Shown piece by piece: positions 1 through 64,000 of a stretch of 64,000 bases of DNA. Under the pieces are notes generated by a model. That model had not been told where the DNA came from. It saw only the letters and a list, made by a program, of their open reading frames with translations, and made no database searches. Where the stretch lies: IMG/VR virus record IMGVR_UViG_3300044611_000958. One strand, written 5' to 3'. Each line of letters starts with the position of its first letter. Within the stretch, counting starts at the first letter, position 1. This DNA comes from an uncultured virus (IMG/VR IMGVR_UViG_3300044611_000958). Its lineage: Duplodnaviria > Heunggongvirae > Uroviricota > Caudoviricetes. A program made the position numbers and the translations under genes.

Positions 1-2
1 AC

Positions 3-614
3 ACATCCAAAAACTGGGTTACAAATATTTGGGCCGGTCGCAGGGTAAAGTTTACTGGTGGTGCGGGTGTTTCGCAAGAGGCTACTGTATCATCTAATAC
101 TAGCAACACATTAACTTTTTCAGCCGCCGTATCAACAGCACCAACAAGTAGTAGTACAACTTATTCTATCTTAGCTCCGGTTTCAAAGGGCATAGGTCTT
201 AATTTTACATGGAATTATGGTGTCTCAGACTCTAGCAAAAAAGGTAATCATCTAATTATATCTAGAGGTGGCGGCTCTCTTGGTTTTGAAAGATATAATA
301 TTAATACTGACTCTTGGGACTTGGTTTCGACCACGCCCCAGACGGAAACTCTCACTGGCGGTTCACAATATGCTTATGATGGTAATGATCGTATTTATTT
401 CACTAAAGATTTAACACAAAGATGTTATTATCTAGATTTGGATAGTTATACTATTCATGGGGCCGGATTATTCCCTTATACTCCTGCTACTACAAATACA
501 GCGGTTGTTATTAGCAATAGAATGGAAATCTTCGAAACTCCTGACCATTTAAAGTATTTGTGGGTAAATAGACATAATGCTGCGGAGTGTTTTAGAGCTT
601 TATTATTTTACTAA
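3..614 (+). CDS. 5'-truncated virion/tail-fibre-like protein with a beta-propeller-like C-terminus
   Basis: The frame of the 321..614 ORF is open back to position 3 (TSKNWVTNIWAGRRVKFTGGAG...). It is Ser/Thr/Gly-rich with Kelch-like 'YDGNDRIYF' strands and lies in structural context. Confidence 0.6.
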   Translation, partial: TSKNWVTNIWAGRRVKFTGGAGVSQEATVSSNTSNTLTFSAAVSTAPTSSSTTYSILAPVSKGIGLNFTWNYGVSDSSKKGNHLIISRGGGSLGFERYNINTDSWDLVSTTPQTETLTGGSQYAYDGNDRIYFTKDLTQRCYYLDLDSYTIHGAGLFPYTPATTNTAVVISNRMEIFETPDHLKYLWVNRHNAAECFRALLFY

Positions 615-628
615 TTAAAGGTATAACC

Positions 629-775
629 ATGTTATTATCAGAAGCTCTCAATATTGTTATAAATTTGGCAAAAGAAAAAAATTTAGAACATGAAGGCGTA
701 CCTTCATACAGAAATCTTGAAGCCATTGAACTGATAGAAACATTTATTCTAAACCACACTAATAGCAATCAATAA
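629..775 (+). CDS. small hypothetical protein (48 aa, MLLSEALNIV...)
   Basis: Read by hand; SD-like AAGGT upstream; fills a gap in the operon; not in the ORF track. Confidence 0.55.
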   Translation: MLLSEALNIVINLAKEKNLEHEGVPSYRNLEAIELIETFILNHTNSNQ

Positions 776-778
776 ACC

Positions 779-955
779 ATGTTTGGATACTGCCATCTTC
801 CTTTTAGTACGTCTGCTTCAGATTCTCCATTTTTTAATGGGGAAATTTTTACATTTACACTAAATGTTGGAATAGATAATTCTTTTACATTAAATACAAA
901 CAAATTATTTTCATTTATCTTAAACGTAGAAAAAGATAGTGTAATCATATTATGA
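779..955 (+). CDS. small hypothetical virion-associated protein (58 aa, MFGYCHLPFS...)
   Basis: Read by hand; starts 3 nt after the previous stop; repeated FTLN/FILN beta-strand motifs. Confidence 0.5.
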   Translation: MFGYCHLPFSTSASDSPFFNGEIFTFTLNVGIDNSFTLNTNKLFSFILNVEKDSVIIL

Positions 956-1017
956 ACATAATAGATATATCGCTTAATATTGTTTCCACGTTAGATATTA
1001 ACCTTAAAAGGTAAAAT

Positions 1018-1323
1018 ATGCCCAGCGAAATACATGTAAATGATATTGGAACAAGATTTTTAGCAACAATAAAAGATAATGGAGAAATTGTAAATATATC
1101 CAGCGCAATGCAAGTTCAAATGATTTTTAGGCGTCCAAATGATGACGTTTTTTATAGAGTTGGCACACTATTAAATAGCGGAATAAGCGGACAGGTATAT
1201 TATGACACGACGGCTGGAGACTTGGTAGATTCTGGACTGCACAAACTACAAGCAAAGGTATATTTGCCAAGTGGCACATATTATACAGACATTTATTCTT
1301 TTCAAGTACACTGTAATTTATAG
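1018..1323 (+). CDS. BppU N-terminal-like Ig-fold baseplate/fibre adaptor
   Basis: Pattern DIGT.F...I.D....VNIS.....IF.RP......G.V.Y....GDL...G....Q..V resembles BppU_N/DUF2479-type domains. Confidence 0.6.
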   Translation: MPSEIHVNDIGTRFLATIKDNGEIVNISSAMQVQMIFRRPNDDVFYRVGTLLNSGISGQVYYDTTAGDLVDSGLHKLQAKVYLPSGTYYTDIYSFQVHCNL

Positions 1324-1331
1324 GTATTATT

Positions 1332-1853
1332 ATGTCATGGCAAGGTCAAATTTCTACTATAGTTCGACACTTAATCAACGACGTTGACCCATTAAGCTAT
1401 AAATATTCTGCCCATAGGCTAGAATCTGCCATTTTGGTAGCAGCCCACCTACTAACAACTGAAACTGATTTAAAGCAACAATATTCTATAAATGTAGAAC
1501 AATGCGCACTTACCCCAGACCCAACGGACTTAGAGACAAAAGATGATGATTTTATAACTTTAGTTAGTTTCAAGTGCGCGTGTATTATATTAGGAGGAGA
1601 AGTTAGGTCGGAGGCTGGTAATGCTATTTCGATAAAAGACGGCCCTTCTGCTATAGACTTGAGAGGCGTGTCTGGCACACTTATGTCATTATATAAAGAT
1701 TTATGTGAAAAGTATGATCAAATTTTATTAGAATATCGCGCTGGGAGTAGTATTGGCGGTCACGCGATACTTGGTCCATATTCTCCCGGTGCTGATTATA
1801 TAACAAGAAATCATAGCAATTTTGATCATAGAGGTGGATATTTTAATTACTAA
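1332..1853 (+). CDS. putative head-tail connector/adaptor
   Basis: Helical 173-aa protein with 'VRHLINDVD...YS...L' N-terminus typical of head completion adaptors; position upstream of neck/tail genes. Confidence 0.5.
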   Translation: MSWQGQISTIVRHLINDVDPLSYKYSAHRLESAILVAAHLLTTETDLKQQYSINVEQCALTPDPTDLETKDDDFITLVSFKCACIILGGEVRSEAGNAISIKDGPSAIDLRGVSGTLMSLYKDLCEKYDQILLEYRAGSSIGGHAILGPYSPGADYITRNHSNFDHRGGYFNY

Positions 1854-1864
1854 AGGAGATACTG

Positions 1865-2872
1865 ATGGCAATTTTAAATATTGGTAACACAAACACACAA
1901 GGAACTATTACATATAATATAGTTACCGATTTAGCTGATAATAACGCTGGCAATATATCCGCCAGAGATGTTAGACAGAATTTATTAGATTTGGCACAAT
2001 CTATTATTCCTAATGTGTCTAGTGGGGATTTTTTAGCAGCTAATCCGTTTGTGAAAAATATTAGATTAAAAGTTCATGACGATTTAAATCAAAGAGACAA
2101 CACCGGATGTGTTATTGTAGAGTCTGGAATTATATTTAATAACGGTGTTGCTGACCCGTCTGTAACTCAAATTCTCCCATATCCCGGTCCAAGTGGTATT
2201 AATCATAACAGTTTGGCCAATCTAGGCGTTGGCAATCCGCACCCACAATATATTCCTGTCTCTGGCGGTCTTTTTATTGGCAATGTTGGCTTAGCAAGTG
2301 GTTATTGGTTAAATTCGCGCGGGGCTAATATACAAAATAGAGTAGGCGTTAGATTTTCATCTGTAGATTTTGATGAAGAATTATTGCATGTTGGATCTGG
2401 CACTTCTATTAGGTTTGATAAAGACAGATCGGTAATGTCTAGCGCTCTCGGTGTTGCAAAAGCTTGGATTAATTTTTCTGCGACCGCTCAGAACCAACTT
2501 GAGCTAGATAGTCCCAACTTTATAAGTGTAAATAATGCATATAATATTTCGGCTATAGAAAGAGTAACAGAAAACGGCAGCGGTCAGAGAGGTAAATTTA
2601 AAATTTATTTTACCACTGGCTTGTTTGATAGTGCTGGTGACTATGTTGCTATTGGTTTAAGTAATGCTAGAAACAGCAATTCTAACCCAACCGATTTCGA
2701 CATCAACACGGTTGGCGTAGTAGAAAGAAGCACAAACCACGTTACGTTTTATGTATTAGATAGAGATGCTAATTATATAGACGCCGAAGTAAATGATCTT
2801 GTCGTGTTTGGTTCTACTAGCGGTGTTACAAATAACGCAAATTTGGTTACCAAGAGAATTGGCCCAGCTTAA
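1865..2872 (+). CDS. virion fibre-like protein
   Basis: C-terminal 'AKAWINF...YNISAI...G.FKIYF' motif typical of phage tail-fibre C-terminal domains; SD AAGGAG. Confidence 0.6.
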   Translation: MAILNIGNTNTQGTITYNIVTDLADNNAGNISARDVRQNLLDLAQSIIPNVSSGDFLAANPFVKNIRLKVHDDLNQRDNTGCVIVESGIIFNNGVADPSVTQILPYPGPSGINHNSLANLGVGNPHPQYIPVSGGLFIGNVGLASGYWLNSRGANIQNRVGVRFSSVDFDEELLHVGSGTSIRFDKDRSVMSSALGVAKAWINFSATAQNQLELDSPNFISVNNAYNISAIERVTENGSGQRGKFKIYFTTGLFDSAGDYVAIGLSNARNSNSNPTDFDINTVGVVERSTNHVTFYVLDRDANYIDAEVNDLVVFGSTSGVTNNANLVTKRIGPA

Positions 2873-2884
2873 TAAAGGATCAAC

Positions 2885-4348
2885 ATGAGCAATATTGTTA
2901 ATATCTATGATAGAATAAAGCAATTAAGTTTTACAACTTCTACTAATAATATTGAACTCGCAAATAGTGTTAGCGGGTTTGATGATTTTAGGTCTGTCTA
3001 TGCTCATAATGACATTGTGTTATACGCAATTACTGACGGCTTAGATTATGAAGTTGGGTCTGGTGTTTTTAAGAACAAAGATCATAATTCTATCGATGAG
3101 TATAATTATGATACCATCATTAGATATCCTATAAAAAGTAGTAACAATAATAACAAGGTTTCTTTTGGTCCCGGAGCAAAAGAAGTATTTTGCACATACC
3201 CAGCAACACATGCTGTATATATTGGTTCTGGTTTAGGTTTAAGCACCCCAGCGAAGAACGGCGTGGCTTTTTGGGACTCTGCGAATATTTTAAATTATAG
3301 TTCTAATTTTTATTGGGATAATAATAATTCTTTACTTGGCATTAAAAACTCATTACCATCATTCGCTGTTGATATTGGTGGCACCGGCGATGCATCTTCT
3401 TGCGTAAGAGCCTCTGGATATTATGTTGGATCAACTGGAGTTTATTTTTCTCCTAGAGACACATACACCGGCGGCACTCAAATTTATCATTTTGAGAGAA
3501 ACCAACTTAATCAAAGCACTGGTTCTGACTTGATATTTCAACTAAGCGGTATAGTAAATCAAAATATACTACTTAAAAAACAGGCCGGAAACACAGTACT
3601 TGCTGGACCAACAGTTAGTTGTCAAGGCTGTCCAAGCGAATATCCATCTTTTAGAGTTTTAGTTTCTGGCGACATACCAGACTTATCTGCAATATATTCA
3701 ACTAGATCTTTGTTAAATTCTACTTCTGGTAATTTAAGAGCCGCCATTGATGGTTTAGGTTCTTCTTTATCTGGTAATTTTACAACTTTTCAGAACCAAG
3801 TTAATAGTGGCGTGGCGTCTACGTTGTCCTCGTTTGAAAATGATTTTGATTCTCAGATCACGGCTCAGTCTGGCTTAATTGATAATTTTATTACTACATC
3901 GTCTGGAAGAATAGATAATGTTGTTAACACATTTAGCCCAGAATTTTGCAGCGTTGTTGGGTCTGGATCAGATTTATATTCTTCCGGCCCAAACAATCAA
4001 ACAAGCTATACAACATTTCCATTTGCTTATGTAGAGACAGAAGCTAAGTCTGGAAACTGGGATTTGTCTAATTCTAGATATAATGTTACCAAAAGCGGTG
4101 TCTATTTAGTTACTGCAAATATGGCTTTAAGAAATGTTGGAGCTTCTTTTGGGGTTCCTAAATATAGAATTTGTAAAACTTCTGGTGGAAGCACTACTAA
4201 TTATTTAGAAGTAGACATGAGTGTTCCTTCTGGCGCATATCACTCATCTAAATCTTGGATGGTGCCATCTAATTCTGGTGATTATATATTTTTACAATAT
4301 CAAGGCTATTTCTTTAATGGTTCTAGCATGACAATTCATAGGATATAA
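2885..4348 (+). CDS. tail-fibre/adhesin with coiled coil and C-terminal C1q/TNF-like domain
   Basis: N-terminal 'DRIKQ...YAITDG.DYEVG.G' fibre-anchor-like region, central heptad-like segment, C-terminal 'FPF......NWD...SRY...KSGVYLVTANM' C1q-like pattern. Confidence 0.6.
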   Translation: MSNIVNIYDRIKQLSFTTSTNNIELANSVSGFDDFRSVYAHNDIVLYAITDGLDYEVGSGVFKNKDHNSIDEYNYDTIIRYPIKSSNNNNKVSFGPGAKEVFCTYPATHAVYIGSGLGLSTPAKNGVAFWDSANILNYSSNFYWDNNNSLLGIKNSLPSFAVDIGGTGDASSCVRASGYYVGSTGVYFSPRDTYTGGTQIYHFERNQLNQSTGSDLIFQLSGIVNQNILLKKQAGNTVLAGPTVSCQGCPSEYPSFRVLVSGDIPDLSAIYSTRSLLNSTSGNLRAAIDGLGSSLSGNFTTFQNQVNSGVASTLSSFENDFDSQITAQSGLIDNFITTSSGRIDNVVNTFSPEFCSVVGSGSDLYSSGPNNQTSYTTFPFAYVETEAKSGNWDLSNSRYNVTKSGVYLVTANMALRNVGASFGVPKYRICKTSGGSTTNYLEVDMSVPSGAYHSSKSWMVPSNSGDYIFLQYQGYFFNGSSMTIHRI

Positions 4349-4350
4349 CA

Positions 4351-4833
4351 ATGGGTTTAACCATACCAGAATCTGTTTTTACTAAATATTATGAGATAAT
4401 AGATTCTACATTTGACATTTTTGGTGTTACATGTCAATTAGTATCAATTGAAAAAAAAGAGGAAGTTTCATACATTCCAGATAATAATTTCCCAGATAGA
4501 AATTCTATCAACGATCACAGGCGCGGTGGTGGAAATAGAAATAGAGGAAATGTAACCATTAAAGAAGTTGAAATAATAACTGATATTAAGTTAAAAGTAT
4601 ACTGGGACAATAAGCAGTGGATTAGAATATCTGAAAACTTAGTTGTGCCAGACGCCTCAATACAAACTATATTCTTTTTAGAAGATCTGCCAAAGATATT
4701 GAGGGCTAAATATTTAATTGTTCATAAAGATATTAAAGACTATAAAGAAATTAGATTCGAAAGAGTTGGTGAATATATCCCACTAGGATTAAGACAAAAT
4801 AAATATGCTGCATGTTTTTGGAAAAGAGTATGA
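4351..4833 (+). CDS. putative head closure/neck protein
   Basis: 160-aa beta-rich protein in the neck gene position. Confidence 0.45.
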   Translation: MGLTIPESVFTKYYEIIDSTFDIFGVTCQLVSIEKKEEVSYIPDNNFPDRNSINDHRRGGGNRNRGNVTIKEVEIITDIKLKVYWDNKQWIRISENLVVPDASIQTIFFLEDLPKILRAKYLIVHKDIKDYKEIRFERVGEYIPLGLRQNKYAACFWKRV

Positions 4834-5447
4834 TTACTTTAAGATTAACAGACTCTATACCAAATATTTCTCGCGATATCAATAGAGCAATTGCAGAAGA
4901 ATTAAACAATAGAGCAAGACCAAAAATTATAGATTTAACAAAAAATATCAAAACTCTTACCTTTAATGCTATAGAGTCTCAACCAGAGATACAATCTTTA
5001 AGGGATGGGATTTTAAAAGGAGCTTTTGGAATTATAGATTCTACTTTGGCAATAAATAATATTCAACAGTCTATTATAAATAGTATAGATGTAAGATTTA
5101 AAGCTTTTGATGATAACTTGAGAGGTGGCGTATCCATCAATATACAACCGGCCTCTTTTAGTAATCTCTTATCACTACAAGAAGGATTTACTAAATATTC
5201 TGGAGGCACTCTTCATTGGCTGGAGTGGTTATTACTAAGGGGAGATTCCGTAATAATTGTTGATTATCAGTATAATCCTAAAATTGGTTTAGGAAGAAGT
5301 AATCTTGGAAACATGGTTGGTGGTGGTTCTTTTAGAGTGCCGCCACAGTTCTCTGGTTCAGAAAGTGATAATTTTATTACTAGGGCGCTATCAAGCGAAG
5401 CGATTGAAAGCCAAATATCTCAAATGCTTGAAGAGGTAATATCATGA
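4830..5447 (+). CDS. putative neck/tail completion protein (HK97 gp10-like position)
   Basis: Start refined to ATG 4830 (ATGA overlap). Ends in 'DNFITRAL', similar to the PF(L/I)RPA-type ends of neck proteins; synteny. Confidence 0.45.
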   Translation: MITLRLTDSIPNISRDINRAIAEELNNRARPKIIDLTKNIKTLTFNAIESQPEIQSLRDGILKGAFGIIDSTLAINNIQQSIINSIDVRFKAFDDNLRGGVSINIQPASFSNLLSLQEGFTKYSGGTLHWLEWLLLRGDSVIIVDYQYNPKIGLGRSNLGNMVGGGSFRVPPQFSGSESDNFITRALSSEAIESQISQMLEEVIS

Positions 5448-6391
5448 ATACCCTACGTGGCTTTAATAGCGTTTTTGATACGACTATTAATAATGAAATT
5501 CAGGATAATATAATAGAATTTTTAGATTGGGGTTTACTTGAAAAGGGTAATTATTTTAATGTACATCTTGGAGAACTAGACTCAAGCAATAGGGACATAT
5601 CAAGATTAAATATATCTAATAGTGAGCATTTTGCTCCCGGCAAAGCTTGGGAAAGTTTGCATAAAAACTGGGTGTGGCAGAGTGGTATAAATTATAATCC
5701 TCCACCAGTTGTTGGAAATAACCATTCTATTCCGGGTATCTCTGGAGTTTATATAAATAATGTATTTTATCCATCTAATACCACCGGTCCATATTCGCAC
5801 AAGGTTGATTATTTTAATGGGCGCATAATATTTGATTCCCCAATTCCTACCGGCAGCAAAGTTCAAGCTGAATATAGTTATAAATATATAAATATCGTTT
5901 ATGCAAACTCTGTTCCTTGGCTTAGAGAAATTGAAAATAGGTCTATATTAGAAAACAAACAGGTGCAAAATTCTCTACCAAGCGAAATGACAATACAGCT
6001 TCCATGTATCGCCGTTGAAATAGCCGCAAAAAGAACAATGAAAGGTTTTCAATTGGGCGGTGGTCAATATATAAATACTGATATTTTGTTCCACTGTATA
6101 GCTGAAGATGATATTACTAGAAATACATTAATAGATATTATTTCTTACCAAAATGATAGATCTATTGTTATATTTAATACTGAAGCCATGGCAAACGATA
6201 ATGCGTTTCCTGTCAATATATATGGCTATCCAGTTTCTGGAGCTTTAACATATCCTGAAATTGTATCAAAATATCCAGGATATCATATGTTTTTAAAAAA
6301 TCTAAACGTTCAGGACGCGCTTACAATCAACTCTAACCTTTACGTTAGTGTGATTAGGTTAACCACGGAAATTATCGCAAATCAATTATAA
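5444..6391 (+). CDS. putative tail terminator protein
   Basis: 'LPCIAVE...DILFHCIAEDDITRNTLIDII' pattern typical of tail terminators; immediately upstream of the tube gene. Confidence 0.55.
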   Translation: MNTLRGFNSVFDTTINNEIQDNIIEFLDWGLLEKGNYFNVHLGELDSSNRDISRLNISNSEHFAPGKAWESLHKNWVWQSGINYNPPPVVGNNHSIPGISGVYINNVFYPSNTTGPYSHKVDYFNGRIIFDSPIPTGSKVQAEYSYKYINIVYANSVPWLREIENRSILENKQVQNSLPSEMTIQLPCIAVEIAAKRTMKGFQLGGGQYINTDILFHCIAEDDITRNTLIDIISYQNDRSIVIFNTEAMANDNAFPVNIYGYPVSGALTYPEIVSKYPGYHMFLKNLNVQDALTINSNLYVSVIRLTTEIIANQL

Positions 6392-6394
6392 ATT

Positions 6395-6404
6395 GTGTAT
6401 TATA
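6395..6404 (+). promoter_or_regulatory. putative late promoter motif GTGTATTATA
   Basis: Intergenic, upstream of the tail tube gene; GTGTATWWWW recurs upstream of other genes (38827, 28133, 52127 minus). Confidence 0.55.
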
Positions 6405-6446
6405 AATTAGAGCTACACGCTAACAATATTCACTAGGAGTATAAAT

Positions 6447-7508
6447 ATGAGTACTGGTCAAAATAGAGTGTTTTATGCCTGTCAGGCTGTTGGCATGGCT
6501 GGAAACTATGGTGCAGAAAAATATATTGAAGGTGTTCAGTCTGTTGGTATTAATACAACATTTGATTTTGAACAGTCATTTGAGCTAGGCGTATTAACAA
6601 TCTACGAAAACATTGAAGGCGTACCATCTGTAGAAGTAACAATGGAACGCAATTTAGTATCTGGCGTTGAGCCTCTTTGGAATAGTATTTCTAGAATTGG
6701 CCGCACTGCCACCGGTAATAGTACTAATACAACTGTTCCTTCAGAACAGGTTTTGGCAGTAGGCGAAGCTAGACCCAGCGTAGCTTTACAGGTATATAGA
6801 GAAAATACCACACTTGCCGGAAATGGCACTGGCTCTTTTAGCGTTAAAATGTCTGGCATGTACTTAAGTAATTATACTATTAATGTTGGAGTTGATGGAC
6901 CGGCCACCGAATCTTTAACCTTAACTGGTAATGATTACAAATGGGAAAAAGCTACTTCAAACAGTCTTAGTGTAGGCCCAACAACAACGACGGGCCTTAC
7001 TTCTGCAAGCGGTGTTGTTTGGAAGAGACAAAATCTAAATACAGCTATTTTAGCAGGACATGTTCCAAATGGACACATATATGGCACTGGACTACAAAGC
7101 ATCAGCGTTAGCATTGACTTTGGAAGAGAAGATATCTTTGAATTAGGGAAAAAGAATCCTTATTATAAATCTCCAACCTATCCAGTAGAAGTTAGCACAG
7201 ATATTGAGTTTATTGAGACAAATACTGTAACAAGAGATTACGGTCCTGCAAATTGGACACAAGATAGCACGGCAGACGTTACTAGAAATACAGTGCTTGG
7301 ATTTGTAATTGGAAACATTGGTGTTTTTATGGGTTCTGGAAATAGACTTACTGGAACTAGCACGACCGGTGGAGATGCTGGCGGCGGTAATTCTACAATT
7401 ACATTTAATTATCAAACATTTAATGAACTAGCAGTTGCTTGTAGTAGTGGTACTGCGAGTGCGCATTATAATAAAAACAACGCATCCGGTATCGCCCCTT
7501 GGATGTAA
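6447..7508 (+). CDS. major tail tube protein
   Basis: Beta-rich, with two 'QSV.I...F..E..FELG' repeats; strong SD AGGAG; own promoter motif; lies between the tail terminator gene and the chaperones/TMP. Confidence 0.7.
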   Translation: MSTGQNRVFYACQAVGMAGNYGAEKYIEGVQSVGINTTFDFEQSFELGVLTIYENIEGVPSVEVTMERNLVSGVEPLWNSISRIGRTATGNSTNTTVPSEQVLAVGEARPSVALQVYRENTTLAGNGTGSFSVKMSGMYLSNYTINVGVDGPATESLTLTGNDYKWEKATSNSLSVGPTTTTGLTSASGVVWKRQNLNTAILAGHVPNGHIYGTGLQSISVSIDFGREDIFELGKKNPYYKSPTYPVEVSTDIEFIETNTVTRDYGPANWTQDSTADVTRNTVLGFVIGNIGVFMGSGNRLTGTSTTGGDAGGGNSTITFNYQTFNELAVACSSGTASAHYNKNNASGIAPWM

Positions 7509-7528
7509 AGGGAATTTCATAAATTGGA

Positions 7529-7586
7529 AAACAAGACTCCCGTTATAAGATTTCTATGGAACATCATGTGCGGGAGTTTCTTGTTT
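7529..7586 (+). promoter_or_regulatory. RNA stem-loop enclosing the start codon of the 7556 gene
   Basis: AAACAAG-ACTCCCG (7529-7542) pairs with CGGGAGT-TT-CTTGTTT (7571-7586); ATG 7556 lies in the loop. Confidence 0.55.
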
Positions 7587-8575
7587 CTCAAATAAAACTA
7601 GGAATAATATATAACGAAAATTTTATTATACAGCCATTTAAGACGTTGGATTTGGTAAGATCCCACAGGATATATGAAAAATCATATGATGACTGTCTAA
7701 TAAATGGGATTATGACCAACGACGAGACTTTGGAGTGGTTAAAGTCCGAAGGCTTATGGACAGATACTCAGGAACAGGATATTAAAAATTCTCAGGATAA
7801 TATTGAAAATATTAAATTAGAAATGTTCAAAAGTTCTCTTAATAAAAATAAAGTAGAAACTTTGCGAAAGCAATTGAGGGGAATAGAAAAGGCTTTAATA
7901 AAAGCATCTTCTTATAAATATTCATTGCTTCAAAATACTTGCGAAACAAATGCTGAGCATGACCAAAAAACCTGGGTCATACTTAGAAGCATTAAAGTAA
8001 AAAATAGAAATTTTTCTGTAGAAGATAATATCAGCACTATATACAGTGTATATCAACAGAATCTATTAAGCGACAAGGATATCAGAGAACTTGCAAGATC
8101 TGAGCCGTGGCATTCGCTATGGACAGTTTCAGAAAAAGGAAAAATCCCACTATTTAAATCCTACAAGGATAGAGAAATTACCTATAACCAAAGAAATTTA
8201 TTATTATGGTCACAAACCTATGACAACATACAAGAGTCTATTGAGTGTCCAGATAGAGATATTATAGAGGACGATGATTTACTAGATGGGTGGTTTATAT
8301 TACAGGCCAGAGAGAGGAAAAATGAGAAGAAGAAGAAATTATTAGATCAGTCTACAAATAATGATAAGATCAATAATTCTTCTGAGGTTTTTATTGTTAG
8401 CGATTCTCAGGAACACGCCAATGAAATACAAAACTTAAATGATAGCAAAAGCAAAATGGTTCTTAAGCAAAGAATGTCTAAACTAGATGCTATTGGATCT
8501 TCTGATTTTTATGATTTTGAGGATAAAAAACTAGAAGTTATCAACGAGGCCGTAAAGGCAAAGAGAGGAAAATAA
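7556..8575 (+). CDS. putative tail assembly chaperone (paralog A)
   Basis: Helical, charged, between tube and TMP; aligns by eye with the 8912 protein. Confidence 0.5.
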   Translation: MEHHVREFLVSQIKLGIIYNENFIIQPFKTLDLVRSHRIYEKSYDDCLINGIMTNDETLEWLKSEGLWTDTQEQDIKNSQDNIENIKLEMFKSSLNKNKVETLRKQLRGIEKALIKASSYKYSLLQNTCETNAEHDQKTWVILRSIKVKNRNFSVEDNISTIYSVYQQNLLSDKDIRELARSEPWHSLWTVSEKGKIPLFKSYKDREITYNQRNLLLWSQTYDNIQESIECPDRDIIEDDDLLDGWFILQARERKNEKKKKLLDQSTNNDKINNSSEVFIVSDSQEHANEIQNLNDSKSKMVLKQRMSKLDAIGSSDFYDFEDKKLEVINEAVKAKRGK

Positions 8576-8576
8576 A

Positions 8577-8909
8577 ATGGATATGAAAAAATATATTTCT
8601 ACTAGAGAAGAAAAATATAATGCGCAATCTAAGGACCGTCTTGGTAAGATTTTAAAAAAGAAAATAGAAACAACAATGATAGGTGCTTTAAGCTCTTTAG
8701 AAGAAAATTTTAAGTTTTTATGGGACGGAGAGACTAAAGAAGATAAGGCTATGTTTGAAATTTATCAAAAGATTAGATCTGAAATTTTAGACAAGGGCAA
8801 TAGACAAATTAGAAATATAGATAGTGAACTCGCCCAATATACAGTAACGTGGAATAGATATACATATAATATGCCAGTAGTTTTTAAGAATGAAACAGGA
8901 GGACAATAA
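8577..8909 (+). CDS. hypothetical protein (tail assembly region)
   Basis: 110-aa helical ORF with SD GAGG. Confidence 0.5.
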   Translation: MDMKKYISTREEKYNAQSKDRLGKILKKKIETTMIGALSSLEENFKFLWDGETKEDKAMFEIYQKIRSEILDKGNRQIRNIDSELAQYTVTWNRYTYNMPVVFKNETGGQ

Positions 8910-8911
8910 AA

Positions 8912-9766
8912 ATGAATATTAAAGAAAAGAAAGTAGAAGTTGAGTTATCTGAAGGTGGCAAAATTAATATATTGGTTCGTAAGCCAACAGCAAAAGACTT
9001 AAACATGGCTCAGAAAATTGGGGCCAAGGTTTGGACTGATTCTGTTAAAGACGGCTTATTTACTAAGCAAAGCCTTGCCAAATTTATGGAAGACAACAAT
9101 ATATGGAATCAACAAAAGCAAAGAGAAAGAGATACGATCACACAGTCTATCGACAATCTTGAGAAAGAATTGGCTTTAGGTAGATCTAGCGGCGGTAAGC
9201 TAAAAGTTTCTGAAGGTAAAGCAAAGGCTATTGAGCTAAGAAGATTACGTAACAATTTGCGTAATTTAATTGCTGAAAGAATATCTTTAGAATCTAATAC
9301 AGCCGAGGGATTAGCTGAAAATGCAAAATTTAATTATTTAGTTTCTTCCTGTACTTTTTATGAAGATGGCAGAAAAGTGTATAGCAATGTAGAAGAATAT
9401 AATAATAAAGCAGAAGATGAAATAGCATTCCAAGCCGCAGCCACGCTTGGCGAAATGATGTTTCAGTTAGACAAAAACTACGAGGAAAATCTACCAGAAA
9501 ATCAATTCTTAAAGAGATTTCACCTTGTTGACAACGATTTATCATTAATTGATAAGGAAGGTAATAAAGTAGACGTAGACGGAACAAGAGTAAATGAAGA
9601 TGGCTGGTTAATTAATGAAAAGGGAGAAAGGATAGATAGAGAAGGCAACTTGTTATCAGAGGCTGGATATTTGATACTTCAGGCTGATTATGAAGATGAT
9701 GTCAATTTGGTAGATTCAGAACCAAAGACTAAGAAAAAGAAAGCAAATAAAGAGACTGAAGAATAA
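8912..9766 (+). CDS. putative tail assembly chaperone (paralog B)
   Basis: 'ILVRKPTAKD' N-terminus typical of tail chaperones; C-terminal D/N-x-x-G beta-hairpin repeats; directly upstream of the TMP. Confidence 0.55.
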   Translation: MNIKEKKVEVELSEGGKINILVRKPTAKDLNMAQKIGAKVWTDSVKDGLFTKQSLAKFMEDNNIWNQQKQRERDTITQSIDNLEKELALGRSSGGKLKVSEGKAKAIELRRLRNNLRNLIAERISLESNTAEGLAENAKFNYLVSSCTFYEDGRKVYSNVEEYNNKAEDEIAFQAAATLGEMMFQLDKNYEENLPENQFLKRFHLVDNDLSLIDKEGNKVDVDGTRVNEDGWLINEKGERIDREGNLLSEAGYLILQADYEDDVNLVDSEPKTKKKKANKETEE

Positions 9767-9822
9767 TTTTTTAAGCGGACAGATAATAAGATAGTGCGAA
9801 TATAACTTAGATAAGGTATACT

Positions 9823-12800
9823 ATGGCTAGATTCGTGCTAACGGCAGAACTATCTTTACAGGCTCCTAGAAACGTAGCTCAAGTCGTTCAACAGATACAA
9901 AGTCAGTTGAATGGCGTACAGGTGAATGTACAGGTACAGGGTGCTAGACAGGCTCAAAGAGATGTTGAGCAATTAGCCCGTTCTGCCGACAGGGCAAATG
10001 ACTCATTCTTTAGAATGGGTAGAACTTTTACTGCCTCAGTGCGAAGATTTTCAGCCCTAGCAATAGCGACTAGGGCTGTTAGCTTATTTACCAATACTTT
10101 AAGTAGCGCAATTGAAGAAGCTATTAGCTTTCAGCAAGAAGTTGTAAGACTTTCTCAGGTTACTGGCAACAGTATTAGTAGCCTATCCAAGTTGACAGAT
10201 GAAATTACAGACTTAGCAACAACCTTGGGCGTATCTTCTGACAAGCTTTTAACTGTAACAACAATCTTAGCCCAAGCAGGTTTGTCTGCTGAAGATACTA
10301 GAGTCGCTTTAAGTGCTTTAGCTAAAACAGAATTAGCACCAACGTTCGGTAATATAACTGAAACGGCAGAAGGCGCGGTTGCCATTTTGGCACAGTTTAA
10401 ACTGGGCGCTGGAGCATTAGAAGCTCAGTTAGGTTCTTTAAACGCTGTTGCTGGAAAGTTTGCTGTAGAATCTGGAGACTTAGTAGAAGCTATTCGTCGT
10501 ACTGGTGGTGTGTTTAAGGCTTCAGGTGGCGATTTAAATGAATTAATTTCGTTGTTTACTAGCGTTAGAGCAACAACGAGAGAATCTGCCGCCACAATTG
10601 CTACTGGTTTAAGAACTATCTTTACAAGAATACAGCGCCCCAAAACTATTGAATATCTTAAACAATTTGGGGTTAATTTAACAGACCTTGAGGGCAAATT
10701 CGTTGGCCCGTTTGAGGCAGTTAGAAGACTTAGTGAGGCTTTGGCTGGGCTAGAAGAGGGCGACATTACGTTCGTTAAAGTTGCAGAAGAGTTGGGTGGT
10801 TTTAGACAGATTGGTAAAGTTATTCCATTGCTAAGAGAGTTTGCTACTGCGCAAGCTGCACTTAAGGTTGCTCAAGAGGGGTCTGGATCATTGGCAAAAG
10901 ATCAAGCGACCGCACAGCTAGCATTGGCTGTTCAAATAACCAAAGTAAAAGAAGAATTTTTTGCTTTAGTGCGAGGTTTTACAGAGACTTCTACATTTAG
11001 AGCAATGGCAGATGTGCTTCTTAAATTAGCAAGTGCATTTATACAGTTGGCAGAATCTATTAAGCCCATCCTTCCTGTTTTAACGGCTTTTGCTGGTATT
11101 AGAATTGCTCAAGGTATTGGCGGTCTTATGGGTGGCATTCTTGGAAGAGCTAGGGGAATGTCTACTGGTGGAAAAGTTTTAGGTTTTGCAAGAGGTGGAA
11201 TGGTTCCTGGGTCTGGCAATTCTGACACTGTTCCAGCAATGTTAACACCCGGAGAATTTGTTATTCGCAAGAGCAGCGTACAAAAACTTGGCGCTGGCAA
11301 TCTTGCGGCTATGAATGAGAATAGATATGAAAAGGGTGGGCCAATGACCGTTGCTCAAAAATTAGCAATGGCTAGAGGTTCACAGAAAATACAAAAAACA
11401 GAAGATAAAGGTAAAACTAAGTCATATAATGACGGTCAAAGTGCAGCTATAAAATTTTCTGTTGATGATGGTAGTATTGGAGCCTTCTTTATGAACAAAG
11501 AAGGAACTCCAGACGGATTAAAAGATTTCAAGAAACAAAAGTTTACTATTACTAATGATAAGATATTATCTTTACCGGGAATTTCTCCAAAAGAAGTTAG
11601 ACCAAAAGATAAGCAAGGAAGAGCATTGCCAAGACTTTCTGGAGAAAAACAGAAATTTACAGCTAATGGTATACTAGAAGCTGGAAAGATTTCAACATTT
11701 TATCCATCTATAGGAGATATAAAATCTGGTTCTTTGAGTCAGATTGTACAAAATAATGTAAAATCTAAGCTCTCCGAAGCTGTTATATCTGTAGCTAATG
11801 AAATTTCTTCTAAAAAACTATTGGATATTCCTCCAATTGACAGTAATGAAGCCTTATTGTCCGCTGCTGCCCAACGAATTCAATCTGATGCTGGCGCTAT
11901 AAAAACTACGTCTGGTTATTTATACGAAGGTGTTATAGACGCTTTAACTGGAGCAAGGCCAGCTTCTGGTAATGCTGTATTTGATTTTCCAGCCTCTTCT
12001 TTGCAAGGGAATAGAAGTAGACTAGCAGCTTTATTTGGTAATCAAGCTGGTATATCGAAACTAAAACAAGCTGATGCTAAAGCTTCTTATTCTAGTAAAA
12101 TTATAGACGGAGACAAAGGTAGCATCTCTAGCAAAATAATTAACTCTATTAATAATGGAGTTTTAGCTGGTATAAAAATACAGAAAAAACATCTTGGTGG
12201 TATTATTCAAAAATTTGCAACAGGTGGAGCCGTTGGAACCGATACGGTTCCAGCGTTATTAACTCCCGGCGAGTTTGTTATAAATCGCAAGTCTGCACAG
12301 TCCATTGGATACGGCTCATTGAACAGGATGAATAAGGTTGGAAAATATGCTAAGGGTGGCACTGTTGGCTTTCAAAGGTTTGCAGCTGGTGGCAAATCTG
12401 TAGGAAATCCCACATCGGTCGATCTTCCTTTTCAAAAAGTATCTACAAATTTTTCCACACTAGATAAAGCCATTATCAAGTTTGCTTCTTTCTTAGATAA
12501 AGTAACTATGGGCGGTTCGACAAAACTTGGAATTGTTCTTGAATCGGCGGTTTCGTCTTTTCAGGGCGTGGAAAGTTCTAACGAAAAGTACAAACGTCAA
12601 TTACACTATTTAAATAGCGTTTTACCCACATTTTCAAATGTATTAGACAGCAACGCGAAGCATAATAGAAGATCAGTCGTTATGCAGATGGAGCTTGTTT
12701 CTCAGATAAGCCATGGTATTAAACATTTACAAGACAGTGGCCGTAGTCAGCAAGAGGTTAGAAGAGCAGCTATAGATTATGCTAATACTTTAGCAAAAAA

Positions 12801-15800
12801 TTCAAGAGATATAATTGCCGCTAAGTCGGGTGCTGCGCTCACCGGTTCTCAGCAAAGTTCTGGAAGCTTACCGCCAGCTGGTTTTAGACCAATGGGTTCT
12901 CCCGGCTCTCTTCCCGTTATGAATGCTGGCCCATCCACATCTCCAGAGTCTACAGCTGTTAAAGATAGATCTATGCAAATGGCAACGGCTTTAGCGGCAG
13001 CAGGAACAGCAATTGGTTATTTTCAAACAGAAATTACTGAAAGCAGCAGTACTGCTGCTATTTTTACTAACAACGTTCTATCAACTGTTCAGTCATTAAC
13101 TTTAGTAGCCGCCGCGCTAGAAACTTTTGGAATTGGTTTAACCAAGGCTAATATACAGTCAGGGTTAGATTCTTTAGTTAGTAAATTTCCATCTTTAGGC
13201 ACACAACTTGATAAGTATGGAGTGACAACTGCAAATCTTGCTTCAGGTCTACAAGCTGGAGCGGTAGCCGCAGCCGCAGTAACAGCCGCTTTTAATATTC
13301 TTATGTCTACAGTTCAAGAGTCTTACAGGATAGAAAAAGAAAGACAAATGAAGGTAGCTCAATCCTCAAAGCTTGGATCTGAAGACCAAAAAAGTGCAAT
13401 AGATAAAGCTGGAAAAGCAGCGTCTGGAGAAGCCGGATTTGGTGTCCGTAATACGTTTGGAACCATTGGAGCGGCCATAGGTGGAACTATTGGAGCAATT
13501 GGAGGTGGATTAGCCGGCGCAACTGCTGGAAGCATTGTTCCATTTGCTGGAACTGCGGCTGGGGCGGCTGTTGGTGGAGCCGCTGGAGGCGCTGGCGGCG
13601 CGGCAGCTGGTGCTGGCGTTGGTGTTGCGATTGCAAATTTTGCTGGCTTTACACAAGAAGCAGCAACACTAGCGGAAGCTCAAACTAGAATTGCTACAAT
13701 TAAATTAATTTCTGATAAAGAAATGGCAGAAGCATCTAAAGATGCTAGTAAAGCTCTAAAAGATTTTCAAGATGGAACCGCTACAGCCGCTGATGTTTTA
13801 AAGTCTACAGCAAATGCCGGTCAGCTTTTATCTGCGCAACGAGAAGAAGTTTCTAAAGCCAACGAGGCTGAAAAAGCTAATGCTAACGCTGGCGGCATCA
13901 TGAGAACTTTAGGAACTTATGCTTCTTTGGGATATATGGACACTAATGAAGAAAGAAAAACTAAAGCCGATGAAAACTCTAAGATAAGAAATGAAGAATT
14001 AAAAAAGAGTGTTGATAATTATATTGAAATGAATCAAGCTGGAACCTCTGCGTTGGCTAGAGCAAATGCTGCATCTGGTCAAAGCTTTGATCAATTTTTT
14101 AATAATTTGAAAGCTACTAATGCTCCTTTAGCTGAAGCTTATTCTTCGTCTGAAGAAAATCTTAAACAATTAGAAAAAGAATTTTCTAATATAGCTAAAG
14201 AAACAGAAAGAACAAGAAAAGCCTTTGAAGCTATGAATTTGGGATTTCAGGGGGTAAATGCTACGGCGTCGGCTATGACCGTTGGCCTAGAAAATTATTT
14301 AGCTTCTCAAGAAGCTGGCAATATTGGCTTAGCGCAATCTCTAAATACTTTACAGGCTGGTTTAACTAACGCGGCTCAAGGTATATCTACAGAAGCATTC
14401 CAAGGAGCTTTAACAGACGCTGAAAATGCACTTGTTTCGATGGGTGCTACAGATGGAGAAATTGGTAAATTTAAAGAAAACATGACCGCCATAAATACCG
14501 CTCAGAAGTTCTATGCTAGCGCAACTGAAGACGCTAAAAAGAATTTAATGGCAGAATTTAAGCGTGGAGCAGCTGGAACTAGCGATCCAGGCAAGCGCAA
14601 AGAGGCTCTTTCAAGCGCAATAACTGCTCAATTAGAGGGTGCCGGTATAGGCGAAGAGGTTCGTAACAGAATTGGTGACGCTTTAGCTAACGCCGATATT
14701 AAAGACGAAGATCTACAATCAATACTAAGTGGAAACTTTGAAGTTCTAGATAAAGTTTTAAAGGATCTTGGAGAAACTACATTTGGTCAAGTCAATAAGG
14801 CTCTTGAGCAATATGTTAAATTTCAACAGCAATTAGTTAAACTAACACAAGAAAGAATTAAAATAGAGGGGCAGCTTAGAGACGCTCAAAAAAGTGTAGT
14901 AGACGCACAACTAGAAGCCGCTAAAATCTCTCAAGAATTTGGTGGAGCCGCTGTTACTCCAGATAGATCAAGAAAAGCTATTATAGATAAAGCAAATATA
15001 GACGGTCAAGGTCTTGACGTTGGAACTTTGAAAACCGGAAGTGCCGACGAAATCAAAAACAGACAAGCTAAAATAAGAAAAGAATTAGCAGATATACAAA
15101 ATATTAGGTCGGGAGCAGCTGCTGGCAATAAAGAAGATTTAGCAAAACTTCAAGGAAAAGAAGGAGCAAGACTTGCCGATGACGAAGAAAGATTAAAGAA
15201 GCTCGCTCAAGAAAATTATAATACCACAAAGGCTCTAATCGATCAGAAAAGAGAAGAGATTAAGCTTATTCAAGCAAAGAATCAGCTTGAAAAAGCCTCT
15301 ATGGACGCTCTTATCTCTGGCGATATAATGAAGTTCTTTGAAAGTCAAGCGGCAATGGGTGCGCAGGCGGCTTTAGCTACGGGCGATCAACAATTAATCT
15401 CACAATTTGACACAGCATCTCTTGGTGCCGCAACTAAAGATTTAGAAGCTCAAAAAGAAGCAGGCGTTCAGCAAAGATTTGGCAGAGATATTGGAGGTGC
15501 TGGCGGTTTAGTTGAAAGTGGCTATGCGGCCATTGGCGGTAGGGCCGGTGTCGGCATGGATACAGTACAGGCAGCTGCGAAAACAACGCCAGAACAGCTA
15601 CAGGCAGAAAAGGAAGCTAGAGACTTAGCATCTACTCTTCCAGCCAACATGGAAATATTAGCCACATCTGCTCAGAAAGACTTAGAAGCCGCAGATATTC
15701 AGATGAAAGCCGCAGAAAAACAATTAGAAGCCGCAAAGGGAGAAGTTGGGAAAAGCGCTCAAGGCCCACAACCGTTAGCTAGAGGTGGTATGGTTTATGC

Positions 15801-16326
15801 TAGCAAGGGAACGTTAGTAAATTTCAAACCAAAAGGAACGGATACTGTTCCAGCAATGCTTACACCCGGAGAATTTGTTGTTAACAGACAGGCCGTACAG
15901 CGTGGTAATAATATGGCTATTTTATCAGCCATGAATAAGGGTAAGTCGGCACCAGCCGCAACTGGCATGTCTAAGGGTGGCCAAGTTAAGTATATGCAAA
16001 CCGGTGGATTAGCCCAAGGTGGAGGTGATTCTGGTGTATCTATTAATATAGATGTTAAAGCCTTGCAGACGTTTTCAGCGTCTTTAGTTAAGTTTAATGA
16101 TGATTTAGCCACAAATATACAAAACCTAAAAGATACTAAATTTCAAATATCATTATCACCTACTAATATTAATGTGAATTTAACTGGAACGTCGTTCTTA
16201 GAACAATTAACAAATACATTAAAGCAAGAATTAATGTCTTATGTTGGAAGGGAAATTTCTCAGTACACTGTTGGAAGTGATGGAAAATTAAAGAAGAGTG
16301 GCTCTACTTTAGGAACTGGATTATAG
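9823..16326 (+). CDS. tape measure protein (2167 aa)
   Basis: N-terminal TP901-type TMP core ('LAQAGL...', 'IATGLRTIFTRI'), Ala/Gly-rich helical repeats, glycine zipper, three DTVPA(M/L)LTPGEFV modules. Confidence 0.9.
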   Translation: MARFVLTAELSLQAPRNVAQVVQQIQSQLNGVQVNVQVQGARQAQRDVEQLARSADRANDSFFRMGRTFTASVRRFSALAIATRAVSLFTNTLSSAIEEAISFQQEVVRLSQVTGNSISSLSKLTDEITDLATTLGVSSDKLLTVTTILAQAGLSAEDTRVALSALAKTELAPTFGNITETAEGAVAILAQFKLGAGALEAQLGSLNAVAGKFAVESGDLVEAIRRTGGVFKASGGDLNELISLFTSVRATTRESAATIATGLRTIFTRIQRPKTIEYLKQFGVNLTDLEGKFVGPFEAVRRLSEALAGLEEGDITFVKVAEELGGFRQIGKVIPLLREFATAQAALKVAQEGSGSLAKDQATAQLALAVQITKVKEEFFALVRGFTETSTFRAMADVLLKLASAFIQLAESIKPILPVLTAFAGIRIAQGIGGLMGGILGRARGMSTGGKVLGFARGGMVPGSGNSDTVPAMLTPGEFVIRKSSVQKLGAGNLAAMNENRYEKGGPMTVAQKLAMARGSQKIQKTEDKGKTKSYNDGQSAAIKFSVDDGSIGAFFMNKEGTPDGLKDFKKQKFTITNDKILSLPGISPKEVRPKDKQGRALPRLSGEKQKFTANGILEAGKISTFYPSIGDIKSGSLSQIVQNNVKSKLSEAVISVANEISSKKLLDIPPIDSNEALLSAAAQRIQSDAGAIKTTSGYLYEGVIDALTGARPASGNAVFDFPASSLQGNRSRLAALFGNQAGISKLKQADAKASYSSKIIDGDKGSISSKIINSINNGVLAGIKIQKKHLGGIIQKFATGGAVGTDTVPALLTPGEFVINRKSAQSIGYGSLNRMNKVGKYAKGGTVGFQRFAAGGKSVGNPTSVDLPFQKVSTNFSTLDKAIIKFASFLDKVTMGGSTKLGIVLESAVSSFQGVESSNEKYKRQLHYLNSVLPTFSNVLDSNAKHNRRSVVMQMELVSQISHGIKHLQDSGRSQQEVRRAAIDYANTLAKNSRDIIAAKSGAALTGSQQSSGSLPPAGFRPMGSPGSLPVMNAGPSTSPESTAVKDRSMQMATALAAAGTAIGYFQTEITESSSTAAIFTNNVLSTVQSLTLVAAALETFGIGLTKANIQSGLDSLVSKFPSLGTQLDKYGVTTANLASGLQAGAVAAAAVTAAFNILMSTVQESYRIEKERQMKVAQSSKLGSEDQKSAIDKAGKAASGEAGFGVRNTFGTIGAAIGGTIGAIGGGLAGATAGSIVPFAGTAAGAAVGGAAGGAGGAAAGAGVGVAIANFAGFTQEAATLAEAQTRIATIKLISDKEMAEASKDASKALKDFQDGTATAADVLKSTANAGQLLSAQREEVSKANEAEKANANAGGIMRTLGTYASLGYMDTNEERKTKADENSKIRNEELKKSVDNYIEMNQAGTSALARANAASGQSFDQFFNNLKATNAPLAEAYSSSEENLKQLEKEFSNIAKETERTRKAFEAMNLGFQGVNATASAMTVGLENYLASQEAGNIGLAQSLNTLQAGLTNAAQGISTEAFQGALTDAENALVSMGATDGEIGKFKENMTAINTAQKFYASATEDAKKNLMAEFKRGAAGTSDPGKRKEALSSAITAQLEGAGIGEEVRNRIGDALANADIKDEDLQSILSGNFEVLDKVLKDLGETTFGQVNKALEQYVKFQQQLVKLTQERIKIEGQLRDAQKSVVDAQLEAAKISQEFGGAAVTPDRSRKAIIDKANIDGQGLDVGTLKTGSADEIKNRQAKIRKELADIQNIRSGAAAGNKEDLAKLQGKEGARLADDEERLKKLAQENYNTTKALIDQKREEIKLIQAKNQLEKASMDALISGDIMKFFESQAAMGAQAALATGDQQLISQFDTASLGAATKDLEAQKEAGVQQRFGRDIGGAGGLVESGYAAIGGRAGVGMDTVQAAAKTTPEQLQAEKEARDLASTLPANMEILATSAQKDLEAADIQMKAAEKQLEAAKGEVGKSAQGPQPLARGGMVYASKGTLVNFKPKGTDTVPAMLTPGEFVVNRQAVQRGNNMAILSAMNKGKSAPAATGMSKGGQVKYMQTGGLAQGGGDSGVSINIDVKALQTFSASLVKFNDDLATNIQNLKDTKFQISLSPTNINVNLTGTSFLEQLTNTLKQELMSYVGREISQYTVGSDGKLKKSGSTLGTGL
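11224..15882 (+). repeat. three dispersed DTVPA(M/L)LTPGEFV modules in the TMP
   Basis: Similar DNA at 11224, 12241 and 15841 (ga(c/t)ac(t/g)gttccagc...ac(a/t)cccgg(a/c)ga(a/g)tttgtt). Confidence 0.85.
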
Positions 16327-16327
16327 T

Positions 16328-19300
16328 ATGCGATGTTTATTAGATGTTTCTCAGTCTAGTTCTAAATCTTTAGGTAAAATTAGAGCATTTCCCGGAGCCG
16401 ATTTAAGCCCAAAGGTACGGCTTAATAGCGGTTCTGGAAAAATAAATGCATTCTTAAGCGTTACAACCTCTCTTGGTAATGCTCGCTATAGCTCATCTCT
16501 TATTCCCGTGTTCACACAGTTTTTTGGTTCGCTGTTTGGTAATTCTGCCCCATATATAACAGCTAATAAGAATGACGGTAGAATTAAAGCAGAATCCAAT
16601 ATAAGAATATTAAATACTACAAAATACCAACTTGCTTCTGGACACCCGTTCCAGCAAGCATCTACAGAGCAAGAAGTTTTATTTCTTAAAAACAATCCAA
16701 ACACACGCTCAATTAAGACCGCCAATTTTGAATTTACATCTCTTTGTGTTAGAAGTAGAGTCTCTGGGTCTGTTAAAGTTAGTGCCAATCTAGGTGTTGA
16801 AAATTTAAATCTTAAATCTAGAATTAGTAGTGAAAGTAGTTTTAAAATTTCTGATAAGACAGAAAAATTGTCTGGACATTTAAAAACAAATATATTTCCA
16901 ACACAAAAACTATATCCTATTGCCGACGTAAGCACAAGTGGATTAATTAATCATAAGCTTGAATATGATAACTTATATCAATCTATTGATGGCGGTATCA
17001 TTGTTGGTGATTATCTAAAGCCATACGGTAACACTGTTTTAATTTCAGATGATGATAAATCTTACGTTCAATTATACAGTACATCTGGTCGTAATTCTTT
17101 TCATGTGGCTTTTGAAGTAACACCGCCAACAATAACCCCGCAGTATAGTTTATTATCTTTAAGAGCCGCCGCGCCAAAAAACACAAGAGAAACAGACGTT
17201 ACCCCGACTTATAATATTCGTAATATAAGATTTGAAGATCCATCTGGGAATATCATTGTTACATATAAAGATTTAAAAATTATAGGAGACGCTGATTATA
17301 GACAAGTTGATGTTAAAAACTATACAACATATATAACAGAGTCAGAATTTAATTTTGCTAACAGGAACACTTGGTACAAAGAATATCCAGTACTAGGCAA
17401 AGCTAGCGGCTATATTCTAAAAATGGATATTGATGCCACATGCGAAAGTAAACCTTTCAATTCGGCCTTTAATTTTTCTTATGAGAATAAATGCAAAACA
17501 GATAACGTTCAAAACAGTACTAACGATTATCTATCTATCGACGGCGCTCCATTATCTACTCAATATCAAGATTTTGAAATTAATCCAGATAATAGTTTAA
17601 GAATATCAGCTTTTGAAATTTTATGCAGTGGAACTAAGTACGGGTATTTAAAAGATTCTTATCTTAATTTCTACGTTGAAGTTCCACCAACTGGAAATAG
17701 ATTACAAAGAACTATTTACCCAGTAGAAGTATTAGACTCAAATAATACTGAGCAAGCGAACCCGCTAATTGAATCTATATGGAAGGCTTCTCCAGATCTA
17801 GATGGAAATACATCTTTTAATACTTCACAGTCTGGATCTAAAGTACTCACAAATAGACTTACTGACTATAATAAGTTTGGCTATATAACATTACAATCTC
17901 CTTCTCAGTCTGGAAAATTAAATCTTAGATTTGCCCATGAGCCACCAATATTCTTCTTGTCTAACCGTGGCGGTTCATTTAATTTCGGTAGAAGAAAATC
18001 TTCTTTTAGCAAATCGGAGTTAGCCTTTGTTCGTGGATACGATACAATATTTAACATTGATGAAATATATTTAAAAGTTATAGCAAGAAAAGAAAACGCA
18101 AACGTCCCAGACTATCCATTAGATATTATGGGTTGGAGTAAAGATTATGTTTTAAACAACACTCCAAAGGTGGGCGCGTTTTTACAAAATGCTGATACAA
18201 ACATAAGCCAATTACCAATCTCTTCTGGCTTTATGTCAACGGACGAGCTGGGTATATCTTCTGAGTCAATTTCAGATAAAGATCAATATAAGCAATATTA
18301 TACCTTAAATGATGGCGGCGACCACATATTAATATCTAGTGGATTACTTGTTAACTCTACAGATTTCAAAGAATATATAGTTCCACTAAAGATATATAAT
18401 ACTTTTGACGGTCTAGGAATTCCAACAGACTATGCTCATAGTACATTTTTTGAAAATTTATTTATTGATATCTATCCACTGCCATCCGGCGCGTCAATAG
18501 CCAGAGCAGAATTAATTGTTAAGTATGGCCCATGTAATGCCATTCCGTTATCTATTACTGGCTTTGAAGAAGAAGATTTATTTTTAAGAGAATTTGTACT
18601 ATTTCCAAATAGTAATACTACTGGACACAGACCTTTAAATATATATAGGTCAAATGAAAGATTGTCTAAACTAGATAATATACCGCATGGATTTAATAGT
18701 CCTTATAATTTAAAAACTAATTACAGCAGAAGATGGCGCGGTTCAGACGGTGCGTTTAAAAGAGGCCCGTTTGATTCAACAGAATTTGATTATTCTTATG
18801 AGCAGCTACAGCAAGACTATCCATTTACAATGGGTTATTATGATTTTAACAATCGCCACAACAACGCGATAATATCTAATATTGATGAATATAGTGGAGT
18901 TTTCATTGGAAGCGCACACAATAGTATTTACAAAAATCTTGGCTGGAGATTAAATACTAATTCTATTTATCAGAATAGAAATATTAGGTCAATAGATTGG
19001 ACTAATGAAAATCATCAGTTGTATGGAAAGATTTCTGACTCTTTTGATTCAGCAATAAGAGTTTCTGGTATTAATGGTTATTTTCAAGTTAATCCTTTTG
19101 ATATAACTGGTGGTTTTTCTGCCCACGTAAGAATTTCTCCAGACGTTACAATAAGCGGAGCTAATTATAATCTATTTAATTCTGGTGTTATTATATCTAA
19201 ATGGAATGCAGGAAGCGCCCTTGAATTTACACTGGGATATAGCGGAGGATATTTAATTGCTAGAGCTTCAGATCAGAATCAGAATTTAATCACGATTGCA

Positions 19301-22300
19301 GACACTGTAACTTATGACGCATACCAATACCCACTATCAATTCTCTTAACATATAACGATAATAATTCTAGAAAATTAAAGTTATATACTGACAAAGAGC
19401 TAGACGGATCTAATTTTGTAAAACTTAGAAGCGCCTCTCAGGCTTTTAATATCTATAATGCTAGTGGCAATATTACGTTTGGATATTCTCATGGTTCTGG
19501 TGTTGGCTATAACGGTTACATTTGTGGTATAGGTTTATCAAACGCAACAAGCGCATCTGGAACTAATCTAGTTGAAAACAACCCTATTAAAAAGTTTTTA
19601 CAGTCTGACGTTGCTTCTTTCTTTGATTCACATCGTGCTAATATAGTAAATGAAAATAATTTTAGCACTACTGATAACTTTGGCTTATGGAAGTTTATAA
19701 ACAATGACACAAGTAAGTGGAGCTTGGGCGAATTTAAGTATTGCCAATTCAGTCCAGATTTTAAGGTCATGTCTCACAGAGACGGTGAGAATTTTATTGT
19801 TCACAATTTTAAGACTAACGGAGAGACATATAACTCTCTAACCAATTTACCGTCTCCAACAAATATTAATTTGTCTGGCATTTCATATCATACTCAAATA
19901 GAAAACGACGCGCTAAGAATAAGCTTAACGGATGACGATGGTAGATTATATACTCCAGCCAGAAGAATATCAAAAACTTTTCCAAGAGGTTATAATTTTG
20001 AAAAAGATGCTATTTTCGTTGAAACCATTATGCAGCATGAAACAACTTCCAATATAGAGTGGCCAGATGGGAAGTTAGGACCGAGAGTAATTGTAAGCTT
20101 GTACACACCAACAAAAGAAGCTAAGTCATTTGATAGTAGCAATATTGGTTTAATAAATAGAAAAATTCATCACATCAATCCAGATGAATGTTGGTTCAAA
20201 TTAGAAAGCACGTTTGATATTAATGATTTAATGGATGATACGACAGAGCCTTGGTCTAATTTCAGAAAAGAAAATGTTGTATCAGAATTTAATCATAAGT
20301 ATTATTCTAATGATATAAATCAAATGTTTTTACAGTATGATGTTGTTTATCCATCTGGACACTTTGAGTCATACATCAAACTCCATTCTGTTAATGTTAG
20401 ACTGAAAGATGCGCTTTGTAAGCCACAGATGTTTAACGATATACTACACATATATAGTAGTGGCGATAGTATTGTGCAAAAAGCTTTACCGCTATCATTG
20501 CCAAGTGTTTTTGATTCATTAAATAATTCTGATGATCCTCTATCTTTATTCGCTAGTGGATATATAGTTCCAATTTCTTCTAGTGTAATGAGCATGTATA
20601 GCTCTGGAGTATTTTCTATAGAAGATACTTTAAATCTAAACACCAGAGCTTTTAGAAGCACCAGACCAATACAAAGTTTCGGAAGCTACTTTAACTCCAC
20701 CCCGTACGACGATTATCGTATACCATTAGTTGTAGTTGGAAGAAATAAATTTTCAGAAGATACAGTGTCTCTTTATGCGCAAGCAGATCCAATACCATCT
20801 ATTACAGATACGCTGGTATTATTTACTCAATTCCCTTACTACAAAGACAATATTTCTATTCCACTGTTTGTTAATGGAACAGAAGCTATACCAGAATATT
20901 TAGCTTCTAGCGGATCTGCTAATTTGACTGTAGTTGCGCCACCGATCCCAGACAGTTTCATTACTTCTAGTTCTATGAGTTTATATACTCATAATCCATC
21001 TGACATTGTTATTATTACAGACTATGTTGGCATAAATAATAGCGTTGGTCTATCTATTACTAATTTTTCTGACATACTCAACTTGCAAGAAGGTTTAGAA
21101 AGCTTCACTTGGAATTCAAATAATCCCGGTTTAGATATTCTGATTTCTGACAACGCTTATGCTTCTATTCCTCTTTCTGATAATATAAGAGGCGTTCAGA
21201 CTATATGCTATGGAAACTGTGAAAACAATGATGGATGTAAAGAGTTTGAACTATTTACACACGAAACATTATGGAATGAGCCAGACTGCATTGAGGGAGG
21301 TGTTGCTCGCGCAATTGGCACATATTCAAACCTAGAAGATGGATATCTAGGTAACTATTATGGTATTAGAAAATTTGCGGGTTTGATTCCAAATTCTCCA
21401 TATAATATTACAATTTCTGCTATCACTGGAAACTCAGGCATACTTGAAGGCCCAAGGGAAATCAATGAGTGGGAATACGGCACTAATGATGATGTTGATT
21501 ATTCAGGGATACAAATTTGTCAGACACCAAACTACAGACAGTCCGGTAACTTGTTTGGTAAAGATGTTGTAATAAAGAAAGATTTAATGGCTATCGGCGC
21601 TCCGGGGCAAGATTTGTACGAACATACAGGATTCCTGTGCGAAGATGCTGGAGCTATTTTTGTATACAAGAGAGATCCAGAACCAAGCGGTTACGATTGG
21701 AAGCAACAGGGCCACAAGTCTGGTTGGGAACTAGAGAATGTATTAACATTACCAAGCGGGTTTATTAGAGATTATAGCCTTAACACAAGAAGAACTCTGG
21801 GTGGATTTGACATACAGCAAAGAAATTGGTACGTTGGTCAGCAGGGTAGAGAGCTTGGCCACTCTTTAGATATGGCAAGAACTAATAGTAAAGATATTAT
21901 TGTCGCCGGTGGACCCGGAGCTATATTTAATAGAACATTCCCACAAGTTCAACTAGACCCAGTTAATGTTTGCTTAATGTGTTTTACAGACGAATTTAAT
22001 GCTTCTAATTCAACTGGCAGCTTGGTGACTATTTTAAATAGTATACAAAATAGTAATATATTATTTAAATATTTTGCAAATCCAGGCGTTTATTTTAATG
22101 TTAAGATTCTTATTTTAGAACCAGTAATTGGAACTTCATTGCCGCAAAGTCCTCCAGTTCCAAAAGAATTACAATCATATGTTTCTAAGTTTAGAATAAA
22201 TAGACACAGAAACTTCGACAGGTCATCGTCAGAATATCAAGATAAAAATAGATTAATTCTTAATGATATCAAAAATGCGTTTCATGAAGTTTTTCCCCAC

Positions 22301-25300
22301 GATCCCACAAAACCAAATAGCAACATACCGCCAATAGTTGGCGTTTCTGTTGATACCTCTATTTCTTTAGGATATAAACCAATACAAACTGCTCTTGATG
22401 ACTTTATTAGATATTATCAAGAATATTCTTTAGCTAGCGGTATAATAGATTTCAATGGAGATCCTAGGTCTGGATATATTTATTCTTATGGGTCTGATTC
22501 TGAAAACTGGATAAATCAGTCCACTCAGATTCTTGCTGAAGTTTTAGATACTGGAAGATTAATATCTTCAAATTCATATCTTTTATTTACTGGTAATCTT
22601 GGATCTTTTAATTCTCAATTATCCGAGTTTAACACCCTTCCACCAAGTGGAACTAGCGTCTACGTTTTTGAAAGATCTAGCGGTCAAAATTGGGAAGTTG
22701 TTCAAGAAATTAAGTCGCCAGACCTATTGACTAAACTTAATGTGCCAGTAGATAGATTTGGCCACGACGTAGCAATTAGCGATGATGGTCAAATCATAGT
22801 TGTTGGATCTCCATACATTAAGCAGGGCGTCAGAATTTACGAACGAAGAAGAGATGTTGATATAAACAACTCGCTCGACGCAGCATTTTACAGATGGATG
22901 AATGCAGAAAAAGCAAACGTTGGTGGACATGCCTTTAATTTATGGAATAAATACACCACGCAGAATATTTCCTTAAGAAATTTATACCAAGAACTAAATA
23001 GCAGTGGAAGATTTGATTTAAGACAAAAATACGATATTCCATATTATAACTTAATTGAAGAATATACCACTGACGATATAATGTCGCACGAATCGTTTAG
23101 TTGGGATTTCTTTTACAAAGAATTCTTACCAAATTCTAGATTAGGTTATAGCGTAGACACTAATGAAGACGGGTCTTTAATTGTTGCTGGGGCGCCAACA
23201 GATAGCTTGGGGGCTAACGATTCAGCAAACATTTGGTGGTTGCCTAGTCAGCCAAACAGAAAAGAAAATTGGAGAAGCTATGTAAATGCTGGCGCCGTTA
23301 GAGTGCTAGAAAGTAGAAATTATTATCCACACAATAAAATTGCGGAATACGGTATTTTTGGCAACAAGCATAGATCAATAAGTCATCCAAGCGATGAACT
23401 TTTCTATTATATGTTTGATGACGCCTTTGATAATGAATTTGTAAGAACACCTTTTGCTGAAACAGAGATTCCTCAAGATGCAGGAACACTGTTTATTATA
23501 ACTCCAGAAATAAACGCTTTAAGTGACGAGGTAGTTAACAATATTAAGGAGTGGTTAGCTCTTGGTGATAGAAATCTAGTACTTGTTGGCGATGACCCAT
23601 CGTGGGAAAGTAGTGGTATATATAGACAGTCTAATATTATTATTAATAACTTATTGTCAAAATTAGACTCTAGAATGAGACTACATAGTGCTAGATCTAA
23701 AGAAGAATCTTTACACTTTTTTGATGGAGTTGTTGGAAATGTTGTTGCCTCTTTTGTTCCTAAAGAAACCATTGGTACATATATATCAAATAGCCCTCTT
23801 AATGGATCTGGGGTTGCTGACATAAGATTATATTATCCAGATATAGATACAAAAAATATACAAAAATATAACTGTTTATCTCAAATCATAGAAGAAGAAA
23901 TTGATTTCGATGGACCCGTTCTAGATTGGATGATTACAGACGTAGTAAAGAGAGGCTATGCAAAATATAATAATATATGCAATATGCCATTAACTCATAA
24001 CGGGGATTTAAGAGCGCAATGGTTTGACGAAAGAGGTCCATCTATTAATGGGCCAGATTTTAAGCCATTTCCAGATGCTGTTAATTTAGCAAAATACTTT
24101 TTAAGCTCTAGTTGGGGTTTACAAATTTGGCAATACGAAAGAGAGGGTGGCAGTCCAACAATCTTGCCACCAACATATCAATATGAACCTAGACCAATTA
24201 TGGCCGCTGGAAGAAGAAATCCAGACAAAGTAGTTAATATACCAAGCGTACCCGCAACAACCGGAATAAGTACTAGAACTATTTTGGAAAGAATAGGATC
24301 TGAATATTTAGATGCGTCATATAAAAAGTTTGGCAACGATCCTAGCCCCGAAGTTGCAATGCTTTGGTCAAGCCATAGTGGTAATTATATTGATTTAAAT
24401 ATTAATTTTTCAAGAAGCGTTAATGATAGTAGATTCTTTGACCCATCAGAATATAATGGAAAAGATGCCGTTCTAATGGCAAAAGCCGAAACTTTTGAAA
24501 AAACTGTATATTCTCCCAAGCTGTTTCTTGATAAATATTATTATGCAGCAAAAGAATTACTCGCAAACAATTCTGAAGTTACTTTAATAGCTGGCCAGTT
24601 TACAGAAAGTTATGCTAACCTTTTTGCTGGTAGTGATAGTAACTTAAATTTTTATGGAAATATTGTAGCATTTAATAAAGACGGTGGAGCAAGAATAGCG
24701 CAAATAGGAGGCTTTACTAAGCAAGAGAGCTTTATTAGTATTTATGATAAGTCTGCATTTATTGCAAATATGGAAATTTTTGGAAATACCGTAACAGAAA
24801 ATGTAACACCGGAACAGCTTAAACAGTCAGCAGACACATATAACGTTGCATGGATAGGTAATCCCAAAACGTTCGCATCGGATGAAGATATATCTAACTT
24901 GCAACAGTGGCTTAATAGAGGTAATAAAAAAATAGTTATTACTTATGGTGGGGATGATAGAGTAGATGTGTTTGACGAAGAAAAGTCGCCCGATCTATCT
25001 ACATTTATTCAACACGCAAACGTTGCGACTGACCTGTGTAAAAAATTAAACTTAAGTATGAAGCCAGCGTTTTTAGTTGGGAAAAATACTTATGCTTCTA
25101 GAAGATATTGGACTTCTGTGTCTGATTTTCTAGCTTTTGATTGGCTTGATATCGCGGACTATGCTCCTATAAAATTAGGATTTAACAATCCTCAAACTTA
25201 TATACAGCAATTTACATCTTTTTCTAACAAACAATATCTTGAAATAATACCAATAGATATACAGAGCGGCATACCTCTAGCCTATTATGGTCCAAAAGTC

Positions 25301-28300
25301 TATGATGACGCATATTCTGATATAGGCTTACCAAGACTAAAAACCGGCATCACAAAGGTTACTTTCCCAGCGCAGCAAGGTTCTGGATATAGACTGTTTT
25401 TTGATTTCGTGTCTGAACATCCCAACGAAAAGAAACCACTGAGATGCTATATCAACAACGTGTCTCAAAATGTTAGAGAGCAAGTATACGTACCATCACG
25501 AACCTCCCTGAGAGACTATGATAAAAATGACAACATTAATTATTTATTAACTGTTGCGCACGGGGCTGAAGTTTATTCAGAAGTTAATAATTTTGATGGT
25601 CAAATCAGAACCAAATTCGTTGACTGTTTTGTTCCTAGCGGGTATGGGAATGAAATATCTATCTTTATAGATGGTAGTGATATCAGCGAAACAAACTCAA
25701 CTATAAATCCAGACACCGTAAGAACTCACAGACTTGTTTCAATTTCTGGATGCTTATTGCCTATTCTTAATGTTCCATTTACTACTGAAAAGCCAATTTA
25801 CGAACCTAAAGTTGTAACTACAACTATTGTAACACCAGCAAGGCCAGCTTTTTCCTATGTAATATCTGGCGTTTATGGATCTATATCTAATAGTAGTAAT
25901 AAATACTGCCCGTGCGACTTTCCAAACGATCCACCAATAGAAGACGGTCCAGTTGTTGTTGCTCAAGAAATTTATCATCAAGGTGGATTTAATGCCGGTG
26001 TCAACAAGTCAAGAATTACTCTAATTGCAGACGCAAGCATTATTCAAGGAAAGTTTGCCTTTTATAACAGTCAAGCAACTAGCAGAACTAGAAGTTTCTT
26101 AAATAGCTTATACCCCCGCGTTAATTTTCCGTCCAACCACTTTGGTAGGCAGTATGAAAATAAATATAAGATAGTATCTCCAGAAAGATCTAGTCCGCAC
26201 AAATTAGTGAATTACACAAACAATTCTGGACTACTAGTTAAATTTAAAGGAAATATTAATTCTTACTTTAATAAAAATTTAAACACTTATTCAGATAATG
26301 ATCATACATTAAATCCAAGTTTTTATCCTCAAATGCTCGGTCCAGAAAGAGGCATCCCTGTGGCATTCACAATGCCAAGACTTGTGGGCGATGATACGTC
26401 GATACAAGAGGCAAGAAGAAACGAAGTTGAAAGATTCGAATATAATCAAGTTCTAAATAATGCATATTGCAAATTTAGCGGTATAATTAATGGAAAAATG
26501 TATCAAGATTCATCTATTTACGGAGAGGTTCCAGAGTTGATGAAGGACACTGGACATGACTATATAGACTTACCAATGTTGATAAGTTACTCTGGATACC
26601 CCGGAGATTTATTCGGATATTCTGTTAAGGTTAAGGACGGCAAAATATATGTTGGATGCCCATTCGCCCCGTTCGCAAGTGAACAAATTACAGATTGGGA
26701 CAAGGTTATAACAAATACTCCAACGGGATATCCCGCTTCTGGAATCGCCGTTGATTATAATGGTGGCGCTGGGGCAGTATTTGTATTTAATAAATCTGCA
26801 ACTTTTAATCAAGACTACTATATTGATAATCCTTGGGGATGCACAAGAAAAATTAGACCAAGTACTATTAACGGTAGCGATATGTTTGGATTTAATTTTG
26901 ATATAGATGGGGATGTATTGACCATCGGCGCTCCGGGGCATGATTTTGATACCATTTTTAGTAAGAATATAAACTCTGGTGAATTTGTTACAAAAGAATT
27001 TAACGAACAGTTTGACATTGCTAAAAACAGCATTATAGACCTCGGGTCTAATACTAATAGAAATATTTACGGAAGTGGCATAATTACTAAAAATAATGGC
27101 GCTGTATATGCTTATGAAAACAAAATTTCTGATTGGTCATCAAAGAAAATGTCTTGGACCGTCACTCAGAAATTACTCCCACAAGGATTTAATGCTAGAG
27201 AAAATAATAACTTTTTTGGAATGTCAGTATCTTTAGACAGGGCGAGAAGAAATGATGGAGACTATACATTAATTGTTGGCTCTCCATATAACACTTCTGG
27301 GATTAATAATACATATACCGCACTGAAAGAGGCGGGTTCTATATATACATATGATTCTATGTTAAGGCGACCAAAGCCCTCAGTCGCTCACCCAGAAACA
27401 TATATCGCTGGCAGCTTAATTGGCAAGTCTGGATACTTGCAGTCATCTGCGACTATTAATATTCAAAAGTCTCCTAGCACTCCATTTAATTCGGCCACCG
27501 GGTTTGGAAATTTTTATCCATTTAACCCAATTCAATGGTCTGGATCTGTTACTCAAACTGGTACACATGTCTTGTTTACAAGTCTTGTTAATGGAACACT
27601 TGATTTCAACATAATTCTATCTGGTGCTTGTGGTGATTATGGTTGTGACAGTTTTGAAATTACAAAAAATGGTACAGTTGTATGGACTCCAGACCACGGA
27701 GGCTTGGGAGAAAATATTAATCTTTCTAATACGATTCCAGTTTCTTCTGGAGACATTTTCAGGATTAATATCGTCAATGAATATGGAGCTAATTTTAAAG
27801 GATTTTCAGCTAATATAGAGCCAATTGATAATGGAGAAGATGTAACAGTAAAAGTTCCCTTCTATTTTGCCAACAATAATGAATATAATAAGAGATATAT
27901 ACAGTATGGTAGATTATTTTCTAATGAAAATGGGGAAATTTTTATAGAAGTTTCTGGTCAAGATAAGATAAATAGAGGCTTTATTACACACCGCCCATAC
28001 ATAGAGTATATTAGGGGGTCATATGATTTTGGCAAGAGATTGACAGACTCTCAGCCACTATTTATTGAGGGCAAAATGCTTGAAACTAGCGGAAGTATGA
28101 ATTTGTATACCAAGTATTTTGACTCTCTAAACGTGTATAATAATATGACATTATACGTTGATAGCATATTGGGCGAAAGCTCAGGAAATATATTACTATA
28201 TAATAGTGGAATTATGCCAGAAAATATTACATTTAATACCCTAATGTTATCAACAGAGGCTGAGAATCCTCTTGGTTTTGATTATCTTAATCTTAATACT

Positions 28301-28315
28301 AGAGGTATGTACTAA
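16328..28315 (+). CDS. giant virion/tail-tip adhesin (3995 aa) with LamG domain, seven FG-GAP repeats and inserted alpha/beta domains
   Basis: LamG/ConA-like segment at about 19050-19545. FG-GAP repeats start near 21545, 21845, 22751, 23135, 26603, 26876 and 27209. Follows the TMP directly. Confidence 0.75.
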   Translation: MRCLLDVSQSSSKSLGKIRAFPGADLSPKVRLNSGSGKINAFLSVTTSLGNARYSSSLIPVFTQFFGSLFGNSAPYITANKNDGRIKAESNIRILNTTKYQLASGHPFQQASTEQEVLFLKNNPNTRSIKTANFEFTSLCVRSRVSGSVKVSANLGVENLNLKSRISSESSFKISDKTEKLSGHLKTNIFPTQKLYPIADVSTSGLINHKLEYDNLYQSIDGGIIVGDYLKPYGNTVLISDDDKSYVQLYSTSGRNSFHVAFEVTPPTITPQYSLLSLRAAAPKNTRETDVTPTYNIRNIRFEDPSGNIIVTYKDLKIIGDADYRQVDVKNYTTYITESEFNFANRNTWYKEYPVLGKASGYILKMDIDATCESKPFNSAFNFSYENKCKTDNVQNSTNDYLSIDGAPLSTQYQDFEINPDNSLRISAFEILCSGTKYGYLKDSYLNFYVEVPPTGNRLQRTIYPVEVLDSNNTEQANPLIESIWKASPDLDGNTSFNTSQSGSKVLTNRLTDYNKFGYITLQSPSQSGKLNLRFAHEPPIFFLSNRGGSFNFGRRKSSFSKSELAFVRGYDTIFNIDEIYLKVIARKENANVPDYPLDIMGWSKDYVLNNTPKVGAFLQNADTNISQLPISSGFMSTDELGISSESISDKDQYKQYYTLNDGGDHILISSGLLVNSTDFKEYIVPLKIYNTFDGLGIPTDYAHSTFFENLFIDIYPLPSGASIARAELIVKYGPCNAIPLSITGFEEEDLFLREFVLFPNSNTTGHRPLNIYRSNERLSKLDNIPHGFNSPYNLKTNYSRRWRGSDGAFKRGPFDSTEFDYSYEQLQQDYPFTMGYYDFNNRHNNAIISNIDEYSGVFIGSAHNSIYKNLGWRLNTNSIYQNRNIRSIDWTNENHQLYGKISDSFDSAIRVSGINGYFQVNPFDITGGFSAHVRISPDVTISGANYNLFNSGVIISKWNAGSALEFTLGYSGGYLIARASDQNQNLITIADTVTYDAYQYPLSILLTYNDNNSRKLKLYTDKELDGSNFVKLRSASQAFNIYNASGNITFGYSHGSGVGYNGYICGIGLSNATSASGTNLVENNPIKKFLQSDVASFFDSHRANIVNENNFSTTDNFGLWKFINNDTSKWSLGEFKYCQFSPDFKVMSHRDGENFIVHNFKTNGETYNSLTNLPSPTNINLSGISYHTQIENDALRISLTDDDGRLYTPARRISKTFPRGYNFEKDAIFVETIMQHETTSNIEWPDGKLGPRVIVSLYTPTKEAKSFDSSNIGLINRKIHHINPDECWFKLESTFDINDLMDDTTEPWSNFRKENVVSEFNHKYYSNDINQMFLQYDVVYPSGHFESYIKLHSVNVRLKDALCKPQMFNDILHIYSSGDSIVQKALPLSLPSVFDSLNNSDDPLSLFASGYIVPISSSVMSMYSSGVFSIEDTLNLNTRAFRSTRPIQSFGSYFNSTPYDDYRIPLVVVGRNKFSEDTVSLYAQADPIPSITDTLVLFTQFPYYKDNISIPLFVNGTEAIPEYLASSGSANLTVVAPPIPDSFITSSSMSLYTHNPSDIVIITDYVGINNSVGLSITNFSDILNLQEGLESFTWNSNNPGLDILISDNAYASIPLSDNIRGVQTICYGNCENNDGCKEFELFTHETLWNEPDCIEGGVARAIGTYSNLEDGYLGNYYGIRKFAGLIPNSPYNITISAITGNSGILEGPREINEWEYGTNDDVDYSGIQICQTPNYRQSGNLFGKDVVIKKDLMAIGAPGQDLYEHTGFLCEDAGAIFVYKRDPEPSGYDWKQQGHKSGWELENVLTLPSGFIRDYSLNTRRTLGGFDIQQRNWYVGQQGRELGHSLDMARTNSKDIIVAGGPGAIFNRTFPQVQLDPVNVCLMCFTDEFNASNSTGSLVTILNSIQNSNILFKYFANPGVYFNVKILILEPVIGTSLPQSPPVPKELQSYVSKFRINRHRNFDRSSSEYQDKNRLILNDIKNAFHEVFPHDPTKPNSNIPPIVGVSVDTSISLGYKPIQTALDDFIRYYQEYSLASGIIDFNGDPRSGYIYSYGSDSENWINQSTQILAEVLDTGRLISSNSYLLFTGNLGSFNSQLSEFNTLPPSGTSVYVFERSSGQNWEVVQEIKSPDLLTKLNVPVDRFGHDVAISDDGQIIVVGSPYIKQGVRIYERRRDVDINNSLDAAFYRWMNAEKANVGGHAFNLWNKYTTQNISLRNLYQELNSSGRFDLRQKYDIPYYNLIEEYTTDDIMSHESFSWDFFYKEFLPNSRLGYSVDTNEDGSLIVAGAPTDSLGANDSANIWWLPSQPNRKENWRSYVNAGAVRVLESRNYYPHNKIAEYGIFGNKHRSISHPSDELFYYMFDDAFDNEFVRTPFAETEIPQDAGTLFIITPEINALSDEVVNNIKEWLALGDRNLVLVGDDPSWESSGIYRQSNIIINNLLSKLDSRMRLHSARSKEESLHFFDGVVGNVVASFVPKETIGTYISNSPLNGSGVADIRLYYPDIDTKNIQKYNCLSQIIEEEIDFDGPVLDWMITDVVKRGYAKYNNICNMPLTHNGDLRAQWFDERGPSINGPDFKPFPDAVNLAKYFLSSSWGLQIWQYEREGGSPTILPPTYQYEPRPIMAAGRRNPDKVVNIPSVPATTGISTRTILERIGSEYLDASYKKFGNDPSPEVAMLWSSHSGNYIDLNINFSRSVNDSRFFDPSEYNGKDAVLMAKAETFEKTVYSPKLFLDKYYYAAKELLANNSEVTLIAGQFTESYANLFAGSDSNLNFYGNIVAFNKDGGARIAQIGGFTKQESFISIYDKSAFIANMEIFGNTVTENVTPEQLKQSADTYNVAWIGNPKTFASDEDISNLQQWLNRGNKKIVITYGGDDRVDVFDEEKSPDLSTFIQHANVATDLCKKLNLSMKPAFLVGKNTYASRRYWTSVSDFLAFDWLDIADYAPIKLGFNNPQTYIQQFTSFSNKQYLEIIPIDIQSGIPLAYYGPKVYDDAYSDIGLPRLKTGITKVTFPAQQGSGYRLFFDFVSEHPNEKKPLRCYINNVSQNVREQVYVPSRTSLRDYDKNDNINYLLTVAHGAEVYSEVNNFDGQIRTKFVDCFVPSGYGNEISIFIDGSDISETNSTINPDTVRTHRLVSISGCLLPILNVPFTTEKPIYEPKVVTTTIVTPARPAFSYVISGVYGSISNSSNKYCPCDFPNDPPIEDGPVVVAQEIYHQGGFNAGVNKSRITLIADASIIQGKFAFYNSQATSRTRSFLNSLYPRVNFPSNHFGRQYENKYKIVSPERSSPHKLVNYTNNSGLLVKFKGNINSYFNKNLNTYSDNDHTLNPSFYPQMLGPERGIPVAFTMPRLVGDDTSIQEARRNEVERFEYNQVLNNAYCKFSGIINGKMYQDSSIYGEVPELMKDTGHDYIDLPMLISYSGYPGDLFGYSVKVKDGKIYVGCPFAPFASEQITDWDKVITNTPTGYPASGIAVDYNGGAGAVFVFNKSATFNQDYYIDNPWGCTRKIRPSTINGSDMFGFNFDIDGDVLTIGAPGHDFDTIFSKNINSGEFVTKEFNEQFDIAKNSIIDLGSNTNRNIYGSGIITKNNGAVYAYENKISDWSSKKMSWTVTQKLLPQGFNARENNNFFGMSVSLDRARRNDGDYTLIVGSPYNTSGINNTYTALKEAGSIYTYDSMLRRPKPSVAHPETYIAGSLIGKSGYLQSSATINIQKSPSTPFNSATGFGNFYPFNPIQWSGSVTQTGTHVLFTSLVNGTLDFNIILSGACGDYGCDSFEITKNGTVVWTPDHGGLGENINLSNTIPVSSGDIFRINIVNEYGANFKGFSANIEPIDNGEDVTVKVPFYFANNNEYNKRYIQYGRLFSNENGEIFIEVSGQDKINRGFITHRPYIEYIRGSYDFGKRLTDSQPLFIEGKMLETSGSMNLYTKYFDSLNVYNNMTLYVDSILGESSGNILLYNSGIMPENITFNTLMLSTEAENPLGFDYLNLNTRGMY
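28133..28142 (+). promoter_or_regulatory. putative late promoter motif GTGTATAATA (inside the 3' end of the giant gene)
   Basis: Identical to the motif upstream of the HNH gene; about 170 nt upstream of the 28315 gene. Confidence 0.35.
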
Positions 28316-30060
28316 TGCCTATTACCAACGGTTCTTTAGTTATTTATGCTAGTAATAACGATGAGCCAGCACCAAATTATCTTCCAAATCAGTATGCCTA
28401 TCAAATTAGGCCATGCCCATTAGTCTCTATTAGTCAAAGCCCAATACGTAACGGCATGGGTTACTTGGGCGCTGAATATACTATTACATTAACCGGAACT
28501 GTTCCTTTTGATAAATTTTTAATTGATACAAGTCCGAACGCAACTACTACTACTACGGTAGAGCCGTCTCCACCAAATATAAGGGTGAGATATTTCTTTG
28601 AAAGACAAAAAGTACTTAGTAATTTATTTTCTTCTCCATACCTAAAATTAGAATTTCAAGACCCACATAATGGCGCCGCCATATGGTATTGTTTTGCAAA
28701 ACTAGAAAGTTTGAATTTTGAAGAGGGTACTTATTTTTCCAAAATGGATTATGTTGCTACGTTTAGCGCCAATGAATTATATAACACCAATGGCACATTA
28801 TTCGAATCCTCTAAGCCAGCTCTTATGCAAGGATATGGAAACCATCCGAACCCAAGTGGTAGAGGCTTACAGGATTTTAATGAAACTTGGGATTTTCAAG
28901 TAGATGATTCCACTGGATACACTATAGATCCACGCGCTAGCAATGCCGGTGAATATATAAGACCAAGAACGTTTATTTTAACTAGGAACTTATCTGCAAC
29001 GGGTAGAACAGAAGCAAATAGATTAGCTTCACCATCTAAAAGTGATAGATTTCCTACGCCAGCTTGGCAATCTGCTAGAGATTATGTTTTTGCTTATGCC
29101 TCTGGAAATGATTATCTTTTTTATCTTAATTCTGGCACACATCACGGCCACTTAGGTGGTACGAATAATCTAAATAAATATATTGGCTATAATCATTCCC
29201 GAACAGAATCTTTAGACAAAGGTGCTGGTTCTTTTTCTATAACAGATACGTGGATATTGGCACCAACCGGATCTCAGGGGCTAGAAAGTTTTAACACTTC
29301 GATTGAATCATCTACTGACAATTCATATATTAGAGTTTCAATAGATGGAACTGTTAAGGGCTTGTCTACTTGGCATCCGTCTGGAGAATATTCAAAAACC
29401 GCAAATACAAATCCAGCACTAACTTTAGCGGAATCGCAAAATTCTCCATACGCCAACGCGCAAGCGCATTTTCAAAAAATTAGTCACAGTGGAAATTTTG
29501 GTTTTCATTCAAAAATTTATAAACGAGTTAACTCTCTTATAAATCCTAATTTGAATACAACGCCACTCTCTGTAACGGTTGGTAGTAATCCAATAACGGG
29601 AGAAATTACCTACAGTGTTGCTTATGACAATAGGCCACATAATTATTTTACAAATGTGATTTCTGAAGTTATTAATGTAACAGATACTTATCCCGGAGAT
29701 ATTTTTACTGTTATACCCGTAATTGGTCGCCCAACTGGCCCCGTTTTACAGGCAGCGTTTGGAAGGACAGAGTATAAAAGAGACATACAAATAGAAATGA
29801 TATTAGATTATACTGATATAGCCGCTGATCACACCGACTTTGCGTTTAGAGGTGGAAGAAGAAGAGAAAGCTTACTACTAAGAAAGCCCAGTATAAATAC
29901 AATATTAAAACAAGAGTTACAAGCTCTAATTTCAGATCTTAGTCCAGCAAATGAGCCGGGAATTAGAAAATATTATTTATCAGCACCAACTGAATCTTGG
30001 AATCCAAAAGATGGAAGATATACATTAAATTTAAGCTGGACATATGAATTGAGCGAATAA
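28315..30060 (+). CDS. putative distal tail/hub protein
   Basis: Beta-rich 581-aa protein after the TMP and giant protein; 'YTITLTG' N-terminus and 'G.YTLNLSWTY' C-terminus resemble tail tube/Dit-fold proteins. Confidence 0.45.
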   Translation: MPITNGSLVIYASNNDEPAPNYLPNQYAYQIRPCPLVSISQSPIRNGMGYLGAEYTITLTGTVPFDKFLIDTSPNATTTTTVEPSPPNIRVRYFFERQKVLSNLFSSPYLKLEFQDPHNGAAIWYCFAKLESLNFEEGTYFSKMDYVATFSANELYNTNGTLFESSKPALMQGYGNHPNPSGRGLQDFNETWDFQVDDSTGYTIDPRASNAGEYIRPRTFILTRNLSATGRTEANRLASPSKSDRFPTPAWQSARDYVFAYASGNDYLFYLNSGTHHGHLGGTNNLNKYIGYNHSRTESLDKGAGSFSITDTWILAPTGSQGLESFNTSIESSTDNSYIRVSIDGTVKGLSTWHPSGEYSKTANTNPALTLAESQNSPYANAQAHFQKISHSGNFGFHSKIYKRVNSLINPNLNTTPLSVTVGSNPITGEITYSVAYDNRPHNYFTNVISEVINVTDTYPGDIFTVIPVIGRPTGPVLQAAFGRTEYKRDIQIEMILDYTDIAADHTDFAFRGGRRRESLLLRKPSINTILKQELQALISDLSPANEPGIRKYYLSAPTESWNPKDGRYTLNLSWTYELSE

Positions 30061-30061
30061 T

Positions 30062-30748
30062 ATGGATTTACAAACAAATTTATATTTAAACCCGCCGTAT
30101 CCAGAACAAGTATTTGCTTATAAGCATCAAACTGTGGGTCTTTATTGGCCATTAATGCCTTCTGGTCAGGGTAACTTTTCTGAACAGAATGCGGCTGGGC
30201 CTATCGCGGCATTTTCTTTGCCACCGCGTGATAATCCACCTTTCTTAAGAACTAATAGCCAACTAGATAATTATAATCCATATGGAGTTTCTGGTGTTTT
30301 ATTTGAAACTACAGAAGATATAAATGCATATAATGGAGCATGGACTCTAGAAACTATAAATCAGTATAATGATTTTGGAGTTCCTACAGGTTCTGTTAAC
30401 GGTATTGTTTCATTTTTACGACCAGCATATTATCCTACAATAAAAACATCGCTTTTTTCTAAATCTAGCGGCATCGTTAATGCACAAGCTCATAGTCTAG
30501 CTTTAAACGCAAAAGAATCTGGCATCACTAATCCCAATACTACGCCAAAAGGTATGAATTACTTGTCAAATGCTTATTATTATGTAACAACAAAATCTGA
30601 ATTTAATTTTTCTCCGTACTTAATTAACAATAGAACTAATTATCCCCTTACTAATCAAACTGCAAGCTTAATTGCCAGTGGACTTGCTAATAATATAAAA
30701 ACTATTTCAATGACTTCTGGCGTTATAACGGACGTATTAACATATTAA
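30062..30748 (+). CDS. hypothetical virion protein
   Basis: Asn/Pro/Tyr-rich ORF in the tail-tip operon. Confidence 0.45.
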   Translation: MDLQTNLYLNPPYPEQVFAYKHQTVGLYWPLMPSGQGNFSEQNAAGPIAAFSLPPRDNPPFLRTNSQLDNYNPYGVSGVLFETTEDINAYNGAWTLETINQYNDFGVPTGSVNGIVSFLRPAYYPTIKTSLFSKSSGIVNAQAHSLALNAKESGITNPNTTPKGMNYLSNAYYYVTTKSEFNFSPYLINNRTNYPLTNQTASLIASGLANNIKTISMTSGVITDVLTY

Positions 30749-30757
30749 GGAAATAAA

Positions 30758-33700
30758 ATGGCTGAATATTTTTCATTATCTAACACATTAAGGAACGCTC
30801 ATTCTCCAGCAGCTTTTGAGCAGCAGTCATTTTTAGGTGCTAGTATAGTAAATTTTACTTTAAATTGCGGCATGGGAGATTCTAGTTCTAGCTTAAACGT
30901 TGAGTTAGTAATAGATGAATTCAATTCCGGCGACACAACAGCGCTTGGGTTTGGCCAGGATATATATCACAGTGGTGTTCGTGATAGATTTTCTCCACCA
31001 CCCATAGGAAGTCCTGTATTTTTTTCTTTTGGGCATAAGAGAGCGCCAATTAAAGAGGCTTATGTTAAAACATTTGATGATTTATGTGGCACGACTTTTT
31101 CCTCGCCAACCGCAAACGGTTACTACCATTTAACATTTGGCGGCATACTACAATCCTATACTAAAAATAATAGCTCCACAATGGGAGAAAAGTACTCTGT
31201 CAATGTTGTTGATCCTAGAGAAATATTGGCCAACGCTCAGATGATTTTAAATAATTATGGTGGATCAAATTATGGTAGTACCAATCTAGTAAATATATAT
31301 GGATTTTTAGAACACAATCTTGCAGATGAATCACCGTTGCCAACAGCGAAGCTGCCGGTAGAAAAAGTTCTTAGAGATAATGGAACTTTTTATTATAACG
31401 GTAGTGACATGAGATATAACGGAATGATTCCAACAGTTCAATTTGCTAGAGATTATATGTTGGCGCAATTAAATGCGTATGGCTATCGCAGATTTCCATT
31501 AGATTTTGATAAAGTTATATATGATCCAAGATTATTTGAAAGCTCTATAAACATAGGGTCTTATTTCACTACCAGCCCAACTAACACGTTGACAAGGTTC
31601 CCACTGACAGGAACCGGTTTTTCTAGAATTAATAATGGTGGTATGCCAATTTATAGAATAATACAAGCGATTAATGCAATGTGTGGATTTTACGGTCCCG
31701 TTCCATTAGAATATTTGCAAGCCGGTTATAGTTCTTATATATACTTTAGGGGTTTAAAATATGTAGTAGACTTATCTAGCCTCCCAATTGTAGATCCAAC
31801 ACAGAGACTAGATTATGATCAAATGAGCGTTTTGGATTTTTGTTTAGAAATGTGCGATATAGCCAATCACGATTTAATCGTTACGCTTTTACCAATTGTA
31901 GATATATGTGGATCTTTTTATCAATTTAATCTTAACAGCGCAACCCCTTCCGATCCACCTTTTGGTGGTATCATCAAAATTTCAACCGTTGATAGATCCA
32001 ACCCGCCAAGGTTTGGCACGTTGCAAACTTTTATTAACACTATTAAAAATCCAGAATCGACAGACGTTGGATTTGAATTATCTAATATAACATCAGATAA
32101 ATTTTTAGTCGGCGCGCAAAAGGTTGACCAGCACTTTTTTACTACTGCTCACGATCAACTACTTCCAGCCGATGAATATAAATTAGACAAACAATTTGAT
32201 TTGCAAGTCATTCCTTATTATGGCCTTATAAATAATCAAGCAGTTACCATCCCAAAGGGAACCGGTCCATATAAACAAATTTTATTAGACTCTTCTACTC
32301 TAAATGCTAATGGTGTTGGAGACTTTTATGTGGCGACGGAAATGGAACTTAGATGCGCCTCTGTTTCATATGAGCAATGGTCACAGTTCTTACTTATGTA
32401 TAATGATAAGTATCTTGAGTCAGTAGAAGCTAACGATATAAGAGATAATATTACTATAGCTCAATCTCAAGCGGCTGGAGGAAATAAGTTCATAGCACAG
32501 AAAAATAATTACGCCGTTACCGTTCCAAGATGTGTTTGGGGTCCACCGCAATCAGAAGTTTTATTTTCCGGCAATCTACCTATATCGTCTAATTTTTGTA
32601 ATCCTCCATATGGATATCCTTTATATTACAAAAGGGCTACACAAATAGGTATACCAGAAGCTGGACTAGTTGGCACTATAAGCAAGGGAAACAGAATAAT
32701 ATCAGATATAGAAAAATTATTATCTTTAAAGCCAGACCAGCAGGGGGCGTTAATAAATAATATATATGACTCTTTATCAGAAGAAAGAACATACGGTAAA
32801 GATTTTAGCCGAATGGAGCAAGAATTATTTAATATACTTAAATCTTATAGAGATGCTATACGTAACAATCAACCACTCCCAAACGACCACGCATTTGTTA
32901 TGAACTCATTATTAAAAAATGCCATATCTATGGTGGCAAAATCTAAAAAGCAAGCTAAAGACAGTTTAAGGAATGCTAAGCGCGTATATGACTTTTTAAA
33001 AAATATAGCAGATGAATGTTTAGGGAAAAAATATTTAGTTAAAATACCTCAAAAAGTAAATGAATCTTTTAACTACTACATAAACGGCGGGACGCCCGGA
33101 AATGTAACGCGAAGAGGTTTACAACCCGGAAATAATACTATTCCTGCTCCAACGTTTACTCATAATAATACATTGATTACCTCTGGGCCATATGGATTCA
33201 TGCCAAAGTCAATCAATAGTCAACTTTTTCCAACAGCTGGAAATGCCAACTTTGTTAAGGATATGCTTCAGGCGCCGCCACCAACCGTGGTAAACATCCC
33301 TTCTAGTAATCGAAGGTGGACAGGTGCTTTAAAAGTTAATAGAAATCCATTTAATAGCGAATTTGAATTTAATTATTACCCAGAACCCAACGGTGGATTT
33401 TATGATTTTAATATGGAGCAAATGGTTGGCGGTGGACCGTTAGCAGTCAGACAGGGTTTAATTCCCATAGACGCTTCTAACTTTTTAACGGATAATGGTA
33501 GGCTTTGCGCATATGTAAGGTATGATAACAGTCATTTCCTATCTTTTGATAAAATGCCACAAGATTCTTTTACTCAACAGAGAAAAGAAAATAACTTTTT
33601 TTCACCAGATGTTTCTTATAACTTGCCAAATACTACAAGTATGACCGAAGTGCCATCTCCAGCAGATGTTGCGGCGAATACTAATTTATCGGCTGTCGCG

Positions 33701-35335
33701 TTTATTAAGTGTACACTAGATGATAAATTTTATATGCCACCGCTAGGCGCTTATATTAATAAACAGATACATAATGGCGTTACTTCAAAAACACTAAGAG
33801 GAAAGCCTAGAAAAGTAACAGATCCGCAAAATAGTTGCAAAGAAGTTGACGGAATAACACCAATGAGTTGGCACTTTGAGCCAACAAGTCAGGCTGGTGG
33901 TCAATTTTCAGTGTATGATTTTGTTTTTAGGAAAAATTTAACCATTTCTAATCCAAATGGCAACGTACAGATATTCTCAAATCAAGGAAATTTATATCAA
34001 CCATATTTACAATTAGACACAAGACACGTTTATGCTTTAATAACGCTTCCAGATAAGGTAGTTCCCACAGTAACCACTTTAATGGGTCAAAAATCAGACG
34101 CAAATATCTTAACATATATGCATTTATTATTTGCAGACACAATAAAAAGTAATCAAGATCCAGGCGGCTTTAATACACTTCAGGGTCATACCCAAGCTTT
34201 TCCTCCAAGCTTTACTAGCGGGGCATATAGAGATGAGTTTTCATTAGATACGTGGGCAGCTAGCGCAAGTGAGGCTGAAAAAAAAGCTATATCTGGTTTA
34301 ACTTTTGCTTCTCAAAAAATAGAGTTCGCCGCACCATCTCCAGTTATTCCTTCTTTGGTTGCGCTTCCTTTACTATCTAAATCGGATTGCTACGGGCCTT
34401 GGAGAAGTGTAATGTTTCATGATTTAAATAATAACCAGACATTTAATCAGACCGACATGTTAATGGGCGGTAAAGTAGAATTCATAAAAGATGAAAATTT
34501 AGCCCCTTGGAATTTCAATGGTTATACGCTTATGGATGAGTGTGGTAAGTCTTTAGCTAGATTTTTATCGACACCAATGATATATGCAGAGCGTGGGGGT
34601 TTCACGGTGGCAGACGCTCCTAGTGGCTTAAGCTTGGGAAGTATAATAAGATGGCAAGGCTTAAATTCTACTACTAATTCTGTGGAAACGTTTTATGGGC
34701 CACTCATTACAAATATATCAACTTCTGTTTCTAGCGATAGCATAAGAACAACATATCAGTGTAATTCATATACAGCTTCTTTTGGTAGACTTGAAAAAAA
34801 GAAACAAGAATTAATATCAAAAATTTCAAGAAATCAACAAAAAATTAAAGATGAAAAAAATGCTTTAATAAGAAAAAATATTGGTAAAAATCAAAATTCT
34901 ATAAATTATAATAAACTATATAAGGACATGCAACAAATTTCTAGGTCACAATCTAGAAATGATTATTCTAACATTGAGGCTGGTAAACCTATCAATAATA
35001 ATAATTTAGAAATTTATTCTACACAGCCACAAAAACAAGATTTTACTATATTTAGAGATAATGGAACCACACAAAATGTTAGCGGTGTTTTGAATGGAGA
35101 TTTTTCTGCAATATCTACAACTCACGAAAATTACGCAGAAATGGCATCTATTATGATGCAAAATCCAACGGCCTTTTTTAGATCGCACTATTTTTCTGCA
35201 ATACAAGATAAAACAGAGAGTTCTATTGCAGTATCTTTGGAGCCATACCATCCAACAATGCCAGTTATGGAAAATGAATCTATGATTAATATGGACTATA
35301 ACGACAAAATCGAAGGTGTCACTTATTGGAGTTAA
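30758..35335 (+). CDS. large tail-tip/baseplate hub protein (1525 aa)
   Basis: Hub-like N-terminus ('FLGASI..F....G...SSLNVELV', 'FGGILQ', 'YSVNVVDPREIL') and C-terminus ('ITNISTSVS...TTY') followed by a coiled coil. Confidence 0.55.
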   Translation: MAEYFSLSNTLRNAHSPAAFEQQSFLGASIVNFTLNCGMGDSSSSLNVELVIDEFNSGDTTALGFGQDIYHSGVRDRFSPPPIGSPVFFSFGHKRAPIKEAYVKTFDDLCGTTFSSPTANGYYHLTFGGILQSYTKNNSSTMGEKYSVNVVDPREILANAQMILNNYGGSNYGSTNLVNIYGFLEHNLADESPLPTAKLPVEKVLRDNGTFYYNGSDMRYNGMIPTVQFARDYMLAQLNAYGYRRFPLDFDKVIYDPRLFESSINIGSYFTTSPTNTLTRFPLTGTGFSRINNGGMPIYRIIQAINAMCGFYGPVPLEYLQAGYSSYIYFRGLKYVVDLSSLPIVDPTQRLDYDQMSVLDFCLEMCDIANHDLIVTLLPIVDICGSFYQFNLNSATPSDPPFGGIIKISTVDRSNPPRFGTLQTFINTIKNPESTDVGFELSNITSDKFLVGAQKVDQHFFTTAHDQLLPADEYKLDKQFDLQVIPYYGLINNQAVTIPKGTGPYKQILLDSSTLNANGVGDFYVATEMELRCASVSYEQWSQFLLMYNDKYLESVEANDIRDNITIAQSQAAGGNKFIAQKNNYAVTVPRCVWGPPQSEVLFSGNLPISSNFCNPPYGYPLYYKRATQIGIPEAGLVGTISKGNRIISDIEKLLSLKPDQQGALINNIYDSLSEERTYGKDFSRMEQELFNILKSYRDAIRNNQPLPNDHAFVMNSLLKNAISMVAKSKKQAKDSLRNAKRVYDFLKNIADECLGKKYLVKIPQKVNESFNYYINGGTPGNVTRRGLQPGNNTIPAPTFTHNNTLITSGPYGFMPKSINSQLFPTAGNANFVKDMLQAPPPTVVNIPSSNRRWTGALKVNRNPFNSEFEFNYYPEPNGGFYDFNMEQMVGGGPLAVRQGLIPIDASNFLTDNGRLCAYVRYDNSHFLSFDKMPQDSFTQQRKENNFFSPDVSYNLPNTTSMTEVPSPADVAANTNLSAVAFIKCTLDDKFYMPPLGAYINKQIHNGVTSKTLRGKPRKVTDPQNSCKEVDGITPMSWHFEPTSQAGGQFSVYDFVFRKNLTISNPNGNVQIFSNQGNLYQPYLQLDTRHVYALITLPDKVVPTVTTLMGQKSDANILTYMHLLFADTIKSNQDPGGFNTLQGHTQAFPPSFTSGAYRDEFSLDTWAASASEAEKKAISGLTFASQKIEFAAPSPVIPSLVALPLLSKSDCYGPWRSVMFHDLNNNQTFNQTDMLMGGKVEFIKDENLAPWNFNGYTLMDECGKSLARFLSTPMIYAERGGFTVADAPSGLSLGSIIRWQGLNSTTNSVETFYGPLITNISTSVSSDSIRTTYQCNSYTASFGRLEKKKQELISKISRNQQKIKDEKNALIRKNIGKNQNSINYNKLYKDMQQISRSQSRNDYSNIEAGKPINNNNLEIYSTQPQKQDFTIFRDNGTTQNVSGVLNGDFSAISTTHENYAEMASIMMQNPTAFFRSHYFSAIQDKTESSIAVSLEPYHPTMPVMENESMINMDYNDKIEGVTYWS

Positions 35336-35337
35336 TT

Positions 35338-38300
35338 ATGAGTAAAGGAAATCCACTATCTTCTCAGCCGTCAAAGCATTCTATTCATATTTATATGGAT
35401 GACGCCACATTTAAAGGTCTTGGCTCTACAAACGTCTTAGACTTCAAAGCGCTGGTTAGAAGTGATATGCGACAGAGAATTTTTGGAAGCGCAACTTTAA
35501 CTGCTAACAGTACGCCATTTGACTATATTAAAATTCTTAAACCTAATATAAAATATTCTTACACAAGGTTTGATGTTACTTCAAAAACATACAATAGAGT
35601 TATTATTTCAGAAGCAGACATATTAAACCTTATAGCATATCATGAAAAAAATGAAGAAACAGGAGAATCAGATCCTCCTCAGAGTAGGAAAACTATTAGA
35701 GACATTCAGAATAGTCTACATGGATATATTGCTGGAACTACTAGCTCGGATGGATCGGGAGAGGTTTTTGCTTCTGTTCATTTTTTAAAATCTGATAAAT
35801 CTAATGGAAGAAAAATAATACCCAGTAATATACCAATTATTTCAGACTATCCAAGAACAGATGCTGGTACAAAATATTCTTTCAGAGCAACTTTAAATCA
35901 TCAACAAAGTGGAGTTAATGGCGAAAATATTGGTGTTTATAAGAAAACTGACGGAAATACAGACTCTCCTTCTGACAAGGTGGCGGCACCATTAAGGCTT
36001 TCTTATGATAGAAGTAATGGCACTTGGGGAGTAGCCAATCAAATGTTGGTAGTTGCAGCAGAGAATATTGAATCTGCAAATATTAGACCTCTAGACGAAG
36101 TAGACTCTTTACTTAATGGCGCTTTAAATCCAGATGATTTTAGTGTGGGTTCCGTTGACCAAAAGCCACAAAAAGGAATAGGAAACTTTACAACTGGTAA
36201 AGGTGTAGTTTTCTCTCCAGAAAGAGGAAATCCGCACATGTTTACTCCTAATTTTATACAGTGTTCTTCTGGAGAACGTCCTGTAGAAACAATAAGAATT
36301 ACAAATCGCACAAATGGAACCATAAAAAAGGGTTCACTTCTAATGTGCAATTATATAAATGGAGAATGGATACCAACGGTAATTAGAGAATCAGATGAGG
36401 TTAAAACTGCCGCAAATAAGTGGTCTTTTTCTCAATTTATAGTTTCATCTGATTTCTTTTTCAAGGATAATAGATTTTATAGCCAAAGACCTTTAGCTCA
36501 AGGAGGGTTTGGATCGACCGCCTCAATAGATGAAGGAAATGCAATATATTCAAAATCAATTTTGGATATCTATAAAAGCAAAGTTAGATTAAAATATTTT
36601 ACAGATTGGGCCGAAGCCGGTATGCTTCATGAGCCTCAATATAATTTAGTTAAAGCTAATTGGTATCCAAATGATTCTAATTTTGAAAGTAGACCAGATT
36701 ATACAGCTAATGATTGGAATTTAGATATACCAGAAGGCTATTTTCAATTTTCTAATTTTGATTTTGTTTCTGATAAACTTGGTGGTCAATGCGCTGGAAC
36801 AATTATAGGAAGAACCAATATAGACCATGGAGAGCCTGTATATAGGCTTGTGAGCGAGACTTATCGTGGAGACAAAGAGCCAGTTGGATATGATCTACCT
36901 TTCTTCTGGGGTGCTGTTTTAACAGATGGGTACGTAGAAACTGAGACTCAGAGATTAAGATCTGGAACAATTCCATACAGTGGAATTGGCCCGATGGTAA
37001 AAAGCACAGGAAATATTGATATATATAACGATACTATTATAGCCAGAGAGTGGGCTGTTCAATCATTGGCTGGCGATGGAACTCTCACTGGGTCTATTGG
37101 TCTTGGTCTTTTTGCTGATTCCTCTGATCCTAACTTTAAACAATTGCCAGCCGACATAGCAACACATGCTAGCCCAAGTGGGAAATATGGTGCGCCTATT
37201 AAAATTCCAAAGATTAAAACTGATCTAAGAAGCTTGAATGTTTTTCAAAACTTGTATCCAGATTTATCTTATTTAACCTCGCAAAGTGGTGAGGTTTTTG
37301 ACTTAAAGCCCGCTAATTCTAATATAATACAATTTACTCCACTGAGTTATCACACTTTGGCTCTTGATAGAGGTAGTAGGTTTGGTCAGGGAAACTGGAA
37401 TCACAGAGGTAGCTCAACGTCTGGTTATTATCGCGTTGGTGGCGGTATAGATCCAGATAGGCGAACTAATCCGGCTGATTTAATGGTTTTGCCCAATAAC
37501 CCAGCGGCATTTATTTATGACGCCGCAAGAGACTTTATATTAGAAGCTAATAGGAACACAAGAATATGGCCGGAAAGATATGATCAAGTAGGAGGCAGTG
37601 GACTGTGGCGACCACTAAATCCTTTTTTAAGAAGCAATACAGTTTTAGCGGCGGAAGAACCATGGGATGGATTTTGGAGTAGTAAAGGTAGAGGAGCAAA
37701 TATGGTTGGTATTACTGGAGCATCCTGCACAGTAAGCCTTGGGGGTAGAAAAGAACTTCCCATATCAACAATTCAAATGCTAGGAATAGGCAAGAAAGCC
37801 GTATCGGGAGGAGGTGGCGGAATTTCATTTTCTAGTGTGGCGCAGGGGTTTGCTACCGCAGGACTTAGCGTTAGTCAGGCTCCAGTTGGTGCCACTAGAA
37901 GTTTGAGCCAGTGGGGTAATAATGACGCTCAAGACTCTTTGGGCGGCGCTGTTTTATATTTACAAGCTTATGAAGCGTGGCCAGAAAGCGACAAATGGTT
38001 TGATGCTAGATATAATGCGGTATTTCATTTTAATCCTCCATCTAATAGTGGAATACCACAAACAACCGTGCTATACTCAGGAATAGCACCACCAAGTAGT
38101 AACCCAATTCCTAGTGGATATACTAATGGTATTCTAACACAAAATTTTAGAAGAACTGTAGATCAAATTACTTCTTCTGTTGAGCATAGAGTTCCATCTA
38201 CATATAATCATGGCGCTAATTCTCATGAAGTTATGGCAATTGGTACGGTTGTAACTTCTGGTACACTTATGGCTCCTCCAAACGAGTGGAAAGTTGAAAG

Positions 38301-38820
38301 GTGTCGCAATAGAAAATTACTACCATTTGTGTACGAAAAATTAGTTATTGGATTGACTACTACGGGTTCGTCTATAGCTAATGCCGGAAGCGGATTTACA
38401 GTTAATGAACAGATAACCGCCTCAAAAGGTGTAAAAGTTAAAATAACTTCTGTTGGAAATAATGGTTCTATTGCCGGATTTAGCCTGCTTGATGCTGGCG
38501 AGGGGTTTTTGCCATCTGATTTTGCTGGAAATGGCTTTGAATTAAAGATGAAAAATGCCATATTAAAATTTACATCCGGCATAGTTTTAAGTAAAATTAC
38601 CAAAGATAGTGGACCACAACGGCTAGTTCAGCCAATGCTCATAAGCACTCCTTCCAAATTTGGAGAAAATGCCAATCTAAAAGAGAAAGATACTGTTATT
38701 GCCATTCCAGATGGTGCAAAAACTAATAGTTTAGACCTATTTTTCTGGTTTCAAAATGATGTAAGCTATACGCCCATGTTTTATAGAACTAATCAGTATA
38801 TAAAAGTTATTTTACAATGA
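35338..38820 (+). CDS. large tail-tip/spike-like virion protein
   Basis: Start refined to ATG 35338 (SD GGAG). OB-like 'ITNRT.....GS......INGEWIP' segment; C-terminal 'I.NAGSGF'/'LDAGEGF' repeats. Confidence 0.5.
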   Translation: MSKGNPLSSQPSKHSIHIYMDDATFKGLGSTNVLDFKALVRSDMRQRIFGSATLTANSTPFDYIKILKPNIKYSYTRFDVTSKTYNRVIISEADILNLIAYHEKNEETGESDPPQSRKTIRDIQNSLHGYIAGTTSSDGSGEVFASVHFLKSDKSNGRKIIPSNIPIISDYPRTDAGTKYSFRATLNHQQSGVNGENIGVYKKTDGNTDSPSDKVAAPLRLSYDRSNGTWGVANQMLVVAAENIESANIRPLDEVDSLLNGALNPDDFSVGSVDQKPQKGIGNFTTGKGVVFSPERGNPHMFTPNFIQCSSGERPVETIRITNRTNGTIKKGSLLMCNYINGEWIPTVIRESDEVKTAANKWSFSQFIVSSDFFFKDNRFYSQRPLAQGGFGSTASIDEGNAIYSKSILDIYKSKVRLKYFTDWAEAGMLHEPQYNLVKANWYPNDSNFESRPDYTANDWNLDIPEGYFQFSNFDFVSDKLGGQCAGTIIGRTNIDHGEPVYRLVSETYRGDKEPVGYDLPFFWGAVLTDGYVETETQRLRSGTIPYSGIGPMVKSTGNIDIYNDTIIAREWAVQSLAGDGTLTGSIGLGLFADSSDPNFKQLPADIATHASPSGKYGAPIKIPKIKTDLRSLNVFQNLYPDLSYLTSQSGEVFDLKPANSNIIQFTPLSYHTLALDRGSRFGQGNWNHRGSSTSGYYRVGGGIDPDRRTNPADLMVLPNNPAAFIYDAARDFILEANRNTRIWPERYDQVGGSGLWRPLNPFLRSNTVLAAEEPWDGFWSSKGRGANMVGITGASCTVSLGGRKELPISTIQMLGIGKKAVSGGGGGISFSSVAQGFATAGLSVSQAPVGATRSLSQWGNNDAQDSLGGAVLYLQAYEAWPESDKWFDARYNAVFHFNPPSNSGIPQTTVLYSGIAPPSSNPIPSGYTNGILTQNFRRTVDQITSSVEHRVPSTYNHGANSHEVMAIGTVVTSGTLMAPPNEWKVERCRNRKLLPFVYEKLVIGLTTTGSSIANAGSGFTVNEQITASKGVKVKITSVGNNGSIAGFSLLDAGEGFLPSDFAGNGFELKMKNAILKFTSGIVLSKITKDSGPQRLVQPMLISTPSKFGENANLKEKDTVIAIPDGAKTNSLDLFFWFQNDVSYTPMFYRTNQYIKVILQ

Positions 38821-38826
38821 GTTTTC

Positions 38827-38836
38827 GTGTATATAT
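38827..38836 (+). promoter_or_regulatory. putative late promoter motif GTGTATATAT
   Basis: Intergenic, about 30 nt upstream of a gene with SD AAGGAG. Confidence 0.5.
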
Positions 38837-38867
38837 TACTAGAATTCAATTATAAGGAGTTAATATA

Positions 38868-39635
38868 ATGGCCGCTGAAATACAATTTTATGCTAATATC
38901 GCTGCTAATGATGCTTTTTCATTAATTAATCATGCCGCAGGCAGCGGATTGGGCTTTTATGGTTCTGAGCATGGTACAGCAGTGCCAGTTGGCGACGTAC
39001 AAAGATCTACATATGTTACTAATTCTACCGGCTCTGCACAGGGCGCAGAATTAAGAAACACCGCATACGCCAACGATGACGCTCCGGGTCCAGGCACAAA
39101 TGAAAGTGAAAGCTTTGTTAAGGTTGATAATGATGTTAATAGACAAACCTTAAAATCTTTACCAAACCAAAAATGCCCACTCAATATTAGGCTAATTACT
39201 GATGATGGCGCAGCCGTCTCGGTTAGAAATTGTAAACTATCAATTTATGATAGATTAAATGTCAACAACCACGCTTCTGGCGTAACAACATATGTCTATG
39301 AGGCTAGGCATCCATTCCCAGTAGATGGCGAACAATATGCCTTGGCTCATATCAGCAGTCGCACAGATCCATCGCATCACACTTGGTTTGAGTTTAGCCA
39401 AGGCGGCTCAATGAATATGTTATTAACTGACTCTCCGGGCGTTAGCGGATTTAATACTCAGGGTGGCACTATTCAACACTTGGCTGGACTTTCTACATCT
39501 CAGCAAGCAAACTTTAATCTAGGTTCCAATCACGAAAGCAATAGGCACGATTGGTATATAGCAATTAGTTCAAGTCCAGATAGTATTGGCAGTAAACAAG
39601 ATTACGCTTTATACTTTGAAGCTGAATATTTATAA
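38868..39635 (+). CDS. probable abundant virion structural protein
   Basis: Beta-rich 255 aa; own promoter motif and strong SD; last gene of the structural arm. Confidence 0.5.
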   Translation: MAAEIQFYANIAANDAFSLINHAAGSGLGFYGSEHGTAVPVGDVQRSTYVTNSTGSAQGAELRNTAYANDDAPGPGTNESESFVKVDNDVNRQTLKSLPNQKCPLNIRLITDDGAAVSVRNCKLSIYDRLNVNNHASGVTTYVYEARHPFPVDGEQYALAHISSRTDPSHHTWFEFSQGGSMNMLLTDSPGVSGFNTQGGTIQHLAGLSTSQQANFNLGSNHESNRHDWYIAISSSPDSIGSKQDYALYFEAEYL

Positions 39636-39642
39636 TATATAT

Positions 39643-39678
39643 AAAAAAAGGGGGGAAATTAATCCCCCCTATATTTTT
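39643..39678. terminator. intrinsic terminator, probably bidirectional, between convergent modules
   Basis: AGGGGGGA-AATTAA-TCCCCCCT stem (39649-39670) with A7 on the left (U-tract for the minus strand) and ATATTTTT on the right. Confidence 0.85.
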
Positions 39679-40009
39679 ATTCCTTGGTTTCCTTCTTAGG
39701 ATTCCACTTTGTCCAGCCGCCATCTGGCAACCAATTCTCTCCGTCTTTTCTCTTTGGAAATAGTCCACCGCCCTTTTTATGGACCCCGAATGCCAACTTT
39801 GCGCCACAGTCCATGCATCTCAATTCATAATAAAGATTGTCATCTACATTCCGAACGACAAATTTTAGATTTTCTGATTCGCATTTGCCGCAAGCGTTTT
39901 CGTCAAACACTTCTTGAAACTTTGCAAGAGATTCAAATACATCCTTCTGTGACTCTCCCTCTATTTCTACTTTCAGTCTATTGTTTTTTGTAGTATATGT
40001 TACTTTCAT
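39677..40009 (-). CDS. Zn-ribbon protein coupled to the annealing protein
   Basis: CGKC...CMDC; start refined to ATG 40009 (ATGA overlap, SD GGAG). Confidence 0.6.
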   Translation of the reverse strand: MKVTYTTKNNRLKVEIEGESQKDVFESLAKFQEVFDENACGKCESENLKFVVRNVDDNLYYELRCMDCGAKLAFGVHKKGGGLFPKRKDGENWLPDGGWTKWNPKKETKE

Positions 40010-40767
40010 GAACTTCTCCATTCTTCTTTATAGCCAGTAATTACTTTTGGAATAGAATTTTTATCACGCTGATAATTATTCAAAACATCAATGATTTCAC
40101 TTGCTACTTTCTTAGAAACCTTTTTATTGTGGTCTACGCCAAAGTTTTCTTTAAATAGCTTTTCACCATCTATGTTTAATTGCTTGCACTTGATATCAAT
40201 AAAGTTATACTGAGCATCGCTCATCCTACTTTGGTCATCGTAATCGCCAGTGCTACTTTCTTTAACTGATGATATTTGACGAACGATTTTGGCTGTATCC
40301 TTTTTGGTAAGCTCTTCTGCTGCAACGCCCTTAATCTTTAAAGCCTTACGCAACGCTCTAGCTTCTGCTCTAGTGCTAGCAATTGCTACGGCGTATGCAC
40401 AAAACATATCGTCAGTATTTCCTTCCCAAGAATCGGCAACTTCAGAATATGTTGAACCGTTAGCGAACTTTACAGTAAATACTACTGTCGCTCTACCGTG
40501 GTGATCGTCACGCTGTACCGGGAATACTTGGGTTGGACCACTAAATAGAATTTGACCAATAACAAGCTCGGCTACTCTTCTTAAGCCAGCAACTAGTGGG
40601 TGTCCATCCACTAATTCATCTTCATTGAATAAACTCATTGCATAATCGTGCCATTCTGCCGATAGCATGTGTGGCGCATCATTCAAGATTATATTTCTTG
40701 GTGACGTTTCAGTGTTGGATGGTGTTCTTAGTTCTTCAACATCGTCAAATAGATTATCCGTATTCAT
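40006..40767 (-). CDS. Rad52/Sak-like single-strand annealing protein
   Basis: 'ATVVFTV.F......SEVAD.......AVAIASTRAEARALRKAL.I...AAEE' resembles the Rad52/ERF-type SSAP core; C-terminal 'SDAQ..FI...AS.IID.L' helical motif. Confidence 0.65.
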   Translation of the reverse strand: MNTDNLFDDVEELRTPSNTETSPRNIILNDAPHMLSAEWHDYAMSLFNEDELVDGHPLVAGLRRVAELVIGQILFSGPTQVFPVQRDDHHGRATVVFTVKFANGSTYSEVADSWEGNTDDMFCAYAVAIASTRAEARALRKALKIKGVAAEELTKKDTAKIVRQISSVKESSTGDYDDQSRMSDAQYNFIDIKCKQLNIDGEKLFKENFGVDHNKKVSKKVASEIIDVLNNYQRDKNSIPKVITGYKEEWRSS

Positions 40768-40775
40768 TGCAACTC

Positions 40776-41543
40776 CTATATTTCTATTTCAATATAACGC
40801 TTAGACTTATCTGGATACTTTTCTTTAATATTTTCAAGAATAGACAAAATCTTAGTTTTTAATTCTTCCTGTTTAACCAGAGATAAAGAATCGGACAGAT
40901 TCTTAACTCTGATGATTATAAAACCTTTACTTAATATTAAGCCTGTTTTATTTTGATCTGCCTTTATTTGTTTTTGTAGCTTTTCTTCTCCCCATATTGG
41001 CAAGAAATGAGAAGGACCGTCTATCTCTATTATAGCCTTGAGGTCTGGAAAGTACATATCGATTTCTAGATTTTCATTTACCAACAAGTTCTTTTTATGT
41101 ATTTCTAATTTATAGCCAAGTTTTTGGAATTCATTAGACAAAAATTTTTCTAACTTGGAGCCTTCTTTTCCAGCTTTTCTTATTGCCTCAATGGCCGCAG
41201 AAGACATAGCTTCTTTTTTAGAGAGAGGAATATTTGCCCACCTTTCTTTTGCTGCGGCAATGCATTTTTCATATTCTTCTTGGTTAAGGTTTGCCCACCT
41301 TTTATGTAACGCCTTACTAATTTTTAGCTTTTCTTCCTTTGTTCTAGACTTACCAACAGTTGGTATTTTTGCTCTGCCATTTTTTAGAGCATTGGCTTGG
41401 GCTTCGCTTTTGTTTAATATCTTTACTTTATTCTTTATAAGAATTCTTCTTATTTTGTTGGGATATGTTTTCAATATCTCAGCAATTTCTTTCATACTTT
41501 TATTTTCTTTTACATATAGGTCTATTATATATTTTTCATTCAT
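40776..41543 (-). CDS. HTH + NUMOD-like + PD-(D/E)xK (Vsr/DUF559-like) endonuclease
   Basis: 'SKLEK', 'LEIDMYFP...IIEIDGPSHF' nuclease motifs; 'GKSRTKEEKLKISKA' NUMOD3-like repeat. Confidence 0.7.
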   Translation of the reverse strand: MNEKYIIDLYVKENKSMKEIAEILKTYPNKIRRILIKNKVKILNKSEAQANALKNGRAKIPTVGKSRTKEEKLKISKALHKRWANLNQEEYEKCIAAAKERWANIPLSKKEAMSSAAIEAIRKAGKEGSKLEKFLSNEFQKLGYKLEIHKKNLLVNENLEIDMYFPDLKAIIEIDGPSHFLPIWGEEKLQKQIKADQNKTGLILSKGFIIIRVKNLSDSLSLVKQEELKTKILSILENIKEKYPDKSKRYIEIEI

Positions 41544-41982
41544 TGTTAATATTCCTTATGACATCTAGTATATTATTATTATATACGATTGCGTGTTTAC
41601 CCGTTACTCTGTAAAAGTTTTTGTTTTGATTGTCATCCATAACAATATAAGCTACTTTATCATCTTTGTTTTTTAAATTAAAATAGTCTAATACGCTAAG
41701 CTGATCACACAAAACATATAGTTTTATATCATTAACAACCGACTGCGCCATCATGGTAGCGTCTAAATTATAGCATATCAAATGTCCACTAAAGTCAGCC
41801 AAGTTAGAAGAATTAAAAAACCCACACTTAATTTGACTATTTATTTTACCCACCCTGTTAAAAAATATACTGAAATCTAATACTTTGTCTCTTTTTGACT
41901 CTATTTCATTATAGACTCTGTTAATTAATTCTTTATCTTTATCTAAATCGTCTACAAACAAACCGACATTAATTTTATTCAT
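41536..41982 (-). CDS. hypothetical protein (possible GT-associated Rossmann domain)
   Basis: 148-aa alpha/beta ORF at the end of the glyco cluster. Confidence 0.4.
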   Translation of the reverse strand: MNKINVGLFVDDLDKDKELINRVYNEIESKRDKVLDFSIFFNRVGKINSQIKCGFFNSSNLADFSGHLICYNLDATMMAQSVVNDIKLYVLCDQLSVLDYFNLKNKDDKVAYIVMDDNQNKNFYRVTGKHAIVYNNNILDVIRNINNE

Positions 41983-42729
41983 TTAACAAGCTCCTATTTT
42001 TAATACATTATATTTTAAGCATAGATTTACATAAAAATAAAATCTTTCTAAACCATGCCCAACTTCGCCATCTTTTCTATATCCCGTTTCGAAAAAATTG
42101 TCATGTATACAACTCAAGGCTAACTTTAAAATAGACTTCTTAATACAGAACATATTTCCCGCAGTAAAATCAAAGTTTAAGTGATCATCTTCCATTAAGC
42201 CAGTGTCTTGAAACAAAATTTGTTGCAATTCTCTAACCCACACAAGAGTTTGTTTTGATCTAATGTTAACAATTTTATTGTGTTTTGGTAAATCGTCGCT
42301 TTGTTTGATTAATTCGCTCTCATTTAATATTTTAAGCTGATAAGTAGGCTTATCTGATACAACAATCCCAATTTTATTACTTAAATAACCCGGATCAAAA
42401 GAGCAAAATGGATTTATTAAATCATCTATCCAGTTTAATTTGCTAATATGTTTATCATGAAAGTAAAAAACCCAATCATTTAGATCATCTTCATATTTAG
42501 TAAATATTTTATAAAGACCATATTGGTCGTTACCTCTGTTTTCTTCTTCATTTATAATAATATTGTTATAATAATTTTTAGCATAATTAATTATATTTTG
42601 GTTGGATATAGAATCTTTTACTAATGAAAGATATAGGGTGTCATTTTTATAAAACTTGGAAACCTTATCCAATAGATATATGGAAGGCTCTTCGTAAAAT
42701 AAATGTAGTATTAAGGATGAGTCGTTCAT
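41983..42729 (-). CDS. RgpF (rhamnan synthesis F)-like glycosyltransferase
   Basis: Motifs 'HLFY', 'NRGND', 'FHDK', 'F.AGNMF', 'DG...HGLERF' follow the RgpF family pattern. Confidence 0.7.
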   Translation of the reverse strand: MNDSSLILHLFYEEPSIYLLDKVSKFYKNDTLYLSLVKDSISNQNIINYAKNYYNNIIINEEENRGNDQYGLYKIFTKYEDDLNDWVFYFHDKHISKLNWIDDLINPFCSFDPGYLSNKIGIVVSDKPTYQLKILNESELIKQSDDLPKHNKIVNIRSKQTLVWVRELQQILFQDTGLMEDDHLNFDFTAGNMFCIKKSILKLALSCIHDNFFETGYRKDGEVGHGLERFYFYVNLCLKYNVLKIGAC

Positions 42730-43397
42730 AATAAAGACATCGCGCCCGTATTGAAGCTTCCATGAAAACCAAAAGAATTATATGTACTTATATCTTCTTT
42801 GACAAATGGATGGCATGGCAATGGATATTCTATTGAGAAATTAGCTGCTAATTTTGCGCTTGGGAATTTTATATCATTCTCTAACATATATTCATAGTTT
42901 TCGTAACATAAAAACCAATCTTCTGGAGTTATATCACGATATTGTTTTTGCCAATCGTATAGCCATTCGCAATCCTGTGGGTTATAACGTAATTTGCTAG
43001 ATGCTTCAAGGAATTTTCTACTACGTAAAGAGAAGCCGCCATTTCCAACTCTGTTTTTGCTAAACGCATGATCCCATGGCGCCCCAATATAATCATAATT
43101 TAAGAAGTCATCTGTCCAGAGGTTATGATTAATAATAAAACCATCCCACTGAACCAGTAAGCAAAACTCCGTTTCGACTAATTCATGTAGATGATTTATA
43201 CAAATCCTATTATAACCATCTAAATTCTTAACTAGATCATGATTAATATGCTTGTAATTATTAGACTTCTGTACATTAGATATAATACTAACATCTCCAA
43301 AAGTAATTTTACTACAAGAAAAATCTACAGCTTTTAATGTTTCTTCATACTTTTTTTCATCCGTTATAGTAAGAAGCGTTACTTGTGGTAAGTTCAT
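42726..43397 (-). CDS. DUF5672-like GT-A glycosyltransferase
   Basis: 'LVQWDGFI', 'YDYIGAPW', 'VGNGGFSLRS', 'PED.F', 'FGFH' motifs. Confidence 0.8.
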   Translation of the reverse strand: MNLPQVTLLTITDEKKYEETLKAVDFSCSKITFGDVSIISNVQKSNNYKHINHDLVKNLDGYNRICINHLHELVETEFCLLVQWDGFIINHNLWTDDFLNYDYIGAPWDHAFSKNRVGNGGFSLRSRKFLEASSKLRYNPQDCEWLYDWQKQYRDITPEDWFLCYENYEYMLENDIKFPSAKLAANFSIEYPLPCHPFVKEDISTYNSFGFHGSFNTGAMSLL

Positions 43398-44239
43398 GTT
43401 TTTGGTATTTGAGAAAGTATGGACTTTGCTCTATTTATAGATGTGTGCTTATTTGTTAATATGTCGCGTAATTTTGTAAAATCTTGCAGCTTGTTCTCAC
43501 TATTATAATCTAAATCAAGATTATCAACATCAAACAGTTTAGACAAAGCCAATTTTGTTTCGTCGCCATTAGGTATAAAATACGCTTTTGCTCCAGCACC
43601 TATTACATCAAAGAAGGATTGTGGAATATTTTCTTCTAAGCCCACAAATATAATTTCTTCATAAGATCTATATAGTGGGATAATACTTCTTTCTGGTCTA
43701 AAAATATCTACATTTGCCTGAGTATCTATACTTGTAATAATGTGAAATTTATCGTTTGCGCTAGAGAATTTTGTTATATCTTCATATGTTGCACTTTTTG
43801 ATAAAAATAAAGCCTTAGTAAATTTAAACAAACTCTTGGGTTGACTATTAATTAATCCTATATCAGCACCGTTAGATATTCTAACAAATGGGATATTTCT
43901 TGTCAAGACGGGTTTGGTGCTGTTAAACATAAAAACACAGTTGATATTTCTATCTTCTAATATTTGCTCTACCTCTATTATATTTTTTAGCAATGCGTTC
44001 CCAGTATGAAGTATAAACTTAATATGAGGATTGTCTTGCAAATAATCTATCACGCCTCTAGATAATGCGTTTAATGACGAAATTATAATATCTGGCTTAA
44101 ATCTATCCCCATAATCATATATAGCGTCTCTAGGTGAAATAAGTATGGATTCATGTTCTTCATATTGATTTAATTCGTGCGATAGATACGCAGCTTCTGT
44201 AGATTCGTTAATTTCAAAATCTGTAACTAAAAATTTCAT
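43394..44239 (-). CDS. divergent GT-B-like protein
   Basis: Two-Rossmann layout with 'KPDIII' and C-terminal 'ILTNKHT..NRAKSIL' as in CgeB-like GTs; catalytic motifs look degenerate. Confidence 0.4.
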   Translation of the reverse strand: MKFLVTDFEINESTEAAYLSHELNQYEEHESILISPRDAIYDYGDRFKPDIIISSLNALSRGVIDYLQDNPHIKFILHTGNALLKNIIEVEQILEDRNINCVFMFNSTKPVLTRNIPFVRISNGADIGLINSQPKSLFKFTKALFLSKSATYEDITKFSSANDKFHIITSIDTQANVDIFRPERSIIPLYRSYEEIIFVGLEENIPQSFFDVIGAGAKAYFIPNGDETKLALSKLFDVDNLDLDYNSENKLQDFTKLRDILTNKHTSINRAKSILSQIPKT

Positions 44240-44985
44240 TCCTCTTCTCCCTTTTGATCACTATATGTTTTAGGATTATCTATTTTAATAATTTCGTCTT
44301 TAATCATTGTATAATCAACGTTTATTTTTCTAGATATCATTTCATTAATTAGTTCAAACCACATCTTTTTCTTGTATGATTCTTGTAGTAATATCTTTTT
44401 CATGGTAGATATTACATTTTTATTATTAATCCACATCATGTCTAGCCAAGAATTTTTTGCACAAAACGACATATATTCTACTTGATTCTTTTCATTTATG
44501 TTTATTCCTATTTCTGATCTCTTATTTTCTTCAGAAATATATAACATAACTCCTGACTTTTGTAATGGTTTGATTTTTTTAGGCAAAGTTAATGCATTGA
44601 TTAACAATATATTAGAATTTGAGGTATTATTTAAACACAGTCTAAGCGACTCACAGGCGTTTGTTGAGTTATGGATTTGATTTTCTACTATTCTTATATT
44701 TGTATTATAATATTTAGTTTGTACATATTTGATAATTTTTTCTGATTCTGGCCCAACACACATTATTATATCTGCATTGGCAAAATGCGCATTTATAAAT
44801 GCTATATGATAATCTAATATTTTAATATTTTCTTTTAAGCTAAATAGAGCTATAGGTCCATAAGACTTCATTCTATTTATAGTAGAGTCATACAATAGCA
44901 CAACAGATGTTGGCTCTTGAATTTTTGAATAAAGTTTTTTTACTGTTTTATTTGTTTTAACTGATGTTATACAATTTTTTTTCAT
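44236..44985 (-). CDS. nucleotidyltransferase-like protein (degenerate)
   Basis: 'RMKSYGP..L...ILDYHI...IIMCVG....I...NIRIVEN.....N..ESL' resembles LicC/NTP_transf_3, but lacks the LAAG-GxR glycines. Confidence 0.55.
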   Translation of the reverse strand: MKKNCITSVKTNKTVKKLYSKIQEPTSVVLLYDSTINRMKSYGPIALFSLKENIKILDYHIAFINAHFANADIIMCVGPESEKIIKYVQTKYYNTNIRIVENQIHNSTNACESLRLCLNNTSNSNILLINALTLPKKIKPLQKSGVMLYISEENKRSEIGININEKNQVEYMSFCAKNSWLDMMWINNKNVISTMKKILLQESYKKKMWFELINEMISRKINVDYTMIKDEIIKIDNPKTYSDQKGEEE

Positions 44986-45410
44986 GAGATTCTTGATAAT
45001 ATTAGTTTATAAATAAATCCTTGTCTATCTAGAGACACCATATTTAAGCCAAACTGTCTAGCAATACTTAAAATAGATTTTACAGACGTAACAGACTTAT
45101 TATTATATATAAGCTTATTAACATATTCTTCATCTATTAAATTTATTCTGTGTTGCTCCATTATAAAGTTAAGATCGATTCCTTTAAAAAGGATGGTTCC
45201 ATTTAATCTTAATTTAGTAAAAATTGTTTGGGCGGCTTCTAAAAACTGTTCATATGCAATGTTCTCAAAAACTTCTTCACAAATTATTTCCTCGCAGGAA
45301 TGATTTGTAATATCGTTAAGATCTTCTAGCGTGTTTTCTTTAACCTTTAAGATTCTATATTCTGGTGGAACATCCTTAAGATTATCTCTGCTGGTTAGTA
45401 TTAGTTTCAT
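44982..45410 (-). CDS. degenerate class I SAM-methyltransferase-like protein
   Basis: 'SCEEI....VFENI......L..I..KLRLNGTI' resembles MTase motifs IV-VI; no GxGxG motif I. Confidence 0.4.
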   Translation of the reverse strand: MKLILTSRDNLKDVPPEYRILKVKENTLEDLNDITNHSCEEIICEEVFENIAYEQFLEAAQTIFTKLRLNGTILFKGIDLNFIMEQHRINLIDEEYVNKLIYNNKSVTSVKSILSIARQFGLNMVSLDRQGFIYKLILSRIS

Positions 45411-46534
45411 GCTTTCTCCTTTGTAAGTTCTTCAATCATAATTTTGGCTACGTTGTCATAGTTATATTCAGATGCTCTGCTTAATCCATCTTGTCTATTT
45501 ATATTATTTCTATTTTCATAATAATATCTCATAGCTGCCTTGGTGTCCCTTTCGCTGGGAACAAACCAATGCTCTCTCCCTGTAAATATCGTTGGGAAAG
45601 CTGGATCTGAGTGGTTGCAAATGGAATAAACTCCATCAATTAAAGTTCCAGTATTTTTATTGTTTGTATCTATAAAGTCCTTAGTTCCACCATCATTGCT
45701 ACATATTGGAGTATTACCAAAGCACATTGATTCAAAAGACGGTATAGACCATCCTTCTCCGTGTGATATATTAATAAAACAATCGCATGTCGCATGAAGT
45801 GATAAAATTTCATTCTCCGAAAAGAAATCAGTTAGAAAATATTCTGGACAAAACTCACTTGCGTTTCTCCATATTCTTAAAGATTTCTTGATATCGTTAG
45901 ATCTAGACATTAAGTTTTCTTTTAGCTGTCTAGAATCTATACCATGCTTGCTTCCTTTTATTACCAGCGCAACGTTTTCGTCATTATGAAACTCGCTGTG
46001 ATAACATCTTATTATACTGTCAATATTTTTTCTATCATTAATATCTCCTATATAATAAAACTTAAATGCGTCTCTTGAGGCTGGAAACAAGATATTCTTA
46101 TAAGAATCTTTGTTATAATTTGATAAATTAAAAGCATATGGTACAACCTTTACGTTGTTTACCCCATCGTTTAAAAGAACCGCTTTATTGGATTGACTTG
46201 GAACCCATACCTCTTGAGCTTCCTGTAATATTGATAGCCATCCAGAGTATTTTACCGTATCGGTTTCACCAACAAAGCATAAAATATTCTTTTTAAATTT
46301 TTCACTTTGGCTAAAACAATGTGGCAACACATGCTGTATACAATAGTCTATATTTTCTATAGGCTTATTTTCTAGTTCTAGTATTCTTTCTGGAACTGGA
46401 TTATTTTTATTTGTAAGAGGAATGTTTCTACAAACAACATTAACATTGGCGCTATCAAGGGCTAAAATATAATCTATAGCCGCTCTAGCCCATCCGGTTC
46501 CCTCTTTATAATGTCCTACATATAATATGTTCAT
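45407..46534 (-). CDS. GT4-family glycosyltransferase
   Basis: 'RKNID', 'DCFINISHGEGWSIPSFESMCFG.TPI' (Ex7E motif). Confidence 0.85.
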   Translation of the reverse strand: MNILYVGHYKEGTGWARAAIDYILALDSANVNVVCRNIPLTNKNNPVPERILELENKPIENIDYCIQHVLPHCFSQSEKFKKNILCFVGETDTVKYSGWLSILQEAQEVWVPSQSNKAVLLNDGVNNVKVVPYAFNLSNYNKDSYKNILFPASRDAFKFYYIGDINDRKNIDSIIRCYHSEFHNDENVALVIKGSKHGIDSRQLKENLMSRSNDIKKSLRIWRNASEFCPEYFLTDFFSENEILSLHATCDCFINISHGEGWSIPSFESMCFGNTPICSNDGGTKDFIDTNNKNTGTLIDGVYSICNHSDPAFPTIFTGREHWFVPSERDTKAAMRYYYENRNNINRQDGLSRASEYNYDNVAKIMIEELTKEKA

Positions 46535-48201
46535 TTACTTTGCCCCAATTGTTGAATTGTTTTTAGTCTTTCCTGCTCCCAAAAATTATTCTTTTCGCAC
46601 AATCTATAAAAATGATCATAAGCAATATCAAAGTTAAAAGATTGAACTGGTTTTTGTTCAAACATGGAAGCGTCTTCATTATAATACATTCCACCGGTTA
46701 CGCCCGTAGAACAACTGTATAGTAAATCTTTCATTAGTCTAAGATGCATATAAGAATTTAGTTTAGATGGATCTTTCAAAACATTTACTATAAGCCATTC
46801 TGCCAATTGGTCTGGCATAACTTGTTGCCAATTTCTAATTTTAGGCTCTGGTTGATTTATGTTTGGCCTAGAATTAAACCATGGATTATAAGTATCAGAC
46901 ACTTCAACGCTGTCGAAGTACGATTCCCACACAGAACCAGATTTATCCCATTGAAAATGTTTCATAAAGTTATTTCTATGGGTATCGCCAACTTGTTTTC
47001 TTTCCTCGTCTGACAAGTCAAAGAAATCCTTTAGTAGCTTTGCTGCTAATTCATTGTCAGGAACGGCTCTCATGCATCCAGTTTCCATTTCTTTATACAA
47101 AGCTTTTGGTTTTACGGGTATTCCTCCAAGCTGTCTAATTACGCTTTCCATAGCCGAATAATCAGTAGCCATAACTGGCACACCGCAAGCGGCGGCTTCT
47201 ACTTGTGGCAAACCAAAGCCTTCACAGTTAGCATATTGTACATATATATCAAACATATTTATAATAGAGGATAGATCTTCATAAGATAAGCCTACCCTAA
47301 CGTTCGACAGAGTGGCGTTGAATTTACCGGTATACGGAGACTCTACCACCGGCCCCTTAAAAAATGAGGGAAATGGCTTCATCGTGTCGCCACAAACGTA
47401 TGTAAACATAACCTTTGAAGATAGATTATATTGCTGTAATAATTCTGGTATATCCCAACCCATGTCTGGATAACTAGTATGGCAATATAGTATATAATTA
47501 TTATTATCAGTTTGATTATTCAAAAATGTCCTAAACATTTCAAATAAATCTGGATATAATTTTCTTCTTTGATTTCTCATGACGGTACCAATGATTCTGG
47601 TATTTGCGTCAATATTAAAATATTCTTTTATACCATTTTTATCATTATGTGGCTTGTAAGCATGATGAGCGGACGGTGGAGCGGAACCTATATAATTAAT
47701 TTTACCGCCACCTTGATCCTTCAATACTTCGCCAGCCCAATCAGAATATGTCAAGCAGGCGTCAGCGCCCTTGTAGGAATAAATCCACTGTCTTGCTTGT
47801 GGGGCGGCATCTACAGTTGGCATGATGCACCATTTAAAATACTTTCTGAACGGAGATCTTTCGGCAAAATCCAACATCCAAAAGTCTCTAATATCACAAA
47901 CAATATCTGGGAAAAAATTTAGACAGACTCTCTCAAAAGCATATTCTCCAAACTGATTGCTTGGAACGGAAGAATATTCTCTTATGAGATCTTGCGGCGC
48001 ATCCTTTGGTAAACCCGCCCCGAAAAATCTCCATGGGATATTTTTAGCTCTTGGGTCATTCGGCTCTGCATAGCTAGCCAATTCTGCTAATTCGTACTTT
48101 TGTGTACTATAAAGATAATTAAGTATTTCTCTAGTATATGTTGCGTATCCGGTATTTAAAAACGTGGCTTCACTACAAAATAAAATTCTTTTTTTTCTCA
48201 T
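46531..48201 (-). CDS. GT4-family glycosyltransferase with C-terminal extension
   Basis: 'TGYA', 'RNQRRK', 'EGFGLPQVEAAACGVPV'; start refined to ATG 48201 (ATGA overlap). Confidence 0.85.
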   Translation of the reverse strand: MRKKRILFCSEATFLNTGYATYTREILNYLYSTQKYELAELASYAEPNDPRAKNIPWRFFGAGLPKDAPQDLIREYSSVPSNQFGEYAFERVCLNFFPDIVCDIRDFWMLDFAERSPFRKYFKWCIMPTVDAAPQARQWIYSYKGADACLTYSDWAGEVLKDQGGGKINYIGSAPPSAHHAYKPHNDKNGIKEYFNIDANTRIIGTVMRNQRRKLYPDLFEMFRTFLNNQTDNNNYILYCHTSYPDMGWDIPELLQQYNLSSKVMFTYVCGDTMKPFPSFFKGPVVESPYTGKFNATLSNVRVGLSYEDLSSIINMFDIYVQYANCEGFGLPQVEAAACGVPVMATDYSAMESVIRQLGGIPVKPKALYKEMETGCMRAVPDNELAAKLLKDFFDLSDEERKQVGDTHRNNFMKHFQWDKSGSVWESYFDSVEVSDTYNPWFNSRPNINQPEPKIRNWQQVMPDQLAEWLIVNVLKDPSKLNSYMHLRLMKDLLYSCSTGVTGGMYYNEDASMFEQKPVQSFNFDIAYDHFYRLCEKNNFWEQERLKTIQQLGQSK

Positions 48202-48521
48202 GCCCAATCCTCAAATTCGTTTTGTTGACAAATATCGAACTCATTAATTCTAAATACTATATCATCACTATCTTTAGAAATGTTTTTAGCAGAAGCATTA
48301 ATAGTAATTTTTGTGCCTTTTGTGGCAAACTTTTCTATAGTTTCGGCACCGGTATGCCAAGCTTCACAATTTAAATATGTGGGTATTCTACTTTTTTCGC
48401 CAGTGCTTTTTGTGCGTCTATATGTATAGACAACCACTGTGAATTCTGCCCGCACAACATCGTCTACCATCGACGTTCTTGGGTTCTCTATCAAATATCC
48501 AGTAAAACAGCAATTATTCAT
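48198..48521 (-). CDS. ssb: single-stranded DNA-binding protein
   Basis: 'MN...F.G.L...P', 'CEAW..GAE.I.KF..KG..I.I' OB-fold SSB pattern; short acidic tail. Confidence 0.8.
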   Translation of the reverse strand: MNNCCFTGYLIENPRTSMVDDVVRAEFTVVVYTYRRTKSTGEKSRIPTYLNCEAWHTGAETIEKFATKGTKITINASAKNISKDSDDIVFRINEFDICQQNEFEDWA

Positions 48522-48566
48522 CTTTTCTCCTTCTGTATGTTAGACAGTTTGTTTAAAAAAAACAAC

Positions 48567-50138
48567 CTAAATTTCATGGATTTTATCTACTATAAAAGAT
48601 GTGTCATTCTTTGAAACAGATCCACAAAAAATAAGATTATTTCCTTCATATAATATATATTTATATTTCTCCTTAACGGATGGAAAAATAATCACACTAT
48701 CCAACATGCAAGTTTCGTCTTCTATAGTAAGAAATGACATTAATTTGCCTTTGGATTCTCCCTTCGTTATTTTATAATCTGCTAGCCGCTGTATATTTCC
48801 AACAACGCATAGATCTTTACCTCTTTTTCCGTTTACTATCTCTTTGCAAGTAGTGTTTGCGGCAGAAGTGTCAGAGGTTTCTATTTTGGTTAATGTTATT
48901 GGGCATCCCAAAAATTTAATTTCTTGATCTATTATCCAGTTTGGATCGTCTATTAAATCATACGGAGGGTTGAGCAGTAGCTTAATTTCATTTTCTATTG
49001 TTTGTTTTCGTTCTAGCTTACTTGTGCCGCCGCCCTCTTTTTTAGTTGGAGCTAGCGCCAATAGGCATTCTGATAAGTCTTTCCAATCCTTATTAAAATT
49101 ACTTTGAACCCACTTTTGTTCGCTTGCGGTAAGTGTTCTATAGATTTCATAATCATATAAAGCTTTTGTCCTGCTAATAGATCCATCAAAATCTCTAAAA
49201 AATCCAATAGATGCTAATGCTTTAAATGCTGTGGAGTTTATATTAGGCGCAAAAAACACAAGCAATTCAATCCATGTAAACTTATCTATTTTTTTGCCTA
49301 GTTCTTTTTCTATAGACTCTATCGCCTCGACAACATGATCGCCGGTTTTTCCTGTAAGCGATTTTATATCTTTAAGTCCAAAATAAATTTTATGACCTTT
49401 AATATTAAATTTTGGCTTATAATTTTTAAGACTTGGTGTTTTAGCTTGTATATCAAATAGTTTAGCCTCCGAAATTAATTCATATATTTCTTGGTGAGGA
49501 TCTTGCTTTTCATTTGCGTAATATAGATATGATAAAAAGAAATTTTCTGGACTGTGAGCTTTTTCATAAGCGCTCCAATATGAACAAATTGCATAAGAAA
49601 CACTATGAGACTTATTAAAAGCATATCTTGAGGATTTTTCAATCCAGCTAAATATTTGCTCTGCCTCATCTTTACTTACCATCCCCACCTTCTCTGAGCC
49701 ACTTATAAATGTTTTCTTTACCTCTGCCATAAGGTCAGCTTTTTTCTTGCCGATGGCTTTACGCAACATGTCTGCTTCTTGTAAATTAAATCCGGCGACC
49801 TTTTGTGCAATTCGCATGGACTGTTCTTGATATACTAAAACACCATATGTTGGAGAAAGTATTTCTTCTAAGCATCCATGTAAATATGTAACTTCCTCTC
49901 TGCCGTGTTTTCTGTCTACATAGTGCTGTGTCATGCTTTTGCCGTCCACAAAAGCCTTTAATGTTCCGGGTCTAATAATTGCAATAAGGGCAGATAATTC
50001 TTCAATATTTTTTGGTGCTAATTTTTTTGCCCAAGATTTTCCTAAGTTGCTTTCTAGCTGAAATATGCCCTTAGTCTTGCCTTCTGCAAACATCTTCCAA
50101 GTAGCATCGTCGTTATAATCAGTTTGATATTTTGGCAT
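48567..50138 (-). CDS. dnaE: DNA polymerase III alpha, C-terminal half (fingers, HhH, OB)
   Basis: 'GIFQLES', 'IRPG', 'TYGVLVYQEQ', 'LRKAIGKKK', 'YAFNKSH', 'I.FGL..IK', OB 'G.LMSFLTIED'; start probably ATG 50138. Confidence 0.9.
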   Translation of the reverse strand: MPKYQTDYNDDATWKMFAEGKTKGIFQLESNLGKSWAKKLAPKNIEELSALIAIIRPGTLKAFVDGKSMTQHYVDRKHGREEVTYLHGCLEEILSPTYGVLVYQEQSMRIAQKVAGFNLQEADMLRKAIGKKKADLMAEVKKTFISGSEKVGMVSKDEAEQIFSWIEKSSRYAFNKSHSVSYAICSYWSAYEKAHSPENFFLSYLYYANEKQDPHQEIYELISEAKLFDIQAKTPSLKNYKPKFNIKGHKIYFGLKDIKSLTGKTGDHVVEAIESIEKELGKKIDKFTWIELLVFFAPNINSTAFKALASIGFFRDFDGSISRTKALYDYEIYRTLTASEQKWVQSNFNKDWKDLSECLLALAPTKKEGGGTSKLERKQTIENEIKLLLNPPYDLIDDPNWIIDQEIKFLGCPITLTKIETSDTSAANTTCKEIVNGKRGKDLCVVGNIQRLADYKITKGESKGKLMSFLTIEDETCMLDSVIIFPSVKEKYKYILYEGNNLIFCGSVSKNDTSFIVDKIHEI

Positions 50139-50784
50139 AATAGTCTTCCGCAAAGTATGGTTTCAATTTAATATTTCCAACTTCATCTGACATGTTTTCA
50201 ATTCTTGTCTTTATTTCTAGCTCGTCAACGTTTCCCATTCCAGAGACATGATAAGTACCCATGCCCCACCTATATACCATGGTTACATCTGAAAATTCTT
50301 TAATTCTTGCGTTGTGTTTAAATGTTATATCGTCATCTTCTCCAAATGACTTGTCGCCAAAACTAATTCTATTAATATAATTAGAAGTATAAACATTTCC
50401 AGTATTAATATTATTGTGTGTTCCGTGATACTTATTATTTACAAACAAGTGATGCGACCTAGATCTGTATACATCGTGTAATACATCCAAGTTGTCACTT
50501 ACTATGTTTAAGGCATTTCTATATAATAAATCATCATCGTCTAGTCTATAAATATAGTTATGTTTGGCTTGGTTAAAACCCCACTCTAGCTTTTTAGATA
50601 TAGACGAAAATCTTTGTTTAACATTAAATATTTTTACATTTGGAATGTCAATTTCATAGTCTACTTCTGGAGCATCATTAATTACTAACATTTCGCAATC
50701 TTCTCTATTTTGTAAGCAAAAAGAGTATATTGCTTCTTCTAATATCTTATGCCTTTTATAAGTTAGCGTTAATACAGATATCAT
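50119..50784 (-). CDS. GT2-family glycosyltransferase
   Basis: 'ISVL..TY.R...LEEAI.S', 'LDDDD' DxD motif, 'GED'. Confidence 0.85.
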   Translation of the reverse strand: MISVLTLTYKRHKILEEAIYSFCLQNREDCEMLVINDAPEVDYEIDIPNVKIFNVKQRFSSISKKLEWGFNQAKHNYIYRLDDDDLLYRNALNIVSDNLDVLHDVYRSRSHHLFVNNKYHGTHNNINTGNVYTSNYINRISFGDKSFGEDDDITFKHNARIKEFSDVTMVYRWGMGTYHVSGMGNVDELEIKTRIENMSDEVGNIKLKPYFAEDYYAKISN

Positions 50785-51461
50785 GGAATATACAATTTAT
50801 TATCTGCAAATGTCTTGTCAAGTGTAATGTTTTGATAAACGGCTCTGTGTGTTTTTAGTAATTTAATAAATATATTAGCAGTATCTTTTACGTCTTGCAA
50901 AGCGTCGTGAGCATTATCCTTAGATAGACCCATTTTTTCTCTCATTGAATCCATGCTTATAGATTTAATTGTTGGATCGCTTTCTGTCCACAGGAACATA
51001 TTATCCATAACATCAACTTTGTAAACCTTGCTAAACAACTTTTGCTGCTCTCGCTTGTTGTCCCAAGGTCCAAACTGTTCACATAGCCTATTTATAATGA
51101 TCATATCAAATCCTATAATATTATAACCAACAGGTATAGGACTAAAGAATGGATCGTTTTTCCAATTATACTGATTTACGAAAGCTGTAAATTTAGCCCA
51201 TACTGATTTTAGTGGTGGCGCTTTTTCAAGAGCTTCTCTAGTTTTATGCGTAATCTTCAAAGCTTCATCTTCTATAGGATCTAATCCAGCGGCTATAGCT
51301 TTGTCATCATCTAATATTGGACATATGTCACTATTGAAAGTACCCTTGAGTGAAAGGTTTCTTCCATCCAATGCTAAAGCTGCAATTTGTGTTGGTTGCG
51401 TTTTATGCGGATTACGAGATCCTGTCTCCCAATCAAATACGATGAAATCACGATTTGCCAT
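50781..51461 (-). CDS. dnaQ: DnaQ/DEDDh 3'-5' exonuclease (Pol III epsilon-like)
   Basis: ExoI 'FDWETG', ExoII 'GYNI.GFD', ExoIII 'HDALQD'; start refined to ATG 51461 (SD AAGGAG). Confidence 0.85.
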   Translation of the reverse strand: MANRDFIVFDWETGSRNPHKTQPTQIAALALDGRNLSLKGTFNSDICPILDDDKAIAAGLDPIEDEALKITHKTREALEKAPPLKSVWAKFTAFVNQYNWKNDPFFSPIPVGYNIIGFDMIIINRLCEQFGPWDNKREQQKLFSKVYKVDVMDNMFLWTESDPTIKSISMDSMREKMGLSKDNAHDALQDVKDTANIFIKLLKTHRAVYQNITLDKTFADNKLYIP

Positions 51462-52086
51462 GAATATGCTCCTTGTGTGATGTGGAACTGTAGAGTGTCT
51501 TGAAAATTGTCTGATCTTTATTTTGTTTAAATATTGCCTCACAAAAGTCTAGAAACTCTTGCTCTAACATATTTCCCTTCATGATATTAACCCTTTTATG
51601 TACCCATTGCACATTTCCTTCTATATATCCTTTGGATGGGTCAATTCTGTCCAGAGATGCTGTACCGTATCCCATCGCGTGTTCTATATTGTTACGCGAA
51701 AAGAATATTGGCAAACCGGTGTATTTACATTTTCTTTCTTGGGCTATAAATAGATTCCAAATATACTCTTTGGTTACAAGAAATTCTATTCCGCGACTTT
51801 TAGCCCCAGCTTTAATAGATGACAAAAATGTTCCTTGCATATCCTCATATCCAGTAAATCTTGGGTTATCCACTCCGCTTAAATAACAACGTTTTTTTCT
51901 AAATTCTATTCCATTTGCCACGAGTATCTTTCTAATTTTTCTTGGATATGAATTTACTTCATTAGCGATCTGTAAAGCGCTCTTACCTTCCTTATATGCT
52001 TTTACTACATATTTATGATCGATGTCCTGCGCATATTTTCTATCTGGAATAAATCTTCCATTTTCTTGATTTCTTTTAGTTGACAT
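51448..52086 (-). CDS. free-standing HNH-type homing endonuclease with N-terminal HTH
   Basis: 'CKYTG...ASLDRIDPSKGYIEGNVQWVHKRVNIMK' beta-beta-alpha-Me motif. Confidence 0.8.
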   Translation of the reverse strand: MSTKRNQENGRFIPDRKYAQDIDHKYVVKAYKEGKSALQIANEVNSYPRKIRKILVANGIEFRKKRCYLSGVDNPRFTGYEDMQGTFLSSIKAGAKSRGIEFLVTKEYIWNLFIAQERKCKYTGLPIFFSRNNIEHAMGYGTASLDRIDPSKGYIEGNVQWVHKRVNIMKGNMLEQEFLDFCEAIFKQNKDQTIFKTLYSSTSHKEHIHGKS

Positions 52087-52093
52087 AATTTTT

Positions 52094-52131
52094 CTCCGTG
52101 TAATTACCGTTCCTAAATATTATACACGAAA
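52094..52131 (-). promoter_or_regulatory. late promoter motif GTGTATAATA inside an SD-sequestering hairpin
   Basis: Minus strand reads TTTCGTGTATAATATTTAGGAACGGTAATTACACGGAG-AAAAATT-ATG; TTTCGTGTA pairs with TACACGGAG, which contains the SD. Confidence 0.6.
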
Positions 52132-52136
52132 TAATT

Positions 52137-53750
52137 TCAAAACTGGGTTAAGTTTGATATATACATCAATTTATCAAGAAGTGTAATTCCCAAAACGTCG
52201 AATTTTACATGCCCTAAAGCTTCTAAGTCGGCCATTTCCAATCCTGCGATTTTTTCAGTGCCATTTTTTTGTTTAACCATTGGACAAACTGTATGCAACG
52301 GATTAGCCGATATAACAACTCCAGCAGCATGTTTTCCCTGTGTCTTAAAGGTGCCTTCTATTTCTATAGCCTGTTTAAAATATTCGGCATAGTCACCAAC
52401 AATATCTCCATTATTATCTATATGACAAAAATCTTGTAGCTCTTTAGATCGATTAATTAAAGCCCATTTGATAATAGACCTATCTTCATCGTCCATTTCT
52501 GCCAACTGGTCTGAAATTTCTGCTTCATTAGGAACACTTTTGGTTATAGCGTTCATTTCAGCAAAAGAACACGCCTCATTGATGCGTAACACTTCTTTAA
52601 TGGCGCTTCTACCCTGCAATCTACCAAATGTGATCATTTGGCTAACGTGTTCTACTCCATATTTTTCTCTAAGATAATTTATAACATCATCTCTTTTCTG
52701 AGCAGGCACATCCATGTCAATATCCGGTAATGATATGTGGTCTGCTGAGTTTCTGCCAGCATTATAAAATCTTTCAAATAGCAAATCATACTCAACTGGA
52801 TCTATTTGCGTTATTCCTATTAGATATGAAATTAAACAACCGGCAGCACTACCTCTTCCCGGCCCGCTCATCCAGCCAGCATCATTGACATACTTAATAA
52901 TATCTTGCACTATTAAGAAATAACCAAAGAGATTAGCACTTTTGATAACCTTTAGTTCTTCAGTGAATCTGTCTAAATATTTTTGTTTGTCTAAATCGTT
53001 CTTAACTTTGCCTGTATCTATAAGTAACTTTTTCCATCCAACCCTTGCCAAAGTCTTTAAGTAATCCTCTTCTGATAGATTATTTGGACACTTAAAAGTG
53101 GGCAACATTGGCTTGTTTAGAATGTTATAGTCTTCACACTGTTCATATATTTGTGTCAATTCTGTTGCATCTAAATCTTTAGATTCTTCTTTATCTAATA
53201 CATAAAACTTATCATGCAAAAAGTAAGTTAACTTATCATTATCAATGCCGTCTTTTATATTGATGTTTCCATTTTTATCTTTTCTAATTTTTTTTGTGAC
53301 CTGTGGCAGAGTTGTTTTCATCTCTGAGCATAGCAATATTCTGTGCAGTTTGGCATCTTCTTTTTTGATATAATAACTAATTGGCATAGATTGTGTTGGG
53401 GAACTAGATATCTTAATGAGATTTTTCTTATTCAGCATTTTGCTTAAAGTGTCATCAGATAAATTTCCTAACTCGTCTAGCGACGAAACCAATTCGATTA
53501 AATCATACCAGCCATTCTTATTTTTGGCGAATACAATAAATCCATCAAAAGAACAACCAATAATAGGTTTAATATTAACCTTCTTGCAGGCTTGATAAAA
53601 AGCCACAGCCCCGGAAATGGACTTATAATCACATATCCCACATGCTGGATAATTATTATCTTTGCATTTTTGCGCTAGTTGTTCCGGTTTAGAAAAGCCT
53701 TGAAGTAAACTATAATGCGTAAAATTTTTCAACGGGAACCAATTGTTCAT
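52137..53750 (-). CDS. dnaE: DNA polymerase III alpha, N-terminal half (degenerate PHP + palm/thumb)
   Basis: 'YSLL.G', 'KPIIG', 'GPGRGSAAG', 'LLFERF', catalytic 'PDIDMD', 'HAAGVVI', 'KFDVLG'; start refined to ATG 53750. Confidence 0.9.
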   Translation of the reverse strand: MNNWFPLKNFTHYSLLQGFSKPEQLAQKCKDNNYPACGICDYKSISGAVAFYQACKKVNIKPIIGCSFDGFIVFAKNKNGWYDLIELVSSLDELGNLSDDTLSKMLNKKNLIKISSSPTQSMPISYYIKKEDAKLHRILLCSEMKTTLPQVTKKIRKDKNGNINIKDGIDNDKLTYFLHDKFYVLDKEESKDLDATELTQIYEQCEDYNILNKPMLPTFKCPNNLSEEDYLKTLARVGWKKLLIDTGKVKNDLDKQKYLDRFTEELKVIKSANLFGYFLIVQDIIKYVNDAGWMSGPGRGSAAGCLISYLIGITQIDPVEYDLLFERFYNAGRNSADHISLPDIDMDVPAQKRDDVINYLREKYGVEHVSQMITFGRLQGRSAIKEVLRINEACSFAEMNAITKSVPNEAEISDQLAEMDDEDRSIIKWALINRSKELQDFCHIDNNGDIVGDYAEYFKQAIEIEGTFKTQGKHAAGVVISANPLHTVCPMVKQKNGTEKIAGLEMADLEALGHVKFDVLGITLLDKLMYISNLTQF

Positions 53751-53800
53751 ATGCAATCCTTTTGTCAAAAAAGAACATCAACACGCAATCTATTATATCG

Positions 53801-54007
53801 CTAGCCGTCACGTTTGGCAAACACTTTGCTGATCTTTTTAACTAAGTCGCTGCCAGCGGTTTGATAAAAGCAAGGCAAAACAGCATGTAACAGTAAGTAT
53901 ACTCCAGCTATTATGCAGAGTGTAGCATACATAAACGCAAACCTAAAGTGTTGCGAATATGTCATATTATTTTCTAATAAATGCTGTCTTGCTTTTGCTA
54001 ATAACAT
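53801..54007 (-). CDS. small membrane protein, DUF6356-like
   Basis: 'HL..NNMTY.QH..FA...LLLHAVLP.F...A.S' pattern. Confidence 0.6.
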   Translation of the reverse strand: MLLAKARQHLLENNMTYSQHFRFAFMYATLCIIAGVYLLLHAVLPCFYQTAGSDLVKKISKVFAKRDG

Positions 54008-54011
54008 TTAA

Positions 54012-54887
54012 TCACCAGCTACGACACGCCCAGTATCTAGCCTTATATTTTGGACCCGGATTATCACAGTTGTGTCGCGCCCTAAAGCTTTTACGACGTT
54101 CTGGATTATTCTTTTTAATTGTCATATTGGGATCGCCAAACCTAACAATAACAACGTTGCCACTTTCGTTCTTAACATAAACAGCAAACTTCTTTGGCCC
54201 ACCGGGAGTTCTAAATGGTTTATTTAAAGTAACTTTTCTTCCTTGATATTCAGAGGCTTCTGTTTCTTCTTCTTCGTCATCATCTTCATATTTTTGCGGT
54301 TCATAATATTTAACAAAATCGTAAACATTTTGTATATATATTTCTGCCTTAGAAATCATGTCTTTTGTCCAATCTTGGAATTCTACCGGTAGCGAAACTT
54401 GTTTTAGTCTCATTACTATTTCCATTAATTGGTCGTGCATTTTTTGTATCTGTTCTACGGCCATTTCATCGCCGCTGTCTGACTGAGCCTTTTTCCAAGC
54501 GTCTTTACTTGGCCTATCTGGATCTCCCGGCTTAGCTGGTTTATAATTTTTACCTTCTCTCTCTCTTTTTTTGCGAATATTTTCCCATAACCCAGGCTTC
54601 TCCGCAGCAACATCCCAATCTTCTGACTCTTCTCCAAAATCTTCATATTCAGCTTCTAGTGGGATATAAAAATTGTTTTCGGTTAGTTCCTCTTCATAAC
54701 CAAAGTTCTGCACTGTATATTCAAAATCTGCGGCTTCAATCTTATCGCAAGATTCTATTGCCTTTGATATACAAATAGCCGTTCTTTGATCGGTATCTGT
54801 ATATTCCTTTTTCATTACATCGTCAGACATACATCTAGACATAAATGAATTTTTATCTTCTTTTTCTTTTCGTGATGGTATTGGCAT
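54012..54887 (-). CDS. modular hypothetical protein built from small domains seen in large-phage genomes
   Basis: Modules 'MPIP....FMSRCM', 'GLWENIRKK', 'DWTKDMISKA..YI', 'EYQGRKV.LNKP...RRKSFRARHNC...ARYWACRSW' joined by acidic linkers. Confidence 0.55.
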   Translation of the reverse strand: MPIPSRKEKEDKNSFMSRCMSDDVMKKEYTDTDQRTAICISKAIESCDKIEAADFEYTVQNFGYEEELTENNFYIPLEAEYEDFGEESEDWDVAAEKPGLWENIRKKREREGKNYKPAKPGDPDRPSKDAWKKAQSDSGDEMAVEQIQKMHDQLMEIVMRLKQVSLPVEFQDWTKDMISKAEIYIQNVYDFVKYYEPQKYEDDDEEEETEASEYQGRKVTLNKPFRTPGGPKKFAVYVKNESGNVVIVRFGDPNMTIKKNNPERRKSFRARHNCDNPGPKYKARYWACRSW

Positions 54888-54897
54888 AATGTTCTCC

Positions 54898-55749
54898 TTA
54901 AATTATAATTTTTTGAATGGCCTGTTTAAGTATGTTATCTATACTTCCAGAAGGCACTTGATCTTTAAAATGGGTATATATATCTTTAATCATTTGATGG
55001 TTTGGATCTTGTGTTAACTCTAACCAGCCAACAAAATAATTCCAAATTCTATCTTCTAATACTAACCTGTATTTAATACCAGCTGGGCGACCAAATCTAT
55101 GTAGCCACTTAAAGTCTGGCAAGCATAGAGCTTTTCCACCAAGCTGTCTAAATTTTTCATGTATATATCCTTCTTCTCCACCAAATCCTTTAAAATGATT
55201 ATTGAATCCTACCCAGTTTTTTGTTTCGCAGGAAAATACTCCAAGTCCCTGCATCGGTATTTCAAACGGTTGATTAGACTGTAGACCTTCGTAGTCTGTA
55301 GCCCACTGACCATACATTCCAGAAGACCAGTTTGGAACAAAGTGCGTGGAAGGAGATTTTAAATCATCATAAATTAGTGGCCCCTGTATAATATTTTTGC
55401 AATCTGGATTAGATTCATAATAATTTAACAGAGTATCTATAGCATTTTTAAAAAACATCACATGGGAATCCATGCAAATTGTATATTTGCCAGAAGCATT
55501 TCTAAACACTTCGTTTCTAATGGCCGTTCCACTTCTATATGTATATGGTATGTATTTACCATTATTAACCCAATTCATAAAACTTTTAGTCGCTTGACCG
55601 TGTTGAGAATTGGGATTATTATCTACTACAATGATTTCAACATCATCATTATTGCAGATTTTATGGAACATTCTTAATGACTGTATGGAGAAATACACTC
55701 CATCAAAATCATCATATGTTGCCATACCTATAGTTAATAGTTTGCTCAT
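54898..55749 (-). CDS. GT2/GalNAc-T-like glycosyltransferase
   Basis: 'LTIGMATY', 'IIVVDN', 'CMDSHV' (DxH), 'GFGGEEG'. Confidence 0.8.
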   Translation of the reverse strand: MSKLLTIGMATYDDFDGVYFSIQSLRMFHKICNNDDVEIIVVDNNPNSQHGQATKSFMNWVNNGKYIPYTYRSGTAIRNEVFRNASGKYTICMDSHVMFFKNAIDTLLNYYESNPDCKNIIQGPLIYDDLKSPSTHFVPNWSSGMYGQWATDYEGLQSNQPFEIPMQGLGVFSCETKNWVGFNNHFKGFGGEEGYIHEKFRQLGGKALCLPDFKWLHRFGRPAGIKYRLVLEDRIWNYFVGWLELTQDPNHQMIKDIYTHFKDQVPSGSIDNILKQAIQKIII

Positions 55750-55751
55750 TT

Positions 55752-56777
55752 TCAACCCGGAGCCTCGTAAAATCCTATATTGAAACCTTCTCTAGTGCAA
55801 TCTTTAATCGTTTTGTCCATCCCGTGAGTATTCAGATAGTCTTCTATGTATATACACATATTTTTGTCGGTTTCTGGCCAGCTATTTTTGCAGAAGTGGC
55901 ACAATTTAGAACATTTCCAGTTACTTCTATCTTGAGAAATTGGTTTTGGTTGATTGTTTTTTTGAATGTCTTTAAATCTTTGTTTTAGCATGTCCAAAAA
56001 CTTTGAATGATCTGACTTGTCAAAGCACATTGAAAAAGGTCCACCGTCCTTAATGAAAAATATAGACATAATAGCCTGTTCATAATCTGGAAATAGCTTA
56101 GAAATGGCATAGTTATATAACAGCAATTGTGGATCTGAGCATAATTTTTCATATGTTTTTTCTTCTCCCGTGGCCCAATCTAGTCTTCGTCCCGTTTTCC
56201 AATCTATAACTTCTATTATTTTGTCACTTGTTTTTGTTACTAAGTCAATTGTTCCCTTGATGGCTAATTGTCCATTTATTTTTTTGCCATCTGGTAAAAC
56301 ATATTCGAATTTAGCCCAATCTTCCTCTATTGGAATGTCAAAGTGCGGCTCTGCCGCAACTATGTCTCTGTTTCGTGGATCAAATTGCCCATGGTTAAAG
56401 TCTAAAGTTGTACATATTAGACTATAGCAATTTTCTTTATCAAGCTTAGTAAAAGAGTGTGCGGAATTCGCCGTATAAAATTCAAAACTTTTATCCAACA
56501 AAGCACTAACCGTCTTGTCTTCATAGAGTTCTTGCTTTGTTATTGATATTTTTCCCAAGGAGTCATCTTCAATAACTATTTTCTTACTCTTGCCTTTAAG
56601 TTCTTGTTCTGCTTTTTTTAATGACGCTAAGCACTCTAACACCTTATGAACAATTGTTCCAACGTCTGCCTTTTTTCCACTTACAGACTGATGACCCAGA
56701 ACGTATGTAATAAAGTATTGCATTTGGCAGTAAGCATAATTATTATAACTAGAAGATCTAATATATGTTACTAACAT
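55752..56777 (-). CDS. Cas4/AddB-like PD-(D/E)xK exonuclease with Fe-S cysteines
   Basis: N-terminal Cys, 'GTIVH', 'E...GTIDLV', 'IDWKTG', 'QLLLY', C-terminal 'C...CHF...C'-type Cys cluster. Confidence 0.85.
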   Translation of the reverse strand: MLVTYIRSSSYNNYAYCQMQYFITYVLGHQSVSGKKADVGTIVHKVLECLASLKKAEQELKGKSKKIVIEDDSLGKISITKQELYEDKTVSALLDKSFEFYTANSAHSFTKLDKENCYSLICTTLDFNHGQFDPRNRDIVAAEPHFDIPIEEDWAKFEYVLPDGKKINGQLAIKGTIDLVTKTSDKIIEVIDWKTGRRLDWATGEEKTYEKLCSDPQLLLYNYAISKLFPDYEQAIMSIFFIKDGGPFSMCFDKSDHSKFLDMLKQRFKDIQKNNQPKPISQDRSNWKCSKLCHFCKNSWPETDKNMCIYIEDYLNTHGMDKTIKDCTREGFNIGFYEAPG

Positions 56778-57520
56778 TATACGCTCCATTCTTTTGATAT
56801 ATTTGATAGCATATTACTTAGCTTTTCAATTGATTGATCTTTATTGTCTATAACAATGTCAAACTTATCCCAATCAAACTTGTCTTTATCCAATGCTGTT
56901 TCACACTTGTGGTCAGAATGATGAACATCTCTAGTTAATCTAATAACTATTCCACCGTTCTTGTGTATTGCTTCTACTTCATTTGGAAATCTAACATCTG
57001 GAATAATAGATACCTCAGAACCTTCTCCAAGAATAGACGAGATTGTGCAATCTACCCATGCGCTGTCCTTAATTTTTCTGATAACATTTGTCCCAAAGTG
57101 TTGCATAAATTCTCTTGCCGTTATTGGGCCAGTTAAATTGTTATGATTCTCTGGCATGTCATCCCATAGCAAATCAGTTAATTGGTTTTTGTGTTCGTCT
57201 GACCCATAAACTTGATCAAGAGTTAAACCAAATAGTGAGTGGCAAATGTTTTTTAGACTATCTGCAAAGTGATATACTTTAACGAATGGCCACAATTCCT
57301 TTTCTGCATAATTTACAAAAACAGAATCTTTTCTCAAGATATCAAATATGCCCCAGCCAACGTTGCCGTTTGAGTCATTTGTTTTGATTTCTAGCTTACC
57401 ATCATTACTAAGATGAAAGTCTTGTACCATTTCTTTTGTTTTGAGAACATGTCCAGTAATATAGTTTGCACATGTATTTTTACCAGACTGTTTCCTTCCA
57501 GAAATTCCTATGATTTTCAT
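56777..57520 (-). CDS. deoxynucleoside monophosphate kinase
   Basis: 'IIGISGRKQSGKNT', 'FADSLK', 'REFMQHFGT', 'PDVRFPNE', 'H.CE'. Confidence 0.85.
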   Translation of the reverse strand: MKIIGISGRKQSGKNTCANYITGHVLKTKEMVQDFHLSNDGKLEIKTNDSNGNVGWGIFDILRKDSVFVNYAEKELWPFVKVYHFADSLKNICHSLFGLTLDQVYGSDEHKNQLTDLLWDDMPENHNNLTGPITAREFMQHFGTNVIRKIKDSAWVDCTISSILGEGSEVSIIPDVRFPNEVEAIHKNGGIVIRLTRDVHHSDHKCETALDKDKFDWDKFDIVIDNKDQSIEKLSNMLSNISKEWSV

Positions 57521-57521
57521 A

Positions 57522-58541
57522 TTAATACGTTCCTTCTAGCTTAGATAAAATTTGTGAATGTATATCATCAGTAGACATATCCCCTAGGTCTTTTGCTGAT
57601 AATCTTGGAAAAATTAATTTGTAAGATCTATTTAATTGTCTGTGCAGTTGCACCCTAGCCTCTTTTCCAGCTTGGTCGTTGTCCATTATAATAACAAGCT
57701 TAGTTAATGGTAATCTATGTAATTTTTGTAGTTGTTCTTCCGATAAAGTTTTACCGAATAGGCTCACGGCATTAAAAACGCCCGCCTCATACAGCCTCCA
57801 AACGTCGCCCTGTCCCTCTACAATATATAGACATGATTTTTCTACAGCCATTACTAAAGCTCTATGGTAGTTATATAGGTAATATCTTTTATCTAAACCC
57901 TTTGGGTATAGTAAGAATTTTGGCAATCTATATTCTTTTGTAGCTCTTCCTATGCATCCTACTATTTTATCTCCAGAGTCATTGTGTATTGGTATAATAG
58001 CTCTATCTTTCATTAAGTCAGAATCTAAAGAATCTTTTACGCCAAAATAATTTAGTGTATCAGCTTTAAACCCTCTTTCCATAAAGTATTGTGAGGATTT
58101 AGATAACTTAAATTGTAAATCTATTTCTTTATCGCAAGGGGATTGGCTTGACTGATTAAAGACTTCTATAATATTTGTAAAGTCTGAATATAAATCTACA
58201 TCGCCGTTAGCAGTTTGCGTATTACTTAGCTTTCTATTAAATTTAGTATTTATCCACTTTAGTGCATCTTTAAATTCCAAAGATTTTCCGCTTTGGTTAG
58301 ATAATACTCCAACTATTAAACCAAATATATCGTTTTTATGTTCTTGCTGGCATTCTTTTGTCCAGCATTTCCATACGCCTTTTGTTTTAGAGAATGAGAA
58401 AGCTCTTGGATTATCACTACCTTCATGCACTGGGCATGTAGAGTAAATGTTATCGCCAAAAACTTCGTAGTTCATTCCCAGTTTTTGAAATACAGACTCT
58501 GCATTATCATTCAGATATGTCTTCAGTTGTTTCAATTCCAT
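57522..58541 (-). CDS. dnaG: DNA primase (zinc finger + TOPRIM)
   Basis: 'CPVH...WKCW...C', 'IVEGQGD', 'MDNDQAG', 'KD'. Confidence 0.85.
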   Translation of the reverse strand: MELKQLKTYLNDNAESVFQKLGMNYEVFGDNIYSTCPVHEGSDNPRAFSFSKTKGVWKCWTKECQQEHKNDIFGLIVGVLSNQSGKSLEFKDALKWINTKFNRKLSNTQTANGDVDLYSDFTNIIEVFNQSSQSPCDKEIDLQFKLSKSSQYFMERGFKADTLNYFGVKDSLDSDLMKDRAIIPIHNDSGDKIVGCIGRATKEYRLPKFLLYPKGLDKRYYLYNYHRALVMAVEKSCLYIVEGQGDVWRLYEAGVFNAVSLFGKTLSEEQLQKLHRLPLTKLVIIMDNDQAGKEARVQLHRQLNRSYKLIFPRLSAKDLGDMSTDDIHSQILSKLEGTY

Positions 58542-59985
58542 TTAATTTAATCTTTAAAAGGGCGTCTTTATCTACTAATCCTGTGTCACCTACCGGGTTG
58601 TTCTTCATATCGTTTCTGGTTCTAAGTTCTATTAATTTAGAATGAGAACCAACCATTTGCATATTTATATAGTCACCGTCATTTAGTCCAGCACCATGTC
58701 TAGTAACAATTGGTACAAGTTTTCTATTTCCAGCATTTGGGCCATCTTCTGCCAGTTCTTCTGTAGACTTAGATTTAAAAATAGTAAAGGAAGTACATAG
58801 CCAAATCAATCTGTCTGATCCGCTCACTGCGTCTGTGCTTTCTTTAGTAATTCCATCCCTGTTTAACTGAACAAAAGATAAACATGGTATATCCATTTTT
58901 ACGCAAAGGTTATGTAATGATGTAATTTGAAATCCAAGAGCTTGATATTCTTGAACATTGTTAGTAATGGATTCTGATGACATTAGCTTAAGATAATCGT
59001 ATATAATAAGACATTCGTTTGTCTTTCCATTGCTGCCAATTTTGACTTCCTGCATTACCCATCTTCTAATTAAGTTCAAGATATTTTCAAAAGGCTTTCC
59101 AGCAACGCTTATATAACTATATGGAATAGTAGACAGTTTCGCCATTGCGTCTTTTATCTTTTTTTGTTTTTCTTCATCTTCTGCAAATTTACCAGTTGCA
59201 ACCTCATTAATTGGCACCCCGCTAATATTAGCTAATAGTCTATTTAAGTGATCTTCTTTAGACATCTCTGTGTCTAGAACTAATACCGGAACACCAAGAG
59301 AAGAAACATTTAAAGCCACATTGTCTGCAAATACTGACTTTCCAACCTTTGGTCTTGCGGCAATCAAATCTACGCATTTGCGTCGTAAGCCGCCACCTAT
59401 CGCTTCGTCAAACTTGGAGAATCCTGTTGGGATGCCTATAATATCACATTTGTTATTTTCTAGATAATCAATGTAATCTTCTACTTTGTGTCCAATTTTT
59501 GATGGTGTTTCACCGCCGTCATCTTCTCTTAAAAAGTCCGTTACGGGATTTTCTAAAATTTGTACAATATCATTTATACTTTCTGTTCCATCTACCTTGT
59601 CTACATCTTGACTAATTTTGGCAGTTAAGTACTTAATTTTTCTAGCAAATTCAAACTTTTTAATTTGTATTGCGAAGTTGAATACATTGTCTTTATTAAT
59701 GGGAAAATCAAACAAAGACTTAATATACTTTAGTTCTTGTTTTGTGTTGATAATTTCATCAAATTTTAATGACTTTGCTGCTGATAATATTGAGGCTAAA
59801 TCAATAGACTGATCATTAGACATGATTTGTTCTATGCACTTATAGATCATCTTATTGTTTGGATTTGAAAATGTATCAGATGAGATAATATTAGATATCT
59901 GTAGATATCCATCTAAACCGTGCTGTAACAGGCCAGCCAAAACTGCTCTCTCAGATCCAACATCGCTTAATTTATCTTCTATCAT
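58507..59985 (-). CDS. dnaB: replicative DnaB-like helicase
   Basis: 'ERAVLAGL', 'IPTGF..FD...GG', Walker A 'AARPKVGKS', 'DTEM', 'IYDYLKLM', 'QLNR'; start refined to ATG 59985. Confidence 0.92.
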   Translation of the reverse strand: MIEDKLSDVGSERAVLAGLLQHGLDGYLQISNIISSDTFSNPNNKMIYKCIEQIMSNDQSIDLASILSAAKSLKFDEIINTKQELKYIKSLFDFPINKDNVFNFAIQIKKFEFARKIKYLTAKISQDVDKVDGTESINDIVQILENPVTDFLREDDGGETPSKIGHKVEDYIDYLENNKCDIIGIPTGFSKFDEAIGGGLRRKCVDLIAARPKVGKSVFADNVALNVSSLGVPVLVLDTEMSKEDHLNRLLANISGVPINEVATGKFAEDEEKQKKIKDAMAKLSTIPYSYISVAGKPFENILNLIRRWVMQEVKIGSNGKTNECLIIYDYLKLMSSESITNNVQEYQALGFQITSLHNLCVKMDIPCLSFVQLNRDGITKESTDAVSGSDRLIWLCTSFTIFKSKSTEELAEDGPNAGNRKLVPIVTRHGAGLNDGDYINMQMVGSHSKLIELRTRNDMKNNPVGDTGLVDKDALLKIKLNGIETTEDISE

Positions 59986-60377
59986 TTTTTGCTCGCGCAC
60001 CTATCACAGCGGTTGTATTCACCAAAAACAAATCTTTTGTCTGCCTCAAAATCTTTTCCACACACATGACATTGCAGTTTAACCTTTTGTGGCGGCTGTC
60101 TCCTTCTAGGAGTTGGCTTAATGTCTGGCGTGGTAACATCTTTAGACTCGCCTGTGTCTACCCACATGTTTGTTTTCGCTCTTACTGCTTCTTTCCTTCT
60201 CTTCTGTGTGCTGTTAGAAGGTGGATTCATTGTAAAATCTTCATTAATAATAGCCTTTGTTTGACTTTTAGTGCTATCTGGAACGTGAGATAGTGTTGGA
60301 CTATTACTATTAAGAGCTTCTAGTAAAGCTTTTTTTTGTTCTTCATTAAGCGTGTTTACAAAATCTTTCATGCTCAT
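59982..60377 (-). CDS. hypothetical protein with C-terminal Zn ribbon
   Basis: 'CHVCG...CDRC'. Confidence 0.55.
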   Translation of the reverse strand: MSMKDFVNTLNEEQKKALLEALNSNSPTLSHVPDSTKSQTKAIINEDFTMNPPSNSTQKRRKEAVRAKTNMWVDTGESKDVTTPDIKPTPRRRQPPQKVKLQCHVCGKDFEADKRFVFGEYNRCDRCASKK

Positions 60378-60835
60378 AGTCTCTTACCTTTCTCTAATAA
60401 AATATCCGCTTTGCGTTTTAATTCGTACACTTTGCCGTCTAGGTTTTGCATCCTAGCATGTGCTACTTGTCTATAGCTATCAATAGATTTGGCATATTCA
60501 TTATCCACTACAATTAATTGAATTTTTGCATCATGCTTAGTATATTGACTGAATTTATCGTTATTTTTTGCCACCATTTTTTCTAGCTGATCATTACATA
60601 GGTCATAAACTACTTTTTGTCTATTATATTGATCTTGCACATAAGAAGCATAACTATATAGCAAATATGCAGTATCAAAGTGTTCTTCTTTGGTTAGCTT
60701 TTTAAGATGCTCATCTGACAGGTCTGATACAGTTAAAAATTCTTCTCTAAAATTTGCAAACTTGGTATTAGTCTCATTAGTAAAATCTTCTAGTTTGGCT
60801 AGGAAATCTTCTACAGTCTCTTTAGCTGTTTTCAA
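60374..60835 (-). CDS. coiled-coil protein, possibly a UvsY-like recombination mediator
   Basis: All-helical 153 aa; near the RecA-like gene. Confidence 0.4.
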   Translation of the reverse strand: MKTAKETVEDFLAKLEDFTNETNTKFANFREEFLTVSDLSDEHLKKLTKEEHFDTAYLLYSYASYVQDQYNRQKVVYDLCNDQLEKMVAKNNDKFSQYTKHDAKIQLIVVDNEYAKSIDSYRQVAHARMQNLDGKVYELKRKADILLEKGKRL

Positions 60836-61244
60836 TTTGTTGTCTCCAATCTTCGTCTGAGTCAGAATATTTCAATATTACTATGTCAACGCCATTAAGT
60901 TTGCACCACTCTATTTTATCCTCATCCTTGGCTTTTGCCAAAAGAAAATCTGCTTTATTTTTATGGAAAAATGCATTATATTCATAATGCTGCTGACCAT
61001 GAACCTCAAAAGCTTTTTTAATCTGCGGAATATAAAAGTCTAAATAAAGTACTCCCTTTCTGTGGGTGGCTGTACTTCCCGGTAATTTTACTTCTTCTAG
61101 AATACGATAACTATTATATATATTCTTCAATAATATTCTAGCACGTAAATGATATTTAGATCTAGATCTTTTGTCATCATTTTTTATGTCATATGCGGAC
61201 AAGTTCCATACATATTCTTTCCCATTAATTCCAAACACTTTCAT
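60822..61244 (-). CDS. PD-(D/E)xK (Vsr/DUF559-like) endonuclease
   Basis: 'EEV.LP...LYLDFYIP....FEVHGQQH...D..K..WC'. Confidence 0.75.
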   Translation of the reverse strand: MKVFGINGKEYVWNLSAYDIKNDDKRSRSKYHLRARILLKNIYNSYRILEEVKLPGSTATHRKGVLYLDFYIPQIKKAFEVHGQQHYEYNAFFHKNKADFLLAKAKDEDKIEWCKLNGVDIVILKYSDSDEDWRQQIENS

Positions 61245-61245
61245 A

Positions 61246-62352
61246 TTAGTATAGTTCTTTGATTTTCTTATAAATAAATTGGGCTACCTCTGGATTGTTA
61301 GTCAAAAATTCACACACGTTGTTAGATCCTTGGAACTTAAAAAATCTTTCTATTTCGTCAGCGGTTTGACCGATAGAGTTTTTAGTAAGAATATTTGCAA
61401 CAATGGGATCTTCTGGACTATCAACGGCACACTGTATTGTATACCAAGCACCGCTTGACTTAATAAGTCTAAACTCACATGCTATTTGCATTATCTCTTG
61501 CACTTCATCTATGCCTATACCATACCTAATCCAGCTTTCTGCTGTGCTGTTTGGTCTTCCACCAGCGTTAGATGTTTTAATTGCCCAGTTTGCTATCTGT
61601 CCAACGTGTGGCCCAGTATCTTTTGGCACTTGCCACTTGCCACGGTGCGTAATAACCATATTGGTGCCAGCTTGATACTGTAACATGTTTCCACAGTCTG
61701 CCATTTTCTGCGGAGCATATGGTGAGCCGCCAGTATTAGCAATGTTATGAGTTATACAAATAAGCATTGTCTTGTTTTTCATTAGAGTTCCGCTTATTCT
61801 TTTAAAGAACATAGACAGTAATCTTGGCAGAGCGTTACGCACACCTGTTCTTACTTCTCCCTCTAGCTCGCATGAGGGAACCATATTAGATAATGAATCA
61901 GCAATAATCAAACATCCGGGATCATTATTAATATAATATTCTGTAATATTTAGAAAGTCTTCTGCTGACAATACCCTATCGTCTGTGGACTCTATGATTA
62001 GAATTGCTTCTGGATCTAAACCTTTGATTCCATCAAAGTTTTGTCTTGACAATCTTCCTTCTGTATTTACATATATAACCTTTTTTCCTTTAGCCTGACA
62101 CTTTGAAGCAAAATGAAGAGCGGTTGTTGTCTTACCACTCTTGGGATCTCCCGTCATTACTATAACAGACCCTTCTCTTAGTCCACCGCCCAGCGCAATA
62201 TCTAATGATGGAGATACGCCAATTACTTCTAGGCTATTAATCGATTCTAAAACTTCCGTTCCGCTTCTAACAACATCTCCATACTTACTAATAATAGAAC
62301 TGCTAACAGAGTCTTCTGCAAATTTTATAGATCCATTCTTTTTTTTGCTCAT
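61246..62352 (-). CDS. recA: RecA/UvsX-like recombinase
   Basis: 'SLDIALGGG', Walker A 'GDPKSGKTT', Walker B 'LIIADS', 'I.YG.GID', 'GAWY'. Confidence 0.85.
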   Translation of the reverse strand: MSKKKNGSIKFAEDSVSSSIISKYGDVVRSGTEVLESINSLEVIGVSPSLDIALGGGLREGSVIVMTGDPKSGKTTTALHFASKCQAKGKKVIYVNTEGRLSRQNFDGIKGLDPEAILIIESTDDRVLSAEDFLNITEYYINNDPGCLIIADSLSNMVPSCELEGEVRTGVRNALPRLLSMFFKRISGTLMKNKTMLICITHNIANTGGSPYAPQKMADCGNMLQYQAGTNMVITHRGKWQVPKDTGPHVGQIANWAIKTSNAGGRPNSTAESWIRYGIGIDEVQEIMQIACEFRLIKSSGAWYTIQCAVDSPEDPIVANILTKNSIGQTADEIERFFKFQGSNNVCEFLTNNPEVAQFIYKKIKELY

Positions 62353-62879
62353 AGGTTCCTCAAATGATTAATATTGACTGTATTTTTGTCAACGTATTGT
62401 AATTTTCTTATACTAATTTCTTTTTTATCTTGTTCTTCTGGAATGTTTAGTTGTTCTTGGGTAATTTTCTTGGATTCTTCTGCAATTCTATTATGATACA
62501 ACGCAACAACCTTTTCTGCAAGTGGATTAATTTTATATCCACGGCCATTTTGTATCCCAAGGACTAATAGCTTATCAAATTCTTTTGATTTAATTGCTCT
62601 AAGAACAGCTTCTTCGCTATATTTCTTTTTCAAAGTTCTAGCGGCATTAAACTGCTTCATCCATATCCAATGATTTGGATCGCCTTTAGTCCAAAATTTA
62701 TAAGCTGGTTTTCCTAAATTTAGTTTTTCAGCTCTTCTTAAAACAATATATTCTGCAACATAAGCCTCAAAAGTACAATATTCACCAGTGTGAATATGCT
62801 TATACTTATGAGTTTCTGACCATTCTTGTTGACATTTTTGACTAAATAATCCTGGCTTGCTAACTTCTTTGTTTGACAT
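62349..62879 (-). CDS. hypothetical protein
   Basis: Long ORF, coupled to recA by overlap. Confidence 0.55.
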   Translation of the reverse strand: MSNKEVSKPGLFSQKCQQEWSETHKYKHIHTGEYCTFEAYVAEYIVLRRAEKLNLGKPAYKFWTKGDPNHWIWMKQFNAARTLKKKYSEEAVLRAIKSKEFDKLLVLGIQNGRGYKINPLAEKVVALYHNRIAEESKKITQEQLNIPEEQDKKEISIRKLQYVDKNTVNINHLRNL

Positions 62880-63303
62880 TGTATATGATAGCCTCTTTAA
62901 AACAATCTTCTTCTAAGCTATAAGAGATTTGACCTTCTGATAGCTCTGGAACGCTAAAAGATTTTTTGGCTACAATGCCATCTTTTAGTGATCCTATTGC
63001 AATATTTTTCTTGTTTGCGCCGCCCATCCAACCCATAATAGAATTAACACAATAAACACCATCGCAATCGTGCGAAACGTCATAATCTACAACGTGTGAT
63101 CTAAACTGAAGAGACACTCTAGAAATATATTTGTTATTGGCTTCGCAAAATTCTTTTAACTTTAACCACATCTTATAACTTGTTAAGTATATCTTTTCGT
63201 TGCTTTCAGCGATCACGACAGATATAAAAACCTGCTTCTTGTTTTTTAGTGATTTGTAAAAATTTTGCCAACTATCTTCGCCAAAAATTAATTCATCGGT
63301 CAT
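62860..63303 (-). CDS. hypothetical protein
   Basis: ORF within the operon. Confidence 0.5.
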   Translation of the reverse strand: MTDELIFGEDSWQNFYKSLKNKKQVFISVVIAESNEKIYLTSYKMWLKLKEFCEANNKYISRVSLQFRSHVVDYDVSHDCDGVYCVNSIMGWMGGANKKNIAIGSLKDGIVAKKSFSVPELSEGQISYSLEEDCFKEAIIYNVKQRS

Positions 63304-63623
63304 TTGATTTTAGTTATCCTGTGATTTGGTAGAGTTTTCTTGCTGTACTTTTTTACTTCATCGGATATAGTTGAGGCGTTTTCAGTCATTATAACAACGC
63401 CATCTTTTCTAATAAACTGATCACCAGCCGTTAACTGATTGCTGTTATTTTCTTTTATTGTGGTTGTGCTTTTCTTATTGTCTGTATGATTTTTTTTAAT
63501 ATATAACTCTATAGACCTAACAGTTCTATCTAGCTCATTCGCCAAATCTGTCGGTGTTAACAATTGATAATGATGATCAATATAAAAAGCTTCTACTTTC
63601 CCGATTGGTCCCTTTTTAGCCAT
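63300..63623 (-). CDS. hypothetical protein with possible N-terminal HTH
   Basis: 'TPTDLANELDRTVRSIELYI' is HTH-like. Confidence 0.5.
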   Translation of the reverse strand: MAKKGPIGKVEAFYIDHHYQLLTPTDLANELDRTVRSIELYIKKNHTDNKKSTTTIKENNSNQLTAGDQFIRKDGVVIMTENASTISDEVKKYSKKTLPNHRITKIK

Positions 63624-63960
63624 TAATTAAACTCCTATTAGCTTTTGTAAAATATAAGCTATTTTTTGATGTCAAATATAGTAAGTACATATCGAAGACA
63701 TTTTGATTAACATCTCTTAACTCTAGTTCTAAGTTTTTCTCTCTATGGCTATCCATGCCAGATGGATCATACAATTCATATCTCTTGCAAAGGGCTGAAA
63801 ATTTTTGCTGAACACTTCCATCTAAAAACTTAAACTTAACGTGTTTTGCATAAACCTTTTCGGTGCTTTCTTCGCTGATCTTTTTACCTTGCTTGTTAAA
63901 CAGAGACTCTATTTTTTCTACTACAACTTCGCTACCAGATGGATGCTCAATATATTTCAT
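63616..63960 (-). CDS. hypothetical protein
   Basis: ORF with SD AGGTG, overlapping the next gene. Confidence 0.5.
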   Translation of the reverse strand: MKYIEHPSGSEVVVEKIESLFNKQGKKISEESTEKVYAKHVKFKFLDGSVQQKFSALCKRYELYDPSGMDSHREKNLELELRDVNQNVFDMYLLYLTSKNSLYFTKANRSLING

Positions 63961-64000
63961 TTTTCACCTGTCATTATGTAATGAGTTTTTTGTTGTTCTG

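Follow-up and report, generated by a model that had tools for sequence, protein, structure and literature searches.

The closest described architecture to the protein discussed here is that of the alpha-I integrins (alphaL, alphaM, alphaX and alphaE; PDB 5e6s, 7usm, 5es4 and 8zjf), which combine seven FG-GAP repeats with a vWA domain that carries a DxSxS motif and buds from the blade 2/3 region. This domain is inserted between blades 2 and 3, and the insertion has been dated to early chordates (PMC3192720). The MIDAS motif is described as DxSxS...T...D, with the threonine in a loop before helix 4 (PMC9946355). Integrin-type FG-GAP propellers also exist outside animals, in bacteria (PMC3192720) and in viral FG-GAP proteins (bioRxiv 10.1101/2025.10.05.680483), and a role in surface adhesion has been proposed for them in the same two sources; no vWA insertion, split ring or tail-module position is described for these proteins there.

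We analysed a window of 64,000 nucleotides from an uncultured lake phage (IMG/VR record IMGVR_UViG_3300044611_000958), in which a sequence-only reading had seen an integrin-alpha-like architecture in a phage protein. That observation held and its interpretation was supported; none of the outcomes named in advance as refuting it was observed. The seven repeats and a predicted vWA-like insert in the blade 2/3 region are shared with the alpha-I integrins, but the loop that receives the insert and the order of its strands differ.

The giant gene and its neighbourhood

The protein is encoded by a single giant ORF, flanked by two genes that give its context:

9823..16326, + strand: tape-measure protein (TMP) gene (PF10145, E 3.9e-23; phrog_4211, E 2.5e-22)
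16328..28315, + strand: giant ORF, 3,995 aa, likely tail-tip or baseplate protein
28315..30060, + strand: conserved downstream gene

We found 382 homologues of the giant ORF. A TMP homologue lies directly upstream at all 53 loci that include upstream DNA, and a homologue of the downstream gene follows in all 56 loci with downstream DNA, so that the order TMP, giant gene, downstream neighbour is conserved at every informative locus. Judging from sequence and gene order, the giant protein is likely part of the tail tip or baseplate, and would be present in the virion. The downstream gene has no PHROG or Pfam match, nor was a family obtained from either database for other neighbouring tail genes. 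In 11 of 59 loci the giant gene is naturally split, always upstream of blade 1 and never between the propeller halves; a search for shorter natural forms of the N-half returned a single match, likely a fragment.

No cultured relative of the giant protein was found among 50,697 phage records, sequence searches for relatives of solved structure gave chance-level matches only, and no RNA holder of the family is listed. The literature searched, largely without subscription papers, held no paper on the giant-protein family or on a permuted vWA domain in a phage. In three further lake or freshwater runs, contigs spanned the region in all of its 30 bins. The MAG contigs that carry two full-length homologues bear the labels Verrucomicrobiales and SAR202 and are possibly phage contigs that were binned.

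FG-GAP repeats and the second insert

All seven FG-GAP repeats of the sequence-only reading are present where it had put them, within the one ORF. They are arranged as follows, with the two inserts:

21500..21520, + strand: residues 1725-1731 (consensus YSGxK(L/I)), likely the 'Velcro' outer strand that closes blade 7
21554..21604, + strand: FG-GAP repeat 1 core, residues 1743-1759
21854..21916, + strand: FG-GAP repeat 2, strands A-B (DSSP of the model), residues 1843-1863
21950..22582, + strand: predicted circularly permuted vWA-like domain, residues 1875-2085, within blade 2 (B-C loop)
22757..22813, + strand: FG-GAP repeat 3 core, residues 2144-2162
22853..23032, + strand: variable helical loop in blade 3, residues about 2176-2235
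23141..23197, + strand: FG-GAP repeat 4 core with DxNxDG calcium-loop-like motif, residues 2272-2290
23324..26554, + strand: second insert, about 1,080 aa, residues 2333-3409, after strand C of blade 4
23444..23710, + strand: GIFT-like domain 1, Pfam-matched core (DUF4350, E 4.2e-6), residues 2373-2461
24797..25093, + strand: GIFT-like domain 2, Pfam-matched core (PF09822, E 5e-5), residues 2824-2922
26612..26662, + strand: FG-GAP repeat 5 core, residues 3429-3445
26885..26935, + strand: FG-GAP repeat 6 core, residues 3520-3536
27215..27286, + strand: FG-GAP repeat 7 core, residues 3630-3653

A repeat pattern fitted post hoc to the seven occurred on average 0.004 times (maximum 1) in 2,000 shuffles, and Pfam FG-GAP_2 matches the giant protein at E 4.8e-17. 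All seven repeats are retained in 130/137 homologues. The half-propeller of blades 1-4 models as integrin-type blades (pLDDT 84); the best structural matches of this model are integrin alpha propellers, with Z 16.5 for alphaM, Z 17.7 for alphaL, all four alpha-I integrins within that range, and an rmsd of 2.5-2.7 over 195-198 residues. In contrast to integrins, the calcium-loop motif is mainly found in blade 4 (strict form in 46/137 homologues, relaxed form in 126/137), while strict DxDxDG loops occur in 0, 8 and 0 of the 137 homologues in blades 5, 6 and 7, respectively.

A further difference from integrins is that the phage ring is split by a second insert of about 1,000 aa between blades 4 and 5, which the sequence-only reading had not described and which measures 977-1,187 aa in 133 homologues. 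It holds two related copies of a domain resembling the GIFT domains of GldG, IFT52 and OST48/Wbp1 (DUF4350, PF09822). The two copies are homologous to each other (hhalign P 1.7e-9), the first is matched at E<=0.1 in 29/46 homologues, and leads from the Atlas were IFT52_GIFT and OST48_N at 0.89-0.90. The Pfam matches reach E 5e-7 at best; one fragment scored 30.5 against a cut-off of 30.4, and all others were at or below their cut-offs. Even for known members of the GIFT family, sugar binding is described as a proposal (PMC7226087). Residues 2481-2620 and 2931-3170 are the most variable stretches, with divergent stretches in run X7.

Despite the split, the seven repeats are predicted to behave as one ring. 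Register-specific covariation placed blade 4 next to blade 5: at each of three settings this pair came top of the 37 untrained ones, with a score of 2.84 against a null of 0.07 +/- 0.35, a signal that within-chain contacts and domain swapping between chains would produce alike. The pair 7->1 ranked second, third and second over the three settings, a modest signal; of the five known neighbour pairs put through the leave-one-out check, 5->6 did not pass. The putative closing strand at residues 1725-1731 lies outside the model; it was assigned because it is conserved and resembles the W..K outer strands in blades 5 and 6. For the discontinuous propeller suggested earlier, covariation supports the adjacency of blades 4 and 5 and, more weakly, that of blades 7 and 1; the closed ring itself is a prediction.

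The blade-2 insert and its acidic residues

The first insert sits in blade 2, where it separates strands B and C, a detail beyond the sequence-only reading. Strands C-D resume past it at about residue 2110, and covariation links its two flanks (G1862-Y2112, z 9.4). The insert occurs, with a length of 223-295 aa, in each of the 133 full-length homologues that were measured, and forms an alpha/beta domain in the model (pLDDT 91), which agrees with the alpha/beta insert of about 240 aa that had been claimed. The modelled elements follow the order betaD-a5-betaE-betaF-a7-betaA-a1-betaB-a4, with the edge hairpin strand missing; covariation did not settle the strand directions. Searched against 1.84 billion representatives, the insert profile gave 85 matches, the strong ones being long proteins of the same phage family and at least one (P0185) a low-complexity chance match. 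One distant relative, P0192 (hhalign P 6.7e-18), lies outside any detected propeller and reads DVTGSMG; searches found no relatives of its domain.

Among 48,161 PDB chains, the only match to the insert at Z>=8 was 3RAG (Aaci_0196 of Alicyclobacillus acidocaldarius), at Z 9.8, with the next chain at 6.6. In this alignment, 159 residues superpose at an rmsd of 4.0, model positions 4-214 on chain positions 0-230. The match recurred at Z 9.9 in a repeat and Z 10.3 with a second model; over the models, 159-160 residues align end to end at an rmsd of 3.8-4.0 and 8-9% identity. 3RAG is itself a circularly permuted vWA domain, because the N-half profile of vWA matches its residues 133-226 (E 1.2e-11) and the C-half profile its residues 8-82 (E 0.0017). 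Its bacterial family of permuted vWA proteins, YabS-like by name, shares the element order of the phage insert from end to end: it opens with the TDG-type strand, and about 120 residues separate this from the DxSxS strand. The family members are stand-alone proteins of about 250 aa that keep a GxTxT threonine loop, whereas the phage domain lacks that loop, and there is no significant profile match between the two; the permutations may have separate origins.

Profile comparisons of the insert with vWA gave two short motif matches and no significant homology. In the two best, the TD strand precedes the DxSxS strand: the TD region matched vWA betaD (hhalign P 0.012) and the DxSxS region betaA-a1 (P 0.0013), weakening to 0.057 and 0.0078, respectively, with a deeper alignment, while SDR and receiver control profiles gave P>=0.096. 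A profile of 17 permuted bacterial vWA proteins, a shallow template, gave P 0.15; a rotated vWA profile scan produced no joined alignment and no gain; the vWA C-half HMM scored 6.0 bits, no better than shuffled controls (6.8); and Foldseek with the insert returned nothing at E<=0.001. In another Foldseek search the top three rows were alpha-I integrins with TM-scores of 0.14-0.20; these were not counted as evidence for the insert because the scores are low and VIA aligns about 200 residues, roughly four blades. Since a permuted vWA domain shares its strand order with an ordinary Rossmann sheet, part of the 3RAG score is generic. An unpermuted vWA/I domain was dropped: the DxSxS lies on the fourth strand, and no canonical vWA was among the top matches listed, an absence that is not by itself excluding. 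From its models the insert is predicted to be a circularly permuted vWA-like domain of vWA-type alpha/beta fold, in line with the permutation that had been guessed from the late position of the DxSxS.

Three short stretches may contribute to a metal site:

21986..21994, + strand: T1887-D1888-E1889, likely equivalent of the vWA 'TDG' MIDAS aspartate
22352..22366, + strand: D2009-x-S2011-x-S2013 (DTSIS, residues 2009-2013), MIDAS-type motif
22502..22510, + strand: E2059-N-W2061, candidate substitute for the loop with the MIDAS threonine

The DxSxS is found in mid-insert as the sequence-only reading had it, at the end of the fourth strand of the model. The motif alone proves nothing, because five DxSxS strings occur in the giant protein, and it is conservation that counts: DxSxS is kept in 122/137 homologues (<90% identity) and [DE]x[ST]x[ST] in 152/153 (<80% identity), with conservative changes only. 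In the same 153, position 1888 is mostly D (130; N 15, R 6), position 2059 is E in 122 and D in 10, and position 2061 is W in 146. Element order and a weak profile match suggest that D1888 is likely the betaD-strand aspartate. No conserved threonine was found in the insert among these 153 homologues, and Glu2059 may replace the MIDAS threonine. The stretch E2059-N-W2061 covaries with E1889 (z 4.5) and L2014 (z 4.0), although covariation links among the three candidate ligand loops are weak.

A possible adhesion platform at the tail tip

We propose, with a probability of roughly 0.55, that the giant protein is a tail-tip adhesion platform in which a closed seven-repeat propeller carries a permuted vWA-like domain whose metal site binds the host. 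The seven repeats would close into one propeller, and in the domain emerging from blade 2 a divalent metal ion would be bound by D2009, S2011, S2013, D1888 and, probably, E2059 in place of the usual threonine. One site on the metal would stay open for a host carboxylate, perhaps an Asp or Glu of a surface protein or an acidic sugar, so that the bound metal clamps an acidic group of the host surface. Because both ends of the domain lie at the N-terminal side of the strands, the metal site is predicted to face away from the propeller, as it does in alpha-I integrins. The two GIFT-like domains, likely on the opposite face, could add glycan contacts for a first, reversible attachment. An integrin-type propeller with a permuted vWA-like domain, both predicted, makes a grip on the host through a metal ion likely.

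The same fold and metal site could instead serve assembly, with an acidic residue of a neighbouring tail-tip subunit or of a chaperone as the ligand and the variable second insert as the host-binding part. We consider this somewhat unlikely, although the motif hardly varies between fresh-water and other clades with probably different hosts, the most variable residues (2481-2620 and 2931-3170) lie elsewhere in the protein, and a structural partner within the virion would fit the strong conservation as well. A MIDAS core can stay constant while changes in its flanking loops shift specificity, however, and the domain is predicted to loop outward from the propeller. Descriptions of other vWA proteins point both ways: a role as AAA+ adaptors is described for viral vWA-MIDAS proteins (PMC7911831), but one as adhesins for bacterial surface vWA-MIDAS domains (PMC9946355), and fibres of contractile injection systems are reported to contain vWA domains (PMC12923769).

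The insert could also be an unrelated Rossmann-type domain that resembles 3RAG in arrangement only, with a DxSxS that binds a small molecule or a sugar or is a structural loop reached by convergence. The lack of significant profile homology to vWA and the many Rossmann-like folds at Z 5-6.6 would agree with this, but it is distinctly unlikely given the gap of 3.2 Z units between 3RAG and the next chain, the end-to-end coverage of the domain in both models, and the place of both acidic motifs on the strands predicted by permutation. Most improbable is that blades 1-4 and 5-7 form two separate half-propellers, open or completed in an oligomer, rather than one ring within the chain. The modest 7->1 signal and the compatibility of covariation with swapping between chains leave some room for it, but 4->5 is the top untrained pair, nearly all homologues retain the full set of repeats and natural gene splits spare the junction between the halves.

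Returning to the adhesion platform, its likeness to the alpha-I integrins is architectural only. The phage protein is not an integrin: its insert is permuted and enters blade 2 at the B-C loop, whereas integrins have theirs between blades 2 and 3, and calcium motifs are missing from blades 5-7; the phage domain also lacks the MIDAS threonine and the edge hairpin, and its DxSxS is not on the first strand. No Pfam match to integrin leg domains, a membrane anchor or a beta-chain partner was found, and the giant protein has no known beta partner. Convergence is likely, since the alpha-I insertion dates to early chordates. We put at a little short of an even chance the wider claim that a widespread clade of large aquatic phages independently evolved the alpha-I-integrin design, a metal-dependent MIDAS adhesion domain on a seven-bladed FG-GAP propeller, as a receptor-binding module, by way of a vWA domain that is permuted, has a metal site of Glu type and sits in another loop.

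If our reading is true, circularly permuted vWA domains would be an overlooked class, missed by Pfam and by sequential fold searches, and the vWA-like domain described here would be a small soluble unit (about 210 aa) with named residues for testing. On the same condition, the combination of propeller and MIDAS, thought to be a chordate integrin invention, would have arisen again in phage tails. It would be a clean architectural convergence, built from differently arranged parts, and would give phages a new type of cation-dependent adhesin.

Genomic setting of the giant protein

The window covers the initial 64 kb of a 72.5-kb linear IMG/VR record, estimated to be 45% complete, and its sequence was found in lake and freshwater metagenome runs. 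Its relevant features are:

16328-28315 (+): giant ORF, 3,995 aa, starting one base past the tape-measure protein (TMP) gene
28315-30060: ORF downstream of the giant gene
48567-50153 and 52137-53768 (-): two ORFs, three other genes between them (48567-53768), which by eye look like a putative DNA polymerase III alpha
41983-48207, 50119-50784 and 54898-55755 (-): putative glycosyltransferase ORF cluster, by eye, which could serve virion or DNA glycosylation

Residues 1730-2345 as a query recovered 382 relatives of at least 2,200 aa (120 among the matches listed). In IMG/VR, 59 loci carry the giant gene, 49 of them distinct in the region searched, at 28-47% identity; no cultured phage among 50,697 phage records encodes it. 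All 53 loci whose upstream DNA is available have a TMP homologue immediately 5', and all 56 whose downstream DNA is available have a homologue of ORF 28315-30060 immediately 3'. From this conserved order (TMP -> giant -> ORF 28315 homologue), which places the giant gene directly after TMP, we infer a virion location for its product. The gene is split in 11/59 loci, several near-identical (L005, L008, L009, L014-L016, L020, L026, L032, L037 and L048), into genes of ~1,500 and ~2,200 aa, the split falling ~110-150 residues ahead of blade 1. In L007, L020, L026 and L041, the downstream ORF is two tandem genes.

Seven FG-GAP repeats and their second insert

The seven FG-GAP repeats described in the sequence-only reading are all present in the giant ORF, with both anchor residues of every repeat retained in 130 of 137 non-redundant homologues (four of the set being truncated). 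Residues 1731-2346 were modelled from 60 sequences (pLDDT 84.3, pTM 0.77); the model has blades 1-3 whole and blade 4 through strand C, and the structures closest to it are integrin alpha propellers (alphaL: Z 17.7, rmsd 2.5, 195 aligned; alphaM: Z 16.5, rmsd 2.7, 198 aligned). The first insert exits after blade-2 strand B and re-enters at strand C, and G1862 and Y2112 covary across it (z 9.4).

Blades 4 and 5 are separated by 977-1,187 aa across homologues. The register of contacts between neighbouring blades was trained on the five within-half pairs and then used to score the remaining 37 ordered pairs. Pair 4->5 came out on top whichever of the three settings was used (at k=10, 2.84 vs a null of 0.07 +/- 0.35), and 7->1 took places 2, 3 and 2. 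A leave-one-out check returned four of the five training pairs and missed 5->6. The best reading of these sequence data is a single interrupted ring of blades 1-7. The single propeller proposed earlier is favoured by the integrin-like model of blades 1-4 and the 4->5 covariation; the 7->1 signal for its closure is modest. A conserved YSGxK segment ahead of blade 1 likely closes blade 7.

The second insert, of ~1,080 aa, contains two putative GIFT-like domains related to each other (mutual P 1.7e-9); DUF4350 matches 29/46 homologues and PF09822 5/46 (E<=0.1), and Atlas leads also point to GIFT-like domains. Sugar binding has been proposed for GIFT domains (PMC7226087). The region's most variable stretches fall here. 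In metagenome run X7, four stretches are strongly diverged while their flanks still align, making them candidate specificity regions:

24243-24356: diverged stretch
25108-25216: diverged stretch
25550-25619: diverged stretch
25749-25852: diverged stretch

The blade-2 insert and permuted vWA domains

Modelled alone (46 sequences, pLDDT 91.1, pTM 0.89), the insert has the order b1-a-b2-b3-a-b4-a-b5-a, FTDE closing b1 and DxSxS closing b4. Foldseek found no match in PDB or BFVD at E<=0.001. VIA-align against 48,161 chains gave a single match at Z>=8, 3RAG (Z 9.8, rmsd 4.0, 159 aligned, model 4-214 on chain 0-230, 9% identity), the runner-up reaching Z 6.6. A repeat with the same model gave 3RAG again at Z 9.9. 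The in-context model gave it at Z 10.3, as the sole non-propeller among the best 50 rows, the two models being not fully independent because most of their alignment is shared. Two Synechococcus phage 'virion structural proteins', A0A0E3HGE0 and A0A0E3FJV1, took BFVD ranks 2-3 for the insert model (prob 0.93-0.97, but E 5e-3 to 7e-3 and TM 0.33-0.36), hinting at a possible wider viral family.

On profile evidence, 3RAG, titled merely 'uncharacterized protein' in the PDB, is a circularly permuted vWA domain, because, when 50 aligned bacterial vWA domains are divided into halves, the N-half profile (47 sequences) matches residues 133-226 (E 1.2e-11) and the C-half profile (45 sequences) residues 8-82 (E 0.0017). 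Its family comprises ~250-aa bacterial proteins with a natural permutation, the TDG strand first and DTSASM and GxTPT later. Among 119 metagenome pattern loci, 17 encode full-length relatives in permuted order (L222, L226, L232, L242, L245, L258-L260, L265, L268, L269, L281, L292, L313, L323, L330 and L332).

The circular permutation suspected for the insert fits the predicted models, whose best structural match is itself permuted. Mapped through 3RAG, modelled b1, b2, b3 and the long helix would be betaD, betaE, betaF and a7, and b4, the next helix, b5 and the last helix would be betaA, a1, betaB and a4; this mapping leaves the insert without counterparts of the GxTxT loop and of betaC, the edge hairpin. 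In hhalign, FTDE paired with the TDG strand of vWA (P 0.012) and DxSxS with betaA-a1 (P 0.0013), in the order opposite to vWA, a test that was not blind because the motifs had been noticed beforehand. SDR and receiver controls gave P>=0.096. Several results count against a vWA relationship. A deeper insert alignment gave P 0.057 (FTDE) and 0.0078 (DxSxS), and a profile of permuted bacterial vWA gave P 0.15. Rotating the vWA profile yielded no joined alignment, and the C-half HMM scored no better than shuffles.

The canonical MIDAS reads DxSxS...T...D (PMC9946355). The insert has both a MIDAS-type DxSxS and an Asp: DTSIS lies at 22352-22366, exactly where first noted, and the motif is conserved (DxSxS in 122/137 homologues; [DE]x[ST]x[ST] in 152/153 of a deeper set). 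In the latter set, D1888 is D in 130, N in 15 and R in 6, the MIDAS Thr is absent, and E2059, in the loop equivalent to the Thr loop, is E in 122 and D in 10. Integrin beta-I domains have Glu at the same loop. Among noisy pairs, covariation links loops (E1889-E2059, z 4.5; L2014-E2059, 4.0; P1932-L2014, 5.6); it failed to resolve strand directions in the insert.

P0192 (3,197 aa) carries a relative of the insert as its C-terminal residues 2984-3163, set between Pro-rich linkers and with DVTGSMG at the motif; the protein has neither FG-GAP repeats nor a Pfam match. P0214-P0216 group with it as carriers. This makes the domain a mobile module.

Proposed function and alternatives

The repeats, motif and insert are real, conserved and family-wide. 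Most likely (probability roughly 0.55), the propeller would act as a tail-tip scaffold, the permuted domain would bind Mg or a similar ion whose shell a host carboxylate completes, and the GIFT-like domains would contribute glycan contacts. The insert could instead serve in assembly by clasping another protein of the phage, which we consider about a one-in-four prospect. It is rather unlikely to be an unrelated Rossmann-type domain. Since permuted vWA and Rossmann sheets share their strand order, the case for a permuted vWA rests on the Z gap and motif positions; we nevertheless think true kinship to permuted vWA domains quite probable. For the rest of the protein, and compatibly with any of these readings, the propeller halves might form separate half-rings, which seems very improbable; the consistent first rank of 4->5 argues against it. 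Domain swapping would also fit the blade covariation.

Published work describes marine viral proteins with FG-GAP repeats (bioRxiv 10.1101/2025.10.05.680483), vWA domains in the fibres of injection systems (PMC12923769) and vWA-MIDAS proteins of viruses alongside AAA+ ATPases (PMC7911831, PMC8651126). Literature searches brought up nothing on the giant-protein family or permuted vWA domains, and the permuted reading of the insert is contributed here. The alpha-I insertion of integrins is dated to early chordates (PMC3192720); compared with it, the phage insert uses a different loop and a permuted element order, and blades 5-7 lack calcium loops. Since only a short loop separates a7 from betaA, the route by which integrins signal through a7 to their beta chain would not be open to it. 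With its putative ion-binding permuted domain displayed on a propeller, the giant protein would work like an integrin alpha-I head, but it is not an integrin.

Follow-up and report, generated by a model that had tools for sequence, protein, structure and literature searches.

How can a phage run its replication on a Pol III alpha (DnaE) that is encoded in two pieces, with other genes lying between them? The question is raised by the window, the whole stretch of 64,000 nucleotides analysed here, which derives from a lake phage of a very large aquatic family. An earlier reading of the DNA without database searches (the sequence-only reading) proposed an intein-free, two-chain polymerase, possibly fractured by an endonuclease, with the gap filled later by other genes. 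Pol III alpha is indeed probably made as two proteins cut past the palm, the N-half and the C-half, forming a likely non-covalent replicase in which DnaQ is the likely proofreader and the HNH-type and GT2 genes are late passengers. The features concerned are the following.

52137..53750, minus strand: DnaE N-half, 537 aa (Pfam PF07733, E 2e-68; PF02811, E 3e-16)
51448..52086, minus strand: predicted free-standing HTH and His-Me endonuclease (PacI-like, Asp-Arg..Tyr..Asn), 212 aa, the HNH-type gene
50781..51461, minus strand: DnaQ-like DEDDh 3'-5' exonuclease, 226 aa (PF00929, E 6e-12)
50119..50784, minus strand: GT2 glycosyltransferase, cargo, 221 aa (PF00535, E 9e-9)
48567..50138, minus strand: DnaE C-half, 523 aa (Pfam PF17657, E 9e-48; PF14579 under the cut-off)
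48198..48521, minus strand: SSB gene immediately downstream of the C-half, given as context (PF00436, E 3e-7)

The two halves of DnaE

The five minus-strand ORFs from N-half to C-half, including the three in the gap, lie where the sequence-only reading had placed them, and DnaE is thus not a single polypeptide here but two ORFs about 2 kb apart. The N-half comprises a degenerate PHP, the palm and the thumb and closes with one conserved helix; the C-half comprises the fingers (LRKAIGKK, YAFNKSH), the HhH and the OB fold. PHP, fingers and OB follow one another in canonical order over both halves, the PHP being degenerate (Pfam PF02811, PF07733, PF17657), and the NCBIfam DnaE models span residues 6-523 of the C-half. 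The catalytic aspartates of the N-half lie in PDIDMD (342-347) and KFD518 on the residue map and align with the 401/403/555 region of E. coli, that is, with the three catalytic aspartates of the palm. The N-half does stop 19 residues past the KFD aspartate, as had been noticed, and within this end L525 and K527 are invariant across 47 split N-halves. In Pol III alpha, the active site needs both the palm aspartates and the fingers motifs. As the aspartates are carried by the N-half and the conserved fingers motifs by the C-half, neither half could, on this anatomy, work alone.

Alignment to E. coli DnaE bears out that the halves are colinear and complementary. The N-half matches E. coli alpha 9-563 and the C-half 592-843 and, weakly, 981-1060; in a global alignment, the split ends correspond to E. 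coli 574 (N-half) and 584 (C-half), just past the palm. The C-terminus of the C-half falls at about residue 1073 of the 1160 of E. coli, and the tau-binding C-terminal domain is absent. No clamp-binding motif was found in the window C-half, Q..LF-type patterns occurring in just one of the 226 C-halves, which is not that of the window. Counted from the K of KFD to the F of FQLES, the junction has 47 residues over both halves, compared with 44 in the nearest one-piece phage kin, 49-54 in another one-piece group and 56 for E. coli. No essential segment is thus missing relative to one-piece kin, and the same comparison reveals no acquired terminal tails on the window halves. On a confidently modelled one-piece relative (pLDDT 89.8), the split point falls in a loop (534-542) between helices 521-533 and 543-550.

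Distribution of the split and selection

The split recurs at the same site in 226 of 228 distinct related loci with both halves, these loci being the best matches of targeted searches and not a random sample. Both catalytic motifs are retained in 225 of the 226, and the order N-dnaQ-C is fixed, dnaQ lying between the halves in every one. Adjacent genes of the cassette mostly overlap by 4-11 bases, and the SSB gene stands right after the C-half in 187 of the 198 loci with enough flank. Contigs from other studies bridge the N/HNH and GT2/C junctions (runs X5 and X6); together with the 226 split loci, they rule out an assembly artefact. Purifying selection is strong on all three core genes, with median dN/dS values of 0.05 (N-half), 0.026 (DnaQ) and 0.033 (C-half) over 16 independent close pairs. 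Five relatives of 94-100% completeness each have a single DnaE N-half, and neither PolA nor PolB nor a clamp gene was found in any of them.

The branches of the family differ in what surrounds this core. Deep-branch C-halves bear a Cys-rich N-terminal extension that the window's branch does not have, nor does it have the small genes that lie in the gap elsewhere in the family. The metal-ligand motifs of PHP number 0-1 of 4 in 114 short N-halves and 3-4 of 4 in 95 of 101 long ones. Three- and four-piece forms are present in relatives. For the heads of the second-site split, a duplicated-DnaE origin was considered: 0-7 of 200 shuffles scored as high, with a profile probability of 1%. Among cultured phages, all 1330 matching records are less than 60% identical, the 60 best standing at 24-30%. 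The best 80 matches in GTDB (9 of 64 parts scanned) include only three short contigs near the phage family; they sit in unrelated MAGs and are probably mis-binned.

One-piece relatives and the history of the split

Trees of each half were computed on 72 rows or 39-40 rows, selected out of 291 two-gene loci and 120 longer proteins. Most rows with an intein were excluded, and P0032 was dropped for want of a junction match. Both half-trees place one-piece relatives inside the split family, as two groups or more. The AU test rejects a single split clade (p-AU 5e-5 for the C-half, 5e-6 for the N-half) and also a single nested one-piece clade (p-AU 5e-7, for a group named after the first tree was seen). 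With one-piece kin nested in this way and a lone split clade excluded by the test, the halves have probably been joined again in some relatives. The gene would have been split once, long ago, and later re-fused in two lineages or more, through a block swap moving dnaQ ahead of it. Indeed, dnaQ is directly upstream of the polymerase gene at the one-piece loci L186 and L323, and L186 displays such a block swap. No dnaQ was found within 6 kb at the outgroup one-piece locus L374, and no locus was found for the one-piece group of P0010.

An unlikely alternative holds that the one-piece form is ancestral throughout and that many independent splits struck the same weak point, with no re-fusion. Though they reject the split forms as one clade, the AU tests give no direction, and the trees are rooted on long outgroup branches with deep forks lacking strong support (just 84-90). 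However, repeated splitting would call for about seven independent cuts at one site, on our own count over the tree, with dnaQ entering each gap, against three changes with re-fusion. It also fits poorly with the split rows that stand deepest in the N-half trees, with the linkers of the two one-piece groups, which differ in length and sequence (44-45 versus 49-54 residues), and with the Cys-rich C-half extension common to distant split branches.

The endonuclease and glycosyltransferase genes

The HNH-type protein matches the PHROG families endonuclease (E 2e-28) and endonuclease VII (E 8e-20). Its catalytic position reads Asp-Arg (Arg147) and not Asp-His, the catalytic histidine being absent, and Tyr154 is invariant in six aligned sequences; a Tyr in place of His is described for the PacI group (PMC5714182). 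The best Foldseek match of its model (pLDDT 67.7) is PacI at E 2e-3, with none at 1e-3, and the two compare with a Z of 8.8 and an rmsd of 4.0 over 124 aligned positions, in a model of that same pLDDT. In an atlas look-up, the top clusters had no name, and HNH clusters followed at 0.89-0.91.

The phage population of the window also includes an allele without this gene, co-occurring with the HNH-bearing one, recovered from two independent studies and still split, in which the following segment is exchanged.

51463..52154, no strand: segment of 692 bp, in place of which the HNH-less allele has 31 different bases

The exchange is confined in its effects to the five terminal codons of the N-half and the ribosome-binding site of DnaQ (codons read by hand). 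In run X6, the joint 51462-52155 has a depth of 15.5 versus 3.2-3.8 for HNH-bearing contigs; run X8, from another study, presents the same loose end, and run X7 has zero cover over the HNH gene. Two further joints, 49629-52750 (X5) and 49786-50877 (X7), have short sides and were set aside as probably foreign. Among the sequencing runs listed for this sequence, none is of RNA.

The HNH family is found in 9 of 226 gaps, and nuclease-like ORFs or motifs of any sort in 37 of 226. Its copy in the window is 92% identical to one in another phage, compared with 73-81% for the flanking genes, and remnants of 45-60 aa persist in L044, L053 and L094. The gene thus behaves as a homing endonuclease, optional at a fixed site, laterally spread and decaying, with cleavage as a prediction; judged by these comparisons, it is a recent, optional and mobile passenger. 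The GT2 gene, which overlaps the dnaQ stop and the C-half start, occurs in the gap of the window alone (1 of 226) and is, by its distribution, a late passenger. That the three gap genes are equivalent later fillers is not supported, their occurrences being 226, 9 and 1 of 226 for dnaQ, HNH and GT2, respectively.

The suspicion of the sequence-only reading that an endonuclease had fractured dnaE fares no better where the HNH gene is concerned. That a homing endonuclease of the HNH family broke dnaE, as mobE did Aeh1 nrdA, with dnaQ and GT2 entering later, is improbable given the split allele without HNH, the rarity of the family in the gaps and its look of recent transfer; the window halves have no acquired tails either, and dnaQ in every gap and the block swap of L186 would be left unexplained. 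In its favour, all eight other gap copies or remnants of the family, deep branches included, begin -3 to 61 bases from the N-half stop, nuclease-like ORFs recur in the gaps, endonuclease-associated split inteins interrupt dnaE elsewhere in related phages and endonuclease-made splits have been published (as described in PMC2677866). An ancient endonuclease, since lost, is conceivable as the first cause of the split.

DnaQ between the halves

The residues D10, E12, D119, H185 and D190 of DnaQ are invariant in 30 aligned sequences and correspond to ExoI DxE, ExoII D and ExoIII H..D. By these motifs, DnaQ is likely the proofreader of the split polymerase. Its place in all 226 gaps, its dN/dS, the lowest among the three core genes, its conserved C-terminal F..AF tail and the retention of an intact DEDDh even in branches where PHP looks active would also suit a three-chain enzyme in which DnaQ, beyond being a bound proofreader, is needed to bridge the halves structurally. 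Such a bridge is nonetheless doubtful: one-piece relatives keep a dnaQ 49-56% identical to that of the window adjoining the polymerase gene, and dnaQ is thus retained without any split to bridge. The position of dnaQ may owe to operon history and not to binding.

Absence of a splicing element at the junction

No window protein matches a Hint or intein family in Pfam (E<=0.01) or NCBIfam (E<=0.1). Own IntN and IntC profiles were derived from six genuine split inteins in phage relatives; among 472 test sequences, they match three of the four positive-control ORFs and no window protein or junction end. The expectation of no intein at either end is borne out on all three counts. Neither the IntN motif (initial Cys/Ser) in 226 N-half tails nor the IntC motif (HN before C/S/T) in 226 C-half heads was found, and Rfam gave no intron match over 48000-54500 at E<=1. 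Relatives do carry split inteins, endonuclease-associated, at two other sites in dnaE; the FNKSH segment, where relative L148 has one, is intact in the window. Covalent joining of the halves by RNA splicing, protein trans-splicing or ribosomal hopping or frameshifting, for which these inteins are the one precedent, is scarcely credible, as the junctions bear no such signals, the N-to-C frame offset is not fixed (0, 1 and 2 in 63, 89 and 74 loci), gaps vary in content and from 0.6 to 6.5 kb, the final five N-half residues differ between alleles, and dnaQ is alone in 36 of 226 gaps, where a ribozyme would not fit.

Assembly and significance

With no splicing element between them, the halves likely clip together, and non-covalent assembly is most likely. 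The intein-free two-chain DnaE is upheld by two ORFs, complementary ends, no splicing signal and purifying selection. Given the overlapping stops and starts, N-half, dnaQ and C-half would be co-translated from one operon. The palm and terminal helix of the N-half would then dock on the fingers of the C-half, rebuilding the active site, and DnaQ would take over from PHP as proofreader in the window's branch.

A broader reading is offered tentatively: the palm/fingers junction of Pol III alpha may be a reversible hinge, and the whole aquatic phage family may use a clip-together replicase whose modules are exchangeable genes, re-fused at least twice and tolerant of further cuts; the window's branch would be its minimal form, with nothing but the native interface to hold the halves.

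The locus marks a point at which selection has kept a family C replicative polymerase in spite of a cut, and it offers a natural two-component Pol III alpha together with natural split and re-fused pairs for comparison. It makes testable the cost and benefit of fission in an essential enzyme and the reversibility of replicase fission, cyanobacterial dnaE fission being regarded as irreversible in PMC2677866. The present and absent HNH alleles indicate that an endonuclease inside a split gene need not have caused the split.

Comparison with known systems

Single-chain DnaE with a separate epsilon (E. coli 2HNH and 5FKU; T. aquaticus 2HPI) has the same PHP-palm-thumb-fingers-HhH-OB order, the same aspartates and a separate DnaQ, whereas the window has two genes, its PHP is shortened and devoid of metal ligands, the tau-binding domain is absent and no clamp motif was found. 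No paper on the N-dnaQ-C cassette was found in searches of a largely open-access library on split DnaE, split phage polymerases, split gp43 and the nuclease, and such splits may be tabulated in supplements; passages of PMC12926913, PMC2147016, PMC6293099, PMC10674732 and PMC11348598 had nothing to the point either.

In cyanobacterial split DnaE and in the fractured genes of phages, split inteins ligate the pieces, and three metagenomic dnaE loci are described in pieces with an endonuclease between (PMC2677866). The window likewise has dnaE in pieces, whereas its junction is without a split intein. In group 2.2 jumbo phages, a minimal, core-only Pol III alpha is encoded by distant genes beside PolB, and its intein-free pieces are also predicted to reconstitute (PMC7824862). 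As described there, that form is cut inside the catalytic module, whereas the window enzyme is near full length, cut past the palm and encoded by a single operon, and no further polymerase was detected (PolB absent in 5/5 relatives). The two-chain replicative polymerase of PhiKZ, encoded by DNAP-N and DNAP-C and purified as a 1:1 complex, differs, on the account in PMC13648687, by its B family, its cut in a palm insertion and the exonuclease within the N chain.

Non-covalently split phage enzymes are thus already known. Aeh1 nrdA, split by the HNH gene mobE and dependent on essential tails in NrdA (PMC3045599), and the split gp43 PolB of T4-like phages (PMC2677866) are likewise essential phage enzymes made from two co-oriented, intein-free genes with an endonuclease gene in the gap. 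Set against these published accounts, the window polymerase belongs to family C, dnaQ is the gene that its gap always contains, an endonuclease is optional and not tied to the split (9/226, or 37/226 for any nuclease-like gene), and no assembly tails have been added in the window's branch; its split is common to hundreds of phages and has likely been reversed more than once.

Split polymerase genes

The window covers the initial 64 kb of a virus contig that measures 72.5 kb, is itself partial and comes from lake and freshwater metagenomes. In it, the Pol III alpha subunit (DnaE) is encoded by two genes in the following order:

DnaE N-half, 537 aa, minus strand: PHP remnant, palm and thumb (Pfam, alignment to E. 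coli alpha)
HNH-type gene, minus strand: after the N-half
dnaQ, minus strand: between the HNH-type gene and the GT2 gene
GT2 gene, minus strand: between dnaQ and the C-half
DnaE C-half, 523 aa, minus strand: fingers, HhH and OB
ssb, minus strand: next after the C-half

The halves are colinear and complementary, as the sequence-only reading had proposed: the cut ends align to E. coli alpha 574 (N-half) and 584 (C-half), and the junction comprises 47 residues from both halves versus 44 in the closest phage relatives with a one-piece enzyme. The cut maps to a loop separating two helices in a confident structure model of a one-piece relative. Both junctions are bridged by contigs of other studies, so the split is real and not an assembly artefact. 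Elsewhere in the window, a 3995-aa ORF (16328-28315, +) follows a 2167-aa tape measure gene, and glycosyltransferase and related genes, including two GT1-type and a second GT2, stand on both sides of the replication genes (41983-48207 and 54898-55755, both -).

No sign of an intein, intron or frameshift

That no intein joins the halves, also claimed earlier, was borne out. Pfam and NCBIfam gave no intein match in window proteins, and because these models scored a real control weakly (E 0.002-0.1 for the IntN of related locus L029), custom profiles were made from six split inteins located at another site of the same polymerase gene in relatives. These profiles recovered 3/4 control ORFs, and neither the window nor any of the junctions gave a match; identification of the window's DnaE as a split-intein gene was thus rejected. 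Rfam gave no match within 48000-54500. The N-to-C frame offset is 0, 1 or 2 in 63, 89 and 74 loci, with gaps of 0.6 to 6.5 kb, which argues against splicing, hopping and programmed frameshift.

True split inteins are found at two other polymerase sites in relatives, after GPGRG in the N-half and at FNKS in the C-half (L029:6343-8308, L067:5948-9037, L137:8076-10840, L148:18485-21447). They often enclose an endonuclease-like ORF, resulting in polymerases of three genes in which one junction is spliced and the other is not. A second intein-free cut lies just ahead of the PDIDxD motif (L079:6017-9010, L146:9944-11957, L246 and the protein P0050), with a short conserved tail, a conserved head of 77-93 aa and no match to the custom intein profiles; an ORF intervenes in L079 and L246, and only 25 bases in L146.

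Conservation of the two-gene polymerase

Related loci were drawn from scans of viral sequences and a metagenome scan. Among the 228 distinct N-end sequences with both halves visible (L001-L371 plus the window), which are best matches and not a random sample, the cut stands at the same site in 226 and the enzyme is one-piece in two. dnaQ lies inside the gap in all 226 split loci and fills it alone in 36, and catalytic motifs are intact in 225. DnaQ retains all DEDDh residues; the PHP ligand motifs are gone from the short N-halves of the window's branch. Across 16 close pairs, dN/dS has a median of 0.05 for the N-half, 0.026 for DnaQ and 0.033 for the C-half. Five relatives of 94-100% completeness each carry a single DnaE N-half and gave no match to PolA, PolB or beta clamp. 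The two-gene DnaE is conserved and probably functional.

Genes within the gap

GT2 occupies only one of the 226 gaps, others holding different cargo. The HNH family occurs in 9/226, always directly after the N-half stop and sometimes reduced to a remnant of 45-60 aa; one copy shares 92% identity with the window's, against 73-81% for the genes on either side of it. In sequencing run X6, a contig connects 52155 to 51462 through 31 other bases, giving an HNH-less allele. The shorter flank of this joint spans just 30 bases, which is what an assembly-graph fork would give. Contig depth, a rough measure, is 15.5 for this contig versus 3.2-3.8 for HNH-bearing contigs, and 19.4 past the fork; run X8, from a different study, has the same loose end. 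Read by hand, the N-half of this allele closes after five different residues and is directly followed by dnaQ; the polymerase is still split there, with no HNH gene. The earlier proposal that the HNH gene may have caused the split is therefore wrong or at best unsupported, being at odds with its presence in so few gaps and with a split allele devoid of it.

The window HNH protein combines an HTH with a predicted PacI-like fold (Z 8.8; Foldseek E 2e-3), an Asp-Arg motif and an invariant Tyr. This recalls the PacI group, where a Tyr takes the place of His (PMC5714182, PMC3384342). The predicted nuclease behaves like a free-standing homing endonuclease exploiting a pre-existing gap.

A second, endonuclease VII-like family (L001:9648-10010 plus 43 similar rows) is the commonest passenger; in most cases it lies past dnaQ and ahead of the C-half. 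In L148 (13121-15548), the polymerase gap holds an IMPDH/GMP-reductase-like gene that is itself fractured, by a split intein with an endonuclease-like ORF. Two more endonuclease-like genes (PHROG match) lie in the window at 40776-41543 and 60822-61244 (-).

Evolutionary history

One-piece DnaEs among the longer homologues are 40-46% identical to the window C-half. Half-gene trees, with bacterial and distant one-piece enzymes as the root, place these one-piece relatives within the split family as two or more groups. AU tests reject a single split clade (p-AU 5e-5 for the C-half, 5e-6 for the N-half) and also a single nested one-piece clade (p-AU 5e-7, for a group named only after an earlier tree was seen). 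Three changes are needed on the C-half tree, two forced by strong branches, and five on the N-half tree, three forced. One split with later re-fusions, the likely history, is far more parsimonious than some seven cuts made in parallel, but hinges on where the root lies and on forks supported at 84-90.

The one-piece locus L186 reads small gene-dnaQ-dnaE-ssb versus N-small gene-dnaQ-C-ssb in split kin, a block swap that tandem duplication and loss might yield in either direction. In the homologues P0001 and P0005, the N-half clusters with split phages and the C-half with one-piece phages, hinting that halves have been exchanged.

Proposed assembly of the two chains

Because the stops and starts of direct neighbour genes mostly overlap by 4-11 bases, N-half, DnaQ and C-half are most likely translated from a single operon. 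The last helix of the N-half, in which L525 and K527 are invariant, would pack with the palm against the fingers of the C-half, the same way as in a one-piece enzyme. This would restore an active site dependent on both chains, with DnaQ as putative proofreader. Deep-branch C-halves carry a Cys-rich N-terminal extension and their gaps a small gene; the window's branch has neither, so the native interface alone would have to hold the halves.

Besides a CGC motif, the extension (L069:5984-6150 and others) has a third Cys ahead of the first conserved Trp. It is found in 95/226 split loci, has been lost in the window's branch and may be a clasp that binds metal. Small conserved genes of two unrelated types lie between N-half and dnaQ in other branches (L069:5117-5299; L125:9324-9560; L186:6261-6512), one type about 60 aa long and bearing a Cys-Cys motif, the other of about 78 aa; neither was found in the window's contig. 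The 78-aa gene still adjoins dnaQ in one-piece L186.

Comparison with known split enzymes

Our literature search on split DnaE and split phage polymerases found no paper on an N-dnaQ-C cassette. The window's DnaE would work like Aeh1 NrdA (PMC3045599), split gp43 (PMC2677866) and the PhiKZ polymerase (PMC13648687). It differs from all three in belonging to family C, in having dnaQ as fixed gap gene and, in the window's branch, in being devoid of tails. In jumbo phages of group 2.2, Pol III is also split, but as a minimal module with a different cut site and with a PolB alongside (PMC7824862). The window's DnaE is probably a further form within the non-covalently split phage enzymes.
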